Source: Blasia pusilla (lineage: Eukaryota). From it: a stretch of 64,000 nucleotides of DNA. The stretch covers positions 40,672,001 through 40,736,000 of the forward strand of contig CM114271.1 in NCBI GenBank assembly GCA_050084515.1, given 5' to 3'. The notes beneath the pieces are model-generated. The model was not told the origin of the DNA. It ran no database searches and saw only the letters and a program-made list of their open reading frames with translations. A program made the position numbers and the translations under genes. This document shows, piece after piece, positions 1 through 64,000 of the stretch. The number at the start of each line of letters is the position of its first letter. Within the stretch, counting starts at the first letter, position 1.

Positions 1-797
1 CTTGCTTGGATGTAGCTTCAGCCCATGTAACTGCAATCGTCGAAACACCTCCTCTAGATGTCGCTCATGCTCCTCAACTGTGGCGCTAAACACTATGATA
101 TCATCAATATAACACCTAACAAAATCGAGACCTACCAAGATCCTATCCATGATCCTCTGAAACTCAACCGGGGCGTTCTTTAACACGAATGGTAAGAACC
201 GCCACTCGTACAAACAATCCTTCCTATAAGCATCGATGCCCCAAAATGCCATCTTCTGCATGTCTTCTAATCTGATAGGCAACTGATGGTATCCGGCTCG
301 CAATCCAATGAACTAAAGACCTTTGCATGGCCAATCACATCAAAGATCTCCTCAGGGGTGGATATGGCATACCTATCAGACTTTGTTTGCTGATTGATAG
401 GTCGGTAATCTCCACACATTCGCCTATCCGTCTAGTTGCCATGCACATCCTTCTTGGCAAGCATGATAGTGGCAAATGCATACTCTCCATGCGACATCTC
501 CACTAGTCCTGCTCCAACCAAGTCCAGGCTCCTACTCTAAATCAGAGCCCTCTCCATGTCACTATACTTGTAGGATCGTCGAAAGATCAGAGTGTCACTC
601 GACAACTCAATGCGGATCCCTCGACCATTCAACGTACCCAAATCATGCATACTAAATGCAAAACAGCTCCTATAACTCCTAAGGATCTGGTGTATCCGAC
701 ACCGCTCTCATCCTGTCAACTTAGGGCCCATATCAGGCTCCCAAGTCTCCACCATGACTACGATAGGACTCTCCGGCGTGGATGTCGGTGGTTGCTA
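1..797 (-). mobile_element. Ty3/gypsy family-1 (DNMT-bearing) element, reverse transcriptase part; continues beyond window start
   Basis: Minus strand reads CYIDDIIV...VEEHERHLEEVFRRLQLHGLKLHPSK (RT YxDD). It is homologous to the family-2 RT at 13.8-14.55 kb and joins 24520 onward once the chromovirus is removed. Confidence 0.9.
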
Positions 798-1151
798 CGT
801 AACCATCCTTTGTTAGTCATAGTTAAGTTAGAATCTATGACATGAAGCGCATAAGTGAGAAAGAATCAACCAAAAAGAGAAAAAGACAAGATACATGAGA
901 TAAAGATGAGAGTGGGGCCATAGGTTGGTGAAAAGGAAGATAAGGATGAGGTTGAGGAAGATGAGGTTGGGACATTAGACTCCAAAGGAGATCCTTTCAT
1001 GCTATGAGAGTAGGACATGTGGCATAAGGATAGGTAGAACTAATTTGTCTTCATTGTACCTATCTCTAAGTATATAAAGGAAGAGGAGAGGCCTTGAGAG
1101 CATTCTACCTTTGAGCAATTCTAGAGTGGTTCCGTGAGCTAGAGAGCTACA
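798..1151 (+). repeat. 5' LTR of chromovirus
   Basis: (C)GTAACCATCC...GAGCTACA; close direct copy at 24166-24519; TATATAAA at ~1070. Confidence 0.92.
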
Positions 1152-1152
1152 A

Positions 1153-1164
1153 TGGTATCATAGC
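1153..1164 (+). promoter_or_regulatory. Primer-binding site, initiator tRNA-Met type
   Basis: TGGTATCATAGC, one mismatch to the canonical TGGTATCAGAGC, 1 nt after the LTR. Confidence 0.85.
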
Positions 1165-1432
1165 AAGGTTGATCTTTCAACGAGAGTGGATTATCCCTCT
1201 TGGAAGTATGACCAAGTAATGTTTTTTAACACTCGATGTATAGTCCATGTGGTTTGTCAACCTAAGATAGCATATAGAGAGTTTATGGTGAGGAAGTTTG
1301 GCCAAGAGTATTATGATAAAGTCATTACGTCAACACTGCCTTTTATAGTCCCTATTGTGCAAAATTGGCAAGTATATATCTTGATCTTATATTAGAGTGA
1401 TATTAAAGGGTTAGGGAAAAGTCGGAGCGATC

Positions 1433-1543
1433 ATGGAAGAAACTTTGAGGGATATGATTCGTGAATTGAGAGAGTTGAGAGTTGTATTTGATTAAAGTCA
1501 AAACCAAGTCCAAGAATTAGCGCAAGAAGTTGCTTTGGTCAGA

Positions 1544-1580
<37 letters not shown>

Positions 1581-1845
1581 CCAATAGGTGGGATGGAGAC
1601 GGAAACCACGAGTGTCGTGACTTCTGGGAAGAGTAACGAAACCTTAAGGGCACGAGCATTGGAGGCCCAAGTAGCACAAAGAGTGATGGAGATGAATGCT
1701 CAAGCATCATTGATATTGAAAACGACAAAGGCATGCAAGGTAGAACCGTACAAAGGAAGTCGATCCATGGGGGTATTAGAGGGTTGGATCACTCGAATGG
1801 AAATCCATTTATCCCTTTTCAACATTGATGATCATATTGTAGGGA
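1433..1845 (+). pseudogene. Chromovirus gag N-terminal part (truncated)
   Basis: KVEPYKGSRSMGVLEGWITRMEIHL retrotransposon gag-like text; duplicated in inverted orientation at ~21815-22158. Confidence 0.8.
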
Positions 1846-2706
1846 TTGTTGCAATTTGAGCAAAACCTTTGACAAATCTTTGATAGAATCCTGTAAATCC
1901 TAGAAAACTCTTCAATTGAGTTTGATCTTCATGTGCACTCCATTTTTGGATCGCTTATACCTTCTCACTCATCACTTGAATACCTTCTGCGCTTACTCGA
2001 TGCCCTAAATAATCAATTTCTGTTTTACCAAACTCACATCTTTAAGCTTTAGCATACAACTCATTATCTCTTAGGATTTGAAGGACTTCTCGTAGATGAT
2101 TTATACGCTCTTCTATCGTTTTACTATAGACTAAAATATCATCTAAGAATACAATGATAGACTTATCTAAATATGGACAAAAGATATCATTCATTAGGCC
2201 CATAAAGATTGCAGGTGCATTAGTAAGACCAAATGGCATAACTAAGTATTCAAAGTGTCCATACCTAGTACGAAAAGCAGTCTTGTGCACATCTTCATCC
2301 ACAATTCGAATTTGGTTGCAGCCGTTACGAAGGTCAAGTTTGGTGAAGTATTCAATGCTCGATAGTTGATACATAGTCCCATGCTTCTATCCTTCTTTTT
2401 CACAAAAAAGACAGGGCTCCATATGGCAAGACGCTTGGTTGGATGAAGCCTTTCTGCAACATCTCATCCATTTGGGCTTTGCATTCTTCTAATTTTCTTG
2501 GACCTAAGCGATAAGGAGCCTTACATGGTGGTGTGCTTCCTGGAAGGACCTCAATCTTGTGGTCTACCCTCCGTTTGGGTGGTAACCCTGATGGTAAATC
2601 ATTTGGGAATACATCTTTATATTCCTCCAATACTTCTCTCAACTCGTCTGGTACCTCTTAATATTTTTTCAAACCAAAAACATCTCTTATTAAACCTAGG
2701 AAACAT
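1846..2706 (-). pseudogene. Chromovirus reverse transcriptase (inside inverted segment)
   Basis: [71 protein letters not shown]. Confidence 0.93.
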
Positions 2707-2810
2707 TGTCGTGCGAATCCACATCGTCATACAGCATACATCGTTGACATAGCATACTCACATACGTACATAACATAGACGAGAGTATCCACAAATGCAA
2801 GTGTACCACA
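2707..2810 (-). repeat. Terminal repeat B2 (104 bp) of family-2 element
   Basis: Near-identical to 3183-3286; forms the true 3' end next to the TSD. Confidence 0.9.
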
Positions 2811-2812
2811 AC

Positions 2813-3180
2813 TGAAATCCGTGAAAGACCTACTGTCATAAAAAACGTTTACAATCATATACAATCGAGCCAAACCCACTCCACGATGGGAGAATCTAGG
2901 TCGAAGCTTGCGGGAAACACCATAGCCAAGAGCTCTACTCACTACCAAGGCTAACTCCCAACGCAACAGGCTCAACTCAAAGAACTGACTGTTCTTTGAG
3001 TGCACTCCACCTTATATCCTCCAACCTAAGAGCGGGCCCTACTAGGAAACTCACCCCCAACTAAGTAACCCCCAACCCTATGCATGGAACCGCATCTCTA
3101 CCAAGCCACTACGGTCCTACATAAGGAATGGCCTCTACTAGCACACTATACTCTACGACATAATCTGTATGGTCATGACA
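2813..3180 (-). repeat. Repeat A2 (368-bp LTR core) of family-2 element
   Basis: Direct copy of 20168-20535 with about a dozen mismatches by eye; TG...CA ends. Confidence 0.93.
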
Positions 3181-3182
3181 GC

Positions 3183-3286
3183 TGTTGTGCGAATCCACAT
3201 CGTCATACAACATACATCGCTGACATACCATACTCACATACGTACATAACATAGACGAGAGTATCCAAAAATGTAAGTGTACCACA
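3183..3286 (-). repeat. Repeat B1 (104 bp), directly downstream of the polypurine tract
   Basis: Copy of 2707-2810; preceded on the minus strand by TTAGGGGGGCGA-GT (PPT, ~3289-3300). Confidence 0.9.
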
Positions 3287-3461
3287 ACTCGCCCCCCTAA
3301 CTGGCGGTTAGGTCCCTCTAACTCCCAGGTAGCCCTATACATCTACTACATGCTATACACCTTCTTGGGTGCCCGAATCAGAAGGCCGGGTGCTAGGTTG
3401 CCCCATCGTTAGTCGCACATCTATAATCCATATCATGCAAAGATCAAGTCATCTACCTCTC

Positions 3462-4428
3462 CTAAGTACATCGAGGACAAACCCACCTTCTAGTAGGAAC
3501 GACATCCAAACGTGGAGTCAAACACATCATGTGCCAACCCCTAGAACACCGATCACACACCAACATACGGGTTGCGTTACCAGCAGACCCACACGACATG
3601 CACCTCAAGCTAGCACGTATCATGGCTAAGCTTGGATCAACAGTACCATCCACATTTGGAAGATGACATGGCGCACAATTACGCACATGGTCCTTCCAAA
3701 CAACTCCATCACGACCCTCCAACATGAGAACTCCAGAAGCTAACACCTCGCGCACTCGTAAAATAGTGCGGCCTGCCGTCACATCCAACGTTGTCGGTGC
3801 AATCTGCTGCAAATAGACATAGTCCCCCACATGGAACCTACGAATCGATGGTCGATAACCTCCACCCCGAATGGTTGCATACCGCAACGTATCCCTGTGT
3901 TGAGCAATGGCAAGATTCTCAAAGGCTGTTGGCATAACTCTCCGAAAGAGCTCCGCCGGCCCGAGAACACACCCTCATCCACATCTCTGGGTCATCAAGG
4001 TTCACCACCTCACTAGACTCGACGAATTGTTCTTTGGCAAGTCCGGATCTCGGCCGTATAATGTAAAAATAAGGTGAGAAGGAAGCCAAGGATGCTTGGC
4101 GACTGAACCTATACCCCATGGCTAACCATGGCAACTGAATATCCAAGTCTCCAAGATGCCCCTTTTGTAGGCCATACTTGCGCAATGCCCTCTTCACCGT
4201 CTGAACCACACGCTCAGCCAAACCACCCGCCTCTGGATGATCTCGAGACGTGGTCCGATGATCAATCAACGCCTTGTTACACAAGACCTGAAACTCACCC
4301 TGAAACTCTGTACCCTGGTCGGTCAGCACTTTAGCTGGTGCACCAAAATGACTAAGCACTCTATCCAGAAACGCATACGCCGTTCCCTCACTTGCCTTGT
4401 CCGGTAATGCCACCAACTCAATCCACTT
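3462..4428 (-). pseudogene. Family-2 integrase core/C-terminus with terminal PHD finger
   Basis: KWIELVAL...VLTDQGTEF...HPEAGGLAERVVQT (rve DDE), then CMSC...MLVCDRCSRGWHMMCLTP...WVCPRC (C4HC3 PHD). One frameshift near 3920-4050. Confidence 0.92.
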
Positions 4429-4899
4429 CACTAGAAGAAATGTGTGGTTTTTATGACTAGGCTATAAATGACTCACCGAAAGAATGACTCAAATCATGAC
4501 TAAAATGGTTGAGTCATAAAATTTATGTTCATGCAACTCACGTGGTTATCTGCTTATGACTAAAGCAGTTATCAATACCCTTCAGTCAAGACTAGTCGTA
4601 CTTGTTTCACTTGTCTAGTAATACCTAGTCATAAACAACGACTAATGTGCTTAAGTAGTCCATGCTCCATTGTTAAGGGGTTTTTTGTTGTTGTTGGGAT
4701 ATATACCATGCATTTCTTGGCTGTGGGTACCGATGCCCCTCTGGAAAACCATTATTGATTTTTGGACCATATTAAGGGGGGTGGAAAGGTGTTCCGAAAG
4801 AGGAAGATGGCATTGAGTATGAATATTTTAACTCTTGAGGCATTTTCATGTTAACATGCTTTTAACATTCCCTACAACCATTAGATGGTGGTGAAACTT

Positions 4900-6290
4900 G
4901 CCACAAGCCTTGTGATTAAATCCCCCCACAATTTCAACGAGAAGGAGGAGGGGAGAAAATGATGGCTCAAGAAGGAATACGAGGACTTTGACCAATCTTG
5001 TTCTAAGGCGTTGTATCATTTTCGTGGTAACATGGTGATAACTTTTCTTTCTATCATTGCATGTTAATGAATATTTGGCCTCGCCTTGCCAATAAGTTCC
5101 TCCCCATTTTCAAAGGTGCAGATCTGACATGGAAGATCCCATACTAATACCAAAAATCAAAAGCCTTAATTAGGGTTTACGGTTTTTAATTCCATGTGTG
5201 AGTGATCATTTGCACTTTTTTCTTTTGCCATGTATTCCTAGGGTTGGGTTGCTCCCCAGGGAAAAGTATCATGATTTTTGGACTCTTGGCTGAGGAGGAG
5301 GGGAGAAAATGATGGATCAAGAAGAGGACGAGGACTTTGAGTAGTCTCGTTCCAAAGTGTTCTATCATTTTCACGGTAACATGATGAAATCTTTTATTTC
5401 CACCATTGGATGTTGATAAAACTTTGGCAAAGCCTTGCCAATACGTTCTTCCACGTCTTCAACGGTGCAGATCTGCTATTACAGATCCCATACTAATACC
5501 AAAAATCAAAAGCCTTAATTAGGGTTTACGGTTTTTAATTCCATGTGTGAGTGGTCATTTGCACTTTTTTCTTTTGCCATGTATTCCTAGGGTTGGGTTG
5601 CTCCCCAGGGAAAATTATCATGATTTTTGGACTCTTGGCTGAGGAGGAGGGGAGAAAATGATGGATCAAGAAGGAGGACGAGGACTTTGAGTAGTCTCAT
5701 TCCAAAGTGTTCTATCATTTTCACGGTAACATGATGAAATCTTTTATTTCCACCATTGGATGATAAAAATTTGGCAAAGCCTTGCCAATACGTTCTTCCA
5801 CGTCTTCAATGGTGCAGATCTGCTATTACAGATCCCATACTAATACCAAAAATCAAAAGCCTTAATTAGGGTTTACGGTTTTTAATTCCAGGTTTGAGCA
5901 GTCATCTGTAATTTTTTCGTTTCCCCTGTGTTCCTGGGGTGTGGGTGCCCCTATGGGAAAAGTCTCATGATTTTTGGACTCATGGGTGATGGGGAGGGGA
6001 GAAAATGGTGGATCGAGAAGGAAGACGATCGCAAGGACTTCATGTAGTCTTGTTCCAAACCATCTTGTCATTTTCATGGTAACATGGTGATAAATTTTTC
6101 TTTGCACCATTGGATGGTGATGAATATTTTCTTTATCATTTTCATTAAATCGTTCCACATCTTCAACGGTTTAGCTCTGCCATTTAAGACCCCTTATTGG
6201 CGGACACCTCCTTTGGGGTTTTCGATTTTTAAATCTATGTGTGAGTGGTCATTTCAAGTTTTTTCTTTTCCCTTTTGATCCTCGTGCTGG
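4900..6290. repeat. Tandem array of about four ~348-bp units inside the CACTA element
   Basis: GGGAGAAAATG(A/G)TGG recurs at ~4951, 5301, 5650 and 5998; GGTGCAGATCTG recurs at ~5115, 5464 and 5811. The two middle units are near-identical. Confidence 0.88.
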
Positions 6291-7049
6291 GGTGCCCCTC
6301 TGGTCAAAGTTGCGGCACACATGAGGAAAGCGTTCGGATCTATTTGCAAAATGGACGATGCGACAAAACACTAGGGTGCGTATTTTGTACTCCTGATTGT
6401 AACCACGTCAATGTGGCCGATTTGACGTTGAGAGTGAAAACTATATAAGTTTGGTTGCCCATATCTATTGTCAAAGGGCTCTTCTTGTAGTGAGATGGAT
6501 CCTAGGTGGCATTGCTGGTAATATCCTAGGTTGATGTGGCATATTTAGTCCTAGGTGGCTTGCTGCGTCAGAGCGGGCATGGGAGGGAATGGACACCCGT
6601 ATAGCATACAAACGTTTGGTGTTTGGTGCCCAAGTAAGGTGTGTTGTGTTTGGCGGGAGAGAGTGTGCACTCGAGTGGGATGGTCGGAGTTTCTCCAAGA
6701 GTGGGAAGTTCAAAGATTAGGGGATTGGGGAGGTCAGGAGGCTGAGAACAATTTGTTGTGAACGTTGTGAAGACTTTTACGCCTAGACCGCAAGCTCCGA
6801 GTTTGTTCTGAAGACTCTGCTCTCTGAAGATTGTTTCATCTTCTCAGCCGCGGTTAGCTCTCTCTCTCTCTCTGTGCCTTTGCGATGTTCTCTCTCTCTT
6901 TGCGCAACATCTGGAAGAGCCTTGCAAAATGACGTTCAACTTCTTCTCGGACTTCAAAGATCGCTCCTCTCTACAATGTTGTCTTGCTATTGACCCGAGC
7001 ATGTCCGAATAGCTTGGTGGCTCTGAAGGTTGAAACTTCCTACGATGTA

Positions 7050-7439
7050 CCGGTGTTGAAACTAGACCTACACTTTGTCGCACGCGCTCTTCATCTACAA
7101 ACCACTCATCGTTCACTTTGCTGACACTCCAGTTGAAGTATTGCAGGAGAATACTAGCTTCAGTCCTTGACAGGGAAAGGAAATTTGTGATTTTGGTCAT
7201 CGCTTCTTGTCGCTGGCGAATGTCCCTCTCATTGAGAATTGTGTAATTGGACTGAGGAAGCCTAGAACTCACATGAACGTCAAGTAAAGGGAATCATCGA
7301 AACCGTAGTCCGGCTCATCATCGTCATCATCACTGCCCATGGTATTCTCACTCGCCTTGTCATCCTCTTCATTCATATCATAGAAGTCCCCGTCTAATGT
7401 TCCATACCAAGCATCCTGCATTTCATCTTCGGAGTCCAT
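7050..7439 (-). pseudogene. ARI: Captured 5' fragment of an ARIADNE RBR E3 ubiquitin ligase gene
   Basis: MDSEDEMQDA...acidic tract, then a frameshift, then QSNYTILNERDIRQRQ...EASILLQYFNWSVSKVNDEWFVDEERVRQSVGL, typical of plant ARI N-termini. Truncated before RING1. Confidence 0.88.
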
Positions 7440-7626
7440 CGAGAGCGTCGAGAGCGTTTAGGGCGTACGCCAAGGTGTCTCCAATTCTAGGCGGGAAGAA
7501 AGCTTTTCGAATTCGAGTGGAGGTAGTTAGAAAATTTTGGGTGTTGGTGACTCCAAATAGATCTGAAAATCATGGTGTGACTGTTTAGAGTGATACCTTA
7601 GCCAATTATCGTCGATCATGTGGTGT

Positions 7627-7629
<3 letters not shown>

Positions 7630-7675
<46 letters not shown>
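7630..7675 (+). repeat. (GA)n microsatellite
   Basis: About 22 GA units, lying upstream of the ARI fragment as a CT tract on the minus strand. Confidence 0.95.
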
Positions 7676-7677
<2 letters not shown>

Positions 7678-7751
7678 GCAGGTGCCAAGCATTGTAGCCA
7701 GAATCTGTGAAGGAGATCGTTACAAAGTTTGAAGGATTGGGTTGCTGATAT

Positions 7752-8850
7752 TCAGTTCTGTTGCACATCATTGGGTCTTTTGATGAGACTTGTGCTACAA
7801 TGTGCACTTCTTTTCCACGATATAATGTAGAGCCCTAGTGCTAGTAAGACTGAACTGGAGGCTGCATATGGAAGCGTTGGGGATGTGTTTTCTTCTACTT
7901 TGAGGTTTAGAGTGGCTGTGTGCAGGCTGCTCTCCGAAACCTTGGAAGTCCAAAAAGTTGCTTTCAGCTCCCGCAAATTCTCCGTGATACTTAAAGTTGG
8001 AGCTAGCTGCAGGTTGTTACCAACCAAAAATGCATTCTTCAAGTGTTCCTCGAGTTGTACAAACAGAGAATTCTTAGAGTCATGCTTTTCATGAAGTAGT
8101 TGTGTTTGGCTAGTCATCTTGGCAATGTCCTCCCTCAATTGATCAATTTCAACATTTTTTTTCTCCACACTTCCTTGCAAACGGTCAAGCTTTGCATGAA
8201 GTCCTTCTGACTGTTGATAGAGCTCGCAAAATTTATTGACAGTAACTGTGAGCTTGTTGACATCGTTGCCGCGTGAAAGTTATGCTGCCTTCAAAGAAGA
8301 TTGCTTCTCCTCAATGACTTCCTTAAGATTTGCAACGTGCTCAGACAACTCTATTGCGTATTACTGTAACCAGCCATAGATTCCAATTGGGCGTCCAATT
8401 ATGATATTCTCACCTAACTTGACTGTATGTAAGCTTCAGTCTCTTTAGAACGTCCTACCTAAGCAAAAAAAATATTTTCAGCTTTCCCAACTTCTTCTTG
8501 CTTTAGGTGCAAGAGCGCTTCTAGATTGAGGATTTTCTCAGATAGAATCTCAACTTGTTGATGAGCCCCTCTAAGACCAGTCAGTTAAGATTCCAATTCC
8601 ACTATCTGCAACTGGCACTACTGCAACTCATTCTCAGTCTTCTCCAACTTTAATGCCAAGATTAAGTGCGATTCCTTCTCAGCCTCTATCCTACTTTGGG
8701 CATTCCTCAACTCCGTACTAAGCTGCATGGAAGTCGCCATCAAAACTTTGGCATCTTGACCAGCTAGGATTGCCTTATTCTGGGCATCAACCACCTCTGA
8801 AACCAACCACTCAACTTTCTCCAATTATGATATTCTCACCTAACTTACAG
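7752..8850 (-). pseudogene. Captured fragment of an unidentified long coiled-coil protein gene
   Basis: Heptad-like E/K/Q/L-rich frames (ORFs 8618-8824 and 7752-8180) interrupted by stops. Confidence 0.55.
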
Positions 8851-8929
8851 CACTTGGTTTCACAAGTAGATGAATCAAGTATATTTAAAGTAGTTTTTTT
8901 GTACTGTTTACATGTTCACAGCGATTCAG

Positions 8930-11311
8930 ATCGTTCGTTGGGGGGTACTACATGATGTGGTTGATGACACAGGTCGAGATCTGAAGAATGTGAGGGAGCA
9001 CTTTGGTGATGATGTGGCGAGACTAGTGGATGGTGTGTCAAAGTTAAGTCATATCAACCAGGTATGTCCCAACCTTGTTCATGCCTATTTCTGATAAGAG
9101 TTGGTGATTTGAAAGGTTTTTCTGAATACAAATTATAGGTCAAGTCCAACAGACATGCAAGGTCCTGTCCAGGAAAGAAGGCTTGCTGCAGATATATCTA
9201 GCAAGTGGAGGGATTAATGAAGATGTGAACAGGAAAGCAGAATCTTCAAATGTTTTTTGTAGCTCTGTAGGGCGGCGGGCTTTGCTGATTGTACAATCCT
9301 CGTATTTTGAACAAAATGAATAGAAAAGAATTCAGTGATCAACTGCAAATGTGGCTAATAGGTAGGGATCTCATACAAATCATAGTAGGTATAGAGGGCA
9401 AGGGGGTTCAAGTCAAGGAATATTCAACTGGTTTCCAAACTCTGATTGGTATGATGGTTTAAGCTTCATTCTCAGGACCTGTCTATCAAAGTGAGGAAAT
9501 GGAAATCCTTTGAACAGTCCGATGAGTTGGAAGAGCCGAGTTGGAGGGGCAAACGTGGTTCAAATAGACTTGTTATTAAGTAGTCGGTTCCATTCGCTAA
9601 ATTTCAAGCCCAACATCACCTTTTTCAAATAAAGTCGCCATTTGTTCTCCTTAAAATAATTCCCCATGTGAATTCATATGTTTCATAAGAGGAAATTTTG
9701 GGTCTATATTTGGGTATTGATTTACTATCTGGTACTCACTGCAACTTTTGAGGAGGCACGGAAGGATAACAGCTTGTCAAAATTCAACAGAGGCCGGTGG
9801 TTTGAGTCCAGCAGAGGTAAGTGCACCTTGTCCCCGTGAAGTAATGACTCTGTTTTGTGTGTCATCTCTTCATTTAGTATACAAGTCATGAGTAGACTTG
9901 TAAAGAACTTAAGACTTTCCCACTAGGGGAATGCTTTTTCGTTCCTCGGCCGACGGGTAACATTTTATCAAGATTTTTTTCAGGGTTTACTCTAATAGAT
10001 GGTCAAGAGTTAGCTGTTTAACTTTGGAGTCCAAAATAGACTTATCTCTTGGAGTTATGACAACCTCTAAACAGTGTAGCCTTGGTTATTTACTTGGCAA
10101 CCAGGTGGACAGTTTGCGCGTTATGCTACTGGGTAACATCAATGATCCTCGTGTGGTCCTCATCAAACTGGCCAATCGTCTACACAACATACGAACAATG
10201 TAAGTATCAGTAGAGGAAGTCTGGTTCAAAGTTCCCTCTTGATTTCAAACCAGCAAAAGCTCACTACTTTGGCAAACTTTTTACATACTATGAAGTACAT
10301 ATTCATGTCAAAGGACTTTCTTGGAGGATATCATGATGCTGATGGTCTTGATTGCATTCTGTGTGTAGTTATGCTCTCCCACCATCGAAAGCATATGTCA
10401 GAGCACAAGAAACTTTGGCGCTTGGTGCTCACCGGCATCAAGGCTTGGTGTGTGGGCGTGAAGGCGAGCTAGAAGATCTCTGTTTTCTTTGTCTTGCAAG
10501 TATGTCCCAAATTCTATTTCAGATGACTTTTCAGGTTCCCCACGGATGTCTTCTTGTCACACTTTGATGCGTGGGGGGTAGTCGGTGGGTGGTAACTAAT
10601 TCTAGTTATCACTAGTTTACGAGTTATGATGTATTGTTCTTTACTGGAGGCCCTCTCATAATGTGCCTCCAACCTGCGGTGCTAGCCCAAAAACTTTTGG
10701 AGACTACGAGCCGCACTAGCCGCCATATGGAGTCCACACAAAGACTGGAGGTATTTAAGGAGAATGACCAAAAGAGCTAAACGAAGAGCACTACTCTATG
10801 GTGATCTGGTGCAAGAGGAATTGGAACCCAAACCGGATCGAAGATGAGGAAGAGTTGACAATGAAGGTGTGCATATCTCCCATAGCCTTGCAAAGTAAAA
10901 GATGAAGGTGTTTTTTCAGAACAGAACACCTTTAACTACATTTTGTCATCGGGTTGAAGGTACTTGGGTCGTGCAATATTCATGGTGTCGATCTGTGGGG
11001 ATTGCATCCAGATCATTTCAGATCATATGTTACTTATTCTCATTGCCCACCTTTGATGCTGAACTGAGAGAAAGCTGGTGTACTTACATGTTGATTGGTG
11101 ATCAACAATAATGCAAGATCTTCTTGAAGCAGTTGTGCCATTTGATATATTATTAGATCGTAACAGGCGCAGTGCTAGACTTGGTTCCCCTGGAAATCCA
11201 GGAGAGATAAGTAAGAAGAAAACAAAGGTGATACGGGATGCTGAAGTTGCCCTTGCTACTTTGGGTGCCTATGAGGATGCTCTTGACAAGGAGCTTCTTA
11301 TTTCAACCTCG
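8930..11311 (+). pseudogene. RSH: Captured multi-exon fragment of a plant RelA/SpoT homolog (HD hydrolase region), with introns
   Basis: Exons ending in GT donors: GVLHDVVDDT...VDGVSKLSHINQ (to 9061); ~9745-9816; VDSLRVMLLG..DPRVVLIKLANRLHNIRT (~10105-10199); YALPPSKA...ELEDLCF (~10369-10499); DLLEAVVPFDILLDR...ELLISTS (to 11311). Confidence 0.88.
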
Positions 11312-12446
11312 TAAGTCCTCTATTCATAGTGTCAAGGGACATGAGCTCCATTGTCCAGATACAAGAGAAAGATGTTGCATGTGGCAGTGGTTGGCTGAAT
11401 CTTAACGTGAAGAGAGCATCTTTCGGCTTTTAAGCCAAGAAGTTGTGCAAACATCGCACGAAGTATCAGGGAGCTCCTTGATTATTTTACTATGAACAAA
11501 ATTGGAATGAAGGGATCTTCCTAAGAAGGAATGTTTCCGCACATGACTAAACCAAAAGAACTGACCGCTCAAACTTCCCTGTGATCCATGTGCTCAAACC
11601 TCTGCCTCCAACTATTATATATAAATAGTTTGGAAAAGAGGATTTCAATAATTCAAATCCACTAATTCTTGCACCGTTCAAAAGGCATAATATACATTCC
11701 AAAGTATCCAAAATTTATTTTCCCACTAGTCATATCGATATAATTAGCACAATACGATTCAAAAACTGAAGTAGTAAGCTTTTCAAGTTCTCTCTAGTCA
11801 TAATTGTATGACTCATGCAGTTCTGTTGCAATGACTACATCATTTCCGCAACTTGCATAGTCATATCTTTGTGACTAAACCAGTTGTGTCCGCTTCTATA
11901 GTAGTCATGTAACTCTACTCTTCTAGTCATAGTACATGACTACATGAGTCCATACCAACATTTCAATAAAATAAAATGACTACATGAGTTGTCAACTATA
12001 ACTGAATGGAGTATATTTTGGTGCATTTTGATAGGATATTCTGAACTTTTGCACACCAACCATGACTAAAGGAGTCGTTGGTGGTAACTAGAAAAATATA
12101 CACATATGACTAGATGAGTCGTACTCAAGTCCACATCATCATTGACATGTCACAACAATAGTCCATGTCATCAGTGACACATCATACTAAATAGTCCATG
12201 TCACTGATGATGTGTGATTATTCCACGTCATCTTAGTGACATGTCAATCATGGCCTCATGACTACACCCTCGAGTCATATACCAACCTCCACCTAAGCTG
12301 ACTATCCTAGTTAGCCTAGTCGCCAAACAAATATGACTTGGCTTTTGTGTCTAAAGTAGTCGTCAGTCATTGTTAGTCGTGGTATCTAAAGTATGACTCA
12401 TATGAGTCATATAACCTAGTCATAAAACCAGGGATTTCTTCTAGTG

Positions 12447-14560
12447 CTTGGAGAAGTGCTCCACCATCACCAACACATATCGATGATGTCGTACAGTCAA
12501 CGGTAATGATCCCGCAAAGTCCACACTCCAACGGTAACCCAACCCCATAATAGGCAAGGGGTGTAATTGTGGTGTAGGGACATTAAATGATGCCCTCACC
12601 CGGTCACAAACCATACAACGTGACACCAATCTGCCTGCACCGAGTATGCATGCCACGCCACCAATATCGCCAAGGAGTAAGCTATACGTACGCTTTACCC
12701 CAAAATATCCCAACTCCTCATGGGCATGTCGCACAATGCGCTCTCTCTGAGCCAAATGTGGCACTACTCGTACTCTACCATCCTCCCACACGCGGAGAAT
12801 ATGTGTTCCCTCCATTCGATACCTCTTAGCACGTTGAAGAACACGGTCTCGCTCCTTGGCACTCACTATGCTTGGCACCCTACTGGTCCGTAGGAACTCC
12901 AACACCAACGCATCATCATGAATATCACGCTGATCCACCACCATCTCCAACCTTAGGATCTCAAGGCTGGCCATCTACCCCTCGACTAGAGTAAGATATC
13001 ATGTGGTCCTCCATACTAGAGTCCACCCTAACCAACATAAAAAGGCGGATGCATGCCAACCGACACCATCTCCTCATCAACCTCGCCATGCCATCTAGCC
13101 CCGATTGTATCCTCTTGGCTAGTACATGGGTTCCTACTCAATCCATCAAGATCAAGGTTGGCAACTCCAGGTCTATGTACCACCCGGAAGTCATACTCTG
13201 TAAGATAAGAGCCCACCGTGCAAGCTTCCTGTAAGCTTCTCCGACTCCATCAACCACTTGAGCGGTGGTGATCAGTAACAAGGGTAAACGTGTGCCAAAC
13301 AAGTAACACCTAAAGTGTGCCCACCCTCACACACCTCTTGCCAAGCACTCTCCCTCATATGAACTATAGCGACTCCATTTGCATTATTCGAACGACTTGC
13401 ATAGGCCACCACAAACTCCATGTGCTCATCATCATGTTGTGTCAACACCGCTCCAAGTCCCAACCTACTCCAATCGTGTGTAATCTGAAATGGGCGCCCC
13501 CGATAGGTCTCCTCAAGATAGGCGCCGCCACCAACTGGGCCTTAAGCTCCACAAAAGCTCTCTCCTGATCATCTCCCTAGTGCCACTCTTGATCTGATTT
13601 CAGCAATTGGTTCAAAGGCTTTGCCATAGCACTAAATCCCTTCACATACCTCCCATAGTAGTTCGCCAATCCCATGAATGCTCGAACTCTACTCACATCT
13701 ACCGGACGCGGAATAAGTGCAATAGCCTCCACCTTTGCTTGCTGAACTCCCAAACCACCTGGATAGATCACATGACCCAAGTACTCAACATCCTCATGGA
13801 AGAACTTACACTTTCATGGATGCAAACGTAGACCATGAGTTTTCAACCGCTCAAACACCATCTGCAAATGTATCTGATGCTCCTCCACCGTGTTACTGGA
13901 CACCAAGATATCATCAATGTAACACCGAACAAAATCCAACCCTGCTAGGATCCTGTCCATCACTCTTTGAAACTCGGCAAGTGCATTCTTCAACCCAAAG
14001 GTTAAGAATTTCCACCGGTACAAAAATCCTTGCCATGAGAGTTGACACCCCAAAATCTTTGTCTTGGCCTTGTCACTCTCCCCAATCGGCAATTGATGGT
14101 ATCTCGCCGAAGATCCAAAGTACTGAAAATCTTTGCTTGTCCCACCACATCAAAGATCTCTCAGTGTAGGCATGGCATACCTATCGGCCTTGGTTTGCCG
14201 ATTGATAGGACGGTAATCTCCACACATCCGCCTATCCGTAGTTGCCATGCATATCCTTTTTAGCAGGCATGACAAAGTGGGCGATGCATACTCTCCATGG
14301 GACAACTCCACTAATCCAGCCTCCAAAAGGTCCAACGTCCTACTCAATCAGGTCCCTCTCCATATCACTATATCGGTAGGGACGACGGAAGATTGGCGTA
14401 TCACTAGCCAAATCAATCCGTATACGGGTCCAACCAGAGAACCCAACTCCTTCATGCTAAAGGCAAAACAACTCCTATAAGCACGTAGGAACGTGTCAGC
14501 GTCGTTTCTCACCTCCCGTAAGCTTGGGCCCAAGTAATGGCTCCCAAGTCTCCTCCACTG
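12447..14560 (-). pseudogene. Family-2 RT, RNase H and integrase N-terminus (frameshifted)
   Basis: MCGDYRPIN; FGLKNA; FVRCYIDDILV; VRAFMGLANYY; GLGAVL...VVAYASRS; EYDFRVVHRPG; HAHEELG...CMVC zinc finger; RWSVDFAG. Confidence 0.92.
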
Positions 14561-14839
14561 GCATACTAGAGGGAGAGGACGATGCCATTGGCTGCTACCC
14601 AACCCCCTCACAAGATGATACACCCTTAGCTACACCATCATCTCGAGCAAATAACTCCTCCACCAAAGATGAGCAACCAACTCCACATGCCCGACCATTA
14701 CATCCCATTTACTCCAAGGATGCAAAATACTACTCTCCTCGCCTGACCAATGCCTCTACCGTCCCGGTAGCCATCGAGCTCATTACAAGGGGTGGAAGAC
14801 CCAAAGACATAGTCCGAAGTCGACACTGCTCGGCCATAC

Positions 14840-15800
14840 CAAGACTCAAAATCCAAGTCAAACAATTCAGGTCCATGGCCTGACCCAACACATGACGTCG
14901 TGAAGCCTCAGAAATAGAAGCAAGCAACCGCCACGCCGAGTAGTAAATCCCATCGCACGCTCTCTCTCATCGGCGTTAGGCTCCACCAACGCCGCACATG
15001 AGAATCCCATACAAGCCCCGGACCACCTTCCCTGTAGGCATGTGACGCGGGAAAACTCACAAATGTGGGTAGTGCCATCCTAGGCTGGCCCACACGATTC
15101 ACCACTGCCATGGGTGACCGATCAATAACCCTCACCACTTGAGAAAGTCGCCAAGATATCAAGATACTATCCACTGTAAGGCGAGGATCCCGCCAGACCT
15201 TTGCATCATATGCTCGACGTAGAACCTCCCTAGGCAACAAGTTTGTCCACCACAAGCGTGGGCGATGTGCACGTGAGCCAACTCATGGTTTGCATCCAAC
15301 AACACCGCTGGTCCAATCCAAGACCGCACCTCATGAACACTCGCCATCATCCGGTCCGAGTGTCACCCAACAATGGAACATTCTCGAATGTAAGCTAGAG
15401 CACACGTGCGATGAACTGAAGATTCGTAACACCCGTAACATCTCCCAAAACAATCGAGACCTAGGGTCATGTAATCCCTCACCACGACCAAAGACGTGTA
15501 TGACCACGACATGGCCATCCAAAGCAATCACCAAATCCACAGGACCAATTCTCTCAAGGTCCCTGCGCTTCAACAATGCAATGTGTGATGGTAAAGCACG
15601 CTGGTACCCACGAATAGCGATAGCGGCAACAACTCAGGATATCTCGCATCAATCGACCAATATGTCGGGATGAGACTCTGGGCCATCTCATCTCACTCCA
15701 CATACACGTATCTCCGACAGAATACCGGCCTGCAACACTGCGGACCAAACCAAGTGCTAATCCCACCAAAGAGATCTAACACACAAATGCCCTCCGGCGG
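14840..15800 (-). pseudogene. DNMT3-like C5 cytosine methyltransferase domain within family-2 Pol
   Basis: Motif I VLDLFGG (~15763-15783); IV GWPC (15509-15520) followed by GLHDPRSRLFWEMLR; VI ENV (15377-15385); VIII GSRAHRPRLWWTN (~15241-15280); IX/X ERERAMGF...SRRHVLGQAMDL. Motifs lie in several frames because of indels. Confidence 0.88.
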
Positions 15801-16189
15801 ATCTTTGCCATACAATGGGTGTAGTATCCAAAGGGATAACAATCGGGCTGTAGTAGGAGTCCGCCGTGGGGCCTCCTCTTCCTCGTGAGGTATATGACCT
15901 CACACCAAGCCTCTTGCACTAGGCGTCGCCTCTGCCGTAGTGCACCGCTGAACTCCAAAGTGGCACATCCAACGATGAGGATGCCTTTGCTGCAAAAATG
16001 GGGACCTCCTCTACATCCTCATGCGCAGGAGAATCCATAGCGAGAAACATTACCCTCCAAAAAGTCTCTGGCCAAGTGACTACTCCACTAAAACCGACCC
16101 CCAGATGCTAACACTTTGTTGGGGAAGACCCTCTGGTCGAGCCCCAGGAAATAAATCTCACAGAACTTGGCTCATACGTCCATCCCCGG

Positions 16190-16600
16190 ACTGCCAACCT
16201 GGTCTATAAGACGTTGTCTCAGTCCGAGAATCCATCTGAAAACCCATCGGGTACAACATCGCTCCTCCAACTAGTACATCATACGACTCGGTGATGTCAC
16301 TACCGCAGATACTCCCAACCGGGAGCTATCATCGCATGATCTGGTCTCAACTGCATGTAAAACTTCTCCGTGTCATGAATTGAGACCTATCATTGGCTCC
16401 TCCAAGTGATGTTTGAATCGGAATGGGCAAGGCTCAAGCTCGACCTCCGAATACCCAAACCAATACATGCCGCCTTTCCCAACATCAAGGTTGGGCACCG
16501 AGTCTAACAAGACTCTATCTGGTCTATACACATCTGTAGGACTCACCAATCGAAAGATCCCACTCCGGTTGTCCAACATACATACACCAGGTGTAAGCCT
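16190..16600 (-). pseudogene. Family-2 aspartic protease
   Basis: RPDRVLLDS(G) active-site motif and ESYDVLVGG; the family-1 counterpart reads VLLDSGAQPLMLG. Confidence 0.75.
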
Positions 16601-17149
16601 CTCACGATCAATGGTGGCCGGGTGGTAATGCATCCATCTTCGCCATTTCTTTGCCCGCCAAGTAGCACCGGTACTCAATGCTACTCTCGACATAGAGGAT
16701 CGCTCCACCGCAACACCCTCATCCACCTCAACACGTGTAGTTGTAACACCCCACGTTCACACAACGTGGTCGCTAATCAAATACAAGAGGTAAGTCAACT
16801 CCTAAAGCCATCGACTCCGTGGCCGAAAACAATGGGGATCCTAACACCGAAGTTGCCATCCGCAATCTTGCATTGGATGTTGCATCCGTGTCTACTACAC
16901 GCGATGTAGATGCCCTCGATCTCCACTGTCGGCTCAATAGGTCGCGTGAGGAACCATGGATGGAGTCCTAAGCACCTCGGACAACAAGAATGACTGGGAA
17001 GCCTAGCCGCCTCCCGGCCTCACCCCTCTGTGGGTCCAACTCCACAAGAGCACCACGTGGCTCGACGCTCGAGTGGCTCTCAGAATCTGCGGTGATGCCT
17101 CAACCTATGCCGCACTCGCCATATAAGAGAGATCATCCCCTCCATAAGA

Positions 17150-18628
17150 GGTGGAAGCCCCTGCTCCCGAACGATCTATCTTTGGATACCACCATAGTAG
17201 CCAACTCGCTCCAATCGCTCAATCTGGCACCATAGTCGACTCTGTCGTAGTGGTAGGGGTAGCCACCATAGGCTCTCCAACCATTGGTCCACCTCTACCA
17301 CCCCTACCACCTCTACCACCTCGGCCTCTTGGAGCTACTCCACCACGGCCACGGCCTGATCTCAACTCGGATGAAGATCAAAGCAACGCTCTCGAGGATG
17401 ACCTAGTCTCCCGCAATGATCACACTGTGAGTTGGGGCCGATCGAGGCCCATCCTCCAAAGTCCGTCTCCCATCCTCTTGGGGACAAAACTTCCTAACAT
17501 GATCACCTCCACATGTCCAACATGATCGTCCTGCTCTGGGGCAGCAAATGAAGGCAATGGTCTCTACACAAATATCCCTCTAGGACTTGGCGAGGTCGCG
17601 TGTACCCCACGACTCCCACTCCTACTACCACCACCACTACTACGAGGCGTGAGGTGGGCGGTGAACAGAGAAGTAGTAGTTGTATCCCCCATGAATGCGG
17701 ATGTCACCACTCTCTCCTTCACCATGTTAAGCTCAATCTTCTCGAGATAGAGCAAACACATGGGTCAATGTGGGTGAATCATCACTCATAAGAGTAGCAT
17801 CACGCACCCTACGGCGCAAATCTCTGTCCAAGATCCCATACCAAAACTGGACGCCTGATCCTCAATCACACCTGGTAATCGAAATCAAGCGTCGCATACG
17901 CGTGTATGCCTCACGAAGACTCTCACCGGTCTTTCGCTCAAAGTCTTGAAGATTCCTCAACTTCTCCGTCTTCACTCCTTGATAGTTCTTCTTCAACCTC
18001 TTGAAGAACTCGCAATCAAGGCTAACGATGGTGGGGCACTAGTACCTCCACTAGTACCCCCACTAGTACCTCCACTGGTACCCCCACTCCGGCTCGTACT
18101 CGTACCACTCAACGTCGGGCTGGCTGGCATAGTAGGAGCACTACTACCAATACCACCATGGGTGATAGACACATAGCCTGGAGACCAATATTGTCTCCAC
18201 GCCTCAATCTCAGCAACATGGTCTTTCCCAAACTCATGGTAATTATCCATGGGTGGTCCTTCCAAGTGCTGAAACAACCCCTTCCAAGCCAAGAAGGGTG
18301 TAAACAACGTGACGTTCCGCAACATCTGCATAACACACCACTTATCAAACTCCTGCATGAAGTCCTCCAACTCAATGGTGCCCACTGCACCCGAGTATCG
18401 TCGTGGGCCCTTCATGGCCCCATATCCACCGTCCATGTCCCAAATCAATGGAGCTGCAACACTCAATAACAACGTAGAAGACTCGGTGTTTGGAACACCC
18501 TTGTCCTCCTCTTCATCAACCGTCGGAAGTGGAAAAGGTAGCCGATACCTAAATCCACTCCGTGTGAAACCACCACTGTCCGCACCACGGTCCCCAACCA
18601 GACCACCCGACTGCCCCGTGATGACCAA
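17150..18628 (-). pseudogene. Family-2 gag with zinc-knuckle remnants
   Basis: GPRRYSGAVGTIELEDFMQEFDKW...FQHLEGPPMD, homologous to family-1 gag at 28174-28434; ESLREAYTR; RG-rich linker; SGGT tandem repeat at ~18040-18085. Confidence 0.8.
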
Positions 18629-20155
18629 CGCCGATGCCGCACCACCACCAAATTACCACCACCAAATTACCAAGTGACGTCGATGTCGCTATACTATTCT
18701 AGCTCTACTAGCTATGGGTGTAGGCAACCTAACTTGTCATCACCACAAGAAGTCTCCCACACTCTACTCGTCATCCCTCCAGCCTCACTACCGGTAGCAC
18801 ACAAGAGTAACACTACTCTGGAAATCAACGTCAACCCTAACAATGGGCGCGCAAGCAAGAAGCACGATGGAGGGATCCAAACACAGAAATCAACGACAAC
18901 CCTCCAATCGCAAATGGAAATCAAGGTAACACAATCCACCAAACGTGGTGCCCCTCGAATCCACAAAACCCACCACACAACTCTAACGCAATAGCTACTC
19001 GCGCCGGGTCGATGACGTGCTAGTCGAACTCGCAAAGACCTGAAAATATCACCTGCATGGAGAGGCTACATCGTACTATGCGCTAGAGGTACATCAACCA
19101 AAAACTTGAGATGCATAAAGCGCCTAACACATCTCGAACAAAGACCAAATGAGCTACAACAAATGTACACTAGCATAGTTAAGAACTCAGAGATTAAGCG
19201 TCCTCAGCGAGAATAGCCCAAAGATGGGTGACCAGTTATGCAAAAATCAAATCCCAAATCCTGCAAAAATTGCCTCACGCCCAAGCAAGCAAGCTTGCTT
19301 GCTTGCTCCTTGCTCCTTGCTCCTTACTCCGCCTCTCACGCCCACTCGCCCCGAGCTACCACGAGTTGCCTCGAAGCCTCGAAGCCTCGAAACGCCGAGA
19401 AATGCTCGAGACATGCCCCTATCGTCACGCTTCGCCATGATTCGCCATGATTCGCTATGGAGAGAGGTCCAACCAGGGCGCCCCCAACGGGATAGGCGTC
19501 TCCAACAATGAACGAGTCACCAACCAACCAGACCCTCCGATCCGCTGTCCACCATAGCCAGACCTTGAGCTAGTCCGCGAAATTTCGATCAGAAATTACT
19601 TCACAAATACGTGACCGAAATCAAATCTGTTTCAATCAGAATTCAATTGACCACCATAGCTATCTCCCCACAAAAACTCAGCTACAACCGAGCTCCGTAC
19701 TCCGAGCTAAAAATCGGACAAACTTGCTGTCCATACACCTCTAGAACCGCAAACCGGCAGCCGCTTCCGCCAAGTTTCATGCACGCAGAAATCAACGCTC
19801 CACGCACTCGGCGAGATAGCTTCACATGAGATCACAGTACAAGTAGCAATAGGAACCTCTCACCCGATCTGGATGAACTTCAACAAAGCTTCCGCACTCC
19901 AAGCTCTCCACATCAGAAAACTGTCCAACACGAACCAGAATCTTCAATGCTTGATAACTTCCAACTACCTTGACGAAATCCGGCTATCTACTACGCGTTG
20001 GAAAGCTCTCAGCAAGGCGCTTCTTTCCCAACCAACCACGCACCTGATTCACACCTCCAACATAGGCAACAAACCGCGAACATCCACGGCTGAGTACACA
20101 ATCAGCCCTAACCAGATCCTACTCATCTACAATCGAATCTACCATCGATCTACTC

Positions 20156-20167
20156 CAGTTCTTTGAG
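20156..20167 (-). promoter_or_regulatory. Putative self-priming PBS of family-2 element
   Basis: CTCAAAGAACTG abuts the 5' repeat A and is the exact reverse complement of the minus-strand sequence at 20342-20331, about 30 nt downstream of TATAA. Confidence 0.8.
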
Positions 20168-20535
20168 TGAAATCCGTGAAAGACCTACTGTCCAAAAACA
20201 CGTTTACAATCACATAAAATTGAGCCAAACCCACTCCACGATGGGAGAATCTAGGTCGAAGCTTGCGGGAAACACCATAGCCAAGAGCTCTACTCACTAC
20301 CAAGGCTAACTCCCAACGCAACAGGCTCAACTCAAAGAACTGACTGTTCTTTGAGTGCACTCCACCTTATATCCTCCAACCTAAGAGCGGGCCCTACTGG
20401 GAAACTCACCCCCAACTGAGTAACCCCCAACCCTATGTATGGAACCGCATATCTACCAAGCCACTACGGTCCTACATAAGGAATGGCCTCTACTAGCACA
20501 CTATACTCTACGACATAATCCGTATGGTCATGACA
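20168..20535 (-). repeat. Repeat A1 (5' LTR core) of family-2 element
   Basis: TGTCATGACC...GGATTTCA; TATAA at 20371-20367; copy at 2813-3180. Confidence 0.93.
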
Positions 20536-20539
20536 ACAT

Positions 20540-22158
20540 ACATCTTGATGTTTGATGGCGGTTTTTCCTATTACATATAGGGGTAGGGTTCAAGGACAAG
20601 ATCCGACTCTATCTCCGTAAAGCTTCCACTCTCGGGTCTTCACAGATGTTTTTCTCCAATCTACCTCTGGATTATACTGTTCCATCCAAGGCATTCCCAA
20701 GATAACATCATAATGTGCTAACCTAATGACCTTCATCTCCAACTCTTCCAGATACTTTCCTATCCTTAACTCTATCCTTCGAGGAATCTTCTCAATTTTT
20801 TCAGTTTACCCGTTTGGTAATTCTACCTCTTCTTTTGATCCCTCTCTAAAGCTAAGCCCAATTTCATGGCTATGGCTCTTGAAAGGAAGTTTTCTGTTGC
20901 CCCAGGATCAATCAACACTCTAACTTGGGATCCTTCTACTTCCCCATCTATACCAATGAGACATGTTTCTCCTCTCTTCAAACCATTTACCTCCACATGT
21001 TTGTGTCGACTCTCGCTTTCCTCCTTTTCTTAGAATCAGTATATCCGCGAGGCGCGATTACTGGTGGTTGGCATTCCCTTGAGATCCGCCTTCTACGTCA
21101 TCTTCCTGCGTATGTCCTCCTTCAAGATGATTAAGGGGCGATGATAAGGCCTATTTCTGAGCCTACGAAGACAAAAATTCATGGCTATATGACCATATCT
21201 ACCACACTCAAAACATTGGCGTGTATCTCTTCGGACTTCAAATTCTCTCCCTCCTCTAGGAACCCCGACCCCGTCGATTCAAGGAGCAATCCCTTGTATG
21301 TTGGGATTCCGATCTCTCTCCATTGGCATCCTTCCATTATACCTTCGCGGTACATAACCATCTCGTGCTCGAAGGTTATCCAACTCCATGGGTGTGGATC
21401 CGTAGTGGTTGTTCATGGAAGCAACCACCTCTCCTCCTCCTTCGTACACATTTTCCATACGTTGGGCACATGCCATTGCTTCATTGATATCTTGTGGGTT
21501 GTCTCGAATCACCTCTTGACACACCTTCCTCTTTAAACCTCTCTTAAACAGATCGAGAGCTTCTGGCCCATTCATGTCACGGATTTGTATCTACAAGTTA
21601 CGAAACTCTTCGACGTAGTCCTTCACGGTGCTTTTCTGCCCCAGTTGCCATAATTTCATTCTAGCAGTGAGGATTGGATCCACAGCTTGGAAATTTTGCA
21701 GCAACCCTTGCTTCATTCCGCTCCATGTAATTTTTTGAGTTGTTTCAATCAAGGATCTCTCCCATCCTTGATCGATCAATGCTCGATCGATTATCCAAGA
21801 TCTTACGAACATCCCTGCAATATAATCATCAATGTTGAAAAGGGATAAATGGATTTCCATCCGAGGGATCCAACCCTCTAATACCCCCATGGCTCGACTT
21901 CCTTTGTACGGTTCTACCTTGCATGCCTTTGTCATTTTCAATATCAATGATGCTTGAGCATTCATCTCCATCACTCTTTGTGTTGCTTGGGCCTTCAATG
22001 CTCATCCCCTTAAGGTTTCGTCACTCCTCCCAGAAGTCACGACACTCGTGGTTTCCGTCTCCATCCCACCTATCGGAATAACTCTCTCTCTCTCTCTCTA
22101 CTCTCATGTTTCTGACCAAAGTAACTTCTTGCGCTAATTCCTGGACTTGGTTTTGACT
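20540..22158 (-). pseudogene. Chromovirus gag and protease (inverted segment)
   Basis: QKSTVKDYVEEFRNL; FKRGLK; GSTPMELD; VLIDPGATENF protease motif at ~20890-20918. Confidence 0.88.
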
Positions 22159-24150
22159 TTGCTCAAATTGCACAATCCTTAACAACTTTACTAGGGAAAG
22201 GACAAAATTGGAATTGGGGCACATCACAAGAGATTTCTTTTCAATTATTAAAGGATGCCTTGATCAAAGCCCCTATTTTGAAGTGGTATGATCCTAATCG
22301 ACCCATCAAGTTGGCCATAAATGCTTCAGGTACTAGCATTGGAGGAGTACTACAACAAGAAAGGGAGGATGGATGGCATCCTATTGCCTTCTTTTCTTGC
22401 AAGCTATTGCCAGCAGAGCAAAACTACCATACAACTGAGTGAGAAGAACTTGCTATTGAGTTAGCAACCAAGCATTGGAAACATTACTTGGGCGATAAGA
22501 AGTTTGTGGTGGAGACTGATCACCAGCCCTTGGTTTACTTAGAGTCCCAAAAGGAACTCTCCAAACGTCAAATTCGATGGGCAAAATAGCGACAATAATT
22601 CATGATGAAAATTGTCTATGTGGAAGGAAAGAAGCAGTTGGCAAATGCCTTGACTCGTATACCACAGATGAATAACACATCTGAAGTGGAGATTCACTCT
22701 AGTTGGTGGAAAAAGTTATCCAAAGCCACAAAGGAGGATGAAGAAATTGTTGTTGCTATTCATGCCAACAGAGTATACAAGACTCAAGGATTGGTTTTCC
22801 ATAAAGGTAAAGTATGGATCCCACAAGATCCACAATTACTCACTGAAGTATTATCTGAAGCTCACGACATAGTCATTGCGGATCATATGGGAGCTGAAAA
22901 AACCTTAGAGGGATTACAACGGGCATACTATTGGCCCAAAATGAGAGAAGATGTTGACGTATATGTAAGGAGTTGTAGGATTTGTCAATAAATCAAGGCT
23001 AGTAACACAAAACCAACAGGATTGCTGCAGCCGATCCCAATATCTCAAAAACGTTGGGAACAAGTCACTATGGATCTTGTTTGTGAGCTACCATGTACGA
23101 TCATGGGATATGACTCTATTGTGGTCTTTTTCGATAGACTAAGCAAGATGATACACCTTCGTCCGACCAAGAAGACTGTGACTGCACTAGAGTTGGCTAG
23201 GATCTACATCGAGACAGTCTTTGTCCATCATGGTCTTCCTAAAGTGCTTATCACTGATAGGGGAACCCATTTCACGAGTTTATTTTGGAAGGCTTTATTT
23301 GGGTTGCTCCAAACTAAACTAGCCATGTCTACGGCTTATCACCCTCAAACTGATGGACAAACTGAAAGGGCCAACCGTACCATTGAGGATATGCTACGCG
23401 CCTTAACATTGGAGGATCAACAAGGATGAGACTCATTGTTACCCTTAGTAGAGTTCTCATACAATAACTCTATGAACTCTTTCACTAAGACCACACTGTT
23501 CTTTTTAATGCATGGCAAGCATTCCTCAATTCCTTCTAGTCTCACTCGAATAGGGAAAAGTTTGAGGGAACCTACAAAGGTAGCTACACTTAATGAGTTT
23601 GTGGACCAGATTCAGAAAGGGGTTCAACTTGCTAAGGAGAAGTTGGCTATTGCCCAAAATCGACAAAAACAACATGCAGATGTTCATCGTCGAGATGTCA
23701 AGTTTTTTTAAGGGGACAAGGTTTGGTTAGCCACAACCAATTTATCATTAGTAGGAGTTTGTAAGCTTAATCCTTGCTATATTGGGCCTTTCACTATCTT
23801 ACAAAAAGTGGGCGCCGTGGCATATAAGCTAGACCTACCGATGCATATGAAAATCCATCCTATGTTTCATGTCTCTCTTCTTCGACCATTTATTCCACGC
23901 CCTAAAAGATTTAAGGATAATATTTTCACTCCACCACTAGCTTAAATAGTCGGAGATCTTGAAGAATTTGAAGTGGAATGTATCTTGAAGAAATGCACTC
24001 GAGGAGCTCATCACCAAAGAGTTGAATATTTGGTCCAATGGAAAGGATATCCACTATTTGAGGTCACATGGGAACCCTCATCCAACTTGGAAAACGCACC
24101 ATTAATAGTGGAAGAGTTTGAAAGTTCTCACAACGAGGACGTTGGGTCTT
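22159..24150 (+). pseudogene. Chromovirus RT connection, RNase H, integrase and chromodomain
   Basis: INASGTSIGGVLQQ...PIAFFS; HMGAEKT...YYWPKM...CRICQ; ITDRGTHF; HPQTDGQTERANR; chromodomain EEFEVECIL...EYLVQWKGY...TWEP..NL at ~23960-24120. Confidence 0.93.
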
Positions 24151-24165
24151 AAATAGGGGGAGGTT

Positions 24166-24519
24166 TGTAACCATCCTCTATTAGTCATAGTTAAGTTAGA
24201 ATCTATGACATGAAGCGCATAAGTGGGAAAGAATCAATCAAAAAGAGAAAAAGACAAGATACATGAGATAAAGATGAGAGTGGGACCATAGGTTGGTGAA
24301 AAGGAAGATAAGGATGAGGTTGAAGAAGATCACGTTGGGACATTAGAATCCAAAGGAGATTCTCTCATGCTATGAGAGTAGGACATGTGACATAAGGATA
24401 GGTAGAGTTAATTTGTCTTCATTGTACCTATCTCTAAGTATATAAAGGAAGAGGAGAGGTCTTGAGAGCATTCTACCTTTGAGCAACTCTAGAGTGGTTC
24501 CGTGAGTTGGAGAGTTACA
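24166..24519 (+). repeat. 3' LTR of chromovirus
   Basis: TGTAACC...GAGTTACA, preceded by PPT AAATAGGGGGAGG. Confidence 0.93.
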
Positions 24520-24799
24520 CTATGATGCAATCCCGTCTCGGATAATAGAACTCTCATCTCCATGTGCAGTACCCGGAACCACGCTCGATGCTGTGGCTAT
24601 CATCTCAAGAAGTCCAAGGGTGTACCTGCAAAACATCCCAAGAAGTCCAAGGGTGTCTTTCTCGATCACCCTTGGTATGTCAATCTCCTCAAGTCTCGCC
24701 CCCATCGGCTAACTCAATTGCCTCGGTAGGCATGGGGCTCACCAACACAACAACTGTGATCTATTGCGTCTTCAAACGACGCTGCTCAACTATTCCTAA

Positions 24800-25760
24800 C
24801 CTGAAAATCCATGTCAAGCACTTCAGATCGATTGCCTGAGCCAAGATATGACGTCGTGATGCCTCTGATAGTGACGGTACTGCCGTCACTCTTGTGGGGA
24901 ATCCCATCACTCGCTCTCACTCATCGACATTGGGCTCCACCAACCTCTATACTTGGTCATCCCAAACCAAGCTAGGTCCGGCCTCCTTGAATGCATAGGA
25001 AGCAAGAAAACTCAGCCGTGTGGGAAAGGCTGCCCGTGGCCTGCCAATTCTGTTGATCACAGTCAACGGCGGTCGATCATCTAGCCTCACTGCCTGGGAT
25101 CGACGGCCTAGATCCAATATAGAATCCACCAACAAATCGGAGGGGCGCTCTACTCTTGCATATGCCCTCCGTAACACCTTGTGTGGTACCAAGATGGTCC
25201 ACCAAAGATGTGGGCGATGTGCTCGTGAACCCCCACTCGCCGCATCTAACAACACTATCGGGCCGATCCATGTGCCTCATGTGCACTCGTCACCACGCGG
25301 GACCTCGAATTGCCCAAAATTGGCACATTCTCCAAAATGTATGGTGGAGAACGAGGCTGATGCTCCTGTAAATGTCGCAAGATCCGCATCATCTCCCAAA
25401 ACAACATGGACCGAGTGTCAACTAACCCGCTACCTCGTCCAACACTCGATTGGCCCTAACACGGCCAACCAGCAATGACCAAGTCTATGGTCCCTACCTG
25501 CTCCAAGTCCTACGCCCCCAACAATGAAATGTCCCTTGGTAGGGAACTTTGGTAATCCTGAATGGCGGACGCAGACAAAAAGTCAGGAAAATGAAGGCGT
25601 AATAGCACCACATGGTGAAGTGAAGCGCGCCATGCAACATCATCAATCTCCACATACAGGTATTGCTGCACACGCACTCCAGTGTGCAAAAACGGCTAAC
25701 CCAATGTTGATCCCTCCAAAGAGATCCAACACCCGAATACCCTTCTCTGGGATGCACCAC
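24800..25760 (-). pseudogene. DNMT3-like C5 cytosine methyltransferase domain within family-1 Pol
   Basis: KGIRVLDLFGGINIG (I); IDLVIAGWPC*G (IV, 25459-25470); ILENVP (VI, 25324-25332); LLDAASGGSRAHRPHLWWT (VIII); ERVMGFPT...SRRHILAQAIDL (IX/X). Confidence 0.9.
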
Positions 25761-28700
25761 ACAATCGAGGTGGTGTCCAAAGGGGTTATAGCAACATTCC
25801 TGCCTACTTGGGGTTCCTCTGACCCGTCATTCTCGGGTGCAAGCTTCTCGGTCCACGCAGTCTGCACATACATAGTGGCTAAGCGTCAAAGCTTCTCAAT
25901 CGAGACCCAAAGAGGCACCTCTCCTCCACAGACTGATGCGGCTACCATGACACTCCTCTCCATAGAAATGTCAAGAACAGGAGTATCCTCTGCATGGACA
26001 TGTCCCTCAATCAAATCACTAGGCCAAGTGATGGCAGTGCTAAATGCTGCTAAGGTCACCATCTCTCTTGGCCGTCGCTCGATCACTGCACCTGTGAATC
26101 AAACGAGTAATGAGCTAAGGCGCCCATCACCTAACTGCCATCCTGGTCTGTAGGACGCTGACTCCTTCGAGTAATCCAAGGAAAACCCCATCGGGTATAA
26201 CACTACTCCACCAACCAACACGTCGTAGGACTCTGCATCAGTCACTATCGCCTTGGCTCGCACCACGGACTCATCTGTAGGATGTCCCGGGAAAATCCTC
26301 ACCACGACCTCATGTCAGGTGATATACTATGTGGTACTCGCTCCACCCAAGGATGTCTATATCCAAAATGGACAACGCTCCACATCGGCTCTCGTCAAGC
26401 CCAATCCTCTGAATGACGCTTTCCCCAACATCAGGGGTTGCGCTCCTGAATCCAACAAGACGCATTGCGGACTAAAAGCTCTACCTCCAGGACTCACCAA
26501 CTAGAAGACCTCTCCTCGGTTATCCAACAACACAACACCAGGAGAAACCATGGCACGCTGTATTTTGGGTCTAGCAGGCATCTCCGCCATCCTACCAGCC
26601 GCAACCTGTCATGAATCTGGCGTGGACGGCCCTAGCATCCGCTCCAAGGATAAGTCCATCACCTCCTCTACAATCACCTCTGAACGTGATACAAGAACTC
26701 CAACTCCACGCTCACATAGCGTAGCGGCCAGCCAAAAAACCTCGGCGGGCGTACCTCCCAACGTCATAACATCGAAAGCAGAAAATAAAGGAGCACGGTA
26801 CACAACAGTGGCCACCCCCAACAACTTGCTCGACACATGCCCGTCCTGAGCATCAGCAATAGAAGTCGTCGCACTCGCTTCTCCCATCGCCCTTCGTGCG
26901 TGCACACCAACAACATTATCAACTCTCCAGGAACTCTGATTAGGACCCATCGATGGGGTCCTCATCGCGTCGGACAATGTGAAAGATTGAGGAAGCCTAG
27001 TCTGTTTCCTAGCTTCTCCTTGCTGTGGATCCAACTCTACGGTTGCTCCACGCGTCACAACTACGGCAGCCTCCATCTGGGCAACCCCGCACATCCAACC
27101 AGGATCCTGCATATATCTATGGCTGATGTCAATGCCATGGATCTGGCATCGGGTAATCTCAATGCCATAGCAGAAATCTGCTTCTGTAGTTGATGTATAT
27201 GAGCAGCCATCCTAGCCTACCGCTCGGCGTCTCCCTCTATGCGTCTAGGTGGTGGGACTCTACCTCCTCCACGGGCAGCTCCACCACCCTGTCAGGAAAC
27301 TCCAGCTTCTCGTCCCCCAACGGGACCACCTGGTGCACGATCTCTAGGCCCACCCAGACCGGCTACTTGCTTTGGTGCCCTCTCTGGCCCTCGGTCCAGA
27401 TGTAACTAAGGATGTAAATTGAAACACCTAGCGCGTGTATGACCATAACTCTGATAATAGTCACACTGATAACCTCTTGGTGTAGCACCATCTCCTCCTC
27501 CATGCTGAGGAAAACGTCCATGAACCTGACGAGTGCAATCGCGTTGATGATGGGCTCCACCACATAACCAACAAGTAATGGTAGGCGGCTGCTGTTGAGC
27601 CGTATATGAAGGCGCAAGTCTCTGTGGCACCGCCTCTCGATATCCTCCATGAGCTCGTGGTGCCACAGTTGACCTATCTCGGAGTCCACGTTGCTGCACA
27701 GGTGGTGCAGACAATCGTGATTGCTCTCGCCCAGAACCCATGGTGGCTACGCTCTCCTCTGCCATGTTGCCCTCAATGTTCTCAGCGGTCCTAAAAGCAT
27801 CTTTCAACGTAGGGGAGGTGTTCATAAGAAGCACCCATGTCCACAGGGTCTGGTCGAGCATCGCGTACCATGATTGGATAGCGTGAGTCTCTATAGAGGC
27901 ATTGATAAACCGGCGCAGGCGAGTGTAAGCCTCACGCAAACTCTCACCCGGGCGCCTCTAGAAGTCGTGGATGCTTCGCAACTTCTTCGTCCGTACCCCT
28001 TGGTAGCTCGCCCTTAACTCAACAAAGAACTCAACCACGGGGTTGAACCTAGGACGAACCCGACTAGATGGTGCAACTGCTCCAGTGCGAGTGACCCCTC
28101 CTAAAACATCACTAGTGGAAGAGGAAGTAGCCTCTCCTGACTCCTCCTCCTCATCTGGGAATGGCTCTGTCCATTACACATAGTGTGGGTCATAGTAGAG
28201 TCGCCATACCTCAATCTCTTGTGCATATTTGTAGGAGAACTTATGGTAATCATCCATGGGCGCCCCCTCTAAATGCTCGAACATACCATTCCATGCTGTA
28301 ACTGGGTTGAACTCTCTAGAGTTCCTAGCCCATTGTGAATCATGCCAACTCCTAAACTCCGCAATGAAGTCATGTACCTCTATGGTGCCTATAGCACCCG
28401 AAAACCTACGCAGTCCTCTACCCCGATCGTCCATCTTGTATGCCTAACTAGTAGGACCACTCAATGTGTACGGTGGATCACTAAAACAATAATTCTCTAC
28501 ACGCTCCCCCTTGTCTGAAGACGACACCAAAGGAGATCAAGGTGGTCTCTCACGCGGAGACCCTCGAAACCTCGTACCACTCCGGGTAAACCCTCCAGAG
28601 CTACTCTCAAGTCCACTAACTCGCCTCTCAAAATCCCGAAAGGACGCCGTAATGGCCCTTGTGCCCCTCTCACACGATCACTCTCAATCTTGTGAGTAAT

Positions 28701-30127
28701 CCCTCAATCACTCAACCTAAACATGCGGCACTCAATCTACACTCTCTCACCGAGATATGTGTTGTGCGGCAACAAGCAGCGTGGTACGGAAAATCAACCG
28801 ATCTATCGTCTCATCGACAAACCATCCTCAACTTTGGACATCCCACATAGGTCTATGTCCCCTAAACCCATACGTCATCGATGCTCCTAGCATCAGCATA
28901 AAATCCAATATCCCAAATAACTTCCCAATATCCAGAAACCCCTCATCGTGCAGGGTAAGAGACCAGAATGGGTAATCTGACAACAATGTCGATGTCGCTC
29001 CTCGGCAACCGCAAATCTCGACCCCAACTCGGTCGTGAAGATAACTCCTCCAATCAGCAAGTCGTACTCCTCTCGTACTGACGCTGCTCAAACCTCCTCA
29101 ATGTGCGGTGCAGATCCAGCGGTCCGGTGTGGCATTGTCGGCAAGGAATGACTACAAACCGCATGGCACTCGGGAATGGGGTGCGGCACTCGGAGGCATA
29201 CCCTCCTCAATCAGCAATTCACACGCTCTGCTCCTTAGTGAAGGAGCGGTTCCGCGATCAAGACAGTGCGGTGTGGCCACGAGCGGCACGTTGCAGCTAC
29301 GGGCGTCACGGCATGGTACTCGATCATCATCGAGCGGCTACCAATCCCAACATAGGAACATGAAATGAAACCTCAAACACCATAACCCGATGTCACCTGC
29401 CATCATAGGTTCATGACAAAACTACGATGACGGTGGCGGCCAAACCAAAATACGTGGTGGCCGCGTAAGTCAGAGAATCAATGGTGGTCATGGAAGACTC
29501 TCCACTCCGTAATGGCGGCAATGGCAACCAAAGGGTGGACAATGGCCGAACGCGGCTCTGAGCAGCGCTAGGCAGCTGGTTTAGGGTTTGAACAATTTAA
29601 CCCTAAAAATCACCTAGCATGGCATTTTTGCAAGATTGACCATAACTTTTTTCTCGCAACTCCAAATTGTGCATCATTAGTTGCATAGCGTGTACAGCTT
29701 CATGATCTACGAGAGTGTTAAAAAAAATATTTGAATCGGAAATTCCAGTAAAAATAGACAGGAACTGTCGTAAAGTCCAATGTCTCTTTCTCCTACACAA
29801 AATTCAGCAGCGCCTCCGCGCTGATTTCTCCCAACGAAAATGTAAAACATACGAGAACACAAAACAACAAGCTACATGGTACTCCCAAGAGCACCGGCAT
29901 GGTGCAACCCGCTCCCATACTCAATCCCTATCAAAAATTGGGCAGCACTTCCACGCGCCACTCTTCCACACGAAAAATCGGAAAAAGAAACATCACAAAT
30001 AAGCGGCTCTTGCTTTGGTGAGCACTCCCATGAACCGCTGAACAGGGAATACAATCCCCAACCTACAAAACCAGCGAGTGACTAGCGAACTCCCCCATGA
30101 AGCTCTCTCACTCACTCATTCTCTCTT

Positions 30128-30469
30128 TGTAAAATAAGATCTAATCTCTCTCACAACACCATAGTTCTCACATGTGTGCACTCTCATATGTCTCTCTCAA
30201 TGTCAAACCAAACCCATTCTCCTAATGAGAAGTTTGGGTTAGACACACAAGGCAAGCAAGACCATAGCTCCGCCGCCTCGTGCTAAGAGGTTCAACAAAG
30301 AGAGAATGAGCTCTCAAGCTCTCTCTCCTTGAGGTGTACCCCTCCCCTCTCCCAAGCTCTCTCCATGGTAACCTATGCTCCCAAGTTACCTCCTTGGCTC
30401 TTGACCTCATATAGGAGGTCAAGGGTCACGTACCAAAAATAGAAAGTCAATCATATACTCAAAATGACA
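30128..30469 (-). repeat. Repeat A1 (5' LTR core) of family-1 element
   Basis: TGTCATTTTG...TTTTACA on the minus strand; a homologous inverted copy lies at 30653-30669 + 31973-32296. Confidence 0.85.
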
Positions 30470-30652
30470 CTTACCTAGAATGGCACTCTACTAGATCTCA
30501 CCGATCTTATAGAGCGCCTTCTTGAGTAGTGGAGGACACGCTCAGGAGGTCAAGGATGACCTGTTGAGGCCTCAGGAAACCTGAGAGAGCAGGTTTCCCC
30601 TTCGTTTTGGCTCATTTGGAGCCATATTGAGGAACTTACTATTTTAGGTAAG

Positions 30653-32420
30653 TACCATTTTGAGTATATTGTAATGTATAAAAAGTTTACAATTTGATCT
30701 TTTTACAATAATTTAATGAGTTGGATCCCCAAGAGAATCACGATTATGTGGAAAGAGAGTTCAAGAAAGCATTTATCTTGTAATAGTTGTAGTTAAGTGT
30801 TTACAATTCAGATTCAATCACTTATCAGTGTATTCTTCTCTCTCTTAGTACGAAGATTTCGTTCCTCGATTCTCTCTAGTGGAATTGAATTCACGCTTAG
30901 GAAGATCTTCACTCAACATCAAAGAACCTCACAGAGATCTCAACAAGAAGCTGGCTTCTCCTACTTTTGGAACTCAATCCGTCTAGGCAGGCTACTCTCT
31001 GTCGAACAGATTTCTTACAACTCCGCGTTGATTATTCTAATGATGGAAGTATTCTCCTGATTCACTCTTCACTTTGCAGATCCAATAAGAATTCTCAGAC
31101 ATAGGCATTGCACATCAGAATGAAGAAATGAGTGCTTTACTACTCCATCAAGAATGAGAAAGCTTCAAAATATTATACAAGCTCGAGAGGGTACTACTCC
31201 CTTGCTCGGACCATTCCTACAGCATAAGGACTTCGTGAAAGAATGATGAGGATAGCTACTTTCATGCTTCTTAAATATCTTCTGAGGCAGTAGTAGGTCC
31301 AAAGATCTCAAGCGTCTCTTACAAATCTATTGTCTATTGAGAGTTTGTAACTATTTTGATCTACGGTTCTTTTATCTTTTCCTATGATCGCTATAAATCC
31401 ACTGGGCGTAACGGTCCTAACTTCCTATCTGGTCCAAAAAATCACGCCTCTTCTTAGCCTAACTACTCTAACGGTGTGCTACTTCAAATCACTTCGAGTC
31501 TTAGCTTCATTTCACTGCTAAGTCTCGACTTCTTCTTCTTCCCTTGAGGACAAAGCTCTTCTTGAGGACGGAGCGTTGCATTCTTCGCTCTTGTTCTAGG
31601 TGCTTTATCTTCGTGCTTTCGCTGAAGAGCGATGTACTTCTTCCTCTTCGTCTTCATCATGCTTTGTTCAAGAGCGAAGCACTTCATAAAAAAGTTCTTA
31701 ATAAGGCTTTGTTGTCTTTTTCAAGCTTCGCTCTTAGTCTTTAGACTTCGTTTCTGCATTTCCACCTCCTCTAAGGCAAATCCTTGATTTTCCACCTCTC
31801 TACCTTGTCCTAGGAGTTTTATGATCCATTTCAATATTACTCATTCTTCCAATTCACAAACATAATATCTAAAACAGTCTTGTATATACAACCTTCACTT
31901 CATAGAATCTGTATTCCTTGAATCAAAATGTATAAATCTCTAAAAGTACAAAATTATGGGTATCACATATATGGTCGACTTTCTATTTTTGGTAAGTGGT
32001 CTTTGACCTCCTATAATAGGTCAAGAGCCAAGGAGGTGACTTGGAAGCATAGGTTACCATGGAGAGAGCTTGGGGGAGGGGAGGGGTATACCTCAAGGAG
32101 AGGGAGCTTGAGAGTTCATTCTCTCTTTGTTGAACCTCTTGGCACGAGGCAGCGGAGCTATGGTCCCTTGCCTTGTGAGTGTAACCCAAGCCTCTCATTA
32201 GGAGAGTGGGTTTGGTTTGACATTGAGAGAGACATGTGAGAGTGCACATATGTGAAAACTATGGTATTGTGAGAGAGATTTGATCTTATTTTATTAGAGA
32301 TATTTTGGTACTTCTTGTCTCGTTGTTTGGATACCATGAGTTAGCATGGGATTGTGTGTGTTTGTGTGTGTGTTCGGTGACAACGCTATATGTTGTGTAG
32401 CGATGTGTATGCGTATGACA
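30653..32420 (+). mobile_element. Solo A-B terminal remnant of a family-1 element, interrupted by a solo LTR
   Basis: A = 30653-30669 + 31973-32296. It is followed by ~120 bp ending CGTATGACA that resembles family-2 repeat B. Confidence 0.78.
30670..31967. mobile_element. Probable solo LTR (1298 bp) of an unrelated LTR retrotransposon
   Basis: TG...CA ends with perfect 5-bp TSD TATAT (30665-30669 and 31968-31972), cleanly splitting the family-1 repeat A. Confidence 0.8.
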
Positions 32421-32915
32421 TGTTTGAAAATTAATTATGGGAGTTAATTTAAATCCAAAACCATACTTGAAAATCTTAAGAATTAATTATGGGAAGTTAT
32501 TAGGAACCCTACAAGTATGAGTGGTTTTTTTATATAGATTATCTAACACATCATCTATGGTTTGTGTGAATATGCACCATAGATTAAAGAATCGTTTCGA
32601 GATAATTTTTTGTAATCCGTGAGAAGTTATTGGATTCGTATGACCTTAATTATTAGATTCGTTTGACAATACTTATTGGATTCATGGAACCTTACTTATT
32701 AGGTTGTTGTGACCTTAATTGAAGATTCGTGTGAACTTGAATTGGATTAAACATTTTTTCACCTCCATATGAATCCCATCCTAGAAAAAGGGTTAAAATT
32801 AGAGGCTTACATAAAGATGAAAAAAAGACATTAAAAAACCCTTTGAGAAAGGGCACCATAACCAAGGCATCCGGAACTTGATGTAATCTAACCTGCATTT
32901 GAGTGGCCCTAATAC

Positions 32916-33271
32916 GGGGTGTCAAAGATCACCCTAGCTCGGGTAGTGGGTTAATGCGGAAGTGTTAAAGCAAGAATCTGCCACCAATTGCAAGAAGGAG
33001 GTTGCTTTCAAGCTTCCCGTTTTGGCGCTCCCAAGGAGGTCGTGAAGTGTCCGCTCTGAATTTCCCCAATAATTTGACTTAGGTTTAGTCCGGTATTTTG
33101 ACTTTTGTTTACTACCTTCTTGGTGAAAGGAAGGAGATACAAATTTTTTTCTGGGGCCCTTGCTATGTGGGTTGTCGTAAAATTTCCTCTTCAGGAAACG
33201 GTTGCATGACATGGTCGTAGTCTTGGACCTTATACCAAGATGATCTTAGATAGGGTGGTCTTTGACACCCC
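32916..33271. mobile_element. MITE with 21-bp TIR (GGGGTGTCAAAGAYCACCCTA) and 6-bp TSD
   Basis: TIRs at 32916-32936 and 33251-33271 (20/21 match); TAATAC at 32910-32915 and 33272-33277. Confidence 0.85.
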
Positions 33272-33334
33272 TAATACAATTCCCCTAACTCCAAAAGCTT
33301 CCCAAAACCTTGACATGTTGAAATAAGAGGTCTC

Positions 33335-33790
33335 AATAAAAAGCGAATGATGGAAAACCCATCCGGAATTAAAGAAAAGGGGGGACTCAAAGAGTTATTT
33401 ACGTGAAGGCCACAACCGGCCTAGAAACCGAAAAGGGGGCACGCCCCCTTTCGACTAAACTCACCAACTACAAAGACAATATCAGCAATACCTAAAGAGA
33501 TGTGACTACCACTAAGTGGTCCTCTAGCACTGGTTTCTCCCACCGCCTGAGTCCGCCGTAAAAGCCTATTGATTTGGACACGCTGCAAAGCTATGGAAAC
33601 CCCGTTGCCTACAATAGAAAATCACAGTACTTAATGACAACCTATTTATCGACACGAAAAGATGGACCCAATCTATAAGGAAAGAGTCAAATCTCTTCCC
33701 CATATCCCCACACATCTCTATGGCTAGAGGAACCGAGTAGATGCCCATTTAAGGAAGGGTCTTCTTCACCGCCGATCCTTGCAGCAATCT
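33335..33790 (-). mobile_element. 3' fragment of the CRE-like non-LTR retroelement
   Basis: PLAIEMCGDMGKRFD...YCRQR plus a 3' UTR homologous to ~61060-61475. Confidence 0.82.
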
Positions 33791-34256
33791 CCTTTGTGTT
33801 ACTATCACTCGACCAACTAACTTGTACCAATCTCCAAGTAAACTAGGAACCTTTCGGCGGTGCTTTGAGTGGCCCTAATAGCCGCTCGCCGAGGAAATCC
33901 TTCGTCCGTGAATCGGGGAGGGCGGGAAACTGTGAGAAACGACGAGTTCGGGCTGCCAGTGGACCGATCCTCTGCGTCTCCGCTCTCGCGCTCGCTCTCG
34001 TGCCTCTGCGTGTGTGCTCTCGTTCTCTTGCTCCTCCTCCATGCGCTGCCCTCGTCAAACGTTTCGGGGAATCGGTGCCCCTCTCGTTTGCGTGGCGTTG
34101 TCTGTGTCAGGCGTGGGTTTGGTGGAGCGAAGAGGTGGTGGATTCGGAGGCCAGAGTAGACAGGCAGAATCCTTGTGGAGTGCAAACAGTGGCCGAGTTG
34201 GAGACGATTAGTTTCTAGGCGGATTGGATCGGACCTGAGTGAGCTGCGGAATTCAC

Positions 34257-36396
34257 ATGGACGACGAGCCAGTTCCGAGCGCCACGCGCGCGGAAGGTGG
34301 GGGTGGTAATTATGGAGAGGGAGGCGTGTTTGGTTCAGAGGAGGAATCGGTCCAAGAAGAGTTTGGAACGGATGAGGGAAGCAGTGATGTGGAGCTGCTC
34401 CAAATAGTGTGGCGGAACGAGAAGTCTTCCCCGGAGATTTTGCCGTATGAATCGTCGTTGGTGGAGCGCATTCAAGAGCAGATCATGCTCATGGTATGGC
34501 CATCCAGCCTCTCTGTTATTTTCTGGAAAGGATTTTTTCTCTTCTTTTCTGAGGATCGTTTTTTACTGGAAACGGACGTTTAGCTAGCGCACCCTGTTTT
34601 GAAACTTTTCGAAGCAATGTCATATGAGAAGCGGTGTCTGTTATATGGTTATCACCCAGCCATTACTCTTCTTATGGAACTGAATGTATTGTCGATACTT
34701 GCTCCCGTCATGCTTGGGGCTTTCTGGATGCATTTTTATGTGAGTGGTTGTCTGTTGAGATAACTATTTCTCATACCCTGGGTCTATCGATTCCATCCGC
34801 ACTTAAAAGGTCGTCACGTGATTGGCTACTAAATCGTTAAGCTGGGCTCATTTTAAGAATTCATAATTAAGGTTGAGATATTTATTCTTCATGCACTGGC
34901 TCGATCGGTTTGTACCGCACTCGGGGTCGTTGCATGGTTTCCCTATGTCCTGTTCCCTTACGCTAGCCCCATTTATGAAACTTCATGTTTGGATGGTTTT
35001 GCAGGAGGACAACATAGAAGCCTTTGCGACGGAGATCTCTGACGAGTTAATGCTCTCTTTGTATCGTATGGATGTCAGCCGCACGGTCTTCTTGCTGCGA
35101 TCCTATCTCCGGACGCGAATCAGTAAAGTACTACCACAATTCTCCTATCTGGATGTGCATTAGTCCAATTATTTCAAACCTTTCTGAGTTCTTGAGCTCA
35201 TTACTACGCACTTCGAACCGTGACAGAAATTCCTCCTACTTGCCAGCTGGTCTGGAAATTCATGACAAAGATACTGAGATTGTAATCGCTGTGTGGGGCC
35301 GGGAATAGATAGAAAGGCATGCAATGTACATAGTTGAAACTCAAGAGCTTTGGGAGAGACTATCCGATAACGAGCAGGAGTATGCCAAGAAGTAAGTTTG
35401 CCAGCGGCAGAAAGCCGTCTTGCATTTGTATCCAAAGTCACCGAAAACGAACTGATTCCTGCGAGTTTCAACTCTATACAAGATCAGAAGTGGGAAATTA
35501 TACTCGTGATGCTGTTATAATCCCTTGCTCTGTGCAAAGTATAGACGCTTGATTCACTTTCGAAGGTTCTGTACTCCCCCATATGTGGACTGAAACGAAC
35601 AACAGAAATGACTTGCCCGGTCTTTTGCAGGTTCTGTGAGATTTTCTCCAAGCACATGGAACAAAGTGTCCTCAGCAGATTACCATCTCAGTACGGGTCT
35701 ATATCCAAGCAAACCGCCTCGAACGAGGAGAGCGATATGAGTATCCTACTGTAGATACAATATAAAACAATGTTGGGATGGACCTGAATTGAAAGCACGT
35801 TTAAGTTTTTCCTCATGAAAATCTCGAGTTATTATTAGTGTGGATTTCTGGTATCATTCCCAACTCTTTTACCTCTTTTCCCAAAAAGTTGAACGCGAAT
35901 CTTATGTCTTCCTTCACTAACCTTCAGTTCCCAAGCCGCAACTCGACACTTTTGTTTTCTGCAGGATTAGAGGAGCCATTGGTTCCTTCCAACTGGATGA
36001 GAAGTGAGTATCATGACCACCGTGTGTGTATTTAGGTTCATGCAAGCTTGTCGGACAAGGCTTCTAAGATGTAGATGTAGATGTTTCTATTTTGAAACGA
36101 GAAATTTTGAAGGGTACATGTGAGTCAGTCGGTCCAGTTCTCCGTCGTGAAGTTCTTTGAGGAAAAGTCTCTTCAATGGAGTGCACTAGTGGTTTGTCTT
36201 ATGGGTGGCTCGGAGTGGCGATATCTTTTGCGGATCTGCTTCAGAAAGCTCAGGGAAAACTGTGTTCTGATTCCGTTTTGTAGTATGTCCAAACAGAGGT
36301 GATGAGACCGTGGATCTCATGACGAACGACTTGTATATTCTAAGGTACAAGCCTGTAAGAAAGCTCCTAGAGGCGAATAGGATAGAACTGATTTGA
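34257..36396 (+). CDS. SLD5: DNA replication complex GINS subunit SLD5 (GINS4); 6 exons: 34257-34493, 35005-35127, 35309-35391, 35631-35740, 35928-36003, 36297-36396 (242 aa)
   Basis: SDVELLQIVWRNEKSSPEILPYE...LYRMDVSRTVFLLRSYLRTRISKIERH...PKPQLDTFVFC...DLYILRYKPV...IELI*. All introns are GT-AG and the frame closes at 729 nt. Confidence 0.95.
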
Positions 36397-39300
36397 ACTT
36401 TAGTTATGTCAGTTACCTGTATAGAACGTGCTCAAGGATTGTTCGACCATTATATCATCTCCTTCGTCTTAAATGGTCAAAATGAGGTACCATTCAAGAC
36501 GGCGGTACCCCATTTTGAACATTTAAGAAGGTCGTGGGATGGATTAGCGAATGTGACTGCTGAAGTGTGATGTACACTAACAGCGCAATTATTCTCTTAC
36601 AGTTGTGCAGTTGACGGTTCAGGAGTCACAATTCAGTCTATATTTTCTTGTCTCCTACCATTTTTGTGTTGTTTCTTAAGAAGATAGCCGAACAGAGCCT
36701 ACCCAGCGCATTGCCAATGAAACATGTAAACCAGAACGATGATCTGCAATCACATCCCGTTTTTGTTGAGGGTTAATACCCAGGATCGAAATGCTCTCAC
36801 AGAAACCTGACTCCTCGAATATGATTAAAACTCCGAACGGGAGTTCTGTCGCGAGCTGATCATTTAGTGGACGCGTCATAACGATAAGCAATCCCTAAGA
36901 TCGAGCGGGTGACTTCGGGTACCGGTTGTCTAATGTGGAGGTGTTCATATGAAGTGGGATTTCTCGGTAATGCTATCTATCACTAGACGCTTTACGGCAC
37001 TAAATGGAGCGTTTAAGTCGCAGCGTTCTTCAGCACTGCTCTGACCCAAGTACAGCACATTCGGCATTCCAGGATTAAGGATTGGTGACTTGAGGACCTC
37101 CTAGACCTTCACGTTCTTCGGTCGCTCGTTTCCTTTCGTTTGTTCTAATTATTCTGCTCTCTGGGTGTGAGTTCCTCACCTCACCTCGCACCTTCGTGAC
37201 GGAGTGATGTAATGAAAAGGTTCAGAATGGTTGGGGGAGGTTTAATCGTCGCAGTGGTCCTTGGTTTTGTCTTGAATTGGGCCCCCGTGATTTAGGTGCG
37301 TACGTAAACGAGACAATAAAGGAGCGAATCCTCCTTCAGACGTTAAACCAAGAAATTATATCGGGCAGACACTTCTCGTCGTGGTCCTCTTAGTGGACCT
37401 GAAACGAAACGGAAAACTCGCGCAAGGGACGGAAGTGTCATCCACCGAACGTGTCCGATTCGCGATCCGGGACACTGGACGGAACTCTTGCCCTCCCTCT
37501 CGAACACGAGTTCGCAGACTGTAGTGTCGTAAAATCGGCGCTGAAACACGCGAGCCAGTTCACATCTGCTACCGACTGAATGCGAGGCTCGCCACTATCT
37601 CAGGGGCCGGGGAGGAGACGGTAGTAGCGTCCCATGTAGTTGGAGAATGTTCTAAAGGTGAGTGCGGCTATGTTTAGAGGGTCATGAGAGCAGATCAAAG
37701 TACCGTGAGCCCTGAGCGTGCCCATGACGCATGCATGTTGAGCCGGCTAGTATTAATCCTCGTGGTCGGTGCGAGCACGGCGATCCATTTCGCGGCGTTT
37801 AGCAAGTACAATGCATGGTGAAGGCAAGTACAAGACACCGGACTTCCTGGAGTTTGCATTGTTGTCAAGACGTTCGTCGGGCTTCAAATTTGGGAGCTCA
37901 TGATGATGGTGAAGCGGATAGACGATGATTTCCAGCCAGTGCCCCGGCCCCGCTGTCAGCGTGTGCGAACACCTAACGTCCGGGGCGATAGAAAAGAAAT
38001 CCGACGACGCGTGTTGCCTGTGATGATCACATTTCAGCGTGGATTTCCTCACAAGGATCCCCAGGCATGATTGCCAACTTTTTGCATGGCTTGGGTCTCG
38101 GCGGGCACGATGGACTACTTTCTACAAACTCGGTTGCTTGCCAGAAACGACTGAGGTTTTACTCGCGCTTACTCGGGTCGATCTTTCCTCACACGACACA
38201 CTGTTTCTAATCGCCGGGCTCGTCTGCACCACTCGCAGGAATGGGCACGGACTCCGTGCCATTCCTACGCTCTCTGCATGGCTCGGGCCCGAAATCTGAG
38301 TTCTCCGGATCCGGAGTTCATGAGTGATGATGATGTATACTAACTCGACTGGCCCTTCTCTTGCCGCTTCACTGTTCGTCCCTCGCCGATCTCGCGAGAG
38401 CTCGGGAGCTGCGTTGCGTAAGGGTATCAGTAGATTTGCGCACGAGTCCTGCGCCTGCGACGAGGGTTCATAATGAATTGAGGGTTTCTCCTCCTCGAGT
38501 CCGAGTCCTCGCTCGCTGGTAATCGCGTTCTCCTCCTCCGTGCGATTTGCGAAATTTTCTCCTTCCGCAGTGTGCCACTCTCGGGAAACACGCTGTGTCG
38601 GATTTCCATTCCATTTCGAGGACCGAGAGACTCCTCGGACTCCGCAGAAGAAGAAGAAGAGGAAGGACGGAGGAGGGGGGAACACGTTCTGTCTTGTCAG
38701 AACGGACTCGATCTAGAGAAGTCCCCAAAATGATTAGGACAATATTAAGTAGAGAAGGAGCGTGGGGCGACGCCGCTAAACTAGGGGAACAAACGAGGCG
38801 CGAAAAGGGTGGCGAGGACGGGGAAGCTCAGGGGCCATGATCGCAGGATTCGCAGCACATCGCCAGAGGAGCTCAGGCCACAGGAACCTCCCGCGTACAT
38901 TATTAAACCTGTAACGAAAGCACTGTTTGACCTGGTCCTGAGTCCTGACTGTAAAGCTGGGGCTTTTGGCAGTCGTGGGGAAGAGTGGCCGGCTGGGCTC
39001 CCGCTGTAATAGTAGCGTGTTTGGAGGTGCTGCGCCGTATCCATCAAACATTTGCCTCCCAAACTGCTGAAAGAGCGGAACTTCTATGTTTGGCGGAGTA
39101 CAAACGCGGCTGCGGTCCACCCGGCTTGCACAGTTTCAGGGGATATTCCGCCACTACTTCCCGCCGATGGAATCGCTCCCCCGATCAGCTTTCCACATCT
39201 CGCCTTCCGCGGTTAACACCCCGAGTGTCTGTCTTAACCCTTTATCCTCTCCCTCCCCGAGTCCTGCCACTTTAGCTGTCCCCTCCCCCATCCCCCCCCT

Positions 39301-42300
39301 TAACCGCTCCTCCGTCCGACTCTCCGCCACCTCCCATCCCTCCGTCCCTCCGGTGGATGTCCGTGGCTGCGACTCAGCTGCTCTCCGTCGTCCCCCTCGA
39401 CTTCTCTGGGCCTTTCCTCGCCATCGAAGGCTGCTCGAGATGTGCGCGAGAGACCCGAAAACCTTCAGAACTCACAGTGAAACACGCATTACGTTGTGCG
39501 ATTCCTTCGCCGAATGAAAGAAAGAATCGGCCCTCAGCCCAGAAAAAAAGGCTGCAGCCGGAGGTGCGGCATTCGCGGTGTGGCGATACTGCAGTACCGG
39601 CTCCGCCTGGTGCACGAATCCCAGCGCACGTGTACGCAGGCGTCCGCCGAATCCCAAGTGAGCATCCACCACGAGAAAGAATGTTCACAGATGCATTTCT
39701 GTCACGGCATTTCTGCTGCTGCGGCTCCTTCTTCTTCTTCTTCTTCCCTTGTGAAGTGGCGTCGGGTCGAGGAGCCCGTCCTCCGTAACAGTCAACTCAT
39801 TCTTGACGACGAGAGACAGAGAGAGGCAGAAACATCTCTCGGATTCCCTGCACATTCCGCTCCGAAGAATAATCGCTCGACTTTTCGTCATAGGGAACGC
39901 GCCTTTCCCCTCCGACTCCGAGCAAGACGCCCGAGATTTACGCTCTTCTCAAGTGTAGCAAGCGTTTCTTGAGGACGAAGTCGCACGAGACCTTGCGCCT
40001 CTTGCGCATTGGAAATAAATCTATCACAATCTCAAACCCCTCTTGCGTTTCAAATGACCGTCAACACTCATTATTTGAAGGAGCTGTAAAAGTGAACAAC
40101 CGAAAGAATAGACCTCTCTTTTCGCTTCTTGTGAGGGTCTGTTATGGTTGTGAATCCAATGGAATTTAGTAACTCTTCATACTCGACGGTCCTTCGAAAC
40201 TCTTTTATTTATGGTGCCTTTATTCTTACTCTTGACCTTACCACCTACTGAGGCCCTTTACTCGATCATCATCACCATTCCATCACGCGTTTTCACACCA
40301 AATGAAGATCGATGAGAAGAAGAAAATAAACTGTTGACGAGTCACGATTGACTCCACTTCTTTTGGGATATCCCATCACTAAATTTCAAGCGGTTTCCGC
40401 CCAAATGAAGACTTAGTGGAACTCCAACTTCGTCTTCACCATACGCTCATACCAACGTTTCCTAGAAGCCTTACTTTGGTCCGTTCGTGTATCGCCGTTC
40501 CCATTTCTCGGATTTTCTCTCACTCATCTACCCTCGGGTCTCTTGAGTTCTCGAGCTCTTATTGAACATCTATCCTCATTCGTATTTATTTTTCTTGAAC
40601 ACATTCGTCCTCATGGCTCTTGAATTTTCGCCGCCTTTGGGAACATATAAACCCCTGGTTCGTTGATTTTCAACGCAATTTGGGGCACATCGATCCTCAT
40701 ATCTAGCGCGCAGGCACTGTAGCCGTTTCGTAAGTGCGTACGCTGACTCTCCATGTGCAGCGAGCTCCGCACAGTGAAGTCTAGATAATGCTCCACGAGC
40801 AGAACAGGGAGAGAAGTATGTACGAGGACCTTCCGATCCAAAATTCTAAATGAACGAGCCCAAGTGAAGTGGAAGCCATTAACGTCCCGACTTTTAATAA
40901 GACTTGTGCGCTGAGGCTCTCCCATGTGGGCGGATGCAAAATGGAAGCCACAATCCCTGGGGAGGAAGGGTCCATGTATTAGAGTATTCACCATCGCACA
41001 TGAATGAAAGCTCGATCGATGTCGTTGTTCTCTCTTGTGATGGTGCCCAGATGATCAAGTGCCTTCGGTCAAGTTTGGTGGCTTACACGAGGGGCACCCT
41101 CTAAAGGTGAGGGTTTTCCATGTCGCTGCACTAAGAAAGCTCCTAATTTTTCGTCACATAGCTTGGCGAGAAGAATCGTTTATAGGGATGACACGTGCTC
41201 ATTCCCTAGACGCATTACGTGTGCATCCCTGACCATACTAAGGACTAGAATCTAGCGTGATTAACAAATGTCAAGTTTGGAGATTCTTGGGAAGTTCATG
41301 AACAAGATCATCAAGTGGTGGCAGCTCTATATTAAACAATCCGTATGAGAATAATATGCGAATATCTCTAGGTGATAGGGCTTGCCCTTCGAAGGAACAC
41401 AGTGGATTCAGTGTTTAACAAAGTGCTATATCTTTTGTCCGTAGTTTAGTTTAGATATACATGTGTGAACTTAGTGATCAGACCATCGAACAGTTGTAGA
41501 TCTACATTAAAAATGCTATAGGAGAGTGGTACCAAGTTCTCTCAAGTTGATAAATGAGGGAGTAGAGACTAGTTTATATGCTTACTTACGTTCTGGCAAC
41601 TAATTTTAGTTTTAGATAGTGGGATACATAGCACGAGGAGAGCTATGAACATACACGGAAGCATATATATAATGGAGAGAATAAGATTACAGAATTTGGT
41701 GGACTTCCAGCCACAAACAAGAGCTTCAAAGTGCAACTCCATCCAAAGAAGAGATTCAAAAAGACTAATATTATGCCATAACAACTCAAAGGAGTTCCCC
41801 CTCTCACACACACACACACATAGTGAAAATCTAGAGAAATGGTGGGCATCCTTTCTAATATTAGAGACCGCCCAAAAAAACAAAGAAACTAGTGCATACA
41901 AAGACAACACCACCCATTGGAGAATTGTATACAACATGAGCTAAGAGGAAGTTTGCACATCACGAAAATTTGCTGGCAGCGGGAGAAATAGAAGATGCCG
42001 CCTTTGCAATTGCACAACAACAACTAACAACTGTTGATGAAGGTGGTTCGAGTCCACGAGCAAATGGTATGCGGGGGAGCGATGGGTGCTCTTGCTTCGA
42101 TCCATGCAAGCGAGGATGTGGCAACTTGTGAAAATAGGAGGGACGTTGTGCGACTCTTCGGGTAGTGGGTGTGTGGCTCTCTTGCCATGCCATTGGAGAA
42201 TGTGACGACTTGTGGGATTCAAGTTGGTGGATCCAAGGCGCTAGAGCTAGAGAGAGGTTGGGCTACTATTGCGTGGTTGCTTCTCTTGGTGGATGTGGCA

Positions 42301-44129
42301 ACCTGTGAGAAAAGGAGACGTCTCCAACTACAAGTTTCAGATTTCTAAGGCCAAGTTTCTATTCACCTCCAAAAGCGAAGATGCCACCCGCGCGTGTGCA
42401 GAGTGTCTCCACACATATTCCCTAACGTATATAGAGGGTCGCTCCGCTGTCAGCATTTTACTTACCAGTTCCTGTATAAGGGGTGGTCGGTAAAAGAAGG
42501 GTCAACTTTTTGGAAGAACCTCTAAATGAAAATATCCCGAGAAGAAAAAAACGGCAACAAGGTAGAAGTTTAGTGTGTTTAGGAATACTTCCTAAATACC
42601 GCGTCAGGTTTTTTTTTTTTTAAGTATAAGTTCAAACTTTGTTTTAAATTCTGTCTCTCTCTCTCAAAAGTTAATGAAGAAATAACATTTTTCCCCGCCT
42701 CCAAATCCATCTTTTCCATAGATTTTTTAGCCGAAAGGAAATTATCAATTAGCTTGGACGCGTGTAAACTCTTTTAACTCGACAAGCTAAGCTCAAATGA
42801 GCGCATGTAATGGATACTCGAAATGGGGGACTTATATCAATCCATGACTAGAAATTCCCACCATAGGGCGGTGGTAACTCGGCATGGGCTCTTTTAGTGG
42901 ACCCTCCAAATGAAAGCATATGTGTTAGTAGCTAGCTATAGCCCGTGCGCTTTCTTTAGAAATGCTCTATGCGCCACCTTTCCTCAAGTGTTGGTCCCCA
43001 TACATAGACTACAAAATCTGGGTCCCCACAACAGTAGTGCCCCTGAAATAGCAGCGTTCCATCTTAGTTAGAAACTGTGCCAAAGTAGCTGGCATCCGGT
43101 CCTGCCAAACTGCGGCACGTAGAAGTTGCATAGTCACCCCCTGGCCTCCGTGGCGCCACGGGGCTCACAACAATCTCCGTCCTTCACCCACCGCCAGAGT
43201 CACCGAGTAACGAACGGACGAGGGTGTGTGATGCTGCAATAAAAGTCGGCCCGAGTTGGGACTCGGGAGGGGCGCGGCATCATGCGGTCCCTCAGGGACC
43301 TCCACAAGGACTTTCCTTATGGGTTCGGTTCTTGTCGTGCACTAGTGCTCCAACAGACGAAAGCATGCTACGTGTCACCTGTACACGAGCCTGTGCATAC
43401 TAGTGGTTCTAGCATGTGGTCGAGTTAGATTAACCATGGGTTTCAAATGATTTTTTTAAAATTAAAATTTTGTTTTTCCGTCCCTAAAATCAGGGAGATT
43501 GCGATGCAATGATCTAAACCTTCCCCTCCCCGTAGGTCTTGGATTTGAATATGGCGTCCCTCACTTAAATTTTTTTTAAGTTCTTCTCTTTCTCTAAAAA
43601 AATCATTTCCAACCCTCCTTGGACTATTTGAGAATTCTTGGGCGGGAGGCCTTTCAGAGCCTATTGCCCTATTATCCTCGTGTATTGAATTTCTTACTTG
43701 TGTTCTAGTTAATTTCACTCATGGGTTTTAGAAATTCGCTCATGAACAAGTCCATCCATAAGACCAACTTAAGTCCTCATACTTTTGAGTGTGTTGTGGG
43801 GTAGAGGGGGAGGGGAGCAAAAATCATGAGGTGGGTAGGATAGTGGTGGGAATGTGCATGGCACAATTTGGGGAAAAAAAAGTCCGGCAGAATTGTGTGG
43901 GAAAAATTCTTGCTAGCACAAGTATGTCCATATGATAGACATAAGTCCGCAAAATTTTCCATATTTAACCCTCGCATATAAGTGTGAAAAACTCCATATA
44001 GTCTGCAAACCTTACTTATTTAACGTGTATACTCATGACACGTAAACATAACACCAAATTTTCCATGAAGTGTTGATGTGGGTTCAACCAACATTTCATC
44101 CCACGCGAGCTCCACTGCACATCCTGTAT

Positions 44130-45780
44130 GCCTTAATGGAATCTAAAGAACTGAAATATATCTCTAGATAGTTCCTTGCCAACCTTGGTGAAGACCTCAA
44201 TCAATTGTTTATATGTGTTTGCATACATAAGCTCTATATCATCTACCAAAACTTTTCTCTCAAATGAAATAATAACCCACCTTTGTGTTTTTCCCTTGTA
44301 TGAAATAATGGATTTTTTTTCCAAATAAACACTACTCGTGTTATCTACATGGTGATAGTTGGATCTCAACATTAATTTGGGCTTATATCTACAAGCAGAT
44401 TGTTCAAGTATATCTACAAGTACATTGTAGACAGTGAAGACTTTGGGAGAGCTCTCCCAAAGTCTTTCGACTCAAACTATCCTTGCAATTGTACTTTGAT
44501 TTGTTGTATAAGAAACTCACTACTACTGGTCACAACCAAATCATGAACAAAGATAATGATTAGATCTTGTTCAACTCTCAATGAATAAAGTGAGAAAATT
44601 GAACTAAGAAACTGAAATCTAAGGATCTTTGGGAATTTAATGACCTTGCCATACCAAACTCTTTGAGTTTTTTTTTTAGTTTATCAAGAGTCTTTCTCCG
44701 TTCCAAAGAAGGAGAATCTAGATGCTCATATCCATAGGCCTAGACTATGTAGACTTCCTCCTCCAAGTCTCATTGAGAAATGCATTCTTCAAATCCATCT
44801 AATGCATTCTTCATCCTTGTCTAGTGGCTAATGATATAAAATTTATAATTGGCACTATGCAGTCCATAGAACTAAATGTCTCATCATATATAGTCCAAGC
44901 CACCATGTTATACTAATAAGTCCTTGTGTATATTAATATTCTTATTTGAATTATAGGTCACCTTGAGAACCCATTTACATTCAATCACCTCCTTACCTTG
45001 TGGAAGATCAAACATCTCCCATGTTCCCCAAGGTTGCGAGCTCTTCATCCGTAGGTCTAACCCAATCTACCATTTTAATTATGGCTTTAAGAATGCTCAA
45101 CTCCTATACTTGAAGATTTTTCACCATATATGCATTCTGAATAGCCAAGAAGTAATTATGCCTAAATCTCTACACATAATGTCTTATCATGTTTAATATT
45201 CAAAGTGTAGAAGTGCAATGAGGACTATAACCCCTTCCTCCATCATCTTTTGGAACACCTAGTTAATGAACTATTCCATTTCTTCCATCAAAATTTTCAC
45301 TTGCTTCAAATTTACTATATGAAATCACTTCTAGAATTTTTGGACCAAGTCTCAACCTTCCGAACCATAGACTTAAAAAAAACTGAGAGTTTATCACCTC
45401 TCATAATCCTTTGTTAGTGTTGTTGGATTGATGATGCACCATGAGCATTAGAGCATCCCTTCTTGGATTATAAATTGACTCACTAAGCATGCTAGCGATC
45501 TGAATTGAATCTAGTTTCTTCAATTCACTAAAAGCCTCATCTTAACTAGTGCAAATTTCTTTTTGACAAGATTATAAAATCTATAATCCTTAGAATGGAT
45601 ATCATAACACACGAATATATATCCTTTTGCTTCACTAAATGAAGTCCAAAACTCTACTCCTCACTTGTCGTGCAAAGAGCTTCCAACCTTGAGACCTATG
45701 AGCATAAGACTTGGTTTTGGTCTCAGAGGACCCAAACTAGTTGCTTGTTTTGTAGGTTATGTCTTGGAAGATGCTAAGCG
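44130..45780 (-). mobile_element. Highly degraded Ty1/copia remnant
   Basis: ERKVLVDDIELMYANTYKQLIEVFTK resembles the copia RNase H C-terminus; upstream AT-rich gag-like decay. Confidence 0.6.
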
Positions 45781-45834
45781 ATAATCAGGTCCAAATATTC
45801 TAAGAATGGGTAGAAACTCACCAAGATGGTTCAA

Positions 45835-46019
45835 TGTAACCATCCTTTGTTAGTCATAGTTAAGTTAGAGTCTATGACATGTAGCGCATATATAACTAGG
45901 AAAGAAGCAACCAAAAGAGAAAAGACATGAGATAAAGATGAGAGTGGGACCATAAGTTGGTGAAAAGTAAGATAAGCATGAGATTGGGGAAGATGAGGTA
46001 GGGACATTAGAGTCCAAAG
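45835..46019 (+). repeat. Truncated copy of the chromovirus LTR
   Basis: TGTAACCATCCTTTGTTAGTCATAGTTAAGTTAG... matches ~798-990. Confidence 0.88.
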
Positions 46020-46899
46020 AACCTCCCGGGTTGCCACAGGGTTAGATGTAACTTAAGAAATCACACTTGTACTCTGCAATTGCCTTTTTTATGAAAAGTC
46101 GAAGTGCATACTGTGATATGTGTTGTTCCCAATGTATGGGTGACATTTTCTATGGCTTATCGCATTCAACCCTTTCAGGCAACTCCTGTCGACAATCTGT
46201 TTCTGTCTCGACATTTCCACACACTTATCGCATTCAACCAACCGAAGCCACTCCTGTCCACAATCTAAATCTGTATGTTTGGTTTGTAACTGATGGTCTT
46301 CTATACTTGTTGAGGTTCTAAACATGGCCTAGTACATATCCATGGACTTGGAACACTGTTTGTGAGGTGTTCAACAAGATGAACACTGGAGCTGCGATGT
46401 TCATCTTGCATATGCTTTGTTTCACTACATATCACCGCATACGCGTATTATAGACAAGTCGTTGTTGCACTTCAACATTATTTAACGGCTATTCGTTTCA
46501 CATGATTATTTTAGCAACGAATTTAGGGTCAACTAAGTTAGCTGTGGTAGGGTCGACGCCGCTAAAACTTTACGAAGAGGGACATGGCTCGAGGGTAGGG
46601 TTGGGAGCGTGTCCAAAGCGTTTTTTTCTAGTCAAGCCTATCTTCTTTAGTTACAACTAGTTTAGAGGAATCTCTTTATGACGAAAGTGGCGGTGTTTTG
46701 CCTCTACGGCGTGGAACACGACGCAGTATAGCTGCGCCCCCCTGTACGTGGTTAAGCCTCCGATGTGGAATGGTGCGCGCGCGCGAGGTATGCGTGCCCG
46801 ACCGGCTTGAGAAGCGAAGTGCATAAATGAGATTCAAAAATGCCCACGGGATCCGAATGGGATCTTGTCAGAGCTGCCATCGCGGTAGAAACCAAACTT

Positions 46900-48450
46900 G
46901 ATTCAAAAGGTTTTATTCAAGAATGCACAACATAATAAGGGATGAACACATGTTTTCAGGTGTTCGATTTAAAAGCATAATCTTCCCATTGAAAACAACC
47001 ACTCTCTTTCCACTAAGTATCAACTCTTCTTCTTTGCTACTCCATTTTTCTTTGGGGTAGAAATTGTGGTAACTTGCCTTCTGATGCCGAGTTGTTCTCG
47101 AAAGGCATCAAAATTGATAGAGATAAACCGACCTCCTCCATCTTATCTCAATTTGAGAAACTGAATGCAATATCCATATTTCTTCTCAAGCAAACTGTGG
47201 AACTTTTGGGATATCTTAAATACTTCGGATTTTTCTTTTAGGAAGTGTAGTAGTATATCCATATCCTTCTAAAGATATCATCAATGAAGGATAAAAATTA
47301 CTGACTACCACTCAAAATAGGTTGAGATGTTATCAAGACATGTGTATATACAAGCTCTTGTATTTTGGACCCATGTTTATCTTTGCTTGAAAATGGTCAC
47401 CTTGCTTTCTTGCCAAATTGACAAGCATGGCAAACTTAATATTTATGAAGAATACTAGATGAAATGAAATATGGTACTTATATCACCATGTTAGAGTTTT
47501 TCTAGACTTTTCAATATCTAATACTGTATATGATTTATCCTCTTATGCCAAGTCTCCAAATCTTCTAACTTTAGATCACTCTATCCATACATTACTACAT
47601 ACAATAGGTAAAATAACATTTAATTTCAACATCCTTTTAGATCTACTTTCCATTACGACTAACTTGTGGATAATTAGATTTTCAGTAAAATAACCTTCTT
47701 TATTGAATGTAACCTTGCAATTGTATTATACTGTTTTTCCTCTAAGACTAGAGATGAAATGTCTCATAATAGTAGGCATACATAGAAAACCTCCCAAAGC
47801 ATTGATGCCATAGGATGAAAGAGTGATAAGAATTTCATTGAGTATATCATGTTCTGAATGATCTCAATTCACAAAAAAATTTGGAGTCCCCAATGCTTCC
47901 ATGGTAAGGGACCATTCTTCATGAATCGATGCACCATTTTTCACCACTCGTAATTTTTCTCTTTGACTCCATGGATTTTCTCATGATATCATTCATTGTG
48001 AATGCTTTCTTGTCACTCTATTAATATTCCACATAATCTTTTTGGAAAGACTTTCAGATCTAATGTTCTTTCACTTCTTCAACCAACCTTTGGTGTACTA
48101 ACCATTCCTCCAATAGTTGCAAAAGTCCATAAGGTCAATAACCTTGATTATGGTCATTTTCTCTACCTCTATAGTTTCCCCGTCTTCTACCAAAGTTAAT
48201 TTTTTGGCAATGCGATTGTTGTTGTACCACGTAGAGAACACTAAATCACAGCTCTTAAGTTGCTTCTCAATGTGGTTTGGTAGTACCCATTATTGACTTA
48301 CTCCAAGTTTCCCTCCAACATGAGCATAACTCACAAAAAATTTCACAAATTTACCATCATTAAAATTTCCAATAGCAATTAATCTAAAATTCTTAACTTG
48401 GAACCTATTTATTCTTACAATGCAACTCAAAACCTAAGTTTTGTCTTGGA
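46900..48450 (-). mobile_element. Degraded Ty1/copia gag-pre-integrase/integrase remnant
   Basis: Minus strand reads CQFGKKAR...ELVYTHV and GIRRQVTTISTPKKNGVAK (copia integrase-like), with many stops. Confidence 0.65.
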
Positions 48451-48883
48451 TTTTTTTTATAAATATTCCGCTTAACCTTGCAATAATTGGGGAGCCCATG
48501 AAAAACTAAATGTCAACATTAAAATTTTATACTCAACAAGCCTCCATTCCATACATTTCTAAAAAATGCCATGAGAATGTTTCTACCTTTAACCCAAGAC
48601 CCATTAGTAATTTTGAGGTTAACGGAAAATGCATGACCTCAAAATTAAATAGAACACATCGAACTGGTAATTTAAGCCACATTTGGAGGGAAAGGCTTAA
48701 AGAGTTACGAAGAACTTCTAACTTAACATTCTTAAATGATCTTAATTACGGGCAAGTTATTCCACAGTGATTTCTCATTTGTCGGATGTGAGTCAAAATA
48801 ATGACAGGGTCCGTGTTCATATTTGTCCACTCTAAAATTTAAAATTTTGATGGATGGCTCTTCATGCCTTGTTACTCCCTTCA

Positions 48884-51800
48884 TCTATACTATTGTGGGA
48901 GATGGCCCTCTCCTTGCGCAAATAGCTGCGGTGCTGACACATGGCAATTTACGCAAATGGCACAGACTAGTGCAGACTGTTCCTTTCCCACGAGTGGACC
49001 CTTTAGGATTTCAGATGTGTGGCGTGAAATTAACCCGGGTTAGCATCGTATTTTCCTGGTTTCTTCAAATTTTCAAAATCTGTCCTAATAAAAGTTATAC
49101 TGTGAGCGTGCTTTAGGCAATCGACCAAGGATATATGTCGATGAGAAAGCTTATATGTGATGAGTTGTGAGGGCGGTTGGATTGGCCTTAGGTTTTATCA
49201 CCTTTCATGACAAGGTATTTATTGCTTGAAACCCATTTCATAAGTCCCACTGCGCGCGCTTCCATCCGTTATTCAAGGGTCCGCTTTTCATTTTCGTCAT
49301 TGATGCATTCATTTACACAACCATTGATGCTTCATTGTTCCTCTGATCTTCCATTGGTGTGCGTAGGCAATAAAGATTACATGTATCTTTGTAGGTCTCA
49401 AAGTCTATGGAACTTAGAGCTATATTGTATCTTAATGGTGTATTGTATACTATATCTGAGCGCTGTACTAAGGTACTCGAGAAGTGGTTGAGTTGCTATG
49501 CAAATCTGAACTCTACTGCATCTTTGTGAGGCATCGAAGCTCAAGGCTCTACTATATCTCAAACCGCTGCTCTTGCGTTGCAGATACTCAAGTGAGTAAA
49601 CTCTGCTCCGGGTTGAACTCCAGTTCCTCCGCTTTGCTTCGGTCTAACTTCTTACACCCTCGCTCAAAATCTCTCATTATTCATATTTTATTTGTACGTA
49701 TTATGTATAATATATTGATGTTTTCTCAGGCCTTTCAATGAGGATGGAGAAATGATACGAGAAAATCAAGAAGCTCATGTTCCATCCACACATCGACTAC
49801 ATGTATCACCAAGACGGGAGTTACTTGATAGTGCCCTCCATGAAGTTATTGAGAATATCTCTACGACATGGCCAAATACTTTTGTCATACGAGATATTGA
49901 GTTACCTTCCACTCTTCCAATTCTGATTCAACATGAAGTTGTTGAGAATTCCTTGACTCTTCCTCATCCCGGGGATGAAATAAGGTCAAGAGTAGATCAT
50001 ATGTCTTCTACCATTAATGGAGATGTGTTATCTCCACAAAGTGCCACATTATCAAATTCTTCTACAATTCCTTTGTTGTCTGTTGTTGATAAAGTTGTAA
50101 GATTAAATACATTACTCAATCTTGCAAGAAGACCAAATTTCGAAGAAAGTGATATTAGGAAGTTGCGATTACATAGGAGTTTGAATTGTATCAGCAGTCG
50201 TCATACATTGGGTTCTATGACAGAGATATGCCCATCATGTCATGCTTTACATTGGAAATGTGAAAGGGTGAAAGGTACAAAGTTTACTGACTCACCATAT
50301 GGCATGTGTTGTGGCCATGCCAGAATACATTTACCCCTCTTGAATTTGTCTTTTCTATTCCTGAAATCCTTGATTTTGGGTGTTGGTCCTAGAAGTCTTC
50401 ATTTTCTTACACATGCTAGAGCTTACAATTATGCACTTCAACTTGCATCTACTGGAATGCATGTAAATGAGCAAATAGGTGGCACCAGACACTGTAGGGT
50501 CCGAGGTGGGATTTATCATTCTATTGGACCCTTACATCTTGATATAGGGGGTCATCCCCAATTTGCTCAACTCTACATCCACGATACTGCAAATGAATTG
50601 GAGAATCGTGGAAGAGTTATGTCTGGATCTTCTGATCTTAATACAAATATTTTGAGAGGGCTACAAGACATGTTACATGAATGCAACCCATATGTGAAGA
50701 TCTTTCGTCATATGGCATATAAAGCAACTGATCTTAATATACGGATTGTCCTCAAGGCAAGTAAGAGAGGTCTCGATGCTAAGCATTATAACTTACCAAT
50801 TGCTTCTGAGGTTGCGGTTAATTTTCCGGGTGATGGTAGTGAAGATGTTGACCATCATGATATAATTATACGACCATATGGAGGAGGAGTGAAGCGAATA
50901 TCAGACCTGAATAAAGCATATATTCCACTACATTTTGTTCTACTATTTATCTATGGTGAAGCAAGTTGGCATCATGGAATAGCTTTTGGGAGGATTGAAG
51001 GCCATAGAGAATTGCAACGATTAGGCCGGATGATTCATGAGGAGGGAGACATGGAACCTTCAACAGATTGAATGGATGAGGAAAGAGTTGATGGTGATAT
51101 TATTGAGGAAAGAAAAACAAAGAGTGTTATGGCCTTGCAATTTGCATCTTTTTTAACTTCAAACGCGGATTGGAGGCGAAGAGAACATTCGGTTACTGCA
51201 GTTTGGTCGACTTACTCAAGAAGATATGGTTGACCTCTATGCCACTGTAGAGATGCAACGATTCTTATAGGTGTGCTTAAATCAGAAGGAGTTGAAGGCT
51301 GAATTATATCAAGCTGTAAAGGATCTCATGCATCGACATGACGTGGATAGTTGGAGGTTTGGGAGACCTTATTCTTTACTAGAGGGCCACGTCACATGCT
51401 CCAACTGTATCAAGATGCAATGGAAATTGCAAGACATTTGGGGAAGCTTGACTAATTTTTTACCATGATGTGTAATCCAAAGTGGGAGGAGATTACATGA
51501 GCCTTATTACCTGGTTAATCAACTGCATATCGATCAGATTTGGTCGTGTGGGTTTTTGAGAAGAAAAAGAAGGAGTTGTTGAGACTTATCATCAAGAAGC
51601 ACATGTTGGGATGAGTCGTAGGATGCATCCATATGGTGGAATTCCAAAAAAGAGATTTGCAGCATGTGCACGTTCTTATTATATTAGGACGGGAGAATAA
51701 TCCACGGACCACTCATGATTATGATTGTATTATTTCATCTGAAATCCCTGATTAATCTACCCATCCCAGGTTATATTCTACTATTGCTAATTTAATGGTT

Positions 51801-54800
51801 CATGGGCCATATGGACCAGTAAATCCAAATGCACCATGTATGGACAAGGAAACAAAAAAGTGTACAAAAGACTATCCTAAGGCTTTTGCGGCCAACACTA
51901 TAGAGACAGAAGATGGTTATCCGATCTATCGCAGATAAGGATCCTTTAATCTTGGCTTATCCTTATTATTGTAAGGCATATGATGCCGGTGTAGTACTAC
52001 AAAATATATTCATGATTTGTTACAGTATTTTTGTAGATTAGAGAATGGGAGGGCGATAATTAAGAGCCAACTTTCATTGGATAATCGTTGGGTTGTGCCC
52101 TACAATCCTATGTTATGCATCCTCTTCGATTGTCATATTAATCTTGAAATCACAAGTAGCGTTTCTGCCATCAAGTACTTATAAAAAAAGGTTTATAAGA
52201 GGTCCGATGCGGTATCATTCAAGTTATCAAAGGAAATGGATACATCCAATGCAATTGACGTTGTTGACGAGACAATGTCATATCTTGATACAAGGTATGA
52301 TTTTGCTTCATCATTCATGTGATGCATTATATTCTATTTCTATTATTCATGTGGCACCTTACTTGTTCTTTCTCCTTACTTGAATACTTGGAATTCTTAT
52401 TTTTCCAGATATATATCTTCTTCGGAAGCATGTTGGCGTCTCTTCAAGTTTTCTCTACATGTTGAACTTCCAAGTATTGTGCGATTAGTAGTTCATCTTC
52501 CGGAGCAACAAATAGTCTACTTCAATGATGTTGACGCTCCTTAAGATATTTTGCAATTAAATACAGAGATAACTTTGGCCCAATGGTTTGCAACCAATCT
52601 ATCTAACTCCACTGCTCGACAATATCTACATATAAATTTCCCTTCATATTATCGTTGGAGTAACAAGAGATGGATTCGTAGGGTAAGAAAATTTAATGAT
52701 TGTGGTCATCCCATTGGTTTCTTATACCTTACTCATCCAAGTAAATAGTTAAAAGTTGTTTGGAAGAACTTTGCTTATGTTTATATACCAGCCTTAGCCA
52801 TTTTCTTTTATAGATAGATAGGTGAGCTAAATTTTCTCACTTTTTCATAAGTGAAGGAGAATGACATTGGTTGAGATTACTCCTCCATCATGTTTGAGGA
52901 GCAACTACATACAAATGCTTGAGAATGTTCATGAGATATTATGTCCAACATTCAAGGAGGCTGCTATCCAATTGGGACTTCTTGAAGATGATAGGGAGGT
53001 GTTCACTTGCTTTGAAGAAGCTTCCATAATCCGTATGGGTTCTTCACTATGCCGTCTTTTTGCAATTATTCTAGCTTACAACACACATGCTCAACCTGCA
53101 ACATTATGGAGTCAATTTTTGGTTCCGTTGGTAGAAGATCTCTTATATGAACGACGTCAAGTAAGAATTTGATACTACCACTCCTTACAAAAAAATTCTT
53201 CCAAATAGTAGTAAGGTTTTCCATCTTACTTATATTGAGAATCCTACATACTAACCATGATTAAGACCTTTTTCGGAACTCTTCCATCATAGAAAATAGG
53301 AATTACTAATCTTCCTGTTGATGATGCTATCATTAATACTACATTATTGGAAGTCCATTATTATTTACAAGATAAAAAAAAAAGAGACTATCTGACTTCC
53401 CAGACATACCCCAAGCTAATTTCGAAAGCCCTCATTCACACTCCTACTTGGAGGAACAAGGGCTATCATATGATACAGAAGAATTATTTCAGCAAGTGTT
53501 GGAAGAAGCATGTCTAAATAAAGGACAACGCATATGGGATGCTATACGTGATGAGCTTGATAAAATATGCACAAATGCTCCACCATCTTCAAAAAACATT
53601 TTCATCGATGGTCTAAGTGAAACCGGAAAAACATTTTTAGATAATCTTCTCCTTGCAAGTGTAAGGAGCAAAAGAGATATAGCTTTGGTTGTAGCATCAT
53701 CTGGTATAGCTGCCTTATTATTAGACGAAGGATGTACTGCTCATTTGCGCTTCAAGATCCCCATAAATCTTCATGCAAGCTCTACTTGCAAGTAAGTGCC
53801 ATAATTTGTTCTAATTAGCTTCAATTTTTTTAATACATCAAATATAATTTAATTACTTCAATTATTACAGCTTCTAATTTTCTTCTTTTTGATGGTAGTT
53901 TATCAATCAATAGTGATGGAGTGCCCTTAATTGTGAGGCGATGCTCATTAAATGGGACAAGGCACCTATGACTCATCGTCATGTCTTTGAGGTTGTGAAT
54001 CAAACTTACACGATATCATGGGAGTTGTTTCGGATAATTTCTGAAAATTACCATTCGGTGGAAAACTTATGGTATTTGGTGGTGATTTTCGTCAATTGTT
54101 GCCTGTTGGTCGTCACGGGGATCGGCTGCAAATCATCCAAGCCACCATAAAGAGGTCTAATGTAAAGGTGATGAAGTTGAAAACAAACATGAGAGTTCAA
54201 AGGTTGAATGGTCATTTTTGTGATGAACAACAAGCTTTTGGTTATTGGTTATTGGTTATTCGAAGTGGGAGAGGGTCGTGTATGTTTGTACCCTCATTTG
54301 GGAGAAGAATTTATACGATTACCATCTGAAATTGTCACTAATAGTAACAAGATATGTAATCTTATTGATTTGATCTATGGCAATTCCATGACATTGATTT
54401 CTTAAGAGATGCGGCTTTTTTGACTCTAAGAAATAAAGATGTTGATGACATAAATGCAGACGTTATGTCTCGATTTCCGGGAGAGGTAATCCTTTTTACT
54501 TCTCTCCTTTCTACTTCTATCAATATGTTTTAGAGAAGTTTGGATATTCATATTACCTTTTCTTACTAATCCATTACATATTGTGTACAAGAGCATATTT
54601 GCCTTATCGTCCACTCTATTCCGAATGAGGGGTTGAGTCATATCTACCCAACTGAATTCTTGAACACATGCTTTCCTTTAGGACTTCCTCCGCATCGTTT
54701 GTGTTTGAAGATCTGTGCACCAATCATACTCTTACGAAACATGAATAGGTCACATGGACAAGCAAACGGGACAAGATTGGCAATTCTTGGATTTATGCGA

Positions 54801-55216
54801 CATTGCATCAATGTTGAAATTATCACTGGGAAGAATATTGGAGATTGAGTTTTTATTCCACGTATTCCATTGATTGCTTCAGATTTGGGTTTGCCATTTG
54901 ATTTACGTAGGTTTCAATTACCTATTAGGCCGTCTTTTCCTATGACTATTAATAAGTCTCAAGGTCAAACTTTGCAAAAGGTTGGAATTTACTTGCCTAC
55001 TTTCTCATGGTCAATTGTATGTAGCATTATCTAGGGTAGGAAAGAGAAATTCCATCCACATTACCATTGGAAGCGATGAACATTCAAATAAGGAAGATGA
55101 CTACATACGAAATGTAGTATATAGAGAAATATTGAGATGAACTAAATTTGAATTTTGATATATTTTCCCTTTGTATTACTTTACTTCACTCGTGCATCGC
55201 ACGGGCACCTTACTAG
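48884..55216 (+). mobile_element. Helitron with both termini and a degenerate RepHel gene
   Basis: 5' A|TCTATACTA; 3' hairpin CGTGC-ATC-GCACG (55191-55203) followed by CTAG|T; no TSD. Confidence 0.9.
49752..55140 (+). pseudogene. Helitron Rep (HUH)-PIF1 helicase, intron-containing, with stops and frameshifts
   Basis: CPSCHALHW..E...CCGH zinc motif; FAQLYIHD; EFQKRDLQHVH (HUH); FIDGLSETGKTF (Walker A); GGDFRQLLPV; LLRNMN...NGTRL; MTINKSQGQTL. Confidence 0.93.
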
Positions 55217-57153
55217 TGTTGTTTTAGTAGTGGCATCAACTTTATTTTCGTCCATAGTACAACGGAGATGCCATGTTAGTTAGTTTTTCATATAAAATTT
55301 AAACCAGGATTGCATACTTGTTTAAAAAAGGTTGGAATTGAGTTAAAGAAGGAGAAGAAGAATTCTTTGAGTGACATCATATTCGAACATATGACTTGCG
55401 ATATGTAGGGAGGGCTTTGACACTTGTATCATAGTCTCTCTCGATAAAGATGACAACAACAAAATTTTCATTTTCAGTGATTACCACCATCCGGGTCCAT
55501 TGTATCTTCCACCTCCCTCAAACCCTCGTGTACCTTTCTAGTGCATTTTTTTAAATGAAGTGTGGGAAAAATGGACAGATTTCTTGCATGACATATGGCA
55601 AACAAAAAATTACGAAGGCTACCATAAATTTTAATTTCTATACAATTTAGATCATGCATATTAATTTCAATTACCAACTTATACTTCATGGCCTCTTTAA
55701 ATCACATGGGCATCTTACTAATATTATTTATTCCTCTTTCATATTTTATGTATAAATTTCTGAGAATTTATTGAAATGAAACAAGATTCAAAGATTCTTA
55801 ATGCTTGAAATTTTATTTTTTTCATTCAAAAATTTAAATTTTATAAAATATTCTTATATTAAAAAGACCATAAATTTCCCGGAGATTTTTTCCCTCCCTT
55901 CTTTGAGTTTGCATGGGTTCGGTGCAGCTCCAATGCAATATCCAATTTCAGATTTATTTTCGAGGAATTAAATGCCAGTGCCCGTTTCAAAATCTCGAAA
56001 TTGTTAAAAAAATAAATATTTAATAATGAATGTGTTATAATTAACCACAGGTACTACCGTGGTCGTGGTAAAGTCGTGTCGATCAGCTTCCTAGAGTTAA
56101 AACTATAGTGTAGTATAGTTTCCGATTAATATACTGATATGATATACAATACTACGTGTGGTTTGTACTTTTTTATTAATTAATTTTACCGTTTTTCCAA
56201 ACGCTTCAATACTTTCTAAGATTCGTTTCTCACTTCTTAAAGTATGAGAGAAGATTTTAAACTAACCTCCATTTTGAATTTACCCCGCCACCATGTTCTA
56301 CGACTCAGTTGCCATCCCTGCCCCTTTGAAATACTTTTTGTCGTTTTAGACCTAATGTAATTAGTGGAGACGATTCGCTTAAAGCCCCTCGATTGTCCAC
56401 GCACCGACCGACCATTGGAGGACGCTTCGTTTTGGCGTGAGAAAGTCGCAAGTGAAAAGTTGAAAACTGTGAAATTAGGAGTAATTCGTTCGCATTTCGG
56501 TTGATGAAGACCGGAGTGCATATCGTTCGGAAGCTTTGAGGCACAGCAGTGAGCGGAGCGTCCCTGTTCCCGATTCCGTTGTTCCATTGTGGCCATTGCA
56601 TCAAAAGAGGTGGGCGCCGTCGTGTTCATTCATCGCACTGCATTGAAACCCAAGTGCGCCAGTTGCAGAGGCGAATTCCATCACTGTGCGGAAGCCGTGA
56701 GTTGGGAGTCCAGTGCTCGGGTAGTTACTTTACGCATACCTGGGCAGTTCCGACAGAAAGTCATTCCGGTTCAGCAATTTGCAAATCCCAGTCGGGAATT
56801 TCGCATTTTTACAAAGGAACTTTAAGGAAATGTCGGGAATTGGCCGAGACTTTCAGATACGTATCAGGAGTTTGTGAATTCTGTCGGCCGGCTGTCCAAA
56901 GAATGCCGGCCTTGGTTGTGACTCTCTTGCACCGATACATTCGCACGGAGGGCAGGATCGTGAAATGCTTTGTTCTTATTGACGAGCTAGTTTCCTGGCG
57001 CTGCTCGCAAACCTCACAAAAAGTTTTGATGAATGTGTCGGGAAAGGCACCGTAGTGCTTGCTCACTGCCTCGGTCGGAGTCGATCGCCGTGAAGGCTTG
57101 AACAGGAGACGAACCGTTAACCCGAGTTCAACCCAGGGTCGTCGGATGGATGA

Positions 57154-57252
57154 CCATAAGGTGCCGTTCCTTCCCCGACGGGTGGACCTTGGCGAGGAGA
57201 TGACCGTAAGGCGCCGTTCCTTCCCCGGAGGGAGTGGACCTTGGCGAGGAGA
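57154..57252 (+). repeat. Tandem duplication of ~50 bp (two copies)
   Basis: CC(A/G)TAAGG(T/C)GCCGTTCCTTCCCCG...GTGGACCTTGGCGAGGAGA occurs twice. Confidence 0.85.
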
Positions 57253-58924
57253 ATCCTTCGTCGTGCTGAGTCTTGCTCGGGAATGATGCCCTATAAACGC
57301 GTACCGATTCTAGTCGTCCAGGTCCGTCGTCGGCACAAGTTCACGGCAAGAGCGGGAGCCTGACATCGGCGACCAGTGAAAAGCCCGACCGTTTTCGCGA
57401 GTTTAGAACTTTTGATGACGTGCACAGGCCATGCAATCATAAATTCTTCCTCGAGAGGGCCCACCCTGTCGGCTTTCCAGGGAACTCGCAGGAGTAGTGT
57501 CAGGATTGTCCCTTGAGGCTCGACGCCATCGTGCCGCCCTATGCTCTCGCCCTGAATGCCTCCCCAATTCCCGATGTCGTCGGAGACTGGTTCCGGTCTA
57601 AGGTAACGGCGCGTTCGGGCGGAATGCTCTTTCAATCCACTTCTAAATATAGCTACTCGGTAGCCAGCTAGTTCTATTCCTCCTCGATCCGGCGGAGATG
57701 AATAGGAGGAAGCTGAATATCTCGCTGCCTATTTATCGGTTCGCCAAGTTTACCTTGCTAGGAGCCTGGGACTAACAGCTCTCTGTTCAGCCGAAAGTGG
57801 GTCCGGACAGTCGCCTACAATCCCTCCGGTTATGTCCCCGGCAACGGTCGCCGGCGCCTTGACCGGTGATTCGATCACTGGACCGATTCTACCCTACTGT
57901 AGGGTATAGGTGGGCAGGTAGCCTCATGTTAGGAAACCTCGGTGTGCATCAAAGCGCCGGTAGACCCGTAACTACGACTAGTACCGCAGTTAACTAATCC
58001 CGGAATCGCTGTTGGAGTTGATGATGATGATGATTAGAGAAGATGCGCTTGCTCGTCCGCATTAATCCATTGACGCATAGTCTAGCCGGTCGGCCGGCAG
58101 TCCCTGCATGTGGCAGTGACTGATTATGAATTTATGAACGAACGCGGCTCCCGGGAGCTTCCGAGGATCGTTAATAGCAATCAATAATACGGGAGAATTG
58201 AGCGAATCCACGAAGCGGATCGGACACGTCCAGATCTGAGGCACGGATACCAACGAAGCGGAAGCGGATTTATGTTCTCAATTAGCCAAACGAAATAGGG
58301 AACAAAAGGTACACGAGAACATTTGCTACCGGGGGTCCGGGATTGAACTCGAAATGCGAGAGTTCGATCATCGACGGATCCGATAATATTTTTCGAAATG
58401 GTGTACGCGTTCAATTTATGTCTGTCAACTAGGTGCAGCGGTGCAATCGAAGCATTTCTTCGCCGGCGATCTATTCTTAGAGAAAATCTACCTACGAATG
58501 AACGAGATTACTCTCTAGTTTCTCCTTTCCTTGCGCCAACTTCCACTTTCAAGTGCACCCCTGTTCCGATGACTTTCAATTCTACGCGTACACTGAAAGA
58601 TTTTCATAAATACGCTCGCGATGGGAGGCCGGGTGCTACACCAACTAGCTTTGAATGCCAAGAGCACGAATGTCCTGAGTTAGTATTGGCTAATCTAACG
58701 TGGGGCGTCGTTGGTATCTGTATCCTTCTCCTGCCTAGGAACTGCGAGGCTTCCGCACGGAATCGCACCGCGGCTTTGTCTCCAGGGCCGGCTCTCTCGC
58801 TGCGAGGATAGACTACGTGTGCAAGGCATTACGCGCGGCATGCCTCTGTCCGTCCGAGCTCGACGAGCGCTTCTCGAGAAGACGCAAGCGAGCCGGTCCG
58901 GCTGCCGGAGGGCGGAGTGTGGAG

Positions 58925-59150
58925 CAATGTCCGGGGAGAACCGGGGTTACGTGTTGAGCTGGCCGGAAGAATTTGAAAATTTCCGATTCAGGTTGTCACT
59001 TACCGGCCAAAAACCGAGGGTTCAGGGAGGGTGTCCTTTGTATTAATATCTGTTTAGCCGGCTGGAATGAGGAAAACTTCGAAAATTTCCGGTCGGGTTT
59101 GTAGAGACCGGAAATGTACCGGTTGTCACGAAAAAACTCCCCGGACCCTG
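58925..59150. mobile_element. hAT-type MITE (226 bp)
   Basis: TIR CAATGTCCGGGGAG vs CAGGGTCCGGGGAG (12/14); perfect 8-bp TSD GTGTGGAG (58917-58924 and 59151-59158); CCGG-rich subterminal motifs. Confidence 0.88.
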
Positions 59151-59454
59151 GTGTGGAGGCTGAGTCTGGACTCTGGAACAGTGGAATCTGTCGCGGGGGG
59201 AGTCAGAACGGAAGGAGGAATAACGGAATGCGATCGATTCATCCATGCTTAATCACTCATCATTAGCTACGGGATCTACGAATATTGACCTTACGGGCCT
59301 CGCTAATGATGGGGAGACGTTGTACCTCTGTTGTCAGCTCGTCCTTTACGCCAATTTTCGAATGTTCCATATTTCCACGGTGTGGATTGTGCCATTACTA
59401 GTGCATCACTCAGGTAATCGGCTTCTTTAAACTCTATTATCCTTGATCCTCATT

Positions 59455-61495
59455 GACGCCTTCAACTAAGGATCTCGGGCTACTATGTTGAGGGACGCGG
59501 GTGGCCCCATGGCGAGCCTCATTCCCTTTGTGCAGGCTTTCTATGGGGTTCCTTCGGCCTTCTATTTCCACCATGGTCGATTCGAAGAGGAGGTCACGGT
59601 CTTGGAGTCTGCTACCGGGACTCGTCAGGGTGATCCTCTGGGTGGCGCGTTGTTTGTTATGGCTCATTACCGAGCAGTTCTTTCTACGGTGGAGGCTTTC
59701 CCGGGTTGCATGTTCCCTTCGCTGGCAGATGATACTCATATTGTTGGTCCTGGAGATCTGGTTGTCCCTGCATTCGAGCACTTTTCAGCACAGTTGGCAC
59801 GTGTCGGCCTAGCGGTGAAGGTGGGGAAGTGCAAGGCTTGGTCTCCATCAGGCCTACGTGATGATCTACATTTACCCGACGGCTTCTTGCGACCTGTCGG
59901 AGGGCTTCGAGTCTTGGGAGTACCGCTCGGGAGCCAGGACTTTGTATCGACTTTCGTGGCAGCGGCTCTTACCGAGGATCTTCTCCACGTTGATAATCTT
60001 ACGAGGATTGGTGACCCTCAAGTCGCCTTCGGCATTCTCTCTTCTTGTTTTGCTCGTAGACCTGGTTACCTCACTAGAACTGCCGGACATCTAGTCACCT
60101 TTCTTCCCTATATAGATCCTTTGATAGGAAGCTCATGCAGGTGTTTGGGGATCTTCTAGGACCCGGCTCCTTAGAGTGCCCCATGGGGAGTTAGCTCGTA
60201 GACAGGCCTCTTGGCCGATTTCTTTTGGTGGAGTAGGTCTTCTCTCGACCGAGTTAGTGGCGCCCTCCGCTTTTTTAGGGAGTTGGGCCACAGTGGCACC
60301 CCTCCTTTGCTCCCGATTTTTGGTTAGAGATAGACCGCTCCTTCTACACTACGTCTCCCAGGTCGAGGATGGCTCTTTCCCACTTCAGTCTTCACTCACA
60401 GCTTGTAGAGATTCCCTTCGAGTTGAGGCCAGAGCCGTTCTCCCCACTTTCTCCTCCTTAGTTACCTCCGGTCGGGCCTGGGCTCCAATCTTCCTTGATG
60501 GAAGCCCACTTTGAGGCGATTTTAGAGGCACTATGTCCGACGGGAATATCCCCATGGAGGTTAGGGCCCGATTCGCTCTTGCTCCGGAAAGGGGCAGGCT
60601 CATGGGTAGGGGCGCCCCTTCTCGAGCTTTCCGATCGCACCACTTACCTATACCACAAGCGATGTGGTTCCGCTTGGGTCTCCCCAACCATCGGTGGTTG
60701 GTTCGACACACTTTGCGAGTGTCGCGAACTGGATCCACTTGGTGTGCATTTGGCATTTGTCGTTGGGGGTGAGAGGATAGCCACTCACGATGTAGTGCGG
60801 GATATCATGTTCAGTATTGCTCGGGAGAGTGGCTTCCATGTGCAGAGAGAGAGGCACTACTCCATGCGGGATTCCCTCATTCGTGCCGATCTCTACATGA
60901 CACGTGAGGCTGAGGTGGTTGTGGCGGACGTGGTAGTCACAGATCCTACGCGGGAGGCAGTGCGAGCTCAAGTGGTGGCCCAAGGGCGAATGCTACAAGG
61001 AGCGGCGGCGGCGGCGGCGGCGAAGAAGACACATATCTACAGTCGACTACACGAGGGACAGATCTTCATCCCCCTGGCCATAGAGATGTATGGGGCTATG
61101 GGGGAGAGGTTCGACTTCGTTCATACGGATCGCGCCCATCATCTCCACTCGAGAAATGGATTGTCCTTAGCTACTGCGATTCTGTATTGTAGGCAGCGGG
61201 TCTCCATAGCGTTGCATCGTGCCCAGGCTAATGGGATTTTGCGGCGGGCTCAGGCTAGAGAGGCTACTACTAAGTGGGCCGGCGCTAGAGGCCCACTTAG
61301 TAGTAGTCATAACTCTCTTGTTGTTGCTGATATTGTCTCTGCTGTTGGTGAGTTTCGTCGTTAGGGGGGAATTACCCCTTCTTCCTTTTCTGGTCCTGTT
61401 GTGGCCTTCAAGTTTTGACTCTTTGAGTCCCCCTCTTTTGTACTTCCGATGGGTTTTCCATCACTCTTTTTATCGAAGTGCATCTTTGTTCTTTT
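59455..61495 (+). mobile_element. 5'-truncated CRE-like non-LTR retrotransposon (RT plus C-terminal restriction-like endonuclease)
   Basis: GTRQGDPLGGALF, SLADDTHIVG, RVLGVPLG, GGVGL; then C.C...H, HDVVRD, RADL, VADVVVT, K..Y, FIPLAIEMYG (RLE). Candidate TSD ATCCTCATT at 59446-59454 and 61496-61504. Confidence 0.85.
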
Positions 61496-64000
61496 ATCCT
61501 CATTAGGAGTCATTCTTTTTCTTCTCCCGGGGACTGCCGGTGTGGAATTGAAAAACCGGTGATGGGGCTGACAAGGAGGGGACGCCTGGCCCCGGACACC
61601 GGCGTAGAAACTCGGTGAGAACTTGCCGGGGGCAGCAGTTAGTGAGACACTGAGACGTCGTGCGGGAAATTGGTTGTCGAGGAACGGCACAAAGCATGTG
61701 CGTTTTGGACGAAGTAATCGTCACGAGCGCCAGGAGGTGGGGAATCCAGTCCGGGTTTAGGGCTCCTCTTGGTTCGTACTCACGGCTCCAATGGCGTACA
61801 GTACTGTCTCAGGAAATGACGGCGCTCGCTGAACATTTTTAGCAGACAGATATTTTTAGTCTCATCCTCGCACAGTCAGTACAGGTACAAGAGCTGTAGC
61901 TACGTGAACATGGGGAACAAACGCATCCGAAAATTGAGGTGTGCTAAATGAGTCACAGAATCATACGCTCATGAAGTGTCGACCATCAGGGGTATCAATT
62001 TGATTCCTCATTCTCGTGGCTATGGCCGTTCCACATTTATGAACTGCTGGCTACATAGTACATACTGTATTTGGTGCCGAGCTTTCTCATGCTCCAGCTA
62101 AAGCCGTAACGACAAAGCTCAACGGAATCGCAGAGCCGCACGGCTATGTCAACTTTAACAGGCCACGAGCTCCCACAACGGAGCGACTCAAGAGTCAAGA
62201 CTAGTCTTAGACGGAGTGTTAGACTGCTCATTTCAGTCTTCAGTCAACTACTTCTCATCTGCCATCTTTGTACAGAGCTACAGACGACCCAATTGGGGGG
62301 AATTCATAAAGTAGTAATTCGTTTCCATGGATTTCATAGACTGGTAATAGGTTTGGTAACTTTAGTATTTGATTGATTTGACCGTAACTAAACCGAGGAT
62401 GAATAGGCGAGAGGCACAGACTGCACACATGCCCGGCGAGAATGAAAAAGTAACTTCGTCAATCAAATGCAACAGTAACTTGAACACGGGGGAACCTCTC
62501 CACCATTAGTAGTGGTAAAGTGGTGGTGGAGACCACAGGCTCGATCCCGTCACGGATATGGGTAAAAGGATGCGATAAATGCTTCTTCTTTTCCCACAAG
62601 CAATAAATGCTGTCGGTTCTGGGTTCCTCTGGGAGTCTAGAGTCGACGGAGTTTGGCCAAGCTCACTTCTGGATTTTTGTCCAATTTTTTAGTCGCTGTT
62701 GCACAGTTGGAAACAGTTAGTGCGGGTTTTCACGTAGATTGACGAATTGGGAAAGACAACGCGCACGGTGCGCCACCGTACCGTCTGTGGATCTTCCATC
62801 GACTCACAACCTGGATCCACCCTGCCCTTTGTAGACACCGGGATTCCTGCACAGGCAAGAGCGAAGAAAACCCGTGCCAAAGCTCCACAGATTCAAACCG
62901 ACGTCAGGACTAGACGACGATATCCCGGAGGACGGAATACGCTCTCTTGGTCTGGCTGTTTTTTTATCAAGTGAGGAGGTCGCATCCCACCTCAGGTCAG
63001 ATTCAGGGCTGCTGGAATTTTCATTACCAAATGTGCCAGGCTTATTTCCCTTCTGAAGGCAAGCACACTCCCGCTCGTTCACTCTCCCGCATGCCCAAAA
63101 TTCGGGGATTACAAGACCTAACTCAAACCCGCTGCATACTTCTAGAGTTCATGTTCTCTCACATCTGGATGCAGTCCCTCAATTTCTAACCAAAGTGGAA
63201 CTCAAGACGTTCGCTCATGCCCTGAGGAAAGAGATTTGATGCAAACGGAACCAGTTCTAGTGACAATAATTTAACTTCGCATTAACTTCATTAAGCTTTC
63301 TACGAAGAATTCTCACGTGACATAATTTTATTTTAGGACATGAGGTGACCTAAATATGAAGAGGAGCCGCAGTTCCCTCCAAGTTAGTTACCATCCAGGC
63401 GCAAGGCCACGGACATTTCCGAGGGAAACTTGCACATGGCATCGGAATGGTAAAGGAGGAGCCGCTCGTGCGCTGAAAGCTCGGTTGTCTCTCCCACCAA
63501 AACTGGCTACGTCTACACATAGAGCAACAGGAATGCGAGAATATTTCCCTTTGACCGGATCTTTGGCTGCGATTCTCTCGCTAGACGGAATCAAACTGAA
63601 AGCTGTCTAGAATCCACGCAACGCTAAAGCGTTGGTCGTCTCGTGTACCTTAGTGCCGCAAAAGGTTAACTATTCTCCTGATCCTTTAACCCCGCCACGT
63701 CTGGGCCGTCAAATTCGTATTAGAAGTTGCAAAGAGAAACAAAAATCACAAGAATAGCTCCATTTGACCATATTGCTAATCGTCTATGATGGTCCCCTCA
63801 CGTAGTCTACATAAAATTAGTTTCCCATTCTGGTGCAGTAAATGTCGAAGGATGGACGGACCAGGAAGCAGATTCTGGTCAGTTGGTGGAACCTTGGTTG
63901 TCTCGCGGGACAACCGGAACTATTTCGAACCTTTGCAGACAGATGCTATGATTCTTCCGACGCGGAGAATAAACACAGTGCGAGAAGAAATGAGAACTTA

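What the first reader, a model, noticed from the sequence alone, without database searches (positions are those of the whole stretch)
2707..20535. A Ty3/gypsy lineage combining its own DNA methyltransferase, a PHD-tipped integrase, self-priming and split terminal repeats
Seen: with the CACTA removed, one TSD-bounded element of ~9.8 kb reads A1-PBS-leader-gag-PR-DNMT-RT-RH-INT-PHD-PPT-B1-A2-B2. A second, clearly divergent family (1-797 + 24520-30469, plus the solo remnant at 30653-32420) shares the DNMT position, TGTCAT terminus, self-priming and A-B end. Established: each trait has precedent separately (DNMT-bearing retrotransposons reported from dinoflagellates and the charophyte Klebsormidium; Tf1 self-priming; PAT/Ngaro split repeats). 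Inference: this is a coherent lineage that may write its own methylation, read chromatin and integrate by a non-standard route. I do not know of this combination being described in a land-plant-like genome, but I cannot search the literature.
Basis: partly seen in the sequence, partly recalled or inferred. Interest (0 to 1): 0.93.

Follow-up and report, generated by a model that had tools for sequence, protein, structure and literature searches.

The report
Bryophyte gypsy retrotransposon carrying DNA methyltransferase
This is a dead copy of a gypsy-type jumping gene that carries its own DNA-methylating enzyme and a chromatin-reading finger and has oddly split end repeats, a kind first described in a green alga and here shown to be abundant in liverwort- and moss-like genomes.

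Summary
On the minus strand, 20535..2707 is one Ty3/gypsy element, 9,808 bp once the CACTA transposon (4429-12446) and its duplicated CTT are removed. Its order is A1-PBS-gag-PR-DNMT-RT-RH-INT-PHD-PPT-B1-GC-A2-B2. Paralogous empty sites in two DNA runs and two RNA runs confirm its ends and a 4-bp target duplication (ATGT). A second family (30469..24520 and 797..1) has the same DNMT position, TGTCAT end and self-complementary primer site.

The core of the combination is not new. De Mendoza et al. 2018 (PMC5890265) describe KnitGypsy-Dnmt3 of Klebsormidium nitens as Gypsy domains plus Dnmt3, with the repeat arrangement of DIRS elements, which the Fig. 1e legend gives as A-coding-B-A-B.

The additions here:
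- Close relatives are annotated as hypothetical proteins in Marchantia, Calypogeia and Sphagnum.
- The split-repeat layout recurs in 10 loci.
- TSDs are perfect in 8 of 11 independent full-length copies.
- B starts exactly at the PPT and A ends exactly at the PBS.
- A2 abuts B2 directly.
- B1 and A2 meet at a palindrome with a 2-nt spacer.

These junctions point to an integrase attachment site inside the LTR; that reading is inference. The family is high-copy and transcribed. My searches found no land-plant report. Verdict: a new member of a known kind.

The parts
20168..20535 (-). A1, the 5' terminal repeat (368 bp). It starts TGTCAT and ends TTTCA.
   Evidence: 97.0% identical to A2. Sequence read. 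The left end is confirmed by the empty-site joint.
20331..20342 (-). Candidate self-primer inside A1 (A positions 194-205). It forms the 3' arm of a short hairpin.
   Evidence: An exact 12-nt complement of the PBS. The hairpin context was printed.
20156..20167 (-). Primer binding site directly after A1, complementary to A itself (Tf1-like self-priming candidate).
   Evidence: The same arrangement with a different sequence occurs in family 2 (13 nt), and with 16 nt in L056 and L057.
16949..18436 (-). gag, with two CCHC knuckles visible in the translation. It is degenerate.
   Evidence: tblastn against Marchantia P0163, P0164 and P0170: residues 1-472, up to 78% identity at the N-terminus. Translation.
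16128..16729 (-). Aspartic protease region. The DSG motif is mutated in this copy.
   Evidence: tblastn colinearity with P0165, P0171 and P0178. The relatives' alignment shows LLDSGAQPLMLGK.
14748..15839 (-). Dnmt3-like cytosine-5 DNA methyltransferase domain. It is frameshifted around motif IV and carries in-frame stops.
   Evidence: P0001 (14911-15633) hits PF00145 proteins of Marchantia at 3.5e-59 and 374 library proteins. tblastn. Motifs aligned.
13073..14491 (-). Reverse transcriptase and RNase H.
   Evidence: Pfam RVT_1 at 8.4e-23. The RNase H part rests on a tblastn match to P0165 residues 959-1139, whose RT_RNaseH domain is at 997-1098.
12447..12932 (-). Integrase N-terminal zinc-binding part, cut off by the CACTA insertion.
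   Evidence: Pfam Integrase_H2C2 at 3e-4, below its cut-off. tblastn.
4429..12446 (.). Nested CACTA DNA transposon (8,018 bp). It is not part of the retroelement.
   Evidence: 47-bp TIR at 85% identity and TSD CTT. CACTA-less joints occur in DNA and RNA.
3465..4461 (-). Integrase core and C-terminal region. It ends in a PHD finger (about 3468-3602), followed directly by a stop.
   Evidence: Pfam rve at 1.5e-7 (just under its cut-off) and PHD at 2.3e-10. 71% identical to Marchantia Mp_7g09570 (P0186) over 212 aa.
3289..3298 (-). Polypurine tract (AGGGGGGCGA), directly abutting B1.
   Evidence: The same abutment is seen in 16 of 20 printed B1 or single-B starts of the metagenome loci. L012, L027, L040 and L050 have other sequence there.
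3183..3288 (-). B1, the internal copy of the short repeat.
   Evidence: 94.4% identical to B2.
3181..3182 (-). 2-nt spacer (GC) between the B1 end and the A2 start. It is the centre of the palindrome ACAGCTGT.
   Evidence: A 2-nt spacer is present in 11 of 11 junctions seen.
2813..3180 (-). A2, the 3' copy of the long repeat.
2707..2812 (-). B2, the terminal copy of the short repeat. It ends GACA and abuts A2 with no spacer.
   Evidence: The right end is confirmed by the empty-site joint.
24520..30469 (-). Family 2, 5' part. A1 is 30469..30128, the PBS is 30127..30115, then gag and PR. The DNMT runs about 25885..24632.
   Evidence: Pfam PF00145 at 6e-11 on 25276-25689. tblastn.
1..797 (-). Family 2 continuation (RT), which runs off the window.
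   Evidence: 75% nt identity to the family 1 RT. 70-75% aa identity to the Marchantia and Sphagnum RT.
31968..32420 (+). Family 2 solo A-B remnant, with a diverged or truncated 5' end of A.
   Evidence: 91% identical to family 2 A1. The B-like tail ends ATGACA.

Best explanation
**What it is.** The feature is a decayed copy of a Ty3/gypsy LTR retrotransposon lineage of bryophytes. It is of the same kind as KnitGypsy-Dnmt3 of Klebsormidium.

**What the polyprotein holds.**
- Its order is gag-PR-DNMT-RT-RH-INT-PHD.
- The DNMT is a non-rearranged, Dnmt3-like cytosine-5 methyltransferase.
- The PHD finger sits at the integrase C-terminus, where chromoviruses carry a chromodomain.

**Shown.**
- The domain order.
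- The A1-int-B1-NN-A2-B2 repeat layout.
- TG..CA ends and 4-bp target duplications, the signature of a DDE integrase and not of a tyrosine recombinase.
- High summed depth of the family in the source organism's DNA runs.
- Sense-strand RNA from sister copies.

**Inferred, step by step.**
1. Reverse transcription is self-primed, as in Tf1. The sequence right after A1 pairs with a stretch inside A.
2. The unit that reverse transcription would define is B-NN-A, since B starts at the PPT and A ends at the PBS.
3. The A2|B2 junction is then the end-to-end joint of two such units. The integrase would act at the palindromic B-end/NN/A-start site inside that unit.
4. The inserted copy is therefore a permuted provirus: part-LTR, body, whole LTR, part-LTR.
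5. I put about 0.35 on an LTR-LTR circle as the substrate. The remainder goes to a linear cDNA whose ends are completed by template switching on B1-A2, as proposed for DIRS-like elements.
6. In intact copies the DNMT probably methylates the element's own new DNA or its surroundings. De Mendoza et al. showed de novo CG methylation by retrotransposon DNMTs.
7. The PHD finger probably steers integration by reading histone H3 tails. Its nearest solved relatives are mostly readers of unmodified H3K4, which is my recollection and comes from no call.

**State of the window copies.** They do none of this. They are broken by stops and frameshifts, and family 1 also by the CACTA insertion.
For: **Anatomy and ends.**
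- Repeats and junctions were read.
- The empty-site joint skips 17,833 bases in 2 DNA runs and 2 RNA runs.

**Domains.** Pfam hits are.

**Relatives.**
- 374 library proteins match at E<=1e-3.
- 26 longer proteins match, among them Marchantia, Calypogeia and Sphagnum models.
- tblastn shows these are colinear with both window families. One ORF, P0165, holds DNMT+RT+RH.
- P0159 has gag-PR-DNMT-RT-RH-INT in one 2,327-aa ORF, colinear with the window across the CACTA gap.

**DNMT type.**
- Intact relatives keep LFGGISTG, AGWPCQG, ILENVP and RAHRPRLWWTN in the normal order.
- The best solved matches are DNMT3A/3B/3C at 1.7e-8, against 1e-3 for HaeIII.

**Layout in independent copies.**
- B-A-B 3' ends occur in 9 metagenome loci and the window.
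- The 4-bp TSD is perfect in 8 of 11 independent full-length copies and matches 3 of 4 bases in the other 3.
- A 2-nt B1/A2 spacer is present in 11 of 11 junctions.
- A2 abuts B2 directly in 9 of 10 junctions.
- The PPT abuts the B start, and the A end abuts the PBS.

**Self-priming.** Complementarity is 12 nt in family 1, 13 nt of a different sequence in family 2, and 16 nt in L056 and L057.

**Expression.** First-mate-on-plus depth is 13-190 against 0-9 on the other strand over the element. Most reads are 90-99% alike, so they come from sister copies.

**Precedent.** PMC5890265, section 9 and the legends of Figs 1e and 4c.
Against: **Relation to the Klebsormidium element.**
- No Klebsormidium sequence was obtained. 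None appears among the 64 hits. Kinship with KnitGypsy-Dnmt3 therefore rests on shared architecture only.
- I could not see the paper's figures or supplements.

**Integration mechanism.**
- An LTR-LTR circle cut at either of its two internal sites should also yield A-B-A-int-B copies. None was seen among 36 sequences with A or B hits.
- 12 metagenome loci end in a single B (A-int-B). At one such place (L013), a homologous locus (L045) has B-A-B, with flanks 95-96% alike.
- These single-B forms are therefore probably B1/B2 deletions or short-read assembly collapses. They show that the contig evidence is imperfect.

**Self-priming.**
- No cluster of RNA ends marks the predicted start at 20342.
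- 8 of 17 metagenome A1 copies have no exact complement of 7 nt or more. All those copies are decayed.
- One cluster of 26 fragment ends at 20374 (X22 only) is unexplained.

**Function.**
- All copies examined at the DNA level are broken. None of the 10 metagenome elements examined has an ORF longer than 545 aa.
- DNMT and PHD functions are inferred from homology only.
Confidence: 0.8

Rival explanations
1. It is an ordinary LTR retrotransposon. The extra B copies would be an accident of this copy, such as a local tandem duplication, a truncated neighbouring copy or a misassembly.
For: B1-A2-B2 reads as 1.2 copies of a 476-bp tandem unit. A 4-bp TSD in a single copy is weak evidence on its own.
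Against: The same layout, with the same junction rules, recurs in 9 metagenome loci. TSDs are perfect in 8 of 11 independent copies. Family 2 has A without B at its 5' end and A-B at the solo. Empty-site joints place the ends at the A start and the B end.
Confidence: 0.02
2. It is a DIRS/Ngaro/PAT-type element that integrates by tyrosine recombinase, as the split repeats suggest.
For: The A1-int-B1-A2-B2 order is the arrangement the de Mendoza Fig. 1e legend calls typical of DIRS elements.
Against: No tyrosine recombinase hit appeared in any of the 40 window translations or the 18 relatives scanned with Pfam. Instead there are rve and Integrase_H2C2 hits, TG..CA ends and 4-bp TSDs.
Confidence: 0.02
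3. The element and its layout are as described, but the inserted form comes from a linear cDNA. Its ends would be completed by template switching on the internal B1-A2 junction, the DIRS-like splint model. The integrase would act on ordinary DNA ends, and no circle would be involved.
For: This model explains why only A-int-B-A-B is seen and never A-B-A-int-B (0 of 36 sequences). DIRS-1 is reported to amplify via linear single-stranded cDNA (PMC7192593, title and abstract seen in the listing).
Against: It does not by itself predict that B begins exactly at the PPT and A ends exactly at the PBS. Nor does it predict that A2|B2 is a flush joint with one case of a 20-nt filler containing PPT-end letters (L026). 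Those features look like joined ends of a standard reverse-transcription product.
Confidence: 0.3
4. The DNMT is not part of the element's polyprotein. It would be a host DNMT3 fragment, or a separate insertion trapped inside some copies.
For: In the window the DNMT frames are broken. Family 1 gives no Pfam hit of its own.
Against: Single uninterrupted ORFs in public data hold PR-DNMT-RT-RH (P0165) and gag-PR-DNMT-RT-RH-INT (P0159, P0057). Two window families that are 75% identical at the nucleotide level have the DNMT at the same place. Catalytic motifs are nearly invariant across 10 relatives.
Confidence: 0.02

Closest known systems
KnitGypsy-Dnmt3 of Klebsormidium nitens (de Mendoza et al. 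2018, Nat Commun 9:1341, PMC5890265; I read section 9, the legends of Figs 1e and 4c, and found passages)
   Same: An LTR Gypsy domain set. A non-rearranged Dnmt3-type DNMT inside the Pol polyprotein. Repeats arranged as in DIRS elements (A-coding-B-A-B).
   Different: The host here is bryophyte-like rather than a charophyte alga. The main text of that paper does not mention a PHD finger, self-priming, TSDs or junction anatomy ('PHD' occurs 0 times). Sequence kinship could not be tested, because no Klebsormidium protein was among my hits. Its figures and supplements were not visible to me and may show some of these features.
DIRS / Ngaro / PAT-like tyrosine-recombinase retrotransposons
   Same: Split direct repeats A1-int-B1-A2-B2, with an internal B1-A2 junction that mirrors the joined element ends.
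   Different: Here there is a DDE integrase (rve, H2C2), TG..CA ends, 4-bp TSDs, a PBS and a PPT. No tyrosine recombinase was found.
Tf1/sushi group and plant Tcn1 chromoviruses (self-priming gypsy elements; Neumann et al. 2019, PMC6317226, passages read)
   Same: The PBS is complementary to the element's own LTR-internal sequence and not to a tRNA. A chromatin-reader module sits at the integrase C-terminus.
   Different: The reader module is a PHD finger and not a chromodomain. The element carries a DNMT. The terminal repeats are split. The position in the RT tree was not tested.
Metagenomic gypsy polyproteins with RT-RH-DNMT-INT-PHD order (for example P0022 and P0114)
   Same: The DNMT is of the same family (30-45% identity) and the PHD finger is at the integrase end.
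   Different: Their DNMT sits between RNase H and integrase and not between protease and RT. Their hosts are unknown, and their repeat layout was not examined.

Membership tests
Gypsy-DNMT3 retrotransposons (KnitGypsy-Dnmt3 kind) | Gypsy-type pol: RT, then RNase H, then a DDE integrase | tested here: met
   RVT_1 at 8.4e-23, and rve and Integrase_H2C2 hits (both just below their Pfam cut-offs), in that order on the minus strand. RNase H is supported by tblastn colinearity.
Gypsy-DNMT3 retrotransposons (KnitGypsy-Dnmt3 kind) | Non-rearranged Dnmt3-like C5 methyltransferase inside the polyprotein | tested here: met
   PF00145 at 6e-11 in family 2. Motifs I, IV, VI, VIII and X are in normal order in relatives. 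The best solved matches are DNMT3A/B/C. Single-ORF relatives exist.
Gypsy-DNMT3 retrotransposons (KnitGypsy-Dnmt3 kind) | A-coding-B-A-B repeat arrangement | tested here: met
   Seen in the window and in 9 metagenome loci.
Gypsy-DNMT3 retrotransposons (KnitGypsy-Dnmt3 kind) | Common descent with the Klebsormidium elements (RT and DNMT trees) | not testable with these tools
   No Klebsormidium sequence was returned. No eukaryote genome collection was available.
DIRS-like (DIRS1, Ngaro, PAT) retrotransposons | Tyrosine recombinase in place of a DDE integrase | tested here: not met
   No such hit appeared in the 40 window translations or the 18 relatives scanned with Pfam. rve and H2C2 hits are present.
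DIRS-like (DIRS1, Ngaro, PAT) retrotransposons | Insertion without target-site duplication (recalled property) | tested here: not met
   4-bp TSDs are perfect in 8 of 11 independent copies. The empty site confirms the duplication.
Chromoviruses | Chromodomain at the integrase C-terminus | tested here: not met
   The C-terminal ORF 3465-3974 gives PHD at 2.3e-10 and no Chromo hit. The same holds for P0186, P0022 and P0114.
Tf1/sushi-type self-priming elements | PBS complementary to the start of the element's own transcript | tested here: inconclusive
   Complementarity to an LTR-internal site is present and covaries between families. The RNA start was not mapped; no end cluster appears at 20342.
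Phygy / Selgy (REXdb non-chromovirus lineages of moss and Selaginella) | RT/INT tree position; for Phygy, an NCGN target preference (PMC6317226) | tested here: inconclusive
   The eight perfect TSDs (ATGT, CATA, AAGG, TCTC, AATC, TTCA, TACA, TGTG) show no NCGN pattern. No REXdb sequences were available for a tree.

The most novel reading that the evidence does not exclude
This would be a widespread, still-transcribed bryophyte lineage of gypsy elements whose DDE integrase does not use the ends of the reverse-transcription product. Instead it would cut a palindromic attachment site (ACA-NN-TGT) that lies inside the LTR, on an LTR-LTR joined intermediate. That would turn a 'DIRS-like' split-repeat provirus into the normal product of an integrase. 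The same element would also bring a Dnmt3-type methyltransferase and a histone-reading PHD finger to mark and choose its landing sites.
Probability: 0.3. Interest if true: 0.8.

Novelty: new member of a known kind. Interest (0 to 1): 0.6.

Why it matters
**Distribution.** DNMT-bearing retrotransposons were reported from dinoflagellates and one charophyte alga. This work shows the same kind in bryophytes. There are at least 18 Marchantia gene models, plus Calypogeia and Sphagnum models, and 75 metagenome loci. In the source organism the family has very high summed depth in DNA runs and sense transcripts.

**A practical consequence.** In these plants some 'DNMT3-like' gene models are transposon genes. 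This bears on counts of methyltransferase genes and on how methylomes are interpreted.

**Mechanism.** The junction anatomy gives a concrete, testable account of how a DDE-integrase element can carry DIRS-like split repeats. Junction features:
- The PPT abuts B.
- A abuts the PBS.
- The A|B joint is flush.
- The B/A site is palindromic with a 2-nt spacer.
- Insertions are flanked by 4-bp TSDs.

The published description left this point open.

**Reader module.** A PHD finger stands where chromoviruses have a chromodomain. This is a further case of integrases swapping chromatin readers.

Tried and rejected
**Calls that gave errors or were closed**
I then used single ORFs, and later references that read stops as X.
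- no genome is held for this window, so no genome-wide census was possible.
I did not repeat that PHD/integrase literature search.

**Searches that found nothing useful**
- The search for homologous proteins with a 109-aa family 2 fragment found nothing.
- the family 1 DNMT, gag and PR frames gave no Pfam hit. The zinc knuckles and DSG motif were seen only by eye and by homology.
- the window's own DNMT piece has no match in the PDB. The Dnmt3 assignment rests on the Marchantia relative.
- none of the 10 metagenome elements examined has an ORF above 545 aa, so no intact DNA-level copy was found.
- no Klebsormidium protein was found.

**Ideas rejected or left open**
- I considered and rejected reading the single-B (A-int-B) contigs as products of one-LTR circles. 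L013 (B only) shares flanks with L045 (B-A-B), so deletion or assembly collapse is more likely.
- no RNA holder was listed by the run index.
- the RNA lay gave no usable 5' or 3' end for the transcript. Five fragment ends at 2827 and 26 at 20374 are too few to interpret.

**Not attempted**
- RT phylogeny against REXdb/GyDB, because no reference sequences were available.
- dN/dS of the DNMT.
- Structure prediction.

Full report
**1. What is in the window**

The ORFs of the region are fragmentary on both strands. Pfam places the domains on the minus strand:
- RVT_1 at 13073-14491, 8.4e-23.
- Integrase_H2C2 at 12447-12932, 3e-4, below its cut-off.
- rve at 3922-4461, 1.5e-7, 32.1 bits against a cut-off of 32.6.
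- A PHD finger at the end of ORF 3465-3974, 2.3e-10.

The integrase is split by a CACTA transposon:
- It spans 4429-12446 (8,018 bp), with a 47-bp TIR at 85% identity and a CTT duplication.
- Without the CACTA and its duplicated CTT the retroelement is 9,808 bp.

Self-comparison gives two repeat pairs:
- A: 20535..20168 and 3180..2813, 368 bp, 97.0% identical.
- B: 3288..3183 and 2812..2707, 94.4% identical.

In element orientation the order is A1, body, B1, two bases (GC), A2, B2. A begins TGTCAT and ends TTTCA. B2 ends GACA. ATGT stands on both sides.

**2. Independent proof of the ends**

I laid two DNA runs and two RNA runs of the coded source organism on 2600-20600. Two joints appeared:
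- A joint from 2701 to 20535 skips 17,833 bases, the element (17,829) plus one ATGT. It stands in 5 contigs of X1, 1 contig of X6, 159 RNA reads of X22 and 142 of X23. These are paralogous empty sites of the older element into which this one inserted.
- A joint from 4425 to 12447 skips 8,021 bases, the CACTA plus CTT. It stands in 9 and 1 contigs, and in 65 and 61 RNA reads. These are sister copies without the CACTA.

**3. The methyltransferase**

Family 1:
- By eye, the frames at about 15839..14748 hold motif I (LDLFGGIST), a frameshifted motif IV, ENV, and RAHRPRLWWTN.
- Pfam does not call it.
- The longest single frame, with two stops read as X (P0001), finds 374 proteins at E<=1e-3 in the representative library (89 at <=1e-10).
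- It also finds 26 longer proteins in the word-indexed search, the best at 3.5e-59.

Family 2:
- The frame 25276-25689 gives PF00145 at 6e-11, 42.8 bits against a cut-off of 22.
- AGWPC is followed by a stop where the relatives have Gln. ILENVP is intact.

Relatives:
- Ten aligned relatives keep motifs I, IV (AGWPCQG), VI (ILENVP), VIII and X in normal order.
- The Marchantia relative P0163 matches DNMT3A/3B/3C best among solved structures (1.7e-8). HaeIII scores 1e-3 and a plant DRM 2.6e-3.

**4. Who the relatives are**

Named hits:
- At least 18 Marchantia polymorpha gene models, all called hypothetical. Examples are Mp_4g09160, Mp_8g17980, Mp_2g26090 and MARPO_0091s0058.
- Calypogeia fissa, Sphagnum fallax and S. 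troendelagicum.

tblastn shows they are colinear with both window families:
- Order: gag, PR, DNMT, RT, RH, integrase start.
- Identity to family 1: 40-58% in the DNMT and 53-58% in the RT.
- Identity to family 2: 70-75% in the RT.

Other relatives:
- MARPO_0091s0058 holds DNMT, RT and RNase H in one ORF.
- Mp_7g09570 holds the integrase end and the PHD finger, 71% identical to 4067-3459.
- A metagenomic ORF of 2,327 aa (P0159) has zf-CCHC, protease, DNMT, RT, RNase H and integrase. It is colinear with the window across the CACTA gap at about 35% identity.
- Other metagenomic polyproteins carry the same DNMT in other places: RT-RH-DNMT-INT-PHD (P0022, P0114) and DNMT-PR-RT-RH-INT (P0051).
- In one search, 20 of 64 hits carry a PHD domain.

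No Klebsormidium protein was among the hits.

**5. The split repeats are a lineage trait**

A DNMT alignment (A1) recovered 75 metagenome loci. Their A and B repeats are 75-80% identical in DNA to those of family 1.

Layouts seen:
- Self-comparison shows both repeat pairs, A1...A2 and B1/B2, in L026, L030, L057, L061, L064 and L067.
- B-A-B at the 3' end occurs in L015, L026, L030, L036, L045, L057, L061, L064 and L067. L002 is cut by its contig end.
- L061 and L064 are one locus, 97% identical including flanks.
- Twelve loci end in a single B.
- No sequence shows A-B-A-int-B.

Junction rules:
- The PPT (AGGGGGGCGA or near it) abuts the B start in 16 of 20 printed B1 or single-B starts. L012, L027, L040 and L050 have other sequence there.
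- The A end (TTTCA) abuts the PBS.
- A2 abuts B2 with no spacer in 9 of 10 junctions. L026 has 20 extra bases that include the last letters of the PPT.
- The B1 end and the A2 start are separated by exactly 2 nt in 11 of 11 junctions. The 7 printed spacers are GC (4 junctions), AT (2) and TC (1). This gives the palindrome ACA-GC-TGT or ACA-AT-TGT.

Target duplications in 11 independent full-length copies:
- Perfect 4-bp TSD in 8: ATGT, CATA, AAGG, TCTC, AATC, TTCA, TACA and TGTG. The TGTG case requires reading a mutated first TG.
- 3 of 4 bases match in L030, L018 and L012.

The single-B form:
- L013 (B only) shares 95-96% identical flanks with L045 (B-A-B).
- The single-B form is therefore best read as deletion between B1 and B2, or as collapse in short-read assembly.

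**6. Self-priming**

- The 12 nt after A1 of family 1 are the exact complement of A positions 194-205.
- In family 2, 13 nt of an unrelated sequence are the complement of A position 160 onward.
- L056 and L057 have 16 nt.
- 9 of 17 metagenome A1 copies keep 8 nt or more (one of them, L020, at an odd position). 8 keep none.

The pairing is kept although the sequence changes, which argues for function. The primer stretch is the 3' arm of a small hairpin whose 5' arm repeats the PBS. The RNA lay did not mark a start there.

**7. Activity**

- Summed contig depth over the element is 2,000-5,600 in X6 and 25,000-124,000 in X1. Over the CACTA interior it is about 8-30 and 3-17. The tool warns that this is not a copy number.
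- RNA reads lie almost only with the first mate on the plus strand (13-190 against 0-9). In usual stranded libraries this means RNA of the minus strand, the element's sense.
- Most reads are 90-99% alike, so they come from sister copies.
- All DNA copies I could inspect are broken.

**8. How it most likely works**

Shown:
- A DDE-integrase element with TG..CA ends and 4-bp TSDs.
- Its inserted form is A, body, B-NN-A, B.

Inferred:
- B starts at the PPT and A ends at the PBS. Ordinary reverse transcription would therefore make a unit B-NN-A at both ends.
- The flush A2|B2 joint is what joining those two ends would give.
- The element's real ends lie at the palindrome inside that unit.
- A cut staggered by 2 nt at ACA-NN-TGT would leave the recessed CA ends that integrases use.

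Two routes fit:
- An LTR-LTR circle opened at the PBS-side palindrome.
- A linear cDNA completed on the B1-A2 template, as proposed for DIRS-like elements.

The absence of A-B-A-int-B copies weighs against a circle that is cut at random.

I recall from memory that foamy-virus and HIV integrases can cut palindromic LTR-LTR junctions in vitro. No call supports this.

DNMT and PHD roles rest on homology:
- De Mendoza et al. showed de novo CG methylation by retrotransposon DNMTs (abstract).
- The nearest solved PHD fingers are those of CHD4, PHF12, ATXR5, KDM5B and PHF21A. That most of these read unmodified H3K4 is my recollection.

**9. Comparison with what is known**

PMC5890265 says the following:
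[quoted passage not shown] - The DIRS arrangement is given as 'A-coding region-B-A-B'.

A 2026 preprint still lists 'streptophytes (Gypsy-DNMT3)' with that citation only. The REXdb survey does not mention a DNMT or a PHD.

My literature searches found no report from land plants. The library lacks most subscription journals, and supplements were closed.

**10. Verdict**

New here:
- The bryophyte distribution, abundance and transcription.
- The PHD-tipped integrase.
- The conserved self-priming pairing.
- The junction anatomy, with TSDs, that points to an attachment site inside the LTR.

Classification: a new member of a known kind. Interest: 0.6.

Noticed in passing
window 4429-12446: The nested CACTA element has 349-bp subterminal tandem repeats (4943-6308). 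In both RNA runs it shows spliced transcripts with the first mate on the minus strand. The introns are 7341-7924 (GT..AG), 9062-9744 and 10867-11116. Its transposase gene therefore appears to be expressed somewhere in the genome.
   Followed up: partly
window 799-24519: An outer LTR retrotransposon has 353-bp LTRs that are 94.6% identical. Its tRNA-type PBS (TGGTATCATAGC) follows the 5' LTR. It interrupts family 2 and hosts family 1. It contains a 365-bp inverted repeat (1486-1850 against 22168-21808, 93%). Its RT-like pieces lie on the minus strand (1850-2347) but its RH/INT-like pieces lie on the plus strand (22155-23414), which suggests an internal inversion. Its TSD is not clear.
   Followed up: partly
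window 45827-46019: A further partial copy (about 85% identical) of the outer element's LTR.
   Followed up: no
window 33336-33730 and 61071-61473: An inverted pair of about 400 bp at 76% identity. Its nature is unknown.
   Followed up: no
proteins P0022, P0114, P0051, P0011 (metagenome/ENA): The same DNMT family sits at different places in gypsy polyproteins: between RNase H and integrase, before the protease, or at the C-terminus of a 1,775-aa protein with no other Pfam hit. The module has therefore moved or been captured more than once.
   Followed up: partly
L026:10837-10858: The A2|B2 joint of this copy carries 20 extra bases. They are made of a repeat of the A end and the last letters of the PPT, like the filler seen at imprecise end joints.
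   Followed up: partly
window 20374 and 2827: RNA fragment ends cluster at 20374 (26 molecules, X22 only) and at 2827 (5 molecules, X23). The first lies upstream of the predicted transcript start inside A and is unexplained. The second lies 14 nt before the A2 end and could be a polyadenylation site.
   Followed up: no
window 3289-3292 (loose ends): 109 and 52 RNA reads of X23 match the body up to the PPT and then continue into a B sequence of the family 2 type. Expressed relatives with a family 2-like B directly after the PPT therefore exist.
   Followed up: partly

Follow-up and report, generated by a model that had tools for sequence, protein, structure and literature searches.

KnitGypsy-Dnmt3 from Klebsormidium nitens combines Gypsy-type domains with a DNA methyltransferase (DNMT) domain within Pol and with DIRS-like repeats (de Mendoza et al., 2018, PMC5890265, Figure 4c), so the A...B-A-B repeat order on a Gypsy body is not new. 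A sequence-only reading of the locus described here had held that such ends are not those of Ty3/gypsy elements, a statement that the 2018 element makes outdated. The available text on KnitGypsy-Dnmt3 (PMC5890265) gives no PBS, polypurine tract (PPT), target-site duplication (TSD), integration mechanism or PHD finger. PAT/Ngaro-like elements and SymbioDIRS-Dnmt3 (PMC5890265, Figure 1e) have the same order, A1-coding-B1 A2-B2, with a recombination point at the B|A joint that is also internal. Gypsy-7a_cRei of Chlamydomonas, a Gypsy element, has a PHD finger and an LTR drawn in 'subparts', the left LTR being without the final 8 bp of the right one (Craig et al., 2022, PMC9940879). Searching mainly open-access texts without supplements, we found no published account of the integration mechanism considered below beyond the 2018 legend; supplements to PMC5890265 and PMC6317226 may contain element structures.

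The element studied here, S, is a degenerate Ty3/gypsy retroelement of 17.8 kb that occupies positions 20535..2707 on the minus strand of a 64-kb stretch of Blasia pusilla DNA (the window, meaning the whole stretch analysed). On that strand its order is A1, internal region, PPT, GT, B1, GC, A2, GT, B2, with ATGT flanking both sides. Repeat comparison recovered the same coordinates as the sequence-only reading, which had given this order with A1 alone at the 5' end, and its ends (TGTCATG / CACGACA) and internal joint (CACAACA-GC-TGTCATG) read identically in the sequence. The GT that it had noted both before B1 and between A2 and B2 lies at 3288-3287 and 2812-2811. The features are as follows, in minus-strand order.

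20536..20539, minus strand: TSD ATGT, 5' side (sequence; identical 4 nt after B2)
20168..20535, minus strand: A1, the sole repeat at the 5' end, beginning TGTCATG (repeat comparison)
20330..20342, minus strand: predicted R start inside A1, CAGTTCTTTGAGT, able to pair with the PBS-like site (complementarity)
20156..20168, minus strand: PBS-like putative self-priming site ACTCAAAGAACTG, adjoining the A1 end (complementarity, fold)
14945..15594, minus strand: DNA-cytosine-methyltransferase-like region, degenerate, upstream of RT (tblastn with P0026 residues 67-279, E 8e-17)
13475..14290, minus strand: reverse transcriptase, interrupted by stops (Pfam RVT_1, E 3.5e-16 on 13817-14149; tblastn)
13275..13541, minus strand: RNase H (Pfam RT_RNaseH_2, E 1.3e-07)
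12447..12974, minus strand: first half of the interrupted integrase, with its N-terminal H2C2 zinc domain (Pfam Integrase_H2C2, E 3.8e-04, under the curated cut-off; tblastn with P0026 residues 1029-1193)
4429..12446, no strand assigned: nested CACTA-type DNA transposon, 8018 bp, interrupting the integrase and foreign to the retroelement (collinearity of S with relatives)
3922..4428, minus strand: second half of the interrupted integrase, with the catalytic core (rve) (Pfam rve, E 1.5e-07; tblastn)
3468..3602, minus strand: PHD finger, C-terminus of the integrase (Pfam PHD, E 2.3e-10)
3289..3298, minus strand: PPT, AGGGGGGCGA (sequence)
3183..3288, minus strand: B1 (3183-3286) with its preceding GT (3287-3288), the LTR start by the reverse-transcription definition (sequence, repeat comparison)
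3181..3182, minus strand: GC, the 2-nt spacer between ..CACAACA (B1 end) and TGTCATG.. (A2 start), proposed internal integrase site (sequence)
2813..3180, minus strand: A2 (repeat comparison)
2707..2812, minus strand: B2 (2707-2810) with its preceding GT (2811-2812), terminating ..CACGACA; the A2|GT-B2 joint corresponds to the end of U5 plus the bases that come first after the PPT (sequence, repeat comparison)
2703..2706, minus strand: TSD ATGT, 3' side (sequence)

A1 and A2 are 97.0% identical over 368 nt (E 2e-178), and B1 and B2 94.2% identical over 104 nt (E 1e-42). Beyond these, the 64-kb window contains no further copy of A or B; it also holds a second related element, whose 5' end was not located with A and B probes. 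In public sequencing runs, all of which consist of short contigs, the family is high-copy (30,771 contigs in run X1 and 442 in X5), and contig depth is unusable for S because B1 and B2 attract each other's contigs. The PPT-B1 joint is well supported by such contigs (X5, X7), and read-level support for the A2-B2 joint is weak, the listed contigs extending at most 15 nt past one side. Contigs with loose ends at 2813 (six in X5 and one in X19, among the rows listed) place the A|PBS joint in other copies as well. Six X5 contigs stop at the last base of B and continue into mutually different sequence (agreement 0.49), which is compatible with B|host ends and not proof of them.

The Pol domains of S run RVT_1, RT_RNaseH, Integrase_H2C2 and rve on the minus strand, the Ty3/gypsy order RT-RNase H-DDE integrase, and the same order is found at related loci L025 and L074 and in proteins P0008, P0026 and P0038; in P0040 and P0055 the DNMT domain is placed between RNase H and integrase. 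S is collinear with L025, L007 and L022 save for the 4429..12446 block, whose CACTAG... inverted termini (47 nt, 85%) and 3-bp CTT duplication are of CACTA type. The rve match in S reaches 32.1 bits, slightly under the 32.6 cut-off, with a tblastn match of 58.8% to P0026, and PF00665 and PF00628 occur together in most of the 120 matches listed. S itself has no Pfam DNMT match; it aligns at 32% identity with the N-terminal part of P0026, which carries the DNMT domain, and Pfam DNA_methylase is matched in L074 (E 1e-05), in L025 (0.0019, under the cut-off) and in P0026, P0040 and P0055 (5e-08 to 2e-05). The DDE integrase is the sole recombinase found in S, L025 and L074: Phage_integrase (E ≤ 0.01) had no match in L025 and L074 (81 plus 23 ORFs from the two together, both strands, at least 60 aa) and none among 27 minus-strand ORFs of S. 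All copies examined are degenerate, with no intact, active copy among them.

S is a degenerate copy of a Ty3/gypsy lineage with the order (DNMT-like)-RT-RNase H-DDE integrase-PHD finger. Its nearest named protein relatives, among the matches listed, are those of Marchantia polymorpha, a transformable model plant, and S is a liverwort-type Ty3/gypsy element. Like KnitGypsy-Dnmt3, S and its relatives have a DNMT-like region and A...B-A-B repeats, although the DNMT part is degenerate in S; judged from domain content alone, the two probably belong to the same lineage. Gypsy-7a_cRei, compared here by its description, is asymmetric by 8 bp only, and the available text (PMC9940879) lists its PHD finger ahead of the integrase and does not describe a B-A-B order. 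The label 'Chlamyvir' for PHD-bearing gypsy elements proved wrong, as the published Chlamyvir is an algal chromodomain clade.

The rotated order is widespread among relatives. Related loci were taken as the best 80 of 446 confirmed relatives, from metagenome contigs of which many may stem from few genomes; 34 of these 80 show PHD-PPT-B-A-B, in three diverged subfamilies, while 2 have B-A cut by the contig end, 28 have PHD-B only and 16 are uninformative or odd (12 in which no B was found or the contig ended first, plus L021, L023, L033 and L080). Because the same architecture recurs in independently assembled relatives, an assembly artefact is excluded, and the split, rotated repeat order of S is confirmed as a real observation. 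Clustering by flanks reduced 61 usable loci of the 80 to 48 insertion sites, 25 with B-A-B only, 22 with B only and 1 with both. The 5' end consists of A alone in 12/12 elements mapped, and B-like sequence is absent up to 500 nt upstream of A1 at all 11 testable 5' ends (L002 offered 51 nt only, and L080 was untestable). Symmetric BA...BA or AB...AB copies, which the sequence-only reading had said would reduce this locus to a rearrangement or artefact, were looked for and seen at 0 of the same 11 ends. With A only at the 5' end and B-A-B at the 3' end, the lineage departs from the Ty3/gypsy arrangement of two identical direct LTRs at the extreme ends.

The B-only form is in one proven case secondary. 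The flanks of L074, a B-A-B copy, and L076, which has B only, are 96-97% identical, and the L076 form arose by B x B recombination from B-A-B. Copies of the form A-internal-B could also be direct products of double-site cutting or of 1-LTR circles, and nearly half of the unique sites (22/48) have that form, but at least this one case arose through recombination instead. Divergence between A1 and A2 and between B1 and B2 is alike within elements (identities of 97.0/94.2% in S, 90.8/93.9% in L025, 89.4/94.4% in L053, 89.6/88.3% in L056 and 91.8/93.9% in L074).

Landmarks of reverse transcription place the repeat boundaries elsewhere than the integrated ends do. A G-run PPT immediately precedes B1 in 31/31 loci displayed, across the three diverged subfamilies. 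At the other end, A1 is followed directly by a PBS-like site of 12-16 nt whose complement lies 111-162 nt from the A end; the sequence of the PBS-like site varies by subfamily (ACTCAAAGAACT in I, AATCACCAAAAG in II and AATTCTAGAAAAACT in III) with complementarity kept, which constitutes covariation. The complementary site is at the expected place with at most 2 mismatches in 11/12 elements, L007 failing, and in 9/12 it is preceded by a TATA box at a distance of 23-34 nt; in S, the box is TATAAGG within A1, and the predicted transcript start follows it by about 29 nt. RNA folds pair the predicted 5' end with the PBS-like site (z-scores -2.2, -5.7 and -4.7), this pairing forming the outermost helix in S, and are partly circular evidence because the folded start was chosen at the complementary site. 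Tf1/Sushi and plant Tcn1 elements likewise have no tRNA-type PBS and carry, after the 5' repeat, sequence complementary to the predicted transcript start, but they have ordinary identical LTRs and a chromodomain (Neumann et al., 2019, PMC6317226), whereas rotated repeats and a PHD finger mark the S lineage; the likeness considered here is one of features. In keeping with the Ty3/gypsy pattern, the lineage has a PBS-like site at the 5' repeat and a PPT at the 3' repeat, and the unit bounded by these two is B-A, unlike the one bounded by the integrated ends. Because the PBS-like site adjoins A1 and the PPT adjoins B1, the LTR expected from reverse transcription is B-A.

The integrated ends are instead the sequences found at the internal B|A joint of S, and A-start and B-end form a short inverted repeat. 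A B end ..CACGACA, a 2-nt spacer and TGTCATG.. (with transition variants) occur in 27/31 loci scanned, the other 4 being unresolved by pattern. This CA-NN-TG arrangement is conserved in all subfamilies, whereas B-start and A-end are not: they differ among subfamilies and are without TG/CA in II and III. At the A2-B2 joint, the A end, with 1-3 nt of the PBS, is followed directly by the first base after the PPT, that is, the right end of the cDNA plus its left end; in subfamily III the A|B joint differs by 2 nt (..TTCAAT|ATACATG or ..TTCA|ATACATG).

TSDs flank the element outside A1 and B2. S lies in a host chromovirus whose protease-to-RT reading frame is restored once S and one ATGT are removed; its duplication may alternatively be read as 5 bp (ATGTT) with the first T assigned to the host, the relatives having 4 bp. 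The sequence-only reading had asked whether TSDs lie outside A1 and B2 in other copies, and they are perfect over 4 bp in 6/8 insertions of S and its relatives (ATGT in S, CATA in L025, ATGT in L053, CCAA in L074/L076, ACTA in L002 and TACA in L007), with 3/4 positions agreeing in L056 and L004. TG..CA termini with a 4-bp TSD fall within the Ty3/gypsy norm of TG..CA and 4-6 bp.

These observations lead us to lean, by a modest degree, towards the integrated form being a rotated reverse-transcription product, in which the cDNA ends would join first and the internal B|A site would then be opened by the DDE integrase. Transcription would start about 30 nt downstream of the TATA box in A1 and end in A2. 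The minus strand would be primed by the RNA's own 5' end at the A1-adjoining site, a self-priming of Tf1 type, and the plus strand by the PPT next to B1, giving a cDNA of the form B-A / internal / B-A. The outer ends of such a cDNA would be without conserved TG..CA, the integrase-type ends abutting inside each LTR 2 nt apart. The cDNA ends would then join, A-end to B-start, as a 2-LTR circle or in some other, equivalent joined state; integrase would nick 3' of CA on both strands at the B|A site of the 5' LTR, leaving recessed CA-3'OH ends with 2-nt 5' overhangs, and the linear A1-internal-B1-A2-B2 would insert with a 4-bp target duplication. Subsequent B1 x B2 recombination may shorten many copies to A-internal-B. 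The 2-LTR circle of the sequence-only reading agrees with the B-A LTR landmarks, the B|A ends, the exact A2-B2 joint and the 4-bp TSDs; however, because a circle carries two identical B|A sites, it also predicts A-B-A-internal-B, and none of the 11 testable 5' ends has this mirror product, so in its simple form the circle holds only in part.

The asymmetry is better accommodated if the same logic operates without a free circle, which we regard as unlikely overall but as deserving real weight. Integrase could cut linear cDNA at the B|A site in its 5' LTR and insert both cut ends, host end-joining then sealing A-end to B-start, or reverse transcriptase itself could make the A|B joint through a template switch, from right end to left, of the last-finishing plus strand. 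Either version gives the same A1-internal-B1-A2-B2, 4-bp TSD and exact end-to-end joint, and either a plus strand completed last or a 5' LTR completed early would account for the missing A-B-A. The 2-nt variation at the A|B joint of subfamily III is expected if ends form anew every cycle, although slippage in an AT repeat explains it equally well, and both versions call for activities that this enzyme family is not known to have in plants. A quite different view would make A-B the true LTR, with loss of the 5' B and an extra B1 as secondary events, or with A-internal-B as the primary unit beside a solo A2-B2. TSDs do flank A-start and B-end with their short inverted repeat, and A-internal-B is common (22/48 unique sites), but in three subfamilies the PBS-like site adjoins A1 and not B and the PPT adjoins B1 and not A2, B stands at no 5' end (11 testable), L074/L076 show B-only derived from B-A-B, and A-internal-B could not complete strand transfer because it has no 3' copy of R. 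We consider this view very improbable.

Integration by a tyrosine recombinase, in cis or in trans, as in DIRS, PAT and Ngaro elements, merits slightly less credence still. The order A-coding-B-A-B is termed typical of DIRS-type elements (PMC5890265, PMC8557442). DIRS-order elements encode a tyrosine recombinase, whereas the S lineage, which shares the split repeats A1...B1A2B2, has a conserved DDE integrase, no Phage_integrase match in the ORFs searched (L025 and L074, and the minus strand of S), TG..CA ends and 4-bp TSDs. To our knowledge, insertion by a tyrosine recombinase leaves no TSDs, and the insertions seen here are not TSD-free. Finally, a one-off rearrangement or assembly error at the locus of S could be argued from its being a single copy in the window and from the thin public-run contig support for the A2-B2 joint; the same order in the 34 relatives and three subfamilies already refutes it, and we give it a next to negligible probability.

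The joined-end reading has a partial precedent in retroviruses. Foamy virus and HIV-1 integrases, which are likewise DDE enzymes, cut an internal CA..TG palindrome at LTR-LTR junctions in joined-end DNA, which can feed integration (PMC1180852, PMC1905944, PMC4372172). There the palindrome is a joint of two cDNA ends and the route a side path, whereas the S lineage carries the palindrome as a fixed part of the LTR, with a spacer of 2 nt, and would have to take this route. The rotated A...B-A-B order suggests that an ordinary integrase inserts DNA whose two ends were joined beforehand. More tentatively, a whole streptophyte clade of DDE-integrase retrotransposons may integrate obligatorily through a palindromic intra-LTR site on joined-end cDNA.

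Integration through a circle junction was proposed for retroviruses and afterwards abandoned; in the clade reading, that route would have become the regular life cycle. It is now possible to ask by experiment if an internal junction site in joined-end DNA can serve a DDE integrase as its regular substrate, and the PBS-like site, PPT, CA-NN-TG site and 4-bp duplications turn the one-line remark of 2018 into a testable model. Split direct repeats serve in classification as a mark of tyrosine recombinases, and LTR finders presume two identical terminal repeats; the S lineage violates both rules and will therefore be wrongly annotated or overlooked in genomes of bryophytes and algae. The model is relevant, too, to the relationship between DIRS-type and Ty3/gypsy elements. 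If the more tentative reading of an obligatory joined-end clade is true, split direct repeats would mark joined-end integration regardless of the recombinase, and the clade would link ordinary LTR elements with DIRS/PAT-type elements, in mechanism and in evolution.

The degenerate Ty3/gypsy element on the minus strand at 20535 to 2707 (S) carries the two halves of its split LTR, A and B, in the following arrangement.

Repeat layout of S, in the order of its minus strand
20539-20536, minus: end of the host flank, ATGT
20535-20168, minus: A1
between A1 and the polypurine tract, minus: internal sequence of about 17 kb
3298-3289, minus: polypurine tract (PPT), AGGGGGGCGA
3286-3183, minus: B1, preceded by GT
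3180-2813, minus: A2, preceded by GC
2810-2707, minus: B2, preceded by GT
2706-2703, minus: ATGT after B2

Identity is 97.0% between A1 and A2 (368 nt) and 94.2% between B1 and B2 (104 nt), and no further copies of A or B occur elsewhere in the 64-kb window. The coordinates reported in the sequence-only reading were exact, and the ends it described (TGTCATG.. and ..CACGACA), their joined internal counterpart (..CACAACA-GC-TGTCATG..) and both GT dinucleotides are all present in S.

A Pfam search of minus-strand ORFs in S recovered the domains listed below, always in ORFs interrupted by stops. S is collinear with three relatives except for an 8018-bp block (4429-12446) that interrupts its integrase. 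This block is recognisable as a nested CACTA-type DNA transposon by its CACTAG.. inverted termini (47 nt, 85%) and by a CTT duplication of 3 bp. Within it are a 349-bp tandem repeat array (4943-6310) and, among its ORFs, a UBA_ARI1-like match (6847-7293) and a coiled-coil-like stretch (7755-8279). S is in turn inserted in a plus-strand chromovirus (799-24519), at its protease-RT linker, and the reading frame of the chromovirus, as read from the sequence, is regained on excising S and one ATGT.

Domains of S and features of the elements around it
13817-14149, minus: RVT_1 of S
13275-13541, minus: RNase H of S
12444-12974, minus: integrase zinc domain H2C2 of S
3922-4461, minus: rve core of S
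3465-3974, minus: PHD finger of S
799-1151 and 24167-24519, plus: chromovirus LTRs, 94.6% identical
immediately ahead of the PPT (about 24150), plus: chromovirus chromodomain
1-743, minus: RT of a second DNMT/PHD gypsy relative
24797-25267, minus: DNMT-like part of the same relative

The gag-PR-RT part of the chromovirus (about 1847-22124) is inverted relative to its RH-IN-chromodomain part, with break points marked by a 361-nt inverted duplication (1486-1846 versus 22168-21811, 93%). The second relative of the DNMT/PHD gypsy lineage (1-754 and 24777-25588) matches S at 65-74% nucleotide identity; the chromovirus appears to have split it, and A and B probes did not find its 5' end in the window. 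Elsewhere in the window, PIF1-like helicase fragments in three plus-strand ORFs (53376-54845; Pfam PIF1 E 9e-22 and 1e-17, Pif1_2B E 1e-13) are probably a Helitron remnant, and a pair of 328-nt inverted repeats (91% identity) is located at 30130-30457 and 31968-32293, about 1.5 kb apart.

The best protein matches to the integrase-PHD (IN-PHD) region of S come from Marchantia polymorpha (87%, 82%), Calypogeia fissa (83%) and Sphagnum (69%), with green algae next, which makes a liverwort the most likely source of the window. Scanning metagenome contigs with an IN-PHD alignment confirmed 446 stretches as relatives, and the best 80 of the 446 (48-90% identity) were mapped with A and B representatives. 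Among these best 80 loci, 34 read PHD-B-A-B, indicating that the layout of S is not a local accident; in 2 a contig end interrupts B-A, in 28 B is followed by unrelated sequence, and 16 are uninformative or odd (12 with B not found or a contig end first, plus loci L021, L023, L033 and L080). When the same 80 were each compared with themselves, 31 showed B...B as a direct repeat no more than 1.5 kb downstream of their PHD match. Some loci represent one insertion assembled repeatedly, and clustering by 3' flank reduced 61 usable loci to 48 sites, of which 25 had B-A-B only, 22 B only and 1 both. L021 looks like a deletion variant: its PHD match runs straight into the 3' half of A, followed by B, and B1 is missing (3321-3602).

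The loci form three subfamilies, between which neither the A nor the B sequences align. The 5' end is A alone in all 12 elements with that end on the contig, S included, and a low-stringency search of up to 500 nt upstream of A1 found no B-like sequence at any of 11 testable 5' ends (L002 offered only 51 nt; L080 was outside the testable set). Symmetric BA...BA or AB...AB copies, which the sequence-only reading had named as the case against it, were thus not found. Target-site duplications (TSDs) adjoin the start of A and the end of B in insertions other than S, as that reading had anticipated: counting S, 6 of 8 insertions have perfect 4-bp duplications (CATA in L025, ATGT in L053, CCAA in L074/L076, ACTA in L002, TACA in L007), and L056 (GCAT/ACAT) and L004 (GGTT/TGTT) match at three of four positions. 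The CCAA of L074/L076 comes after a 15-nt duplicated B end; this additional tandem copy (..CACGACA twice, with the TSD after the second) occurs at L074 11166-11195 and L075 3548-3577, in one sublineage. In public runs of organism A the family is high-copy. Among the loose ends listed there, those at 2813 show the joint between A and the primer binding site (PBS)-like sequence in further copies (six contigs of run X5, one of X19), and six X5 contigs stop at the last base of B before mutually unlike sequence; these contigs, too short to span A, add little beyond consistency.

The landmarks of reverse transcription place the LTR differently from the integrated ends. A G-run directly precedes B1 in 31 of 31 loci compared, and A1 is immediately followed by 12-16 nt with complementarity to a site within A, 111-162 nt from its end (ACTCAAAGAACT with AGTTCTTTGAGT in subfamily I, AATCACCAAAAG with CTTTTGGTGATT in II, AATTCTAGAAAAACT with AGTTTTTCTAGAATT in III). 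The pair is at the expected place with at most two mismatches in 11 of 12 elements, the exception being L007. Since 9 of 12 elements have a TATA box 23-34 nt upstream of the A-internal site, this site is likely the transcript start. In RNA folds the 5' end pairs with the sequence after A1 as the outermost helix (z-scores -2.2, -5.7 and -4.7), although placing the start point at the complementary site makes these folds dependent on that complementarity. The arrangement corresponds to self-priming, which PMC6317226 describes for Tf1/Sushi and predicts for plant Tcn1 elements. With a PPT before B1 and a self-priming-type site after A1, the LTR would run from the start of B to the end of A, and the cDNA should be B-A, internal sequence, B-A, in support of the product proposed in the sequence-only reading.

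The start of A (TGTCATG or TGTCAAG) and the end of B (..CACGACA) are common to all three subfamilies; the start of B and the end of A vary between them and lack an initial TG or final CA in II and III. At the B1|A2 joint exactly 2 nt (GC, AC, GT, AA or TC) separate CA from TG in 27 of 31 loci scanned, with 4 unresolved. If both strands of this site were nicked 3' of CA, each of the two resulting ends would have a recessed CA-3'OH and a 2-nt 5' overhang, like a processed retroviral integrase substrate. A search of the minus-strand ORFs of S and of the ORFs of two full-length relatives detected no tyrosine recombinase domain. At the A2-B2 joint of S, A ends in ..GGATTTCA and GTTGTGG.. comes immediately after, identical to the bases after the PPT. 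Relatives have a like joint whose A side keeps 1-3 nt of the PBS-like site, as would be expected if primer removal spares a few bases; in subfamily III it occurs with or without an extra AT. Because PBS nucleotides at the end of A give way to post-PPT bases, the joint has the composition predicted for a cDNA right end joined to a left end. In five full elements the A pair and the B pair have diverged to a similar extent, which fits both pairs having been made in one cycle.

In the simplest account, the two ends of the cDNA are first joined to each other, after which integrase cuts at the B|A site within the 5' LTR; this would give A1-internal-B1-A2-B2 with a 4-bp duplication. Cutting of palindromic LTR-LTR junctions by integrases has precedent (PMC1180852, PMC1905944, PMC4372172). 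However, a 2-LTR circle would hold two identical sites, and the mirror product A-B-A-internal-B should be equally common; none of the 11 testable 5' ends carries it. Preference for the first-completed LTR, joining by the last-finishing plus strand, post-integration joining by host repair, or fast A x A collapse could each explain its absence. The logic of the permuted circle proposed from sequence alone is thus supported by the landmarks, the internal B|A site, the A2-B2 joint and the 4-bp TSDs, but its physical intermediate is not, with no circle seen and the mirror product missing. The frequent B-only copies are at least partly secondary, since L074 (B-A-B) and L076 (B only) are one insertion with 3' flanks 96-97% identical. 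The element interiors in these two assemblies are only 91.8% identical, reflecting faster divergence than the surroundings or conversion by other copies.

Split direct repeats are regarded as a trait of the DIRS order in PMC8557442 and in the Fig. 1e legend of PMC5890265. Pfam DNA_methylase matches in L074 (E 1e-05) and in the related proteins P0026, P0040 and P0055, together with the alignment of S 14945-15594 to the DNMT-bearing part of P0026, indicate from domain content that S probably belongs to the same streptophyte Gypsy-DNMT lineage as the element of de Mendoza et al., here with a PHD finger. The DNMT domain precedes RT in P0026 and lies between RNase H and integrase in P0040 and P0055, so that within the PHD-integrase group it has either changed position or been acquired twice. 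The architecture is already published as a remark by de Mendoza et al. (PMC5890265); the PBS, PPT, internal site, TSD and joined-end integration were not found in the literature searched, which covered few subscription journals and main texts without supplements. With these landmarks the proposed mechanism has become testable.

What the first reader, a model, noticed from the sequence alone, without database searches (positions are those of the whole stretch)
14840..15800. DNMT3-like cytosine methyltransferase embedded between protease and RT (family 2)
Seen: C5-MTase motifs in canonical order: VLDLFGG (SAM-binding I), DLVIA-GWPC (catalytic IV), ENV (VI), AHRPRLWWTN (VIII) and ERAMGF...RRHVLGQA (IX/X). 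Established: DNMT3 enzymes have the parallel strings IRVLSLFDG, DLVIGGSPC, ENV, AHRARYFWGN and ERVFGF...RQRLLGRS. The order is not circularly permuted, so it is not a plant DRM. Inference: it is a Pol-encoded domain released by the protease that could methylate cDNA in the particle or the new insertion (self-silencing, camouflage or protection).
Basis: partly seen in the sequence, partly recalled or inferred. Interest (0 to 1): 0.9.

Follow-up and report, generated by a model that had tools for sequence, protein, structure and literature searches.

The report
Decayed DNMT3-carrying Gypsy retrotransposon copy
This is a broken copy of a jumping gene that carries its own DNA-methylating enzyme; the type was already described in a green alga in 2018 and is seen here in what is probably a liverwort genome.

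Summary
The motifs are real. They lie at 14711-15834 on the minus strand, in canonical order, but are spread over three frames: 17 frameshifts and 1 stop. A second, diverged copy lies at 24641-25789, with 2 frameshifts and 7 stops.

Both copies sit between the protease and the RT of Ty3/Gypsy elements. Intact relatives are DNMT3-like by three tests:
- Sequence: 29 of 29 PDB matches are DNMT3A/B/C.
- Profile: DNMT3 at 5e-25 against DRM at 5e-11.
- Fold: Foldseek 1e-19.

The closest named relatives are Marchantia and Calypogeia proteins. Klebsormidium nitens KFL_009030040 shares the domain order. Copy 1 also has the odd A-coding-B-A-B repeats reported for KnitGypsy-Dnmt3.

So this is a dead member of a published kind (de Mendoza 2018), not a new system.

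New details:
- The family is high-copy in public runs of one organism.
- The family is widespread in green algae and bryophytes, in two architectures.
- In the liverwort-type branch the DNMT ends ORF1 (gag-PR-DNMT), just before a conserved in-frame stop (43 of 46 sequences).

Self-methylation of the element's cDNA remains an inference.

The parts
20168..20535 (-). Copy 1 ('family 2'): 5' direct repeat A1, LTR-like, 368 nt, with TG...CA ends
   Evidence: 357 of 368 identical to A2 with 0 gaps. The ends were read.
15835..18262 (-). Copy 1 gag and protease region. The PR-like part lies at about 16128-16729.
   Evidence: Frame-aware alignment to Marchantia P0167 residues 2-800: 463 of 747 identical, 29 frameshifts, 5 stops. 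The PR tail motif YDVLVGG aligns to P0153, P0224 and P0019. Pfam found no protease hit on the window's own ORF, so PR is inferred from relatives that do have PF13650.
14711..15834 (-). Copy 1 DNMT3-like C5-MTase domain plus tail (the finding); a pseudogene
   Evidence: 17 frameshifts and 1 stop (TGA), 270 of 363 identical to P0221. Motifs were read.
14595..14597 (-). In-frame stop TAG (context TAG CAG CCA) that ends ORF1 (gag-PR-DNMT) just before the RT N-terminus
   Evidence: Aligned to the same stop in locus L004. A stop (30 TAG, 13 TAA) stands at this place in 43 of 46 sequences.
12792..14563 (-). Copy 1 RT and RNase H
   Evidence: 399 of 489 identical to Marchantia P0165, 13 frameshifts, 8 stops. 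Pfam on the window's own ORFs: RVT_1 at 3.5e-16 and RT_RNaseH at 8.6e-7.
12447..12938 (-). Copy 1 integrase, N-terminal part (zinc-binding domain and start of the core)
   Evidence: P0037 residues 1944-2111. Pfam Integrase_H2C2 at 3.8e-4, below the cut-off.
4429..12446 (.). Nested CACTA-type DNA transposon that splits the integrase of copy 1
   Evidence: Inverted ends beginning CACTAGAAGAAAT, with a 3-nt duplication CTT on both sides. The integrase match continues without loss across it (P0037 residue 2111 then 2115).
3465..4416 (-). Copy 1 integrase core (C-terminal part) and C-terminal PHD finger (about 3468-3602)
   Evidence: P0037 residues 2115-2435. Pfam rve at 1.5e-7 and PHD at 2.3e-10.
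3183..3289 (-). Copy 1 repeat B1 (107 nt), directly upstream of A2
   Evidence: 101 of 107 identical to B2 with 0 gaps
2813..3180 (-). Copy 1 3' direct repeat A2
2707..2813 (-). Copy 1 repeat B2, directly downstream of A2. Together the repeats give A-coding-B-A-B.
   Evidence: The same arrangement is seen in metagenome locus L039. ATGT on both outer flanks is only a weak candidate for a target-site duplication.
24641..25789 (-). Copy 2 ('family 1') DNMT3-like domain; a pseudogene
   Evidence: 2 frameshifts and 7 stops (4 TAG, 3 TGA), 216 of 372 identical to P0221. PF00145 at 6e-11 on P0298. 65% nucleotide identity to copy 1.
25835..28269 (-). Copy 2 gag and protease (catalytic LLDSGAQ at about 26470)
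   Evidence: 5 frameshifts and 12 stops against P0167. PR alignment to P0153, P0224 and P0228.
1..1151 (-). Third, truncated copy: linker plus the RT start of family 1
   Evidence: 799-1151 is 94.6% identical to 24167-24519. 43-754 is 74% identical to copy 1 RT. 70-75% amino-acid identity to P0165 RT.

Best explanation
The stretch is the DNMT3-type cytosine-C5 methyltransferase domain of a dead Ty3/Gypsy retrotransposon. It belongs to the same kind as KnitGypsy-Dnmt3 of Klebsormidium nitens, in what is probably a liverwort genome.

Shown:
- Element order on the minus strand is A repeat, gag, PR, DNMT, in-frame stop, RT, RNase H, INT, PHD, B-A-B repeats.
- The integrase is split by a CACTA transposon.
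- The DNMT reading frame is broken 17 times.

Shown for intact relatives:
- The domain is a complete, non-permuted DNMT3-like fold.
- The catalytic Cys of motif IV, the E and N of ENV, H/R of motif VIII and ER of motif IX are invariant. The motif IV Pro and the ENV Val are nearly so (at least 90%).
- In the liverwort-type branch the domain is the last domain of ORF1.

Inferred (about 35% likely in this form):
- In active elements the major translation product is Gag-PR-DNMT.
- RT-RH-INT-PHD is made only by read-through of the stop.
- The methyltransferase therefore travels with Gag into the particle. After cleavage it methylates the element's own cDNA or fresh insertion de novo.

The window's copies make no enzyme.
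For: Motifs and frames.

Position between PR and RT, in two window copies and in continuous ORFs of relatives:
- P0224: CCHC, PR, DNMT, RT, RH, INT in 2352 aa.
- P0228.
- K. nitens P0288: DNMT 312-369, RT 770-930, RH, INT.

DNMT3 type:
- phmmer of P0019: 29 of 29 PDB sequences are DNMT3A/B/C, best 1.8e-10.
- Profile of 24 family members: the first 29 hits are DNMT3A/C/B at 5e-25 to 4e-18, then DRM at 5e-11 and HhaI at 3e-9.
- AlphaFold model of P0163 (pLDDT 82): the best Foldseek hits listed are all DNMT3A/B/C, 1.4e-19, target TM about 0.8.
- The window's own P0298: PF00145 at 6e-11, best PDB hit DNMT3A at 1.2e-4.

Kinship:
- Best named relatives are Marchantia polymorpha and Calypogeia fissa.
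- Both window copies fall in a clade of 16 (SH-aLRT 99) with all 10 Marchantia rows.
- K. nitens KFL_009030040 matches at 6e-43.

Repeat structure: A-coding-B-A-B, matching the figure legends of PMC5890265.

Past selection: dN/dS 0.23 between the two window families.

Invariant catalytic columns in 24 of 24 sequences: C92, E135, N136, H174, R177, E273, R274 (P91 and V137 in at least 90%).

ORF1 end: 31 fetched proteins end 10-480 aa (30 of them 10-200) after the DNMT with more than 500 aa upstream. A stop stands at the same place in 43 of 46 sequences.
Against: - None of the 4 single-frame pieces of copy 1 reaches PF00145.
- Pfam finds no protease on the window's own ORFs.
- No host DNMT3, DRM or DNMT1 sequences were in my tree. 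'DNMT3 type' therefore rests on PDB and fold ranking, not on phylogeny.
- Activity of the Klebsormidium domain in yeast was inconclusive in the 2018 paper (passage).
- The read-through reading rests on gene calls, a conserved stop and a recalled motif. 3 of 46 sequences have a sense codon there. K. nitens, P0224 and P0228 have no stop.
- The Met two codons after the stop could instead start ORF2.
- dS between the two window families is near saturation (1.4), and the codon alignment was guided by protein similarity.
- Among 15 of 80 metagenome loci with an intact domain, only 3 pairs were informative: dN/dS 0.11, 0.12 and 0.86.
Confidence: 0.82

Rival explanations
1. Most of the 17 frameshifts of copy 1 are assembly errors (uncorrected indels in a high-copy repeat). 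On this reading the real locus holds a nearly intact, possibly active DNMT domain.
For: - The pattern is odd for natural decay: 17 frameshifts but only 1 stop, at 74% amino-acid identity.
- Against relatives of 77-83% nucleotide identity, copy 1 shows 25-32 gap openings per 1.2-1.8 kb. The more distant copy 2 shows 3-12.
- Only 0.51 of the sampled words are held by the best DNA run.
- Public contigs differ from the window by 1-2-base indels at or next to 3 of the 17 places. Only 12 of 39 indel rows were shown.
Against: - The two A repeats (368 nt) and the two B repeats (107 nt) differ by 0 indels.
- Frameshift density varies five-fold within the same element, and copy 2 ten kb away has 2.
- Frameshift places are not tied to homopolymers: 16 of 59 against 16.5 expected.
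- Even without frameshifts the element has 16 stops and a CACTA insertion in its integrase.
- In run X1 most depth agrees with the window's state at the listed places.
Confidence: 0.12
2. The liverwort elements captured a host DNMT3 independently of the Klebsormidium and green-algal elements. The shared architecture would then be convergent.
For: - The 2018 paper reads the K. nitens case as an acquisition in that lineage and shows recurrent captures elsewhere.
- In my tree K. nitens P0288 lies outside the liverwort clade on a long branch (0.61). The deepest forks are weak, SH-aLRT 25.
- No host DNMT3 was in the tree.
Against: - The position between PR and RT is the same.
- The unusual A-coding-B-A-B repeats are the same (and the legend).
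- TE-borne domains match each other at 1e-25 to 1e-127, against 1e-10 for DNMT3A/B.
- A long insert between motifs VIII and IX is shared across the family (consensus).
Confidence: 0.1
3. The domain serves the element in some other way than by methylating its own DNA. Examples: marking flanking host chromatin, steering integration together with the integrase PHD finger, or acting on RNA.
For: - The element also carries a chromatin-reader-type PHD finger on its integrase. PHD is common in the family.
- The 2026 preprint lists several such roles as open (passage).
- No activity data exist for the streptophyte domain.
Against: - All DNA-methyltransferase catalytic motifs are conserved.
- The nearest folds are DNA-bound DNMT3 structures.
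- Two dinoflagellate TE-DNMT3 domains methylated CG de novo in yeast (passage).
Confidence: 0.25
4. It is a fragment of a host DNMT3 gene that lies next to transposons by accident, or a chance run of motifs.
For: The region is a dense nest of transposons.
Against: - The order PR-DNMT-RT occurs twice in the window, in diverged copies.
- The same order occurs in single ORFs of relatives.
- 264 metagenome stretches encode relatives, with RT directly downstream.
- No PWWP or ADD domain was reported in any family protein scanned.
Confidence: 0.01

Closest known systems
KnitGypsy-Dnmt3 of Klebsormidium nitens (de Mendoza et al. 2018, Nat Commun 9:1341, PMC5890265; passages and figure legends read; figures and supplements not seen)
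   Same: - Ty3/Gypsy element with a non-permuted DNMT3-type domain in its coding region, upstream of RT (K. nitens P0288).
- Repeats arranged A-coding-B-A-B like a DIRS element.
- Past purifying selection on the domain (the paper gives Ka/Ks below 0.2).
- Direct sequence homology: 6e-43, 43% identity.
   Different: - The host is probably a liverwort, not a charophyte alga.
- In this branch a conserved in-frame stop separates DNMT from RT (43 of 46), whereas the K. nitens protein is continuous.
- A PHD finger follows the integrase. None was found in the partial K. nitens protein.
- The window copies are dead.
Green-algal Gypsy elements with DNMT between RNase H and integrase (proteins annotated in Scenedesmus, Haematococcus, Monoraphidium and Cymbomonas, and many metagenome proteins)
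   Same: The DNMT domains are homologous (35-45% identity, E 1e-38 to 1e-60). The PHD finger at the integrase C-terminus is shared.
   Different: - The DNMT sits after RNase H, not before RT: 120 against 15 of the 135 fetched proteins whose order could be read.
- These proteins form one clade (SH-aLRT 100, 35 rows of that order plus 7 unassigned) that excludes the window copies.
- I found no paper describing this architecture.
Mammalian DNMT3A, DNMT3B and DNMT3C catalytic domains (PDB 6brr, 6w89, 6u8p, 8tci and others)
   Same: Same motif order I-X, same fold (target TM about 0.8) and the best sequence matches.
   Different: - Only about 20-22% identity.
- No PWWP or ADD regulatory domains.
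- A longer insert between motifs VIII and IX.
- Encoded in a retrotransposon polyprotein.
SymbioDIRS-Dnmt3 of Symbiodinium (same 2018 paper)
   Same: DNMT3-type domain in a retroelement polyprotein, with A-coding-B-A-B repeats (legend).
   Different: It is a DIRS element with a tyrosine recombinase, and the paper treats it as an independent acquisition. Its sequences were not compared here.
Plant DRM methyltransferases
   Same: A DNMT3-related catalytic domain, and the next-best PDB group (5e-11).
   Different: DRM is circularly permuted. The family profile's N-terminal motifs align to the C-terminal part of DRM chains (profile 149-278 to chain 225-351). The window's order is I, IV, VI, VIII, IX, X.

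Membership tests
Gypsy-DNMT3 retrotransposons (KnitGypsy-Dnmt3 kind) | Ty3/Gypsy gene set and order PR, RT, RNase H, INT on one strand | tested here: met
   tblastn maps. Pfam finds RVT_1, RT_RNaseH, Integrase_H2C2 and rve on the window's own ORFs. PR is shown only by alignment to relatives.
Gypsy-DNMT3 retrotransposons (KnitGypsy-Dnmt3 kind) | C5-MTase domain inside the element's coding region, upstream of RT | tested here: met
   Copy 1 at 15834-14711 and copy 2 at 25789-24641 both lie between PR and RT or the linker. K. nitens P0288 has the same order.
Gypsy-DNMT3 retrotransposons (KnitGypsy-Dnmt3 kind) | Sequence homology of the DNMT domain to the K. nitens element | tested here: met
   KFL_009030040 (P0288) matches the family query at E 6.1e-43, 43% identity. 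It sits in the same tree, outside the liverwort clade.
Gypsy-DNMT3 retrotransposons (KnitGypsy-Dnmt3 kind) | Split direct repeats A-coding-B-A-B | tested here: met
   A1/A2 are 357 of 368 identical and B1/B2 are 101 of 107 identical. Locus L039 has the same arrangement. The feature is taken from the paper's figure legends; the figure itself was not seen.
Gypsy-DNMT3 retrotransposons (KnitGypsy-Dnmt3 kind) | Open reading frame with conserved catalytic residues | tested here: not met
   For the window copies: 17 frameshifts and 1 stop, and 2 frameshifts and 7 stops. The motif codons are present but out of frame, and copy 2 has a stop right after the catalytic PC. This is met in intact relatives. 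The window copies are therefore decayed members.
DNMT3 family of C5 cytosine methyltransferases | Motifs I, IV (PC), VI (ENV), VIII (RxR), IX and X in linear order (motif names recalled) | tested here: met
   A collinear alignment to DNMT3B is printed.
DNMT3 family of C5 cytosine methyltransferases | Closer to DNMT3 than to DNMT1, DRM, DNMT2 or bacterial enzymes | tested here: met
   By sequence, profile and fold ranking against PDB only. No DNMT1 chain appeared at E<=1.
DNMT3 family of C5 cytosine methyltransferases | Placement inside the DNMT3 clade in a phylogeny with host enzymes | not tested
   No host DNMT sequences could be obtained. P0205 was rejected as an outgroup because it matches HhaI as well as DNMT3A. 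The 2018 paper places the K. nitens TE domains in a divergent DNMT3 clade (passage).
DNMT3 family of C5 cytosine methyltransferases | N-terminal PWWP and ADD reader domains (animal DNMT3A/B) | tested here: not met
   No such Pfam family was found in any of the 19 family proteins scanned. Upstream lie gag and PR. It works like a DNMT3 catalytic domain but is not an orthologue of the host enzyme.
DRM (domains rearranged methyltransferase) | Circular permutation, motifs VI-X before I-V | tested here: not met
   The order is linear. DRM chains match only with their C-terminal part.

The most novel reading that the evidence does not exclude
Gypsy-DNMT3 is not a Klebsormidium oddity. It would be one old, green-lineage-wide clade of retrotransposons, found in chlorophytes, charophytes, mosses and liverworts, in which the methyltransferase was moved once within the polyprotein.

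In the liverwort-type branch the enzyme is fused to the end of Gag-PR, ahead of a conserved leaky stop. It would therefore be made in capsid amounts and packaged.

Because the family is high-copy and has annotated open ORF1s in Marchantia polymorpha, a tractable model, the open question of what a transposon-borne DNMT3 does becomes directly testable.
Probability: 0.35. Interest if true: 0.6.

Novelty: new member of a known kind. Interest (0 to 1): 0.36.

Why it matters
A transposon that carries the enzyme hosts use to silence transposons is a striking case of an arms-race tool changing sides. What it does for the element is still unknown: the only assay of the streptophyte domain was inconclusive.

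This window adds no new kind. It does show that the kind exists in a probable liverwort, in at least two old families, one of them very abundant in public runs.

The search around it suggests three things that the papers my searches found do not state (searches; supplements could not be opened and may list more hosts):
- Many Marchantia, Sphagnum, Closterium and green-algal relatives.
- Two alternative positions of the domain in the polyprotein.
- A conserved stop that puts the DNMT on the Gag side of the recoding site.

If these hold, Marchantia would be a practical system to test self-methylation.

Tried and rejected
- **Pfam on copy 1:** 4 single-frame pieces gave no hit. This is explained by the frameshifts.
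- **Pfam on PR and gag ORFs of the window:** no hit.
- **Antisense ORFs on the plus strand** (15143-15673, 24999-25478, 25479-26153): no Pfam family. Rejected as genes.
- **Whole genome of the window:** none held.
- **RNA:** no RNA holder listed. Four runs are only guessed to be RNA, so nothing is said on expression.
- **Parts of the stretch without cover in X3 and X7**: no conclusion drawn.
- **P0205 as a stand-in for host DNMT3:** rejected. It matches DNMT3A (6.6e-23) and HhaI (4.4e-22) alike.
- **Protein atlas**: only generic PF00145 clusters (phage and Streptophyta). No further lead.
- **dN/dS among metagenome copies:** 15 of 80 loci have an intact domain, and only 3 of 105 pairs had dS between 0.05 and 1.5. 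Too few to lean on.
- **Homopolymer test of the frameshift places:** no enrichment.
- **Tree:** built from 85 of the 188 fetched proteins with a full domain, plus the two window read-throughs (87 rows). It used all rows with DNMT before RT, all named ones, 25 random rows of the other order, 25 random unassigned rows and 10 chosen near the window. The rest were left out for time. Method was 'quick' with LG+G4, so starred branches are less safe than in a careful run.
- **Target-site duplication of copy 1:** only a 4-nt match (ATGT), too short to count.
Full report
**1. Observation**

The finding lies on the minus strand. They are scattered over all three frames.

I ran a frameshift-aware alignment of my own (dynamic programming, BLOSUM62) to the Marchantia polymorpha protein Mp_4g09160 (P0221).
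- It runs from 15834 to 14711.
- 270 of 363 residues are identical.
- It needs 17 frameshifts and crosses 1 stop.

Four single-frame pieces of this copy do not reach Pfam PF00145. The match is still far from chance. The 124-aa piece 14908-15282 finds 346 protein clusters at E<=1e-3 in an exhaustive HMMER search. Family proteins map onto the stretch with E-values of 1e-37 to 1e-79.

**2. A second and a third copy**

blastn of the region against the window finds a 65%-identical stretch at 24777-25588. Read the same way, this copy (25789-24641) has 2 frameshifts and 7 stops (4 TAG, 3 TGA) and 216 of 372 identities to P0221.
- Its motif IV-VI piece, with stops read as X (P0298), passes PF00145: E 6e-11, 42.8 bits against a cut-off of 22.
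- Its best PDB matches are DNMT3A, at 1.2e-4.

A truncated third copy (RT start plus linker) lies at 1-1151.

**3. Anatomy of the element that holds the finding**

Family proteins map as follows on the minus strand.

| Part | Window coordinates |
|---|---|
| gag and PR | 18262-15835 |
| DNMT | 15834-14711 |
| RT and RNase H | 14563-12792 |
| Integrase, N-terminal part | 12938-12447 |
| Integrase core, C-terminal part | 4416-4069 |
| C-terminal region ending in a PHD finger | 4061-3465 |

- The window's own ORFs give Pfam RVT_1 at 3.5e-16 and RT_RNaseH, and PHD at 2.3e-10.
- The 8-kb gap in the integrase is a nested DNA transposon, 4429-12446. It has inverted ends beginning CACTA and a 3-nt duplication CTT on both sides. 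That these features define the CACTA superfamily is recalled.
- The element is bounded by a 368-nt repeat with TG...CA ends: A1 at 20535-20168 and A2 at 3180-2813, 357 of 368 identical with no gaps.
- A2 is flanked on both sides by a 107-nt repeat: B1 at 3289-3183 and B2 at 2813-2707, 101 of 107 identical. The layout is therefore A-coding-B-A-B.
- An independent copy in metagenome locus L039 has the same layout.
- Pfam does not see a protease in the window's ORFs. PR is placed by alignment to relatives in which Pfam does see one. Copy 2 keeps LLDSGAQ.

**4. What the domain is**

Intact relatives were needed. P0019 (695 aa, PR tail plus a full domain) matches 29 distinct PDB sequences at E<=1, and all 29 are DNMT3A, 3B or 3C (best 1.8e-10).

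A profile of 24 family members (alignment A1) gives this ranking against PDB:
- DNMT3A/C/B at 5e-25 to 4e-18 (the first 29 sequences).
- DRM at 5e-11 to 1e-9.
- M.HhaI at 3e-9.
- DNMT2 lower still.
- No DNMT1 among the 60 shown of 61.

DRM chains align only with their C-terminal part, as expected if the family is not permuted.

An AlphaFold2 model of P0163 has mean pLDDT 82, with residues 1-330 mostly above 90. Its best Foldseek hits listed are all DNMT3A/B/C: 1.4e-19, target TM about 0.8.

In A1 these columns are invariant in 24 of 24 sequences: the catalytic Cys of GWPC, the E and N of ENV, H and R of AHRxR, and ER of the ERE motif. The Pro of GWPC and the Val of ENV are nearly invariant (at least 90%).

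No PWWP or ADD domain was seen in any of the 19 family proteins scanned.

**5. Who its relatives are**

Named relatives are:
- Marchantia polymorpha: OAE24016.1, MARPO_0091s0058, Mp_4g09160, Mp_8g17980 and others.
- Calypogeia fissa, Sphagnum jensenii and Closterium.
- Klebsormidium nitens KFL_009030040: 6.1e-43, 43% identity.
- The green algae Scenedesmus, Haematococcus, Monoraphidium and Cymbomonas.

A record labelled as a bacterial MAG (P0155) also falls in the family.

The K. nitens protein has the order DNMT, RT, RNase H, INT, the same as the window. Of 295 fetched proteins with the domain, the order could be read in 135. The DNMT precedes RT or RNase H in 15 and follows RNase H or directly precedes INT in 120.

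I built a quick maximum-likelihood tree of 87 rows (rows used and left out are listed under Tried and rejected).
- The second order forms one clade (SH-aLRT 100).
- Both window copies fall in a clade of 16 (SH-aLRT 99) with all 10 Marchantia rows.
- Copy 1 is at most 77% identical to any row and lies outside the tight M. polymorpha cluster.

The host is therefore probably a liverwort, but I cannot name it.

**6. What is in print**

I read passages and figure legends only; supplements are closed.

De Mendoza et al. 2018 (PMC5890265) describe KnitGypsy-Dnmt3:
- DNMT3-related, non-rearranged, intronless domains sit in the Pol ORF of an LTR Gypsy element of K. nitens.
- Ka/Ks is below 0.2.
[quoted passage not shown] The same paper defines that structure as A-coding-B-A-B.
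- De novo CG methylation in yeast was shown for two dinoflagellate domains and was inconclusive for the K. nitens one.

Marchantia is not mentioned in that text. A 2025 paper and a 2026 preprint refer to DNMT3 in retrotransposons of 'streptophytes'. Six full-text searches found no paper on such elements in liverworts or on the green-algal architecture. This is no proof of absence, since supplements and subscription journals were not searched.

**7. Selection and decay**

- Between the two window families, over 352 aligned codons: dN 0.33, dS 1.42 (near saturation), dN/dS 0.23. pN/pS is 0.42, bootstrap range 0.36-0.50. The domain was kept by selection while the lineages were active.
- Among metagenome copies only 3 pairs were informative: 0.11, 0.12 and 0.86.
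- CpG observed/expected is 0.69-0.83, with an excess of TpG.
- Where P0221 aligns, two of copy 2's stops stand opposite Q codons and one opposite an R codon. This is consistent with C-to-T decay, which is an inference.

**8. An unexplained feature**

Copy 1 is riddled with 1-2-base indels, and their density falls from 5' to 3'.

| Part of copy 1 | Frameshifts | Length |
|---|---|---|
| gag-PR | 29 | 2458 nt |
| DNMT | 17 | 1124 nt |
| RT-RH | 13 | 1772 nt |
| Integrase-PHD parts | 3-5 | about 1450 nt |

- Copy 2 has 7 frameshifts in 3.6 kb but 19 stops.
- Against relatives of 77-83% identity, copy 1 shows 25-32 gap openings, while copy 2 shows 3-12.
- The frameshift places are not near homopolymers.
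- The A and B repeat pairs differ by no indel.
- Public runs of one coded organism, from several studies, hold this stretch in thousands-fold word depth as very short contigs, so the family is high-copy.
- Some copies in those runs differ from the window by small indels at or next to 3 of the 17 places. Only 12 of 39 indel rows were shown.

Two readings remain open:
- The copy descends from a long-defective lineage, or a recombinant, that was mobilised in trans.
- Part of the indels are assembly noise in a high-copy repeat.

Either way the element is dead: it has 16 stops and a transposon in its integrase.

**9. The ORF1 boundary**

31 fetched proteins have more than 500 aa upstream of the DNMT and end 10-480 aa (30 of them 10-200) after it. 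Four Marchantia models end 79-81 aa after it.

In 80 metagenome loci fetched with the family alignment, the RT ORF starts right after the DNMT ORF. In L004 the two are in the same frame, separated by one stop. Window copy 1 has the same stop at 14597-14595.

A pattern search over the loci and the window found this junction 46 times:
- A stop (30 TAG, 13 TAA) stands there in 43.
- A sense codon stands there in 3.

The context is TAG/TAA CAA CCC ATG, and in the window TAG CAG CCA. This resembles the plant-virus read-through motif UAG CAR YYA, which I recall and did not test.

So in this branch the DNMT is the last domain of Gag-PR-DNMT, and RT-RH-INT-PHD would need read-through. K. nitens P0288, P0224 and P0228 are continuous. 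The Marchantia model P0165 skips the tail and the stop, probably through a predicted intron.

**10. Verdict**

The identification as DNMT3-like, non-permuted and lying between PR and RT is supported.

The thing is a decayed member of a known kind. The proposed function (self-methylation of cDNA or of the new insertion) is the published hypothesis and stays untested. The placement of the enzyme on the Gag side of a conserved stop makes packaging with the cDNA more plausible, but that is inference.

Noticed in passing
window 4429-12446: A CACTA-type DNA transposon (ends CACTAGAAGAAAT, 3-nt duplication CTT) is inserted in the integrase of copy 1. It holds a tandem array of about 350-nt units at 4943-6310 and no ORF with a transposase Pfam hit among the one scanned (7752-8279; 6844-7293 was not scanned).
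   Followed up: partly
window 14595-14597 (minus strand); loci L001-L066: A conserved in-frame stop lies between the DNMT tail and the RT N-terminus: 43 of 46 sequences, 30 TAG and 13 TAA. Its context resembles a plant-virus read-through motif (recalled).
   Followed up: partly
window 12792-18262 and 3465-4416: Frameshift density in copy 1 falls from about 12-15 per kb (gag, PR, DNMT) to 7 per kb (RT-RH) and about 1-4 per kb (integrase, PHD). Copy 2 decays mainly by stops. This is unexplained.
   Followed up: partly
fetched proteins: There are two architectures of DNMT-carrying Gypsy elements in the green lineage. In streptophyte-named rows the order is PR-DNMT-RT. In chlorophyte-named rows the order is RT-RH-DNMT-INT-PHD, and these form one clade. 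I found no paper on the latter.
   Followed up: partly
window 21811-23729 (+) and 1486-2347 (-): Another Gypsy family without a detected DNMT (RNase H, and integrase on the + strand copy only; about 30-36% identity to family proteins) truncates copy 2 and copy 3. 1486-1846 is 93% identical to 22168-21811 in inverted orientation.
   Followed up: no
window 49719-51071 (+): The longest ORF of the window (450 aa, stop to stop) has no Pfam family at E<=0.1.
   Followed up: no
P0155: A protein labelled 'DNA cytosine methyltransferase [Candidatus Obscuribacterales bacterium]' from a MAG falls inside the retrotransposon clade. It is probably eukaryotic DNA binned into a bacterial genome.
   Followed up: no
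P0165 = MARPO_0091s0058: This gene model jumps from DNMT motif X straight to the RT N-terminus and also lacks a core RT segment that the window keeps. It looks like predicted introns laid over a retrotransposon.
   Followed up: no
runs X1, X2: Word depths of thousands to tens of thousands on the DNMT stretch in runs of one coded organism from several studies. This suggests a very high copy number of family 2. No contig spans the stretch.
   Followed up: partly

Follow-up and report, generated by a model that had tools for sequence, protein, structure and literature searches.

The 64-kb window analysed here, the whole stretch of 64,000 nucleotides from Blasia pusilla, contains peptide motifs of a cytosine methyltransferase among remnants of retrotransposon genes. 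How did a DNA methyltransferase (DNMT) come to lie there, and was it retained by selection? An initial annotation of the locus had proposed that two diverged retrotransposon families keep the same DNMT at the same position, and that this implies purifying selection during active transposition and not a one-off gene capture. Retrotransposons with their own de novo DNA methyltransferase invert the usual view of methylation, in which host is set against transposon, and the cases of transposon-borne DNMTs so far rest on few lineages.

A decayed DNMT3-like domain in element 1

Six-frame translation of the 64-kb window located the five peptides named in the initial annotation; each of them occurs once, and all are encoded on the minus strand. 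The domain to which they belong, carried by the first element (e1), has the following features.

24803-25790, minus strand: DNMT3-like C5 cytosine methyltransferase domain of e1, a pseudogene (motifs, PF00145, protein alignment)
25712-25738, minus strand: peptide IRVLDLFGG, including motif I VLDLFGG at 25712-25732
25459-25476, minus strand: peptide IAGWPC, including motif IV GWPC at 25459-25470
25321-25338, minus strand: peptide ILENVP, including motif VI ENVP at 25321-25332
25196-25228, minus strand: peptide SRAHRPHLWWT, including RAHRP at 25211-25225
24896-24916, minus strand: peptide ERVMGFP, overlapping MGFPT at 24893-24907

Motif I, SRAHRPHLWWT and ERVMGFP share one reading frame, and IAGWPC and ILENVP share another. 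The spread of the five motifs over two frames indicates two frameshifts in the domain, one near 25.70 kb (just after motif I) and one placed at about 25271 by frameshift-aware alignment to an intact relative. The domain is further interrupted by four in-frame stops (25510-25512, 25456-25458, 24947-24949 and 24917-24919). The stop at 25456-25458 is the one that the initial annotation had read as 'PC*G'; the relatives have Q at that site. No open frame of e1 holds the catalytic motifs (FxGxG, PCQ, ENV, RxR) intact; a stop directly follows the PC of motif IV, and RAHRPH stands instead of RAHRPR. The catalytic motifs are intact in the related proteins P0001 and P0004.

When stops were translated as X, the piece 25255-25599 (minus strand) matched PF00145 (C-5 DNA methylase) with E=3.4e-11 (43.6 bits, cut-off 22). 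The two remaining pieces gave no Pfam match when queried singly, and none of the DNMT fragments reached E<=0.01 in Pfam when stop-to-stop ORFs (75 aa or longer) were queried without read-through. The intact liverwort protein P0001 aligned to 25689-24632 by tblastn (E=1e-107). Judged by these sequence scores, the match of the e1 domain is far above chance.

Structure of element 1 and of the insertion that splits it

The remaining parts of e1 and the insertion that interrupts it, here called G, are as follows.

27185-28438, minus strand: gag of e1, with 3 stops and 6 frameshifts
27535-27573, minus strand: CCHC zinc knuckle of the e1 gag, CWLCGGAHHQRDC
25733-26869, minus strand: protease (PR) region of e1, aligning to residues 17-396 of Marchantia P0127, with 5 in-frame stops
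26441-26458, minus strand: aspartic protease motif LLDSGA of e1
24520-24802, minus strand: linker of e1 between the DNMT and the reverse transcriptase (RT), interrupted at 24520/24519, where G is inserted
1-743, minus strand: RT of e1, running past the start of the window
97-111, minus strand: RT motif YIDDI of e1
799-24519, plus strand: G, a composite nested insertion of 23.7 kb that splits e1, a plus-strand Ty3/Gypsy element
799-1151 and 24167-24519, plus strand: long terminal repeats (LTRs) of G, 353 bp, 94.6% identical with 19 differences

Within the linker, the P0001 alignment reaches residue 677 and extends down to 24632. The homology of e1 with the second element of the window (e2, see below) ends at about 24560 and restarts at about 798. 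Residues 540-694 of P0127 align to 25270-24806 and residues 696-904 to 743-1. This continuity of P0127, together with the e2 homology abutting at the junction, shows that e1 was split by an insertion 283 nt past the DNMT. The 353-bp repeats of G were identified as the LTRs of a plus-strand Gypsy element on the basis of a tRNA-iMet-like primer binding site, TGGTATCATAGC, after the 5' LTR and a purine tract before the 3' LTR. No clean 5-bp target-site duplication was found around G.

From gag to RT, e1 has accumulated 15 in-frame stops and 8 frameshifts in total, and several of these stops sit at R or Q codons of the relatives. The PR and RT of its Pol are seen, and the remainder lies beyond the window. 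No 5' LTR of e1 was found, and its 3' half is off the window. A 328-bp pair (30130-30457 and 31968-32293) was considered as the 5' LTR of e1 and rejected; it is inverted, not direct, and without TG..CA ends. e1 is a dead, very old Ty3/Gypsy copy, and the insertion G is later than e1.

Element 2 carries the same domain at the same position

The second element lies inside G, and its features are listed below.

2813-20535, minus strand: e2, the 'family 2' of the initial annotation
20168-20535 and 2813-3180: LTRs of e2, 368 bp with TG..CA ends, 97% identical with 11 substitutions and 0 indels
18436-17200, minus strand: gag of e2 (CCHC)
about 16907-15783, minus strand: protease of e2
14847-15839, minus strand: DNMT domain of e2, with 13 frameshifts and 1 stop
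15762-15782, minus strand: DNMT motif VLDLFGG of e2
15509-15520, minus strand: DNMT motif GWPC of e2
15374-15385, minus strand: DNMT motif ENVP of e2
15259-15273, minus strand: DNMT motif RAHRP of e2
14546-13073, minus strand: RT and RNase H of e2
12938-12444, then 4458-3452, minus strand: integrase of e2
4459-12446: 8-kb insert splitting the e2 integrase
3468-3602, minus strand: PHD finger at the C-terminus of the e2 integrase (PF00628, E=2.3e-10)

The Pol of e2 displays the Ty3/Gypsy order on the minus strand, namely PR, RT (PF00078), RNase H (PF17917/PF17919) and integrase (PF17921, PF00665), and the element is bounded by the direct TG..CA LTRs of that group. The integrase-PHD part aligns to P0147. 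Neither a convincing primer binding site nor a clean 5-bp target-site duplication was found for e2. Its 13 DNMT frameshifts leave no open frame for the catalytic motifs.

Both elements are arranged as gag(CCHC)-protease-DNMT-RT on the minus strand, which confirms the shared position of the DNMT. Identity between the DNMTs of e1 and e2 is 65% at the DNA level (blastn) and 58% in amino acids (284 aligned codons), and the RTs are 74% identical in DNA and 72% in protein. The description of two diverged families that share one module is therefore correct. The gag genes of e1 and e2 have no DNA similarity (blastn, E<1e-5). The dissimilarity of LTR and leader that had been seen by eye was also borne out; blastn gave no match at E<1e-5, and local alignment of the 5' regions reached a best score of 16, where shuffled sequences averaged 14.4 with a maximum of 18. 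The e1 DNMT is homologous to the e2 DNMT and to the DNMTs of intact liverwort and Closterium polyproteins, and is equally placed.

Contigs 90-99% like e1 and e2 were present in two public runs. No run listed with matching sequence is recorded as RNA and the RNA nature of these two is a guess, therefore nothing firm on expression of e1 or e2 follows from them. In run X2, the summed contig depth over e1 and e2 was 10-80x that over the G-specific part; depth is not copy number, but it suggests many similar e1/e2 copies.

The decay of e2 consists almost only of 1-2-nt indels, with 57 frameshifts versus 3 stops. Among the frameshifts in PR, DNMT and RT, 19 of 37 lie within 2 nt of a CpG, versus 9.5 expected (P about 0.0005). 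The LTRs lack any indel difference despite the 57 frameshifts of the coding part. The public-run contigs of other copies show many gaps versus e2, and nearly all run X2 contigs are without two letters at 15521, the site of a called +2 frameshift in e2. The indels of e2 may be older than its integration, or may be assembly errors at methylated CpG.

Relatives with intact domains and their distribution

The closest matches of the e1 piece were DNMTs borne by transposable elements (TE) of the liverwort Calypogeia fissa (69% identity, E=4.5e-61). With the intact P0004 as query, 157 proteins of comparable length were recovered, and a further 32 that are longer. The named sources were Marchantia polymorpha, M. 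paleacea, Riccia sorocarpa, Sphagnum troendelagicum, S. tenellum and S. fallax; a 2.4-kb contig carries the label of a bacterial MAG, and the remainder were metagenome contigs. Among all representatives of 1.84 billion clusters, 3619 matched at E<=1e-3 and 198 at E<=1e-30, and many of them are polyproteins of 1000-3400 residues. An ESM Atlas search returned generic PF00145 clusters only. Identity to any collected DNMT was at most 61% for e1 and at most 76% for e2.

DNMT and RT were found together in 86 of the 309 proteins examined. The order RT-RNase H-DNMT-integrase was displayed by 69 of these, and PR-DNMT-RT, as in e1 and e2, by 17. A PHD finger was detected at the end of 14 of the 22 long relatives scanned. 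Naming of 30 representatives added Closterium spp. (both orders) and Scenedesmus sp. (RT-RH-DNMT-INT-PHD, where RH is RNase H and INT integrase); Klebsormidium was absent among these 30 names and from the search returns. Elements of the Gypsy-DNMT3 kind seem to have a wide distribution among liverworts, mosses and green algae.

The DNMT lies inside the gag-pol coding region in e1, e2, P0127 (Marchantia) and P0163, and the order gag-PR-DNMT-RT is found in the open frames of the latter two. In the intact relative P0163, a single open frame runs from the CCHC knuckle (530) through the DNMT (978-1226) and RT (1421-1575) to the integrase (1895-2061) of Gag-Pol. These arrangements bear on the possibility that the e1 domain is a host DNMT3 pseudogene lying merely beside retrotransposon debris. 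The window is a dense transposon nest with at least four nesting levels, which speaks for such a chance neighbourhood, but homologous protease and RT directly flank the DNMT in both copies, and the DNMTs of the relatives share uninterrupted frames with gag, RT and integrase. No PWWP or ADD domain was found by Pfam in the scanned relatives, and no intron-like structure was seen in them. We give this explanation virtually no credence.

Type of enzyme

A family profile from alignment A1 (19 members) was compared with solved structures. The best matches were DNMT3A (1.3e-18) and DNMT3B/3C (about 1e-17), followed by DRM (2.6e-9), DNMT2 (5e-6) and the bacterial M.HaeIII/HhaI (about 1e-5); no DNMT1 chain was matched at E<=1e-3. 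A single-sequence search gave the same ranking. Solved DNMT3A matched P0004 weakly (E about 1e-8) and over part of the domain. The element enzymes have the motif order I-IV-VI-VIII-X of host DNMT3A/3B/3C, with no DRM-type rearrangement. Unlike these host enzymes, they sit in Gag-Pol, and their identity to DNMT3A is low. Alignment A1 shows little or no variation at the P of PCQ, at E-N-V, and at the H and P of AHRP(R). The family enzyme is classed as a DNMT3-like catalytic domain by its E-values against animal and plant enzymes of solved structure, and the reader domains of the host enzymes are missing from it in the relatives scanned.

Selection on the methyltransferase

The codons of e1 and e2 were aligned by a dynamic programme allowing frameshifts, with Marchantia P0127 as the guide, and those with a common guide residue were compared. 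For this one pair of genomic copies, and only roughly since dS is saturated (1.4-2.3), dN/dS of the DNMT was 0.23 (Nei-Gojobori, 284 codons, bootstrap 0.15-0.32) and ranged from 0.13 to 0.28 over three counting methods (LWL85 0.28, YN00 0.13). The corresponding value was 0.15 for the RT (202 codons, bootstrap 0.08-0.22; 0.10-0.19 across methods) whereas the protease region had 0.24 (346 codons, bootstrap 0.13-0.39; 0.25-0.31 across methods). Under maximum likelihood, dS rose to 11-16 for DNMT and PR, a sign of saturation, and these ratios were set aside. The protein-guided, frameshift-tolerant alignment could bias dN downward, above all in the e2 DNMT with its 13 frameshifts. Both copies have since decayed neutrally, therefore the true constraint is stronger than the dN/dS figures indicate. 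While e1 and e2 diverged, purifying selection acted on the DNMT with about the strength seen for the protease region, and somewhat less strongly than on the RT. The divergence is not neutral-like, and the proposal of purifying selection on the methyltransferase is supported.

The conserved motifs might instead be a neutral leftover, either of a passenger DNMT that had not yet decayed or of copies too close for selection to be read. Both copies are pseudogenes and the saturated dS makes the ratios imprecise, as this explanation would have it. It is nevertheless highly improbable: the DNMT has a pN of 0.26 and a pS of 0.64, its dN/dS is no higher than 0.32 at the upper end of the bootstrap range, third codon positions differ twice as often as positions 1+2 (0.53 versus 0.27), and the DNMT is intact in open frames from several genera.

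Phylogeny of DNMT and RT

Phylogenetic trees of DNMT and RT were calculated from 57 sequences including e1 and e2, 49 with the RT before the DNMT and eight with the DNMT before the RT (quick searches, LG+G4); land plant host DNMT3 genes and Klebsormidium sequences were not part of this set. The eight PR-DNMT-RT sequences grouped together as a single clade whether the DNMT or the RT was analysed (SH-aLRT 99 in each case). Within it, e1, e2 and Marchantia clustered together (support 100 for DNMT, 99 for RT), and the clade of Closterium and P0163 (87 for DNMT, 100 for RT) was their sister in both trees. The two trees, which include two copies from the window, are therefore congruent in this clade and in its inner split. 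The shared branching history of DNMT and RT indicates a single capture before the families split, followed by inheritance with the element. The statement that the DNMT is 'not a one-off gene capture' is accordingly best understood as one ancestral capture kept under selection, which is supported by dN/dS and by the agreement of these trees of element sequences without host DNMT3. The ratio of DNMT to RT end-branch lengths was 1.9 for e1 and 1.8-2.5 for the intact Closterium and P0163 sequences; this likeness to intact sequences gives no hint that constraint on the e1 lineage had been relaxed earlier.

If the two families had captured host DNMT3 genes independently, the shared position would be convergence. 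Repeated capture of DNMT3 by unrelated retrotransposons (DIRS and Gypsy) is on record (PMC5890265), and the two domain orders, 69 versus 17 among the 86 proteins, could be read in the same way. However, the e1 and e2 DNMTs are 58% identical mutually and share 56-76% identity with DNMTs that TEs carry in other species, the match of solved DNMT3A to P0004 is as weak and partial as given above, and the eight PR-DNMT-RT sequences form one clade with the same inner split in both trees. Independent capture is thus very improbable. We conclude that the e1 stretch is very probably the methyltransferase module of a dead, very old Ty3/Gypsy element, with a DNMT3-like domain between PR and RT that was captured once before the e1 and e2 families split and was kept under selection.

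Relation to known elements

Gypsy-DNMT3 elements are already described (2018, Klebsormidium), and e1 and e2 add two dead copies. KnitGypsy-Dnmt3 of Klebsormidium nitens is a Ty3/Gypsy element with a non-rearranged, intronless DNMT3 in Pol and is present in multiple copies (de Mendoza et al. 2018, PMC5890265). Its catalytic residues are conserved and Ka/Ks is below 0.2 among copies, from which the same selection argument was made (PMC5890265). It resembles e1 and e2 in its DNMT3-type enzyme in a Gypsy Pol, in purifying selection and in its streptophyte host; the paper describes a DIRS-like repeat layout (PMC5890265), whereas e2 has ordinary direct TG..CA LTRs. The hosts also differ; the nearest named relatives of e1 and e2 are from liverworts, Sphagnum and Closterium. 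From description, not sequence, we infer kinship of e1 and e2 with KnitGypsy-Dnmt3. The species table of the 2018 survey lists nine DNMT genes for Physcomitrella and 33 for Klebsormidium, and Marchantia is not included in it (PMC5890265).

SymbioDIRS-Dnmt3 and SymbioLINE-Dnmt of Symbiodinium likewise combine a retrotransposon C5 methyltransferase with purifying selection and congruent DNMT and RT trees, but they are a DIRS element with a tyrosine recombinase and a LINE, occur in dinoflagellates and represent separate captures (PMC5890265). EpiLTRs/DAM-LTR are LTR retrotransposons with DNA methyltransferase and chromatin-reader modules (10.64898/2026.05.21.726589). They have their own adenine methyltransferase, a DNMT4-related DNMT and a chromodomain, whereas the e1/e2 kind has one DNMT3-like domain and a PHD finger; the same preprint cites 'streptophytes (Gypsy-DNMT3)' as a known case (10.64898/2026.05.21.726589).

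The integrase of the e2 kind carries a histone-reader module at its C-terminus. Chromoviruses are Ty3/Gypsy elements with a chromodomain at the C-terminus of the integrase, and are alike in the position of such a module; they differ in that the e2 kind has a PHD finger there. For a PHD finger on a Gypsy integrase, the literature search yielded nothing beyond a broad statement that Chlamydomonas transposons commonly have PHD fingers as accessory domains (PMC8557442). The full-text literature, with subscription journals and bioRxiv supplements outside the search, held no account of Gypsy-DNMT3 elements from bryophytes, Closterium or chlorophytes, and none that mentions two domain orders.

Possible function and implications

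The e1 copy itself, with its 15 stops and 8 frameshifts and cut by the 23.7-kb insertion, does nothing of what is proposed here for active members. In those, we infer that the enzyme would be translated within Gag-Pol and released by the protease of the element. The released enzyme would methylate DNA de novo, the likeliest substrate being the element's own cDNA or a new insertion at CG sites. Such self-methylation of element DNA, as proposed in PMC5890265, is a tentative mechanism, with the chances somewhat against it. The PHD finger is placed like the chromodomain of chromoviruses and may guide integration via histone H3 tails.

The DNMT may also have been selected for a role other than self-methylation, such as a structural one in the polyprotein or particle, action on RNA, or methylation of host sequences that alters silencing. 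The dN/dS values speak for selection on the DNMT whatever its substrate, methylation was absent when the KnitGypsy-Dnmt3 enzyme was assayed in yeast, a result that its authors call inconclusive (PMC5890265), and the DNMT evolves about twice as fast as the RT on the end branches. Against such a role, the catalytic motifs are kept in the intact relatives of alignment A1, the closest matches of solved structure are to de novo DNA methyltransferases, and de novo methylation of CG in yeast was obtained with two related enzymes of SymbioDIRS-Dnmt3 (PMC5890265). We consider another role unlikely.

The matches suggest that the Gypsy-DNMT3 kind is large, occurs in Marchantia and Closterium in two domain orders and usually has an integrase PHD finger, which we regard as a lead rather than as part of the finding. 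Somewhat short of an even chance is given to the broader view that the lineage gag-PR-DNMT3-RT-RH-INT-PHD is old and spans the streptophytes (Closterium/Zygnematophyceae, liverworts and Sphagnum), with a much larger sister lineage, RT-RH-DNMT-INT-PHD, reaching chlorophytes (Scenedesmus). Under it, DNMT3 would have been captured once, later moved within pol and selected since before land plants, and the elements would still be multi-copy in this organism. If this is true, such elements could add de novo methyltransferase activity to bryophyte genomes. If the wide spread holds, tractable hosts would be available for testing the role of a transposon-borne DNMT3, and studies of bryophyte methylomes would have to reckon with enzymes encoded by transposons.

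Decay of the second DNMT-carrying element

The coding region of e2 (2813-20535, minus strand), a second decayed DNMT-carrying Gypsy element nested inside the composite insertion G, was disrupted by 57 frameshifts versus only three in-frame stops, especially within 13070-18436, and indels of 1-2 nt were nearly the sole kind of disruption. In e1, the older of the two elements, 15 stops were found versus eight frameshifts. Among the 37 e2 frameshifts in PR, DNMT and RT, 19 had a CpG within 2 nt (9.5 expected; P about 0.0005), and most e2 frameshifts lay outside homopolymers. The two LTRs of e2 differed by no indels. The e2 indels either originated before integration or are assembly errors at methylated CpG.

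The integrase of e2 was split by an insert with the following features.

4459-12446: 8-kb insert splitting the e2 integrase
4943-6310: tandem repeat in the insert, unit of ~350 bp, copies 70-83% identical
6847-7293, minus strand: ORF fragment in the insert with UBA_ARI1
9961-10200, plus strand: ORF fragment in the insert with HD_4, a RelA/SpoT-type HD domain

The two ORF fragments may be pieces of captured host genes.

Layout of the nested element G

The coding parts of G, the Ty3/Gypsy insertion that splits e1, were found on opposite strands.

2353-1847, minus strand: RT of G, inside the span 1847-22124
from 22158, plus strand: RNase H and integrase of G

In protein coordinates the two pieces meet (residue 476 to 471 of the related protein P0146), and the sequence at 1486-1846 has an inverted copy at 22168-21811 with 93% identity. 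G seems to have undergone an internal inversion, while a misassembly could also produce this arrangement.

Other features in the window

30130-30457 and 31968-32293: inverted repeat pair of 328 bp, 91% identical
53376-54845, plus strand: PIF1-like helicase fragments in three ORFs (PF05970, E=9e-22 and 1e-17)

The inverted repeats enclose 1510 bp and the ends read TATATG... The region 30130-32293 may represent a foldback or terminal-inverted-repeat transposon. The helicase fragments, which included a Pif1 2B domain (1e-13) and were located in a stretch of low GC, may represent either the remains of a Helitron or a gene that has decayed.

Domain organization of the DNMT-carrying Gypsy family

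A PHD finger terminates the integrase of e2.

3468-3602: PHD finger (PF00628) at the integrase C-terminus of e2

Scanning 22 long relatives revealed this arrangement in 14, including P0146, P0159, P0186 and P0203; chromoviruses carry a chromodomain at this site. One family member, P0032, came from a 2.4-kb contig labeled by NCBI as 'Candidatus Obscuribacterales bacterium' (MAG); judging from the kin of P0032, this contig is probably eukaryotic and was binned with a bacterium.

Two domain orders were present among the 86 stored proteins of the family: RT-RNase H-DNMT-integrase (69) and PR-DNMT-RT (17). A single branch separated them in the DNMT tree and in the RT tree alike. Because each order occupies one side of this branch in both phylogenies, the DNMT module either shifted its place once or was captured one further time.
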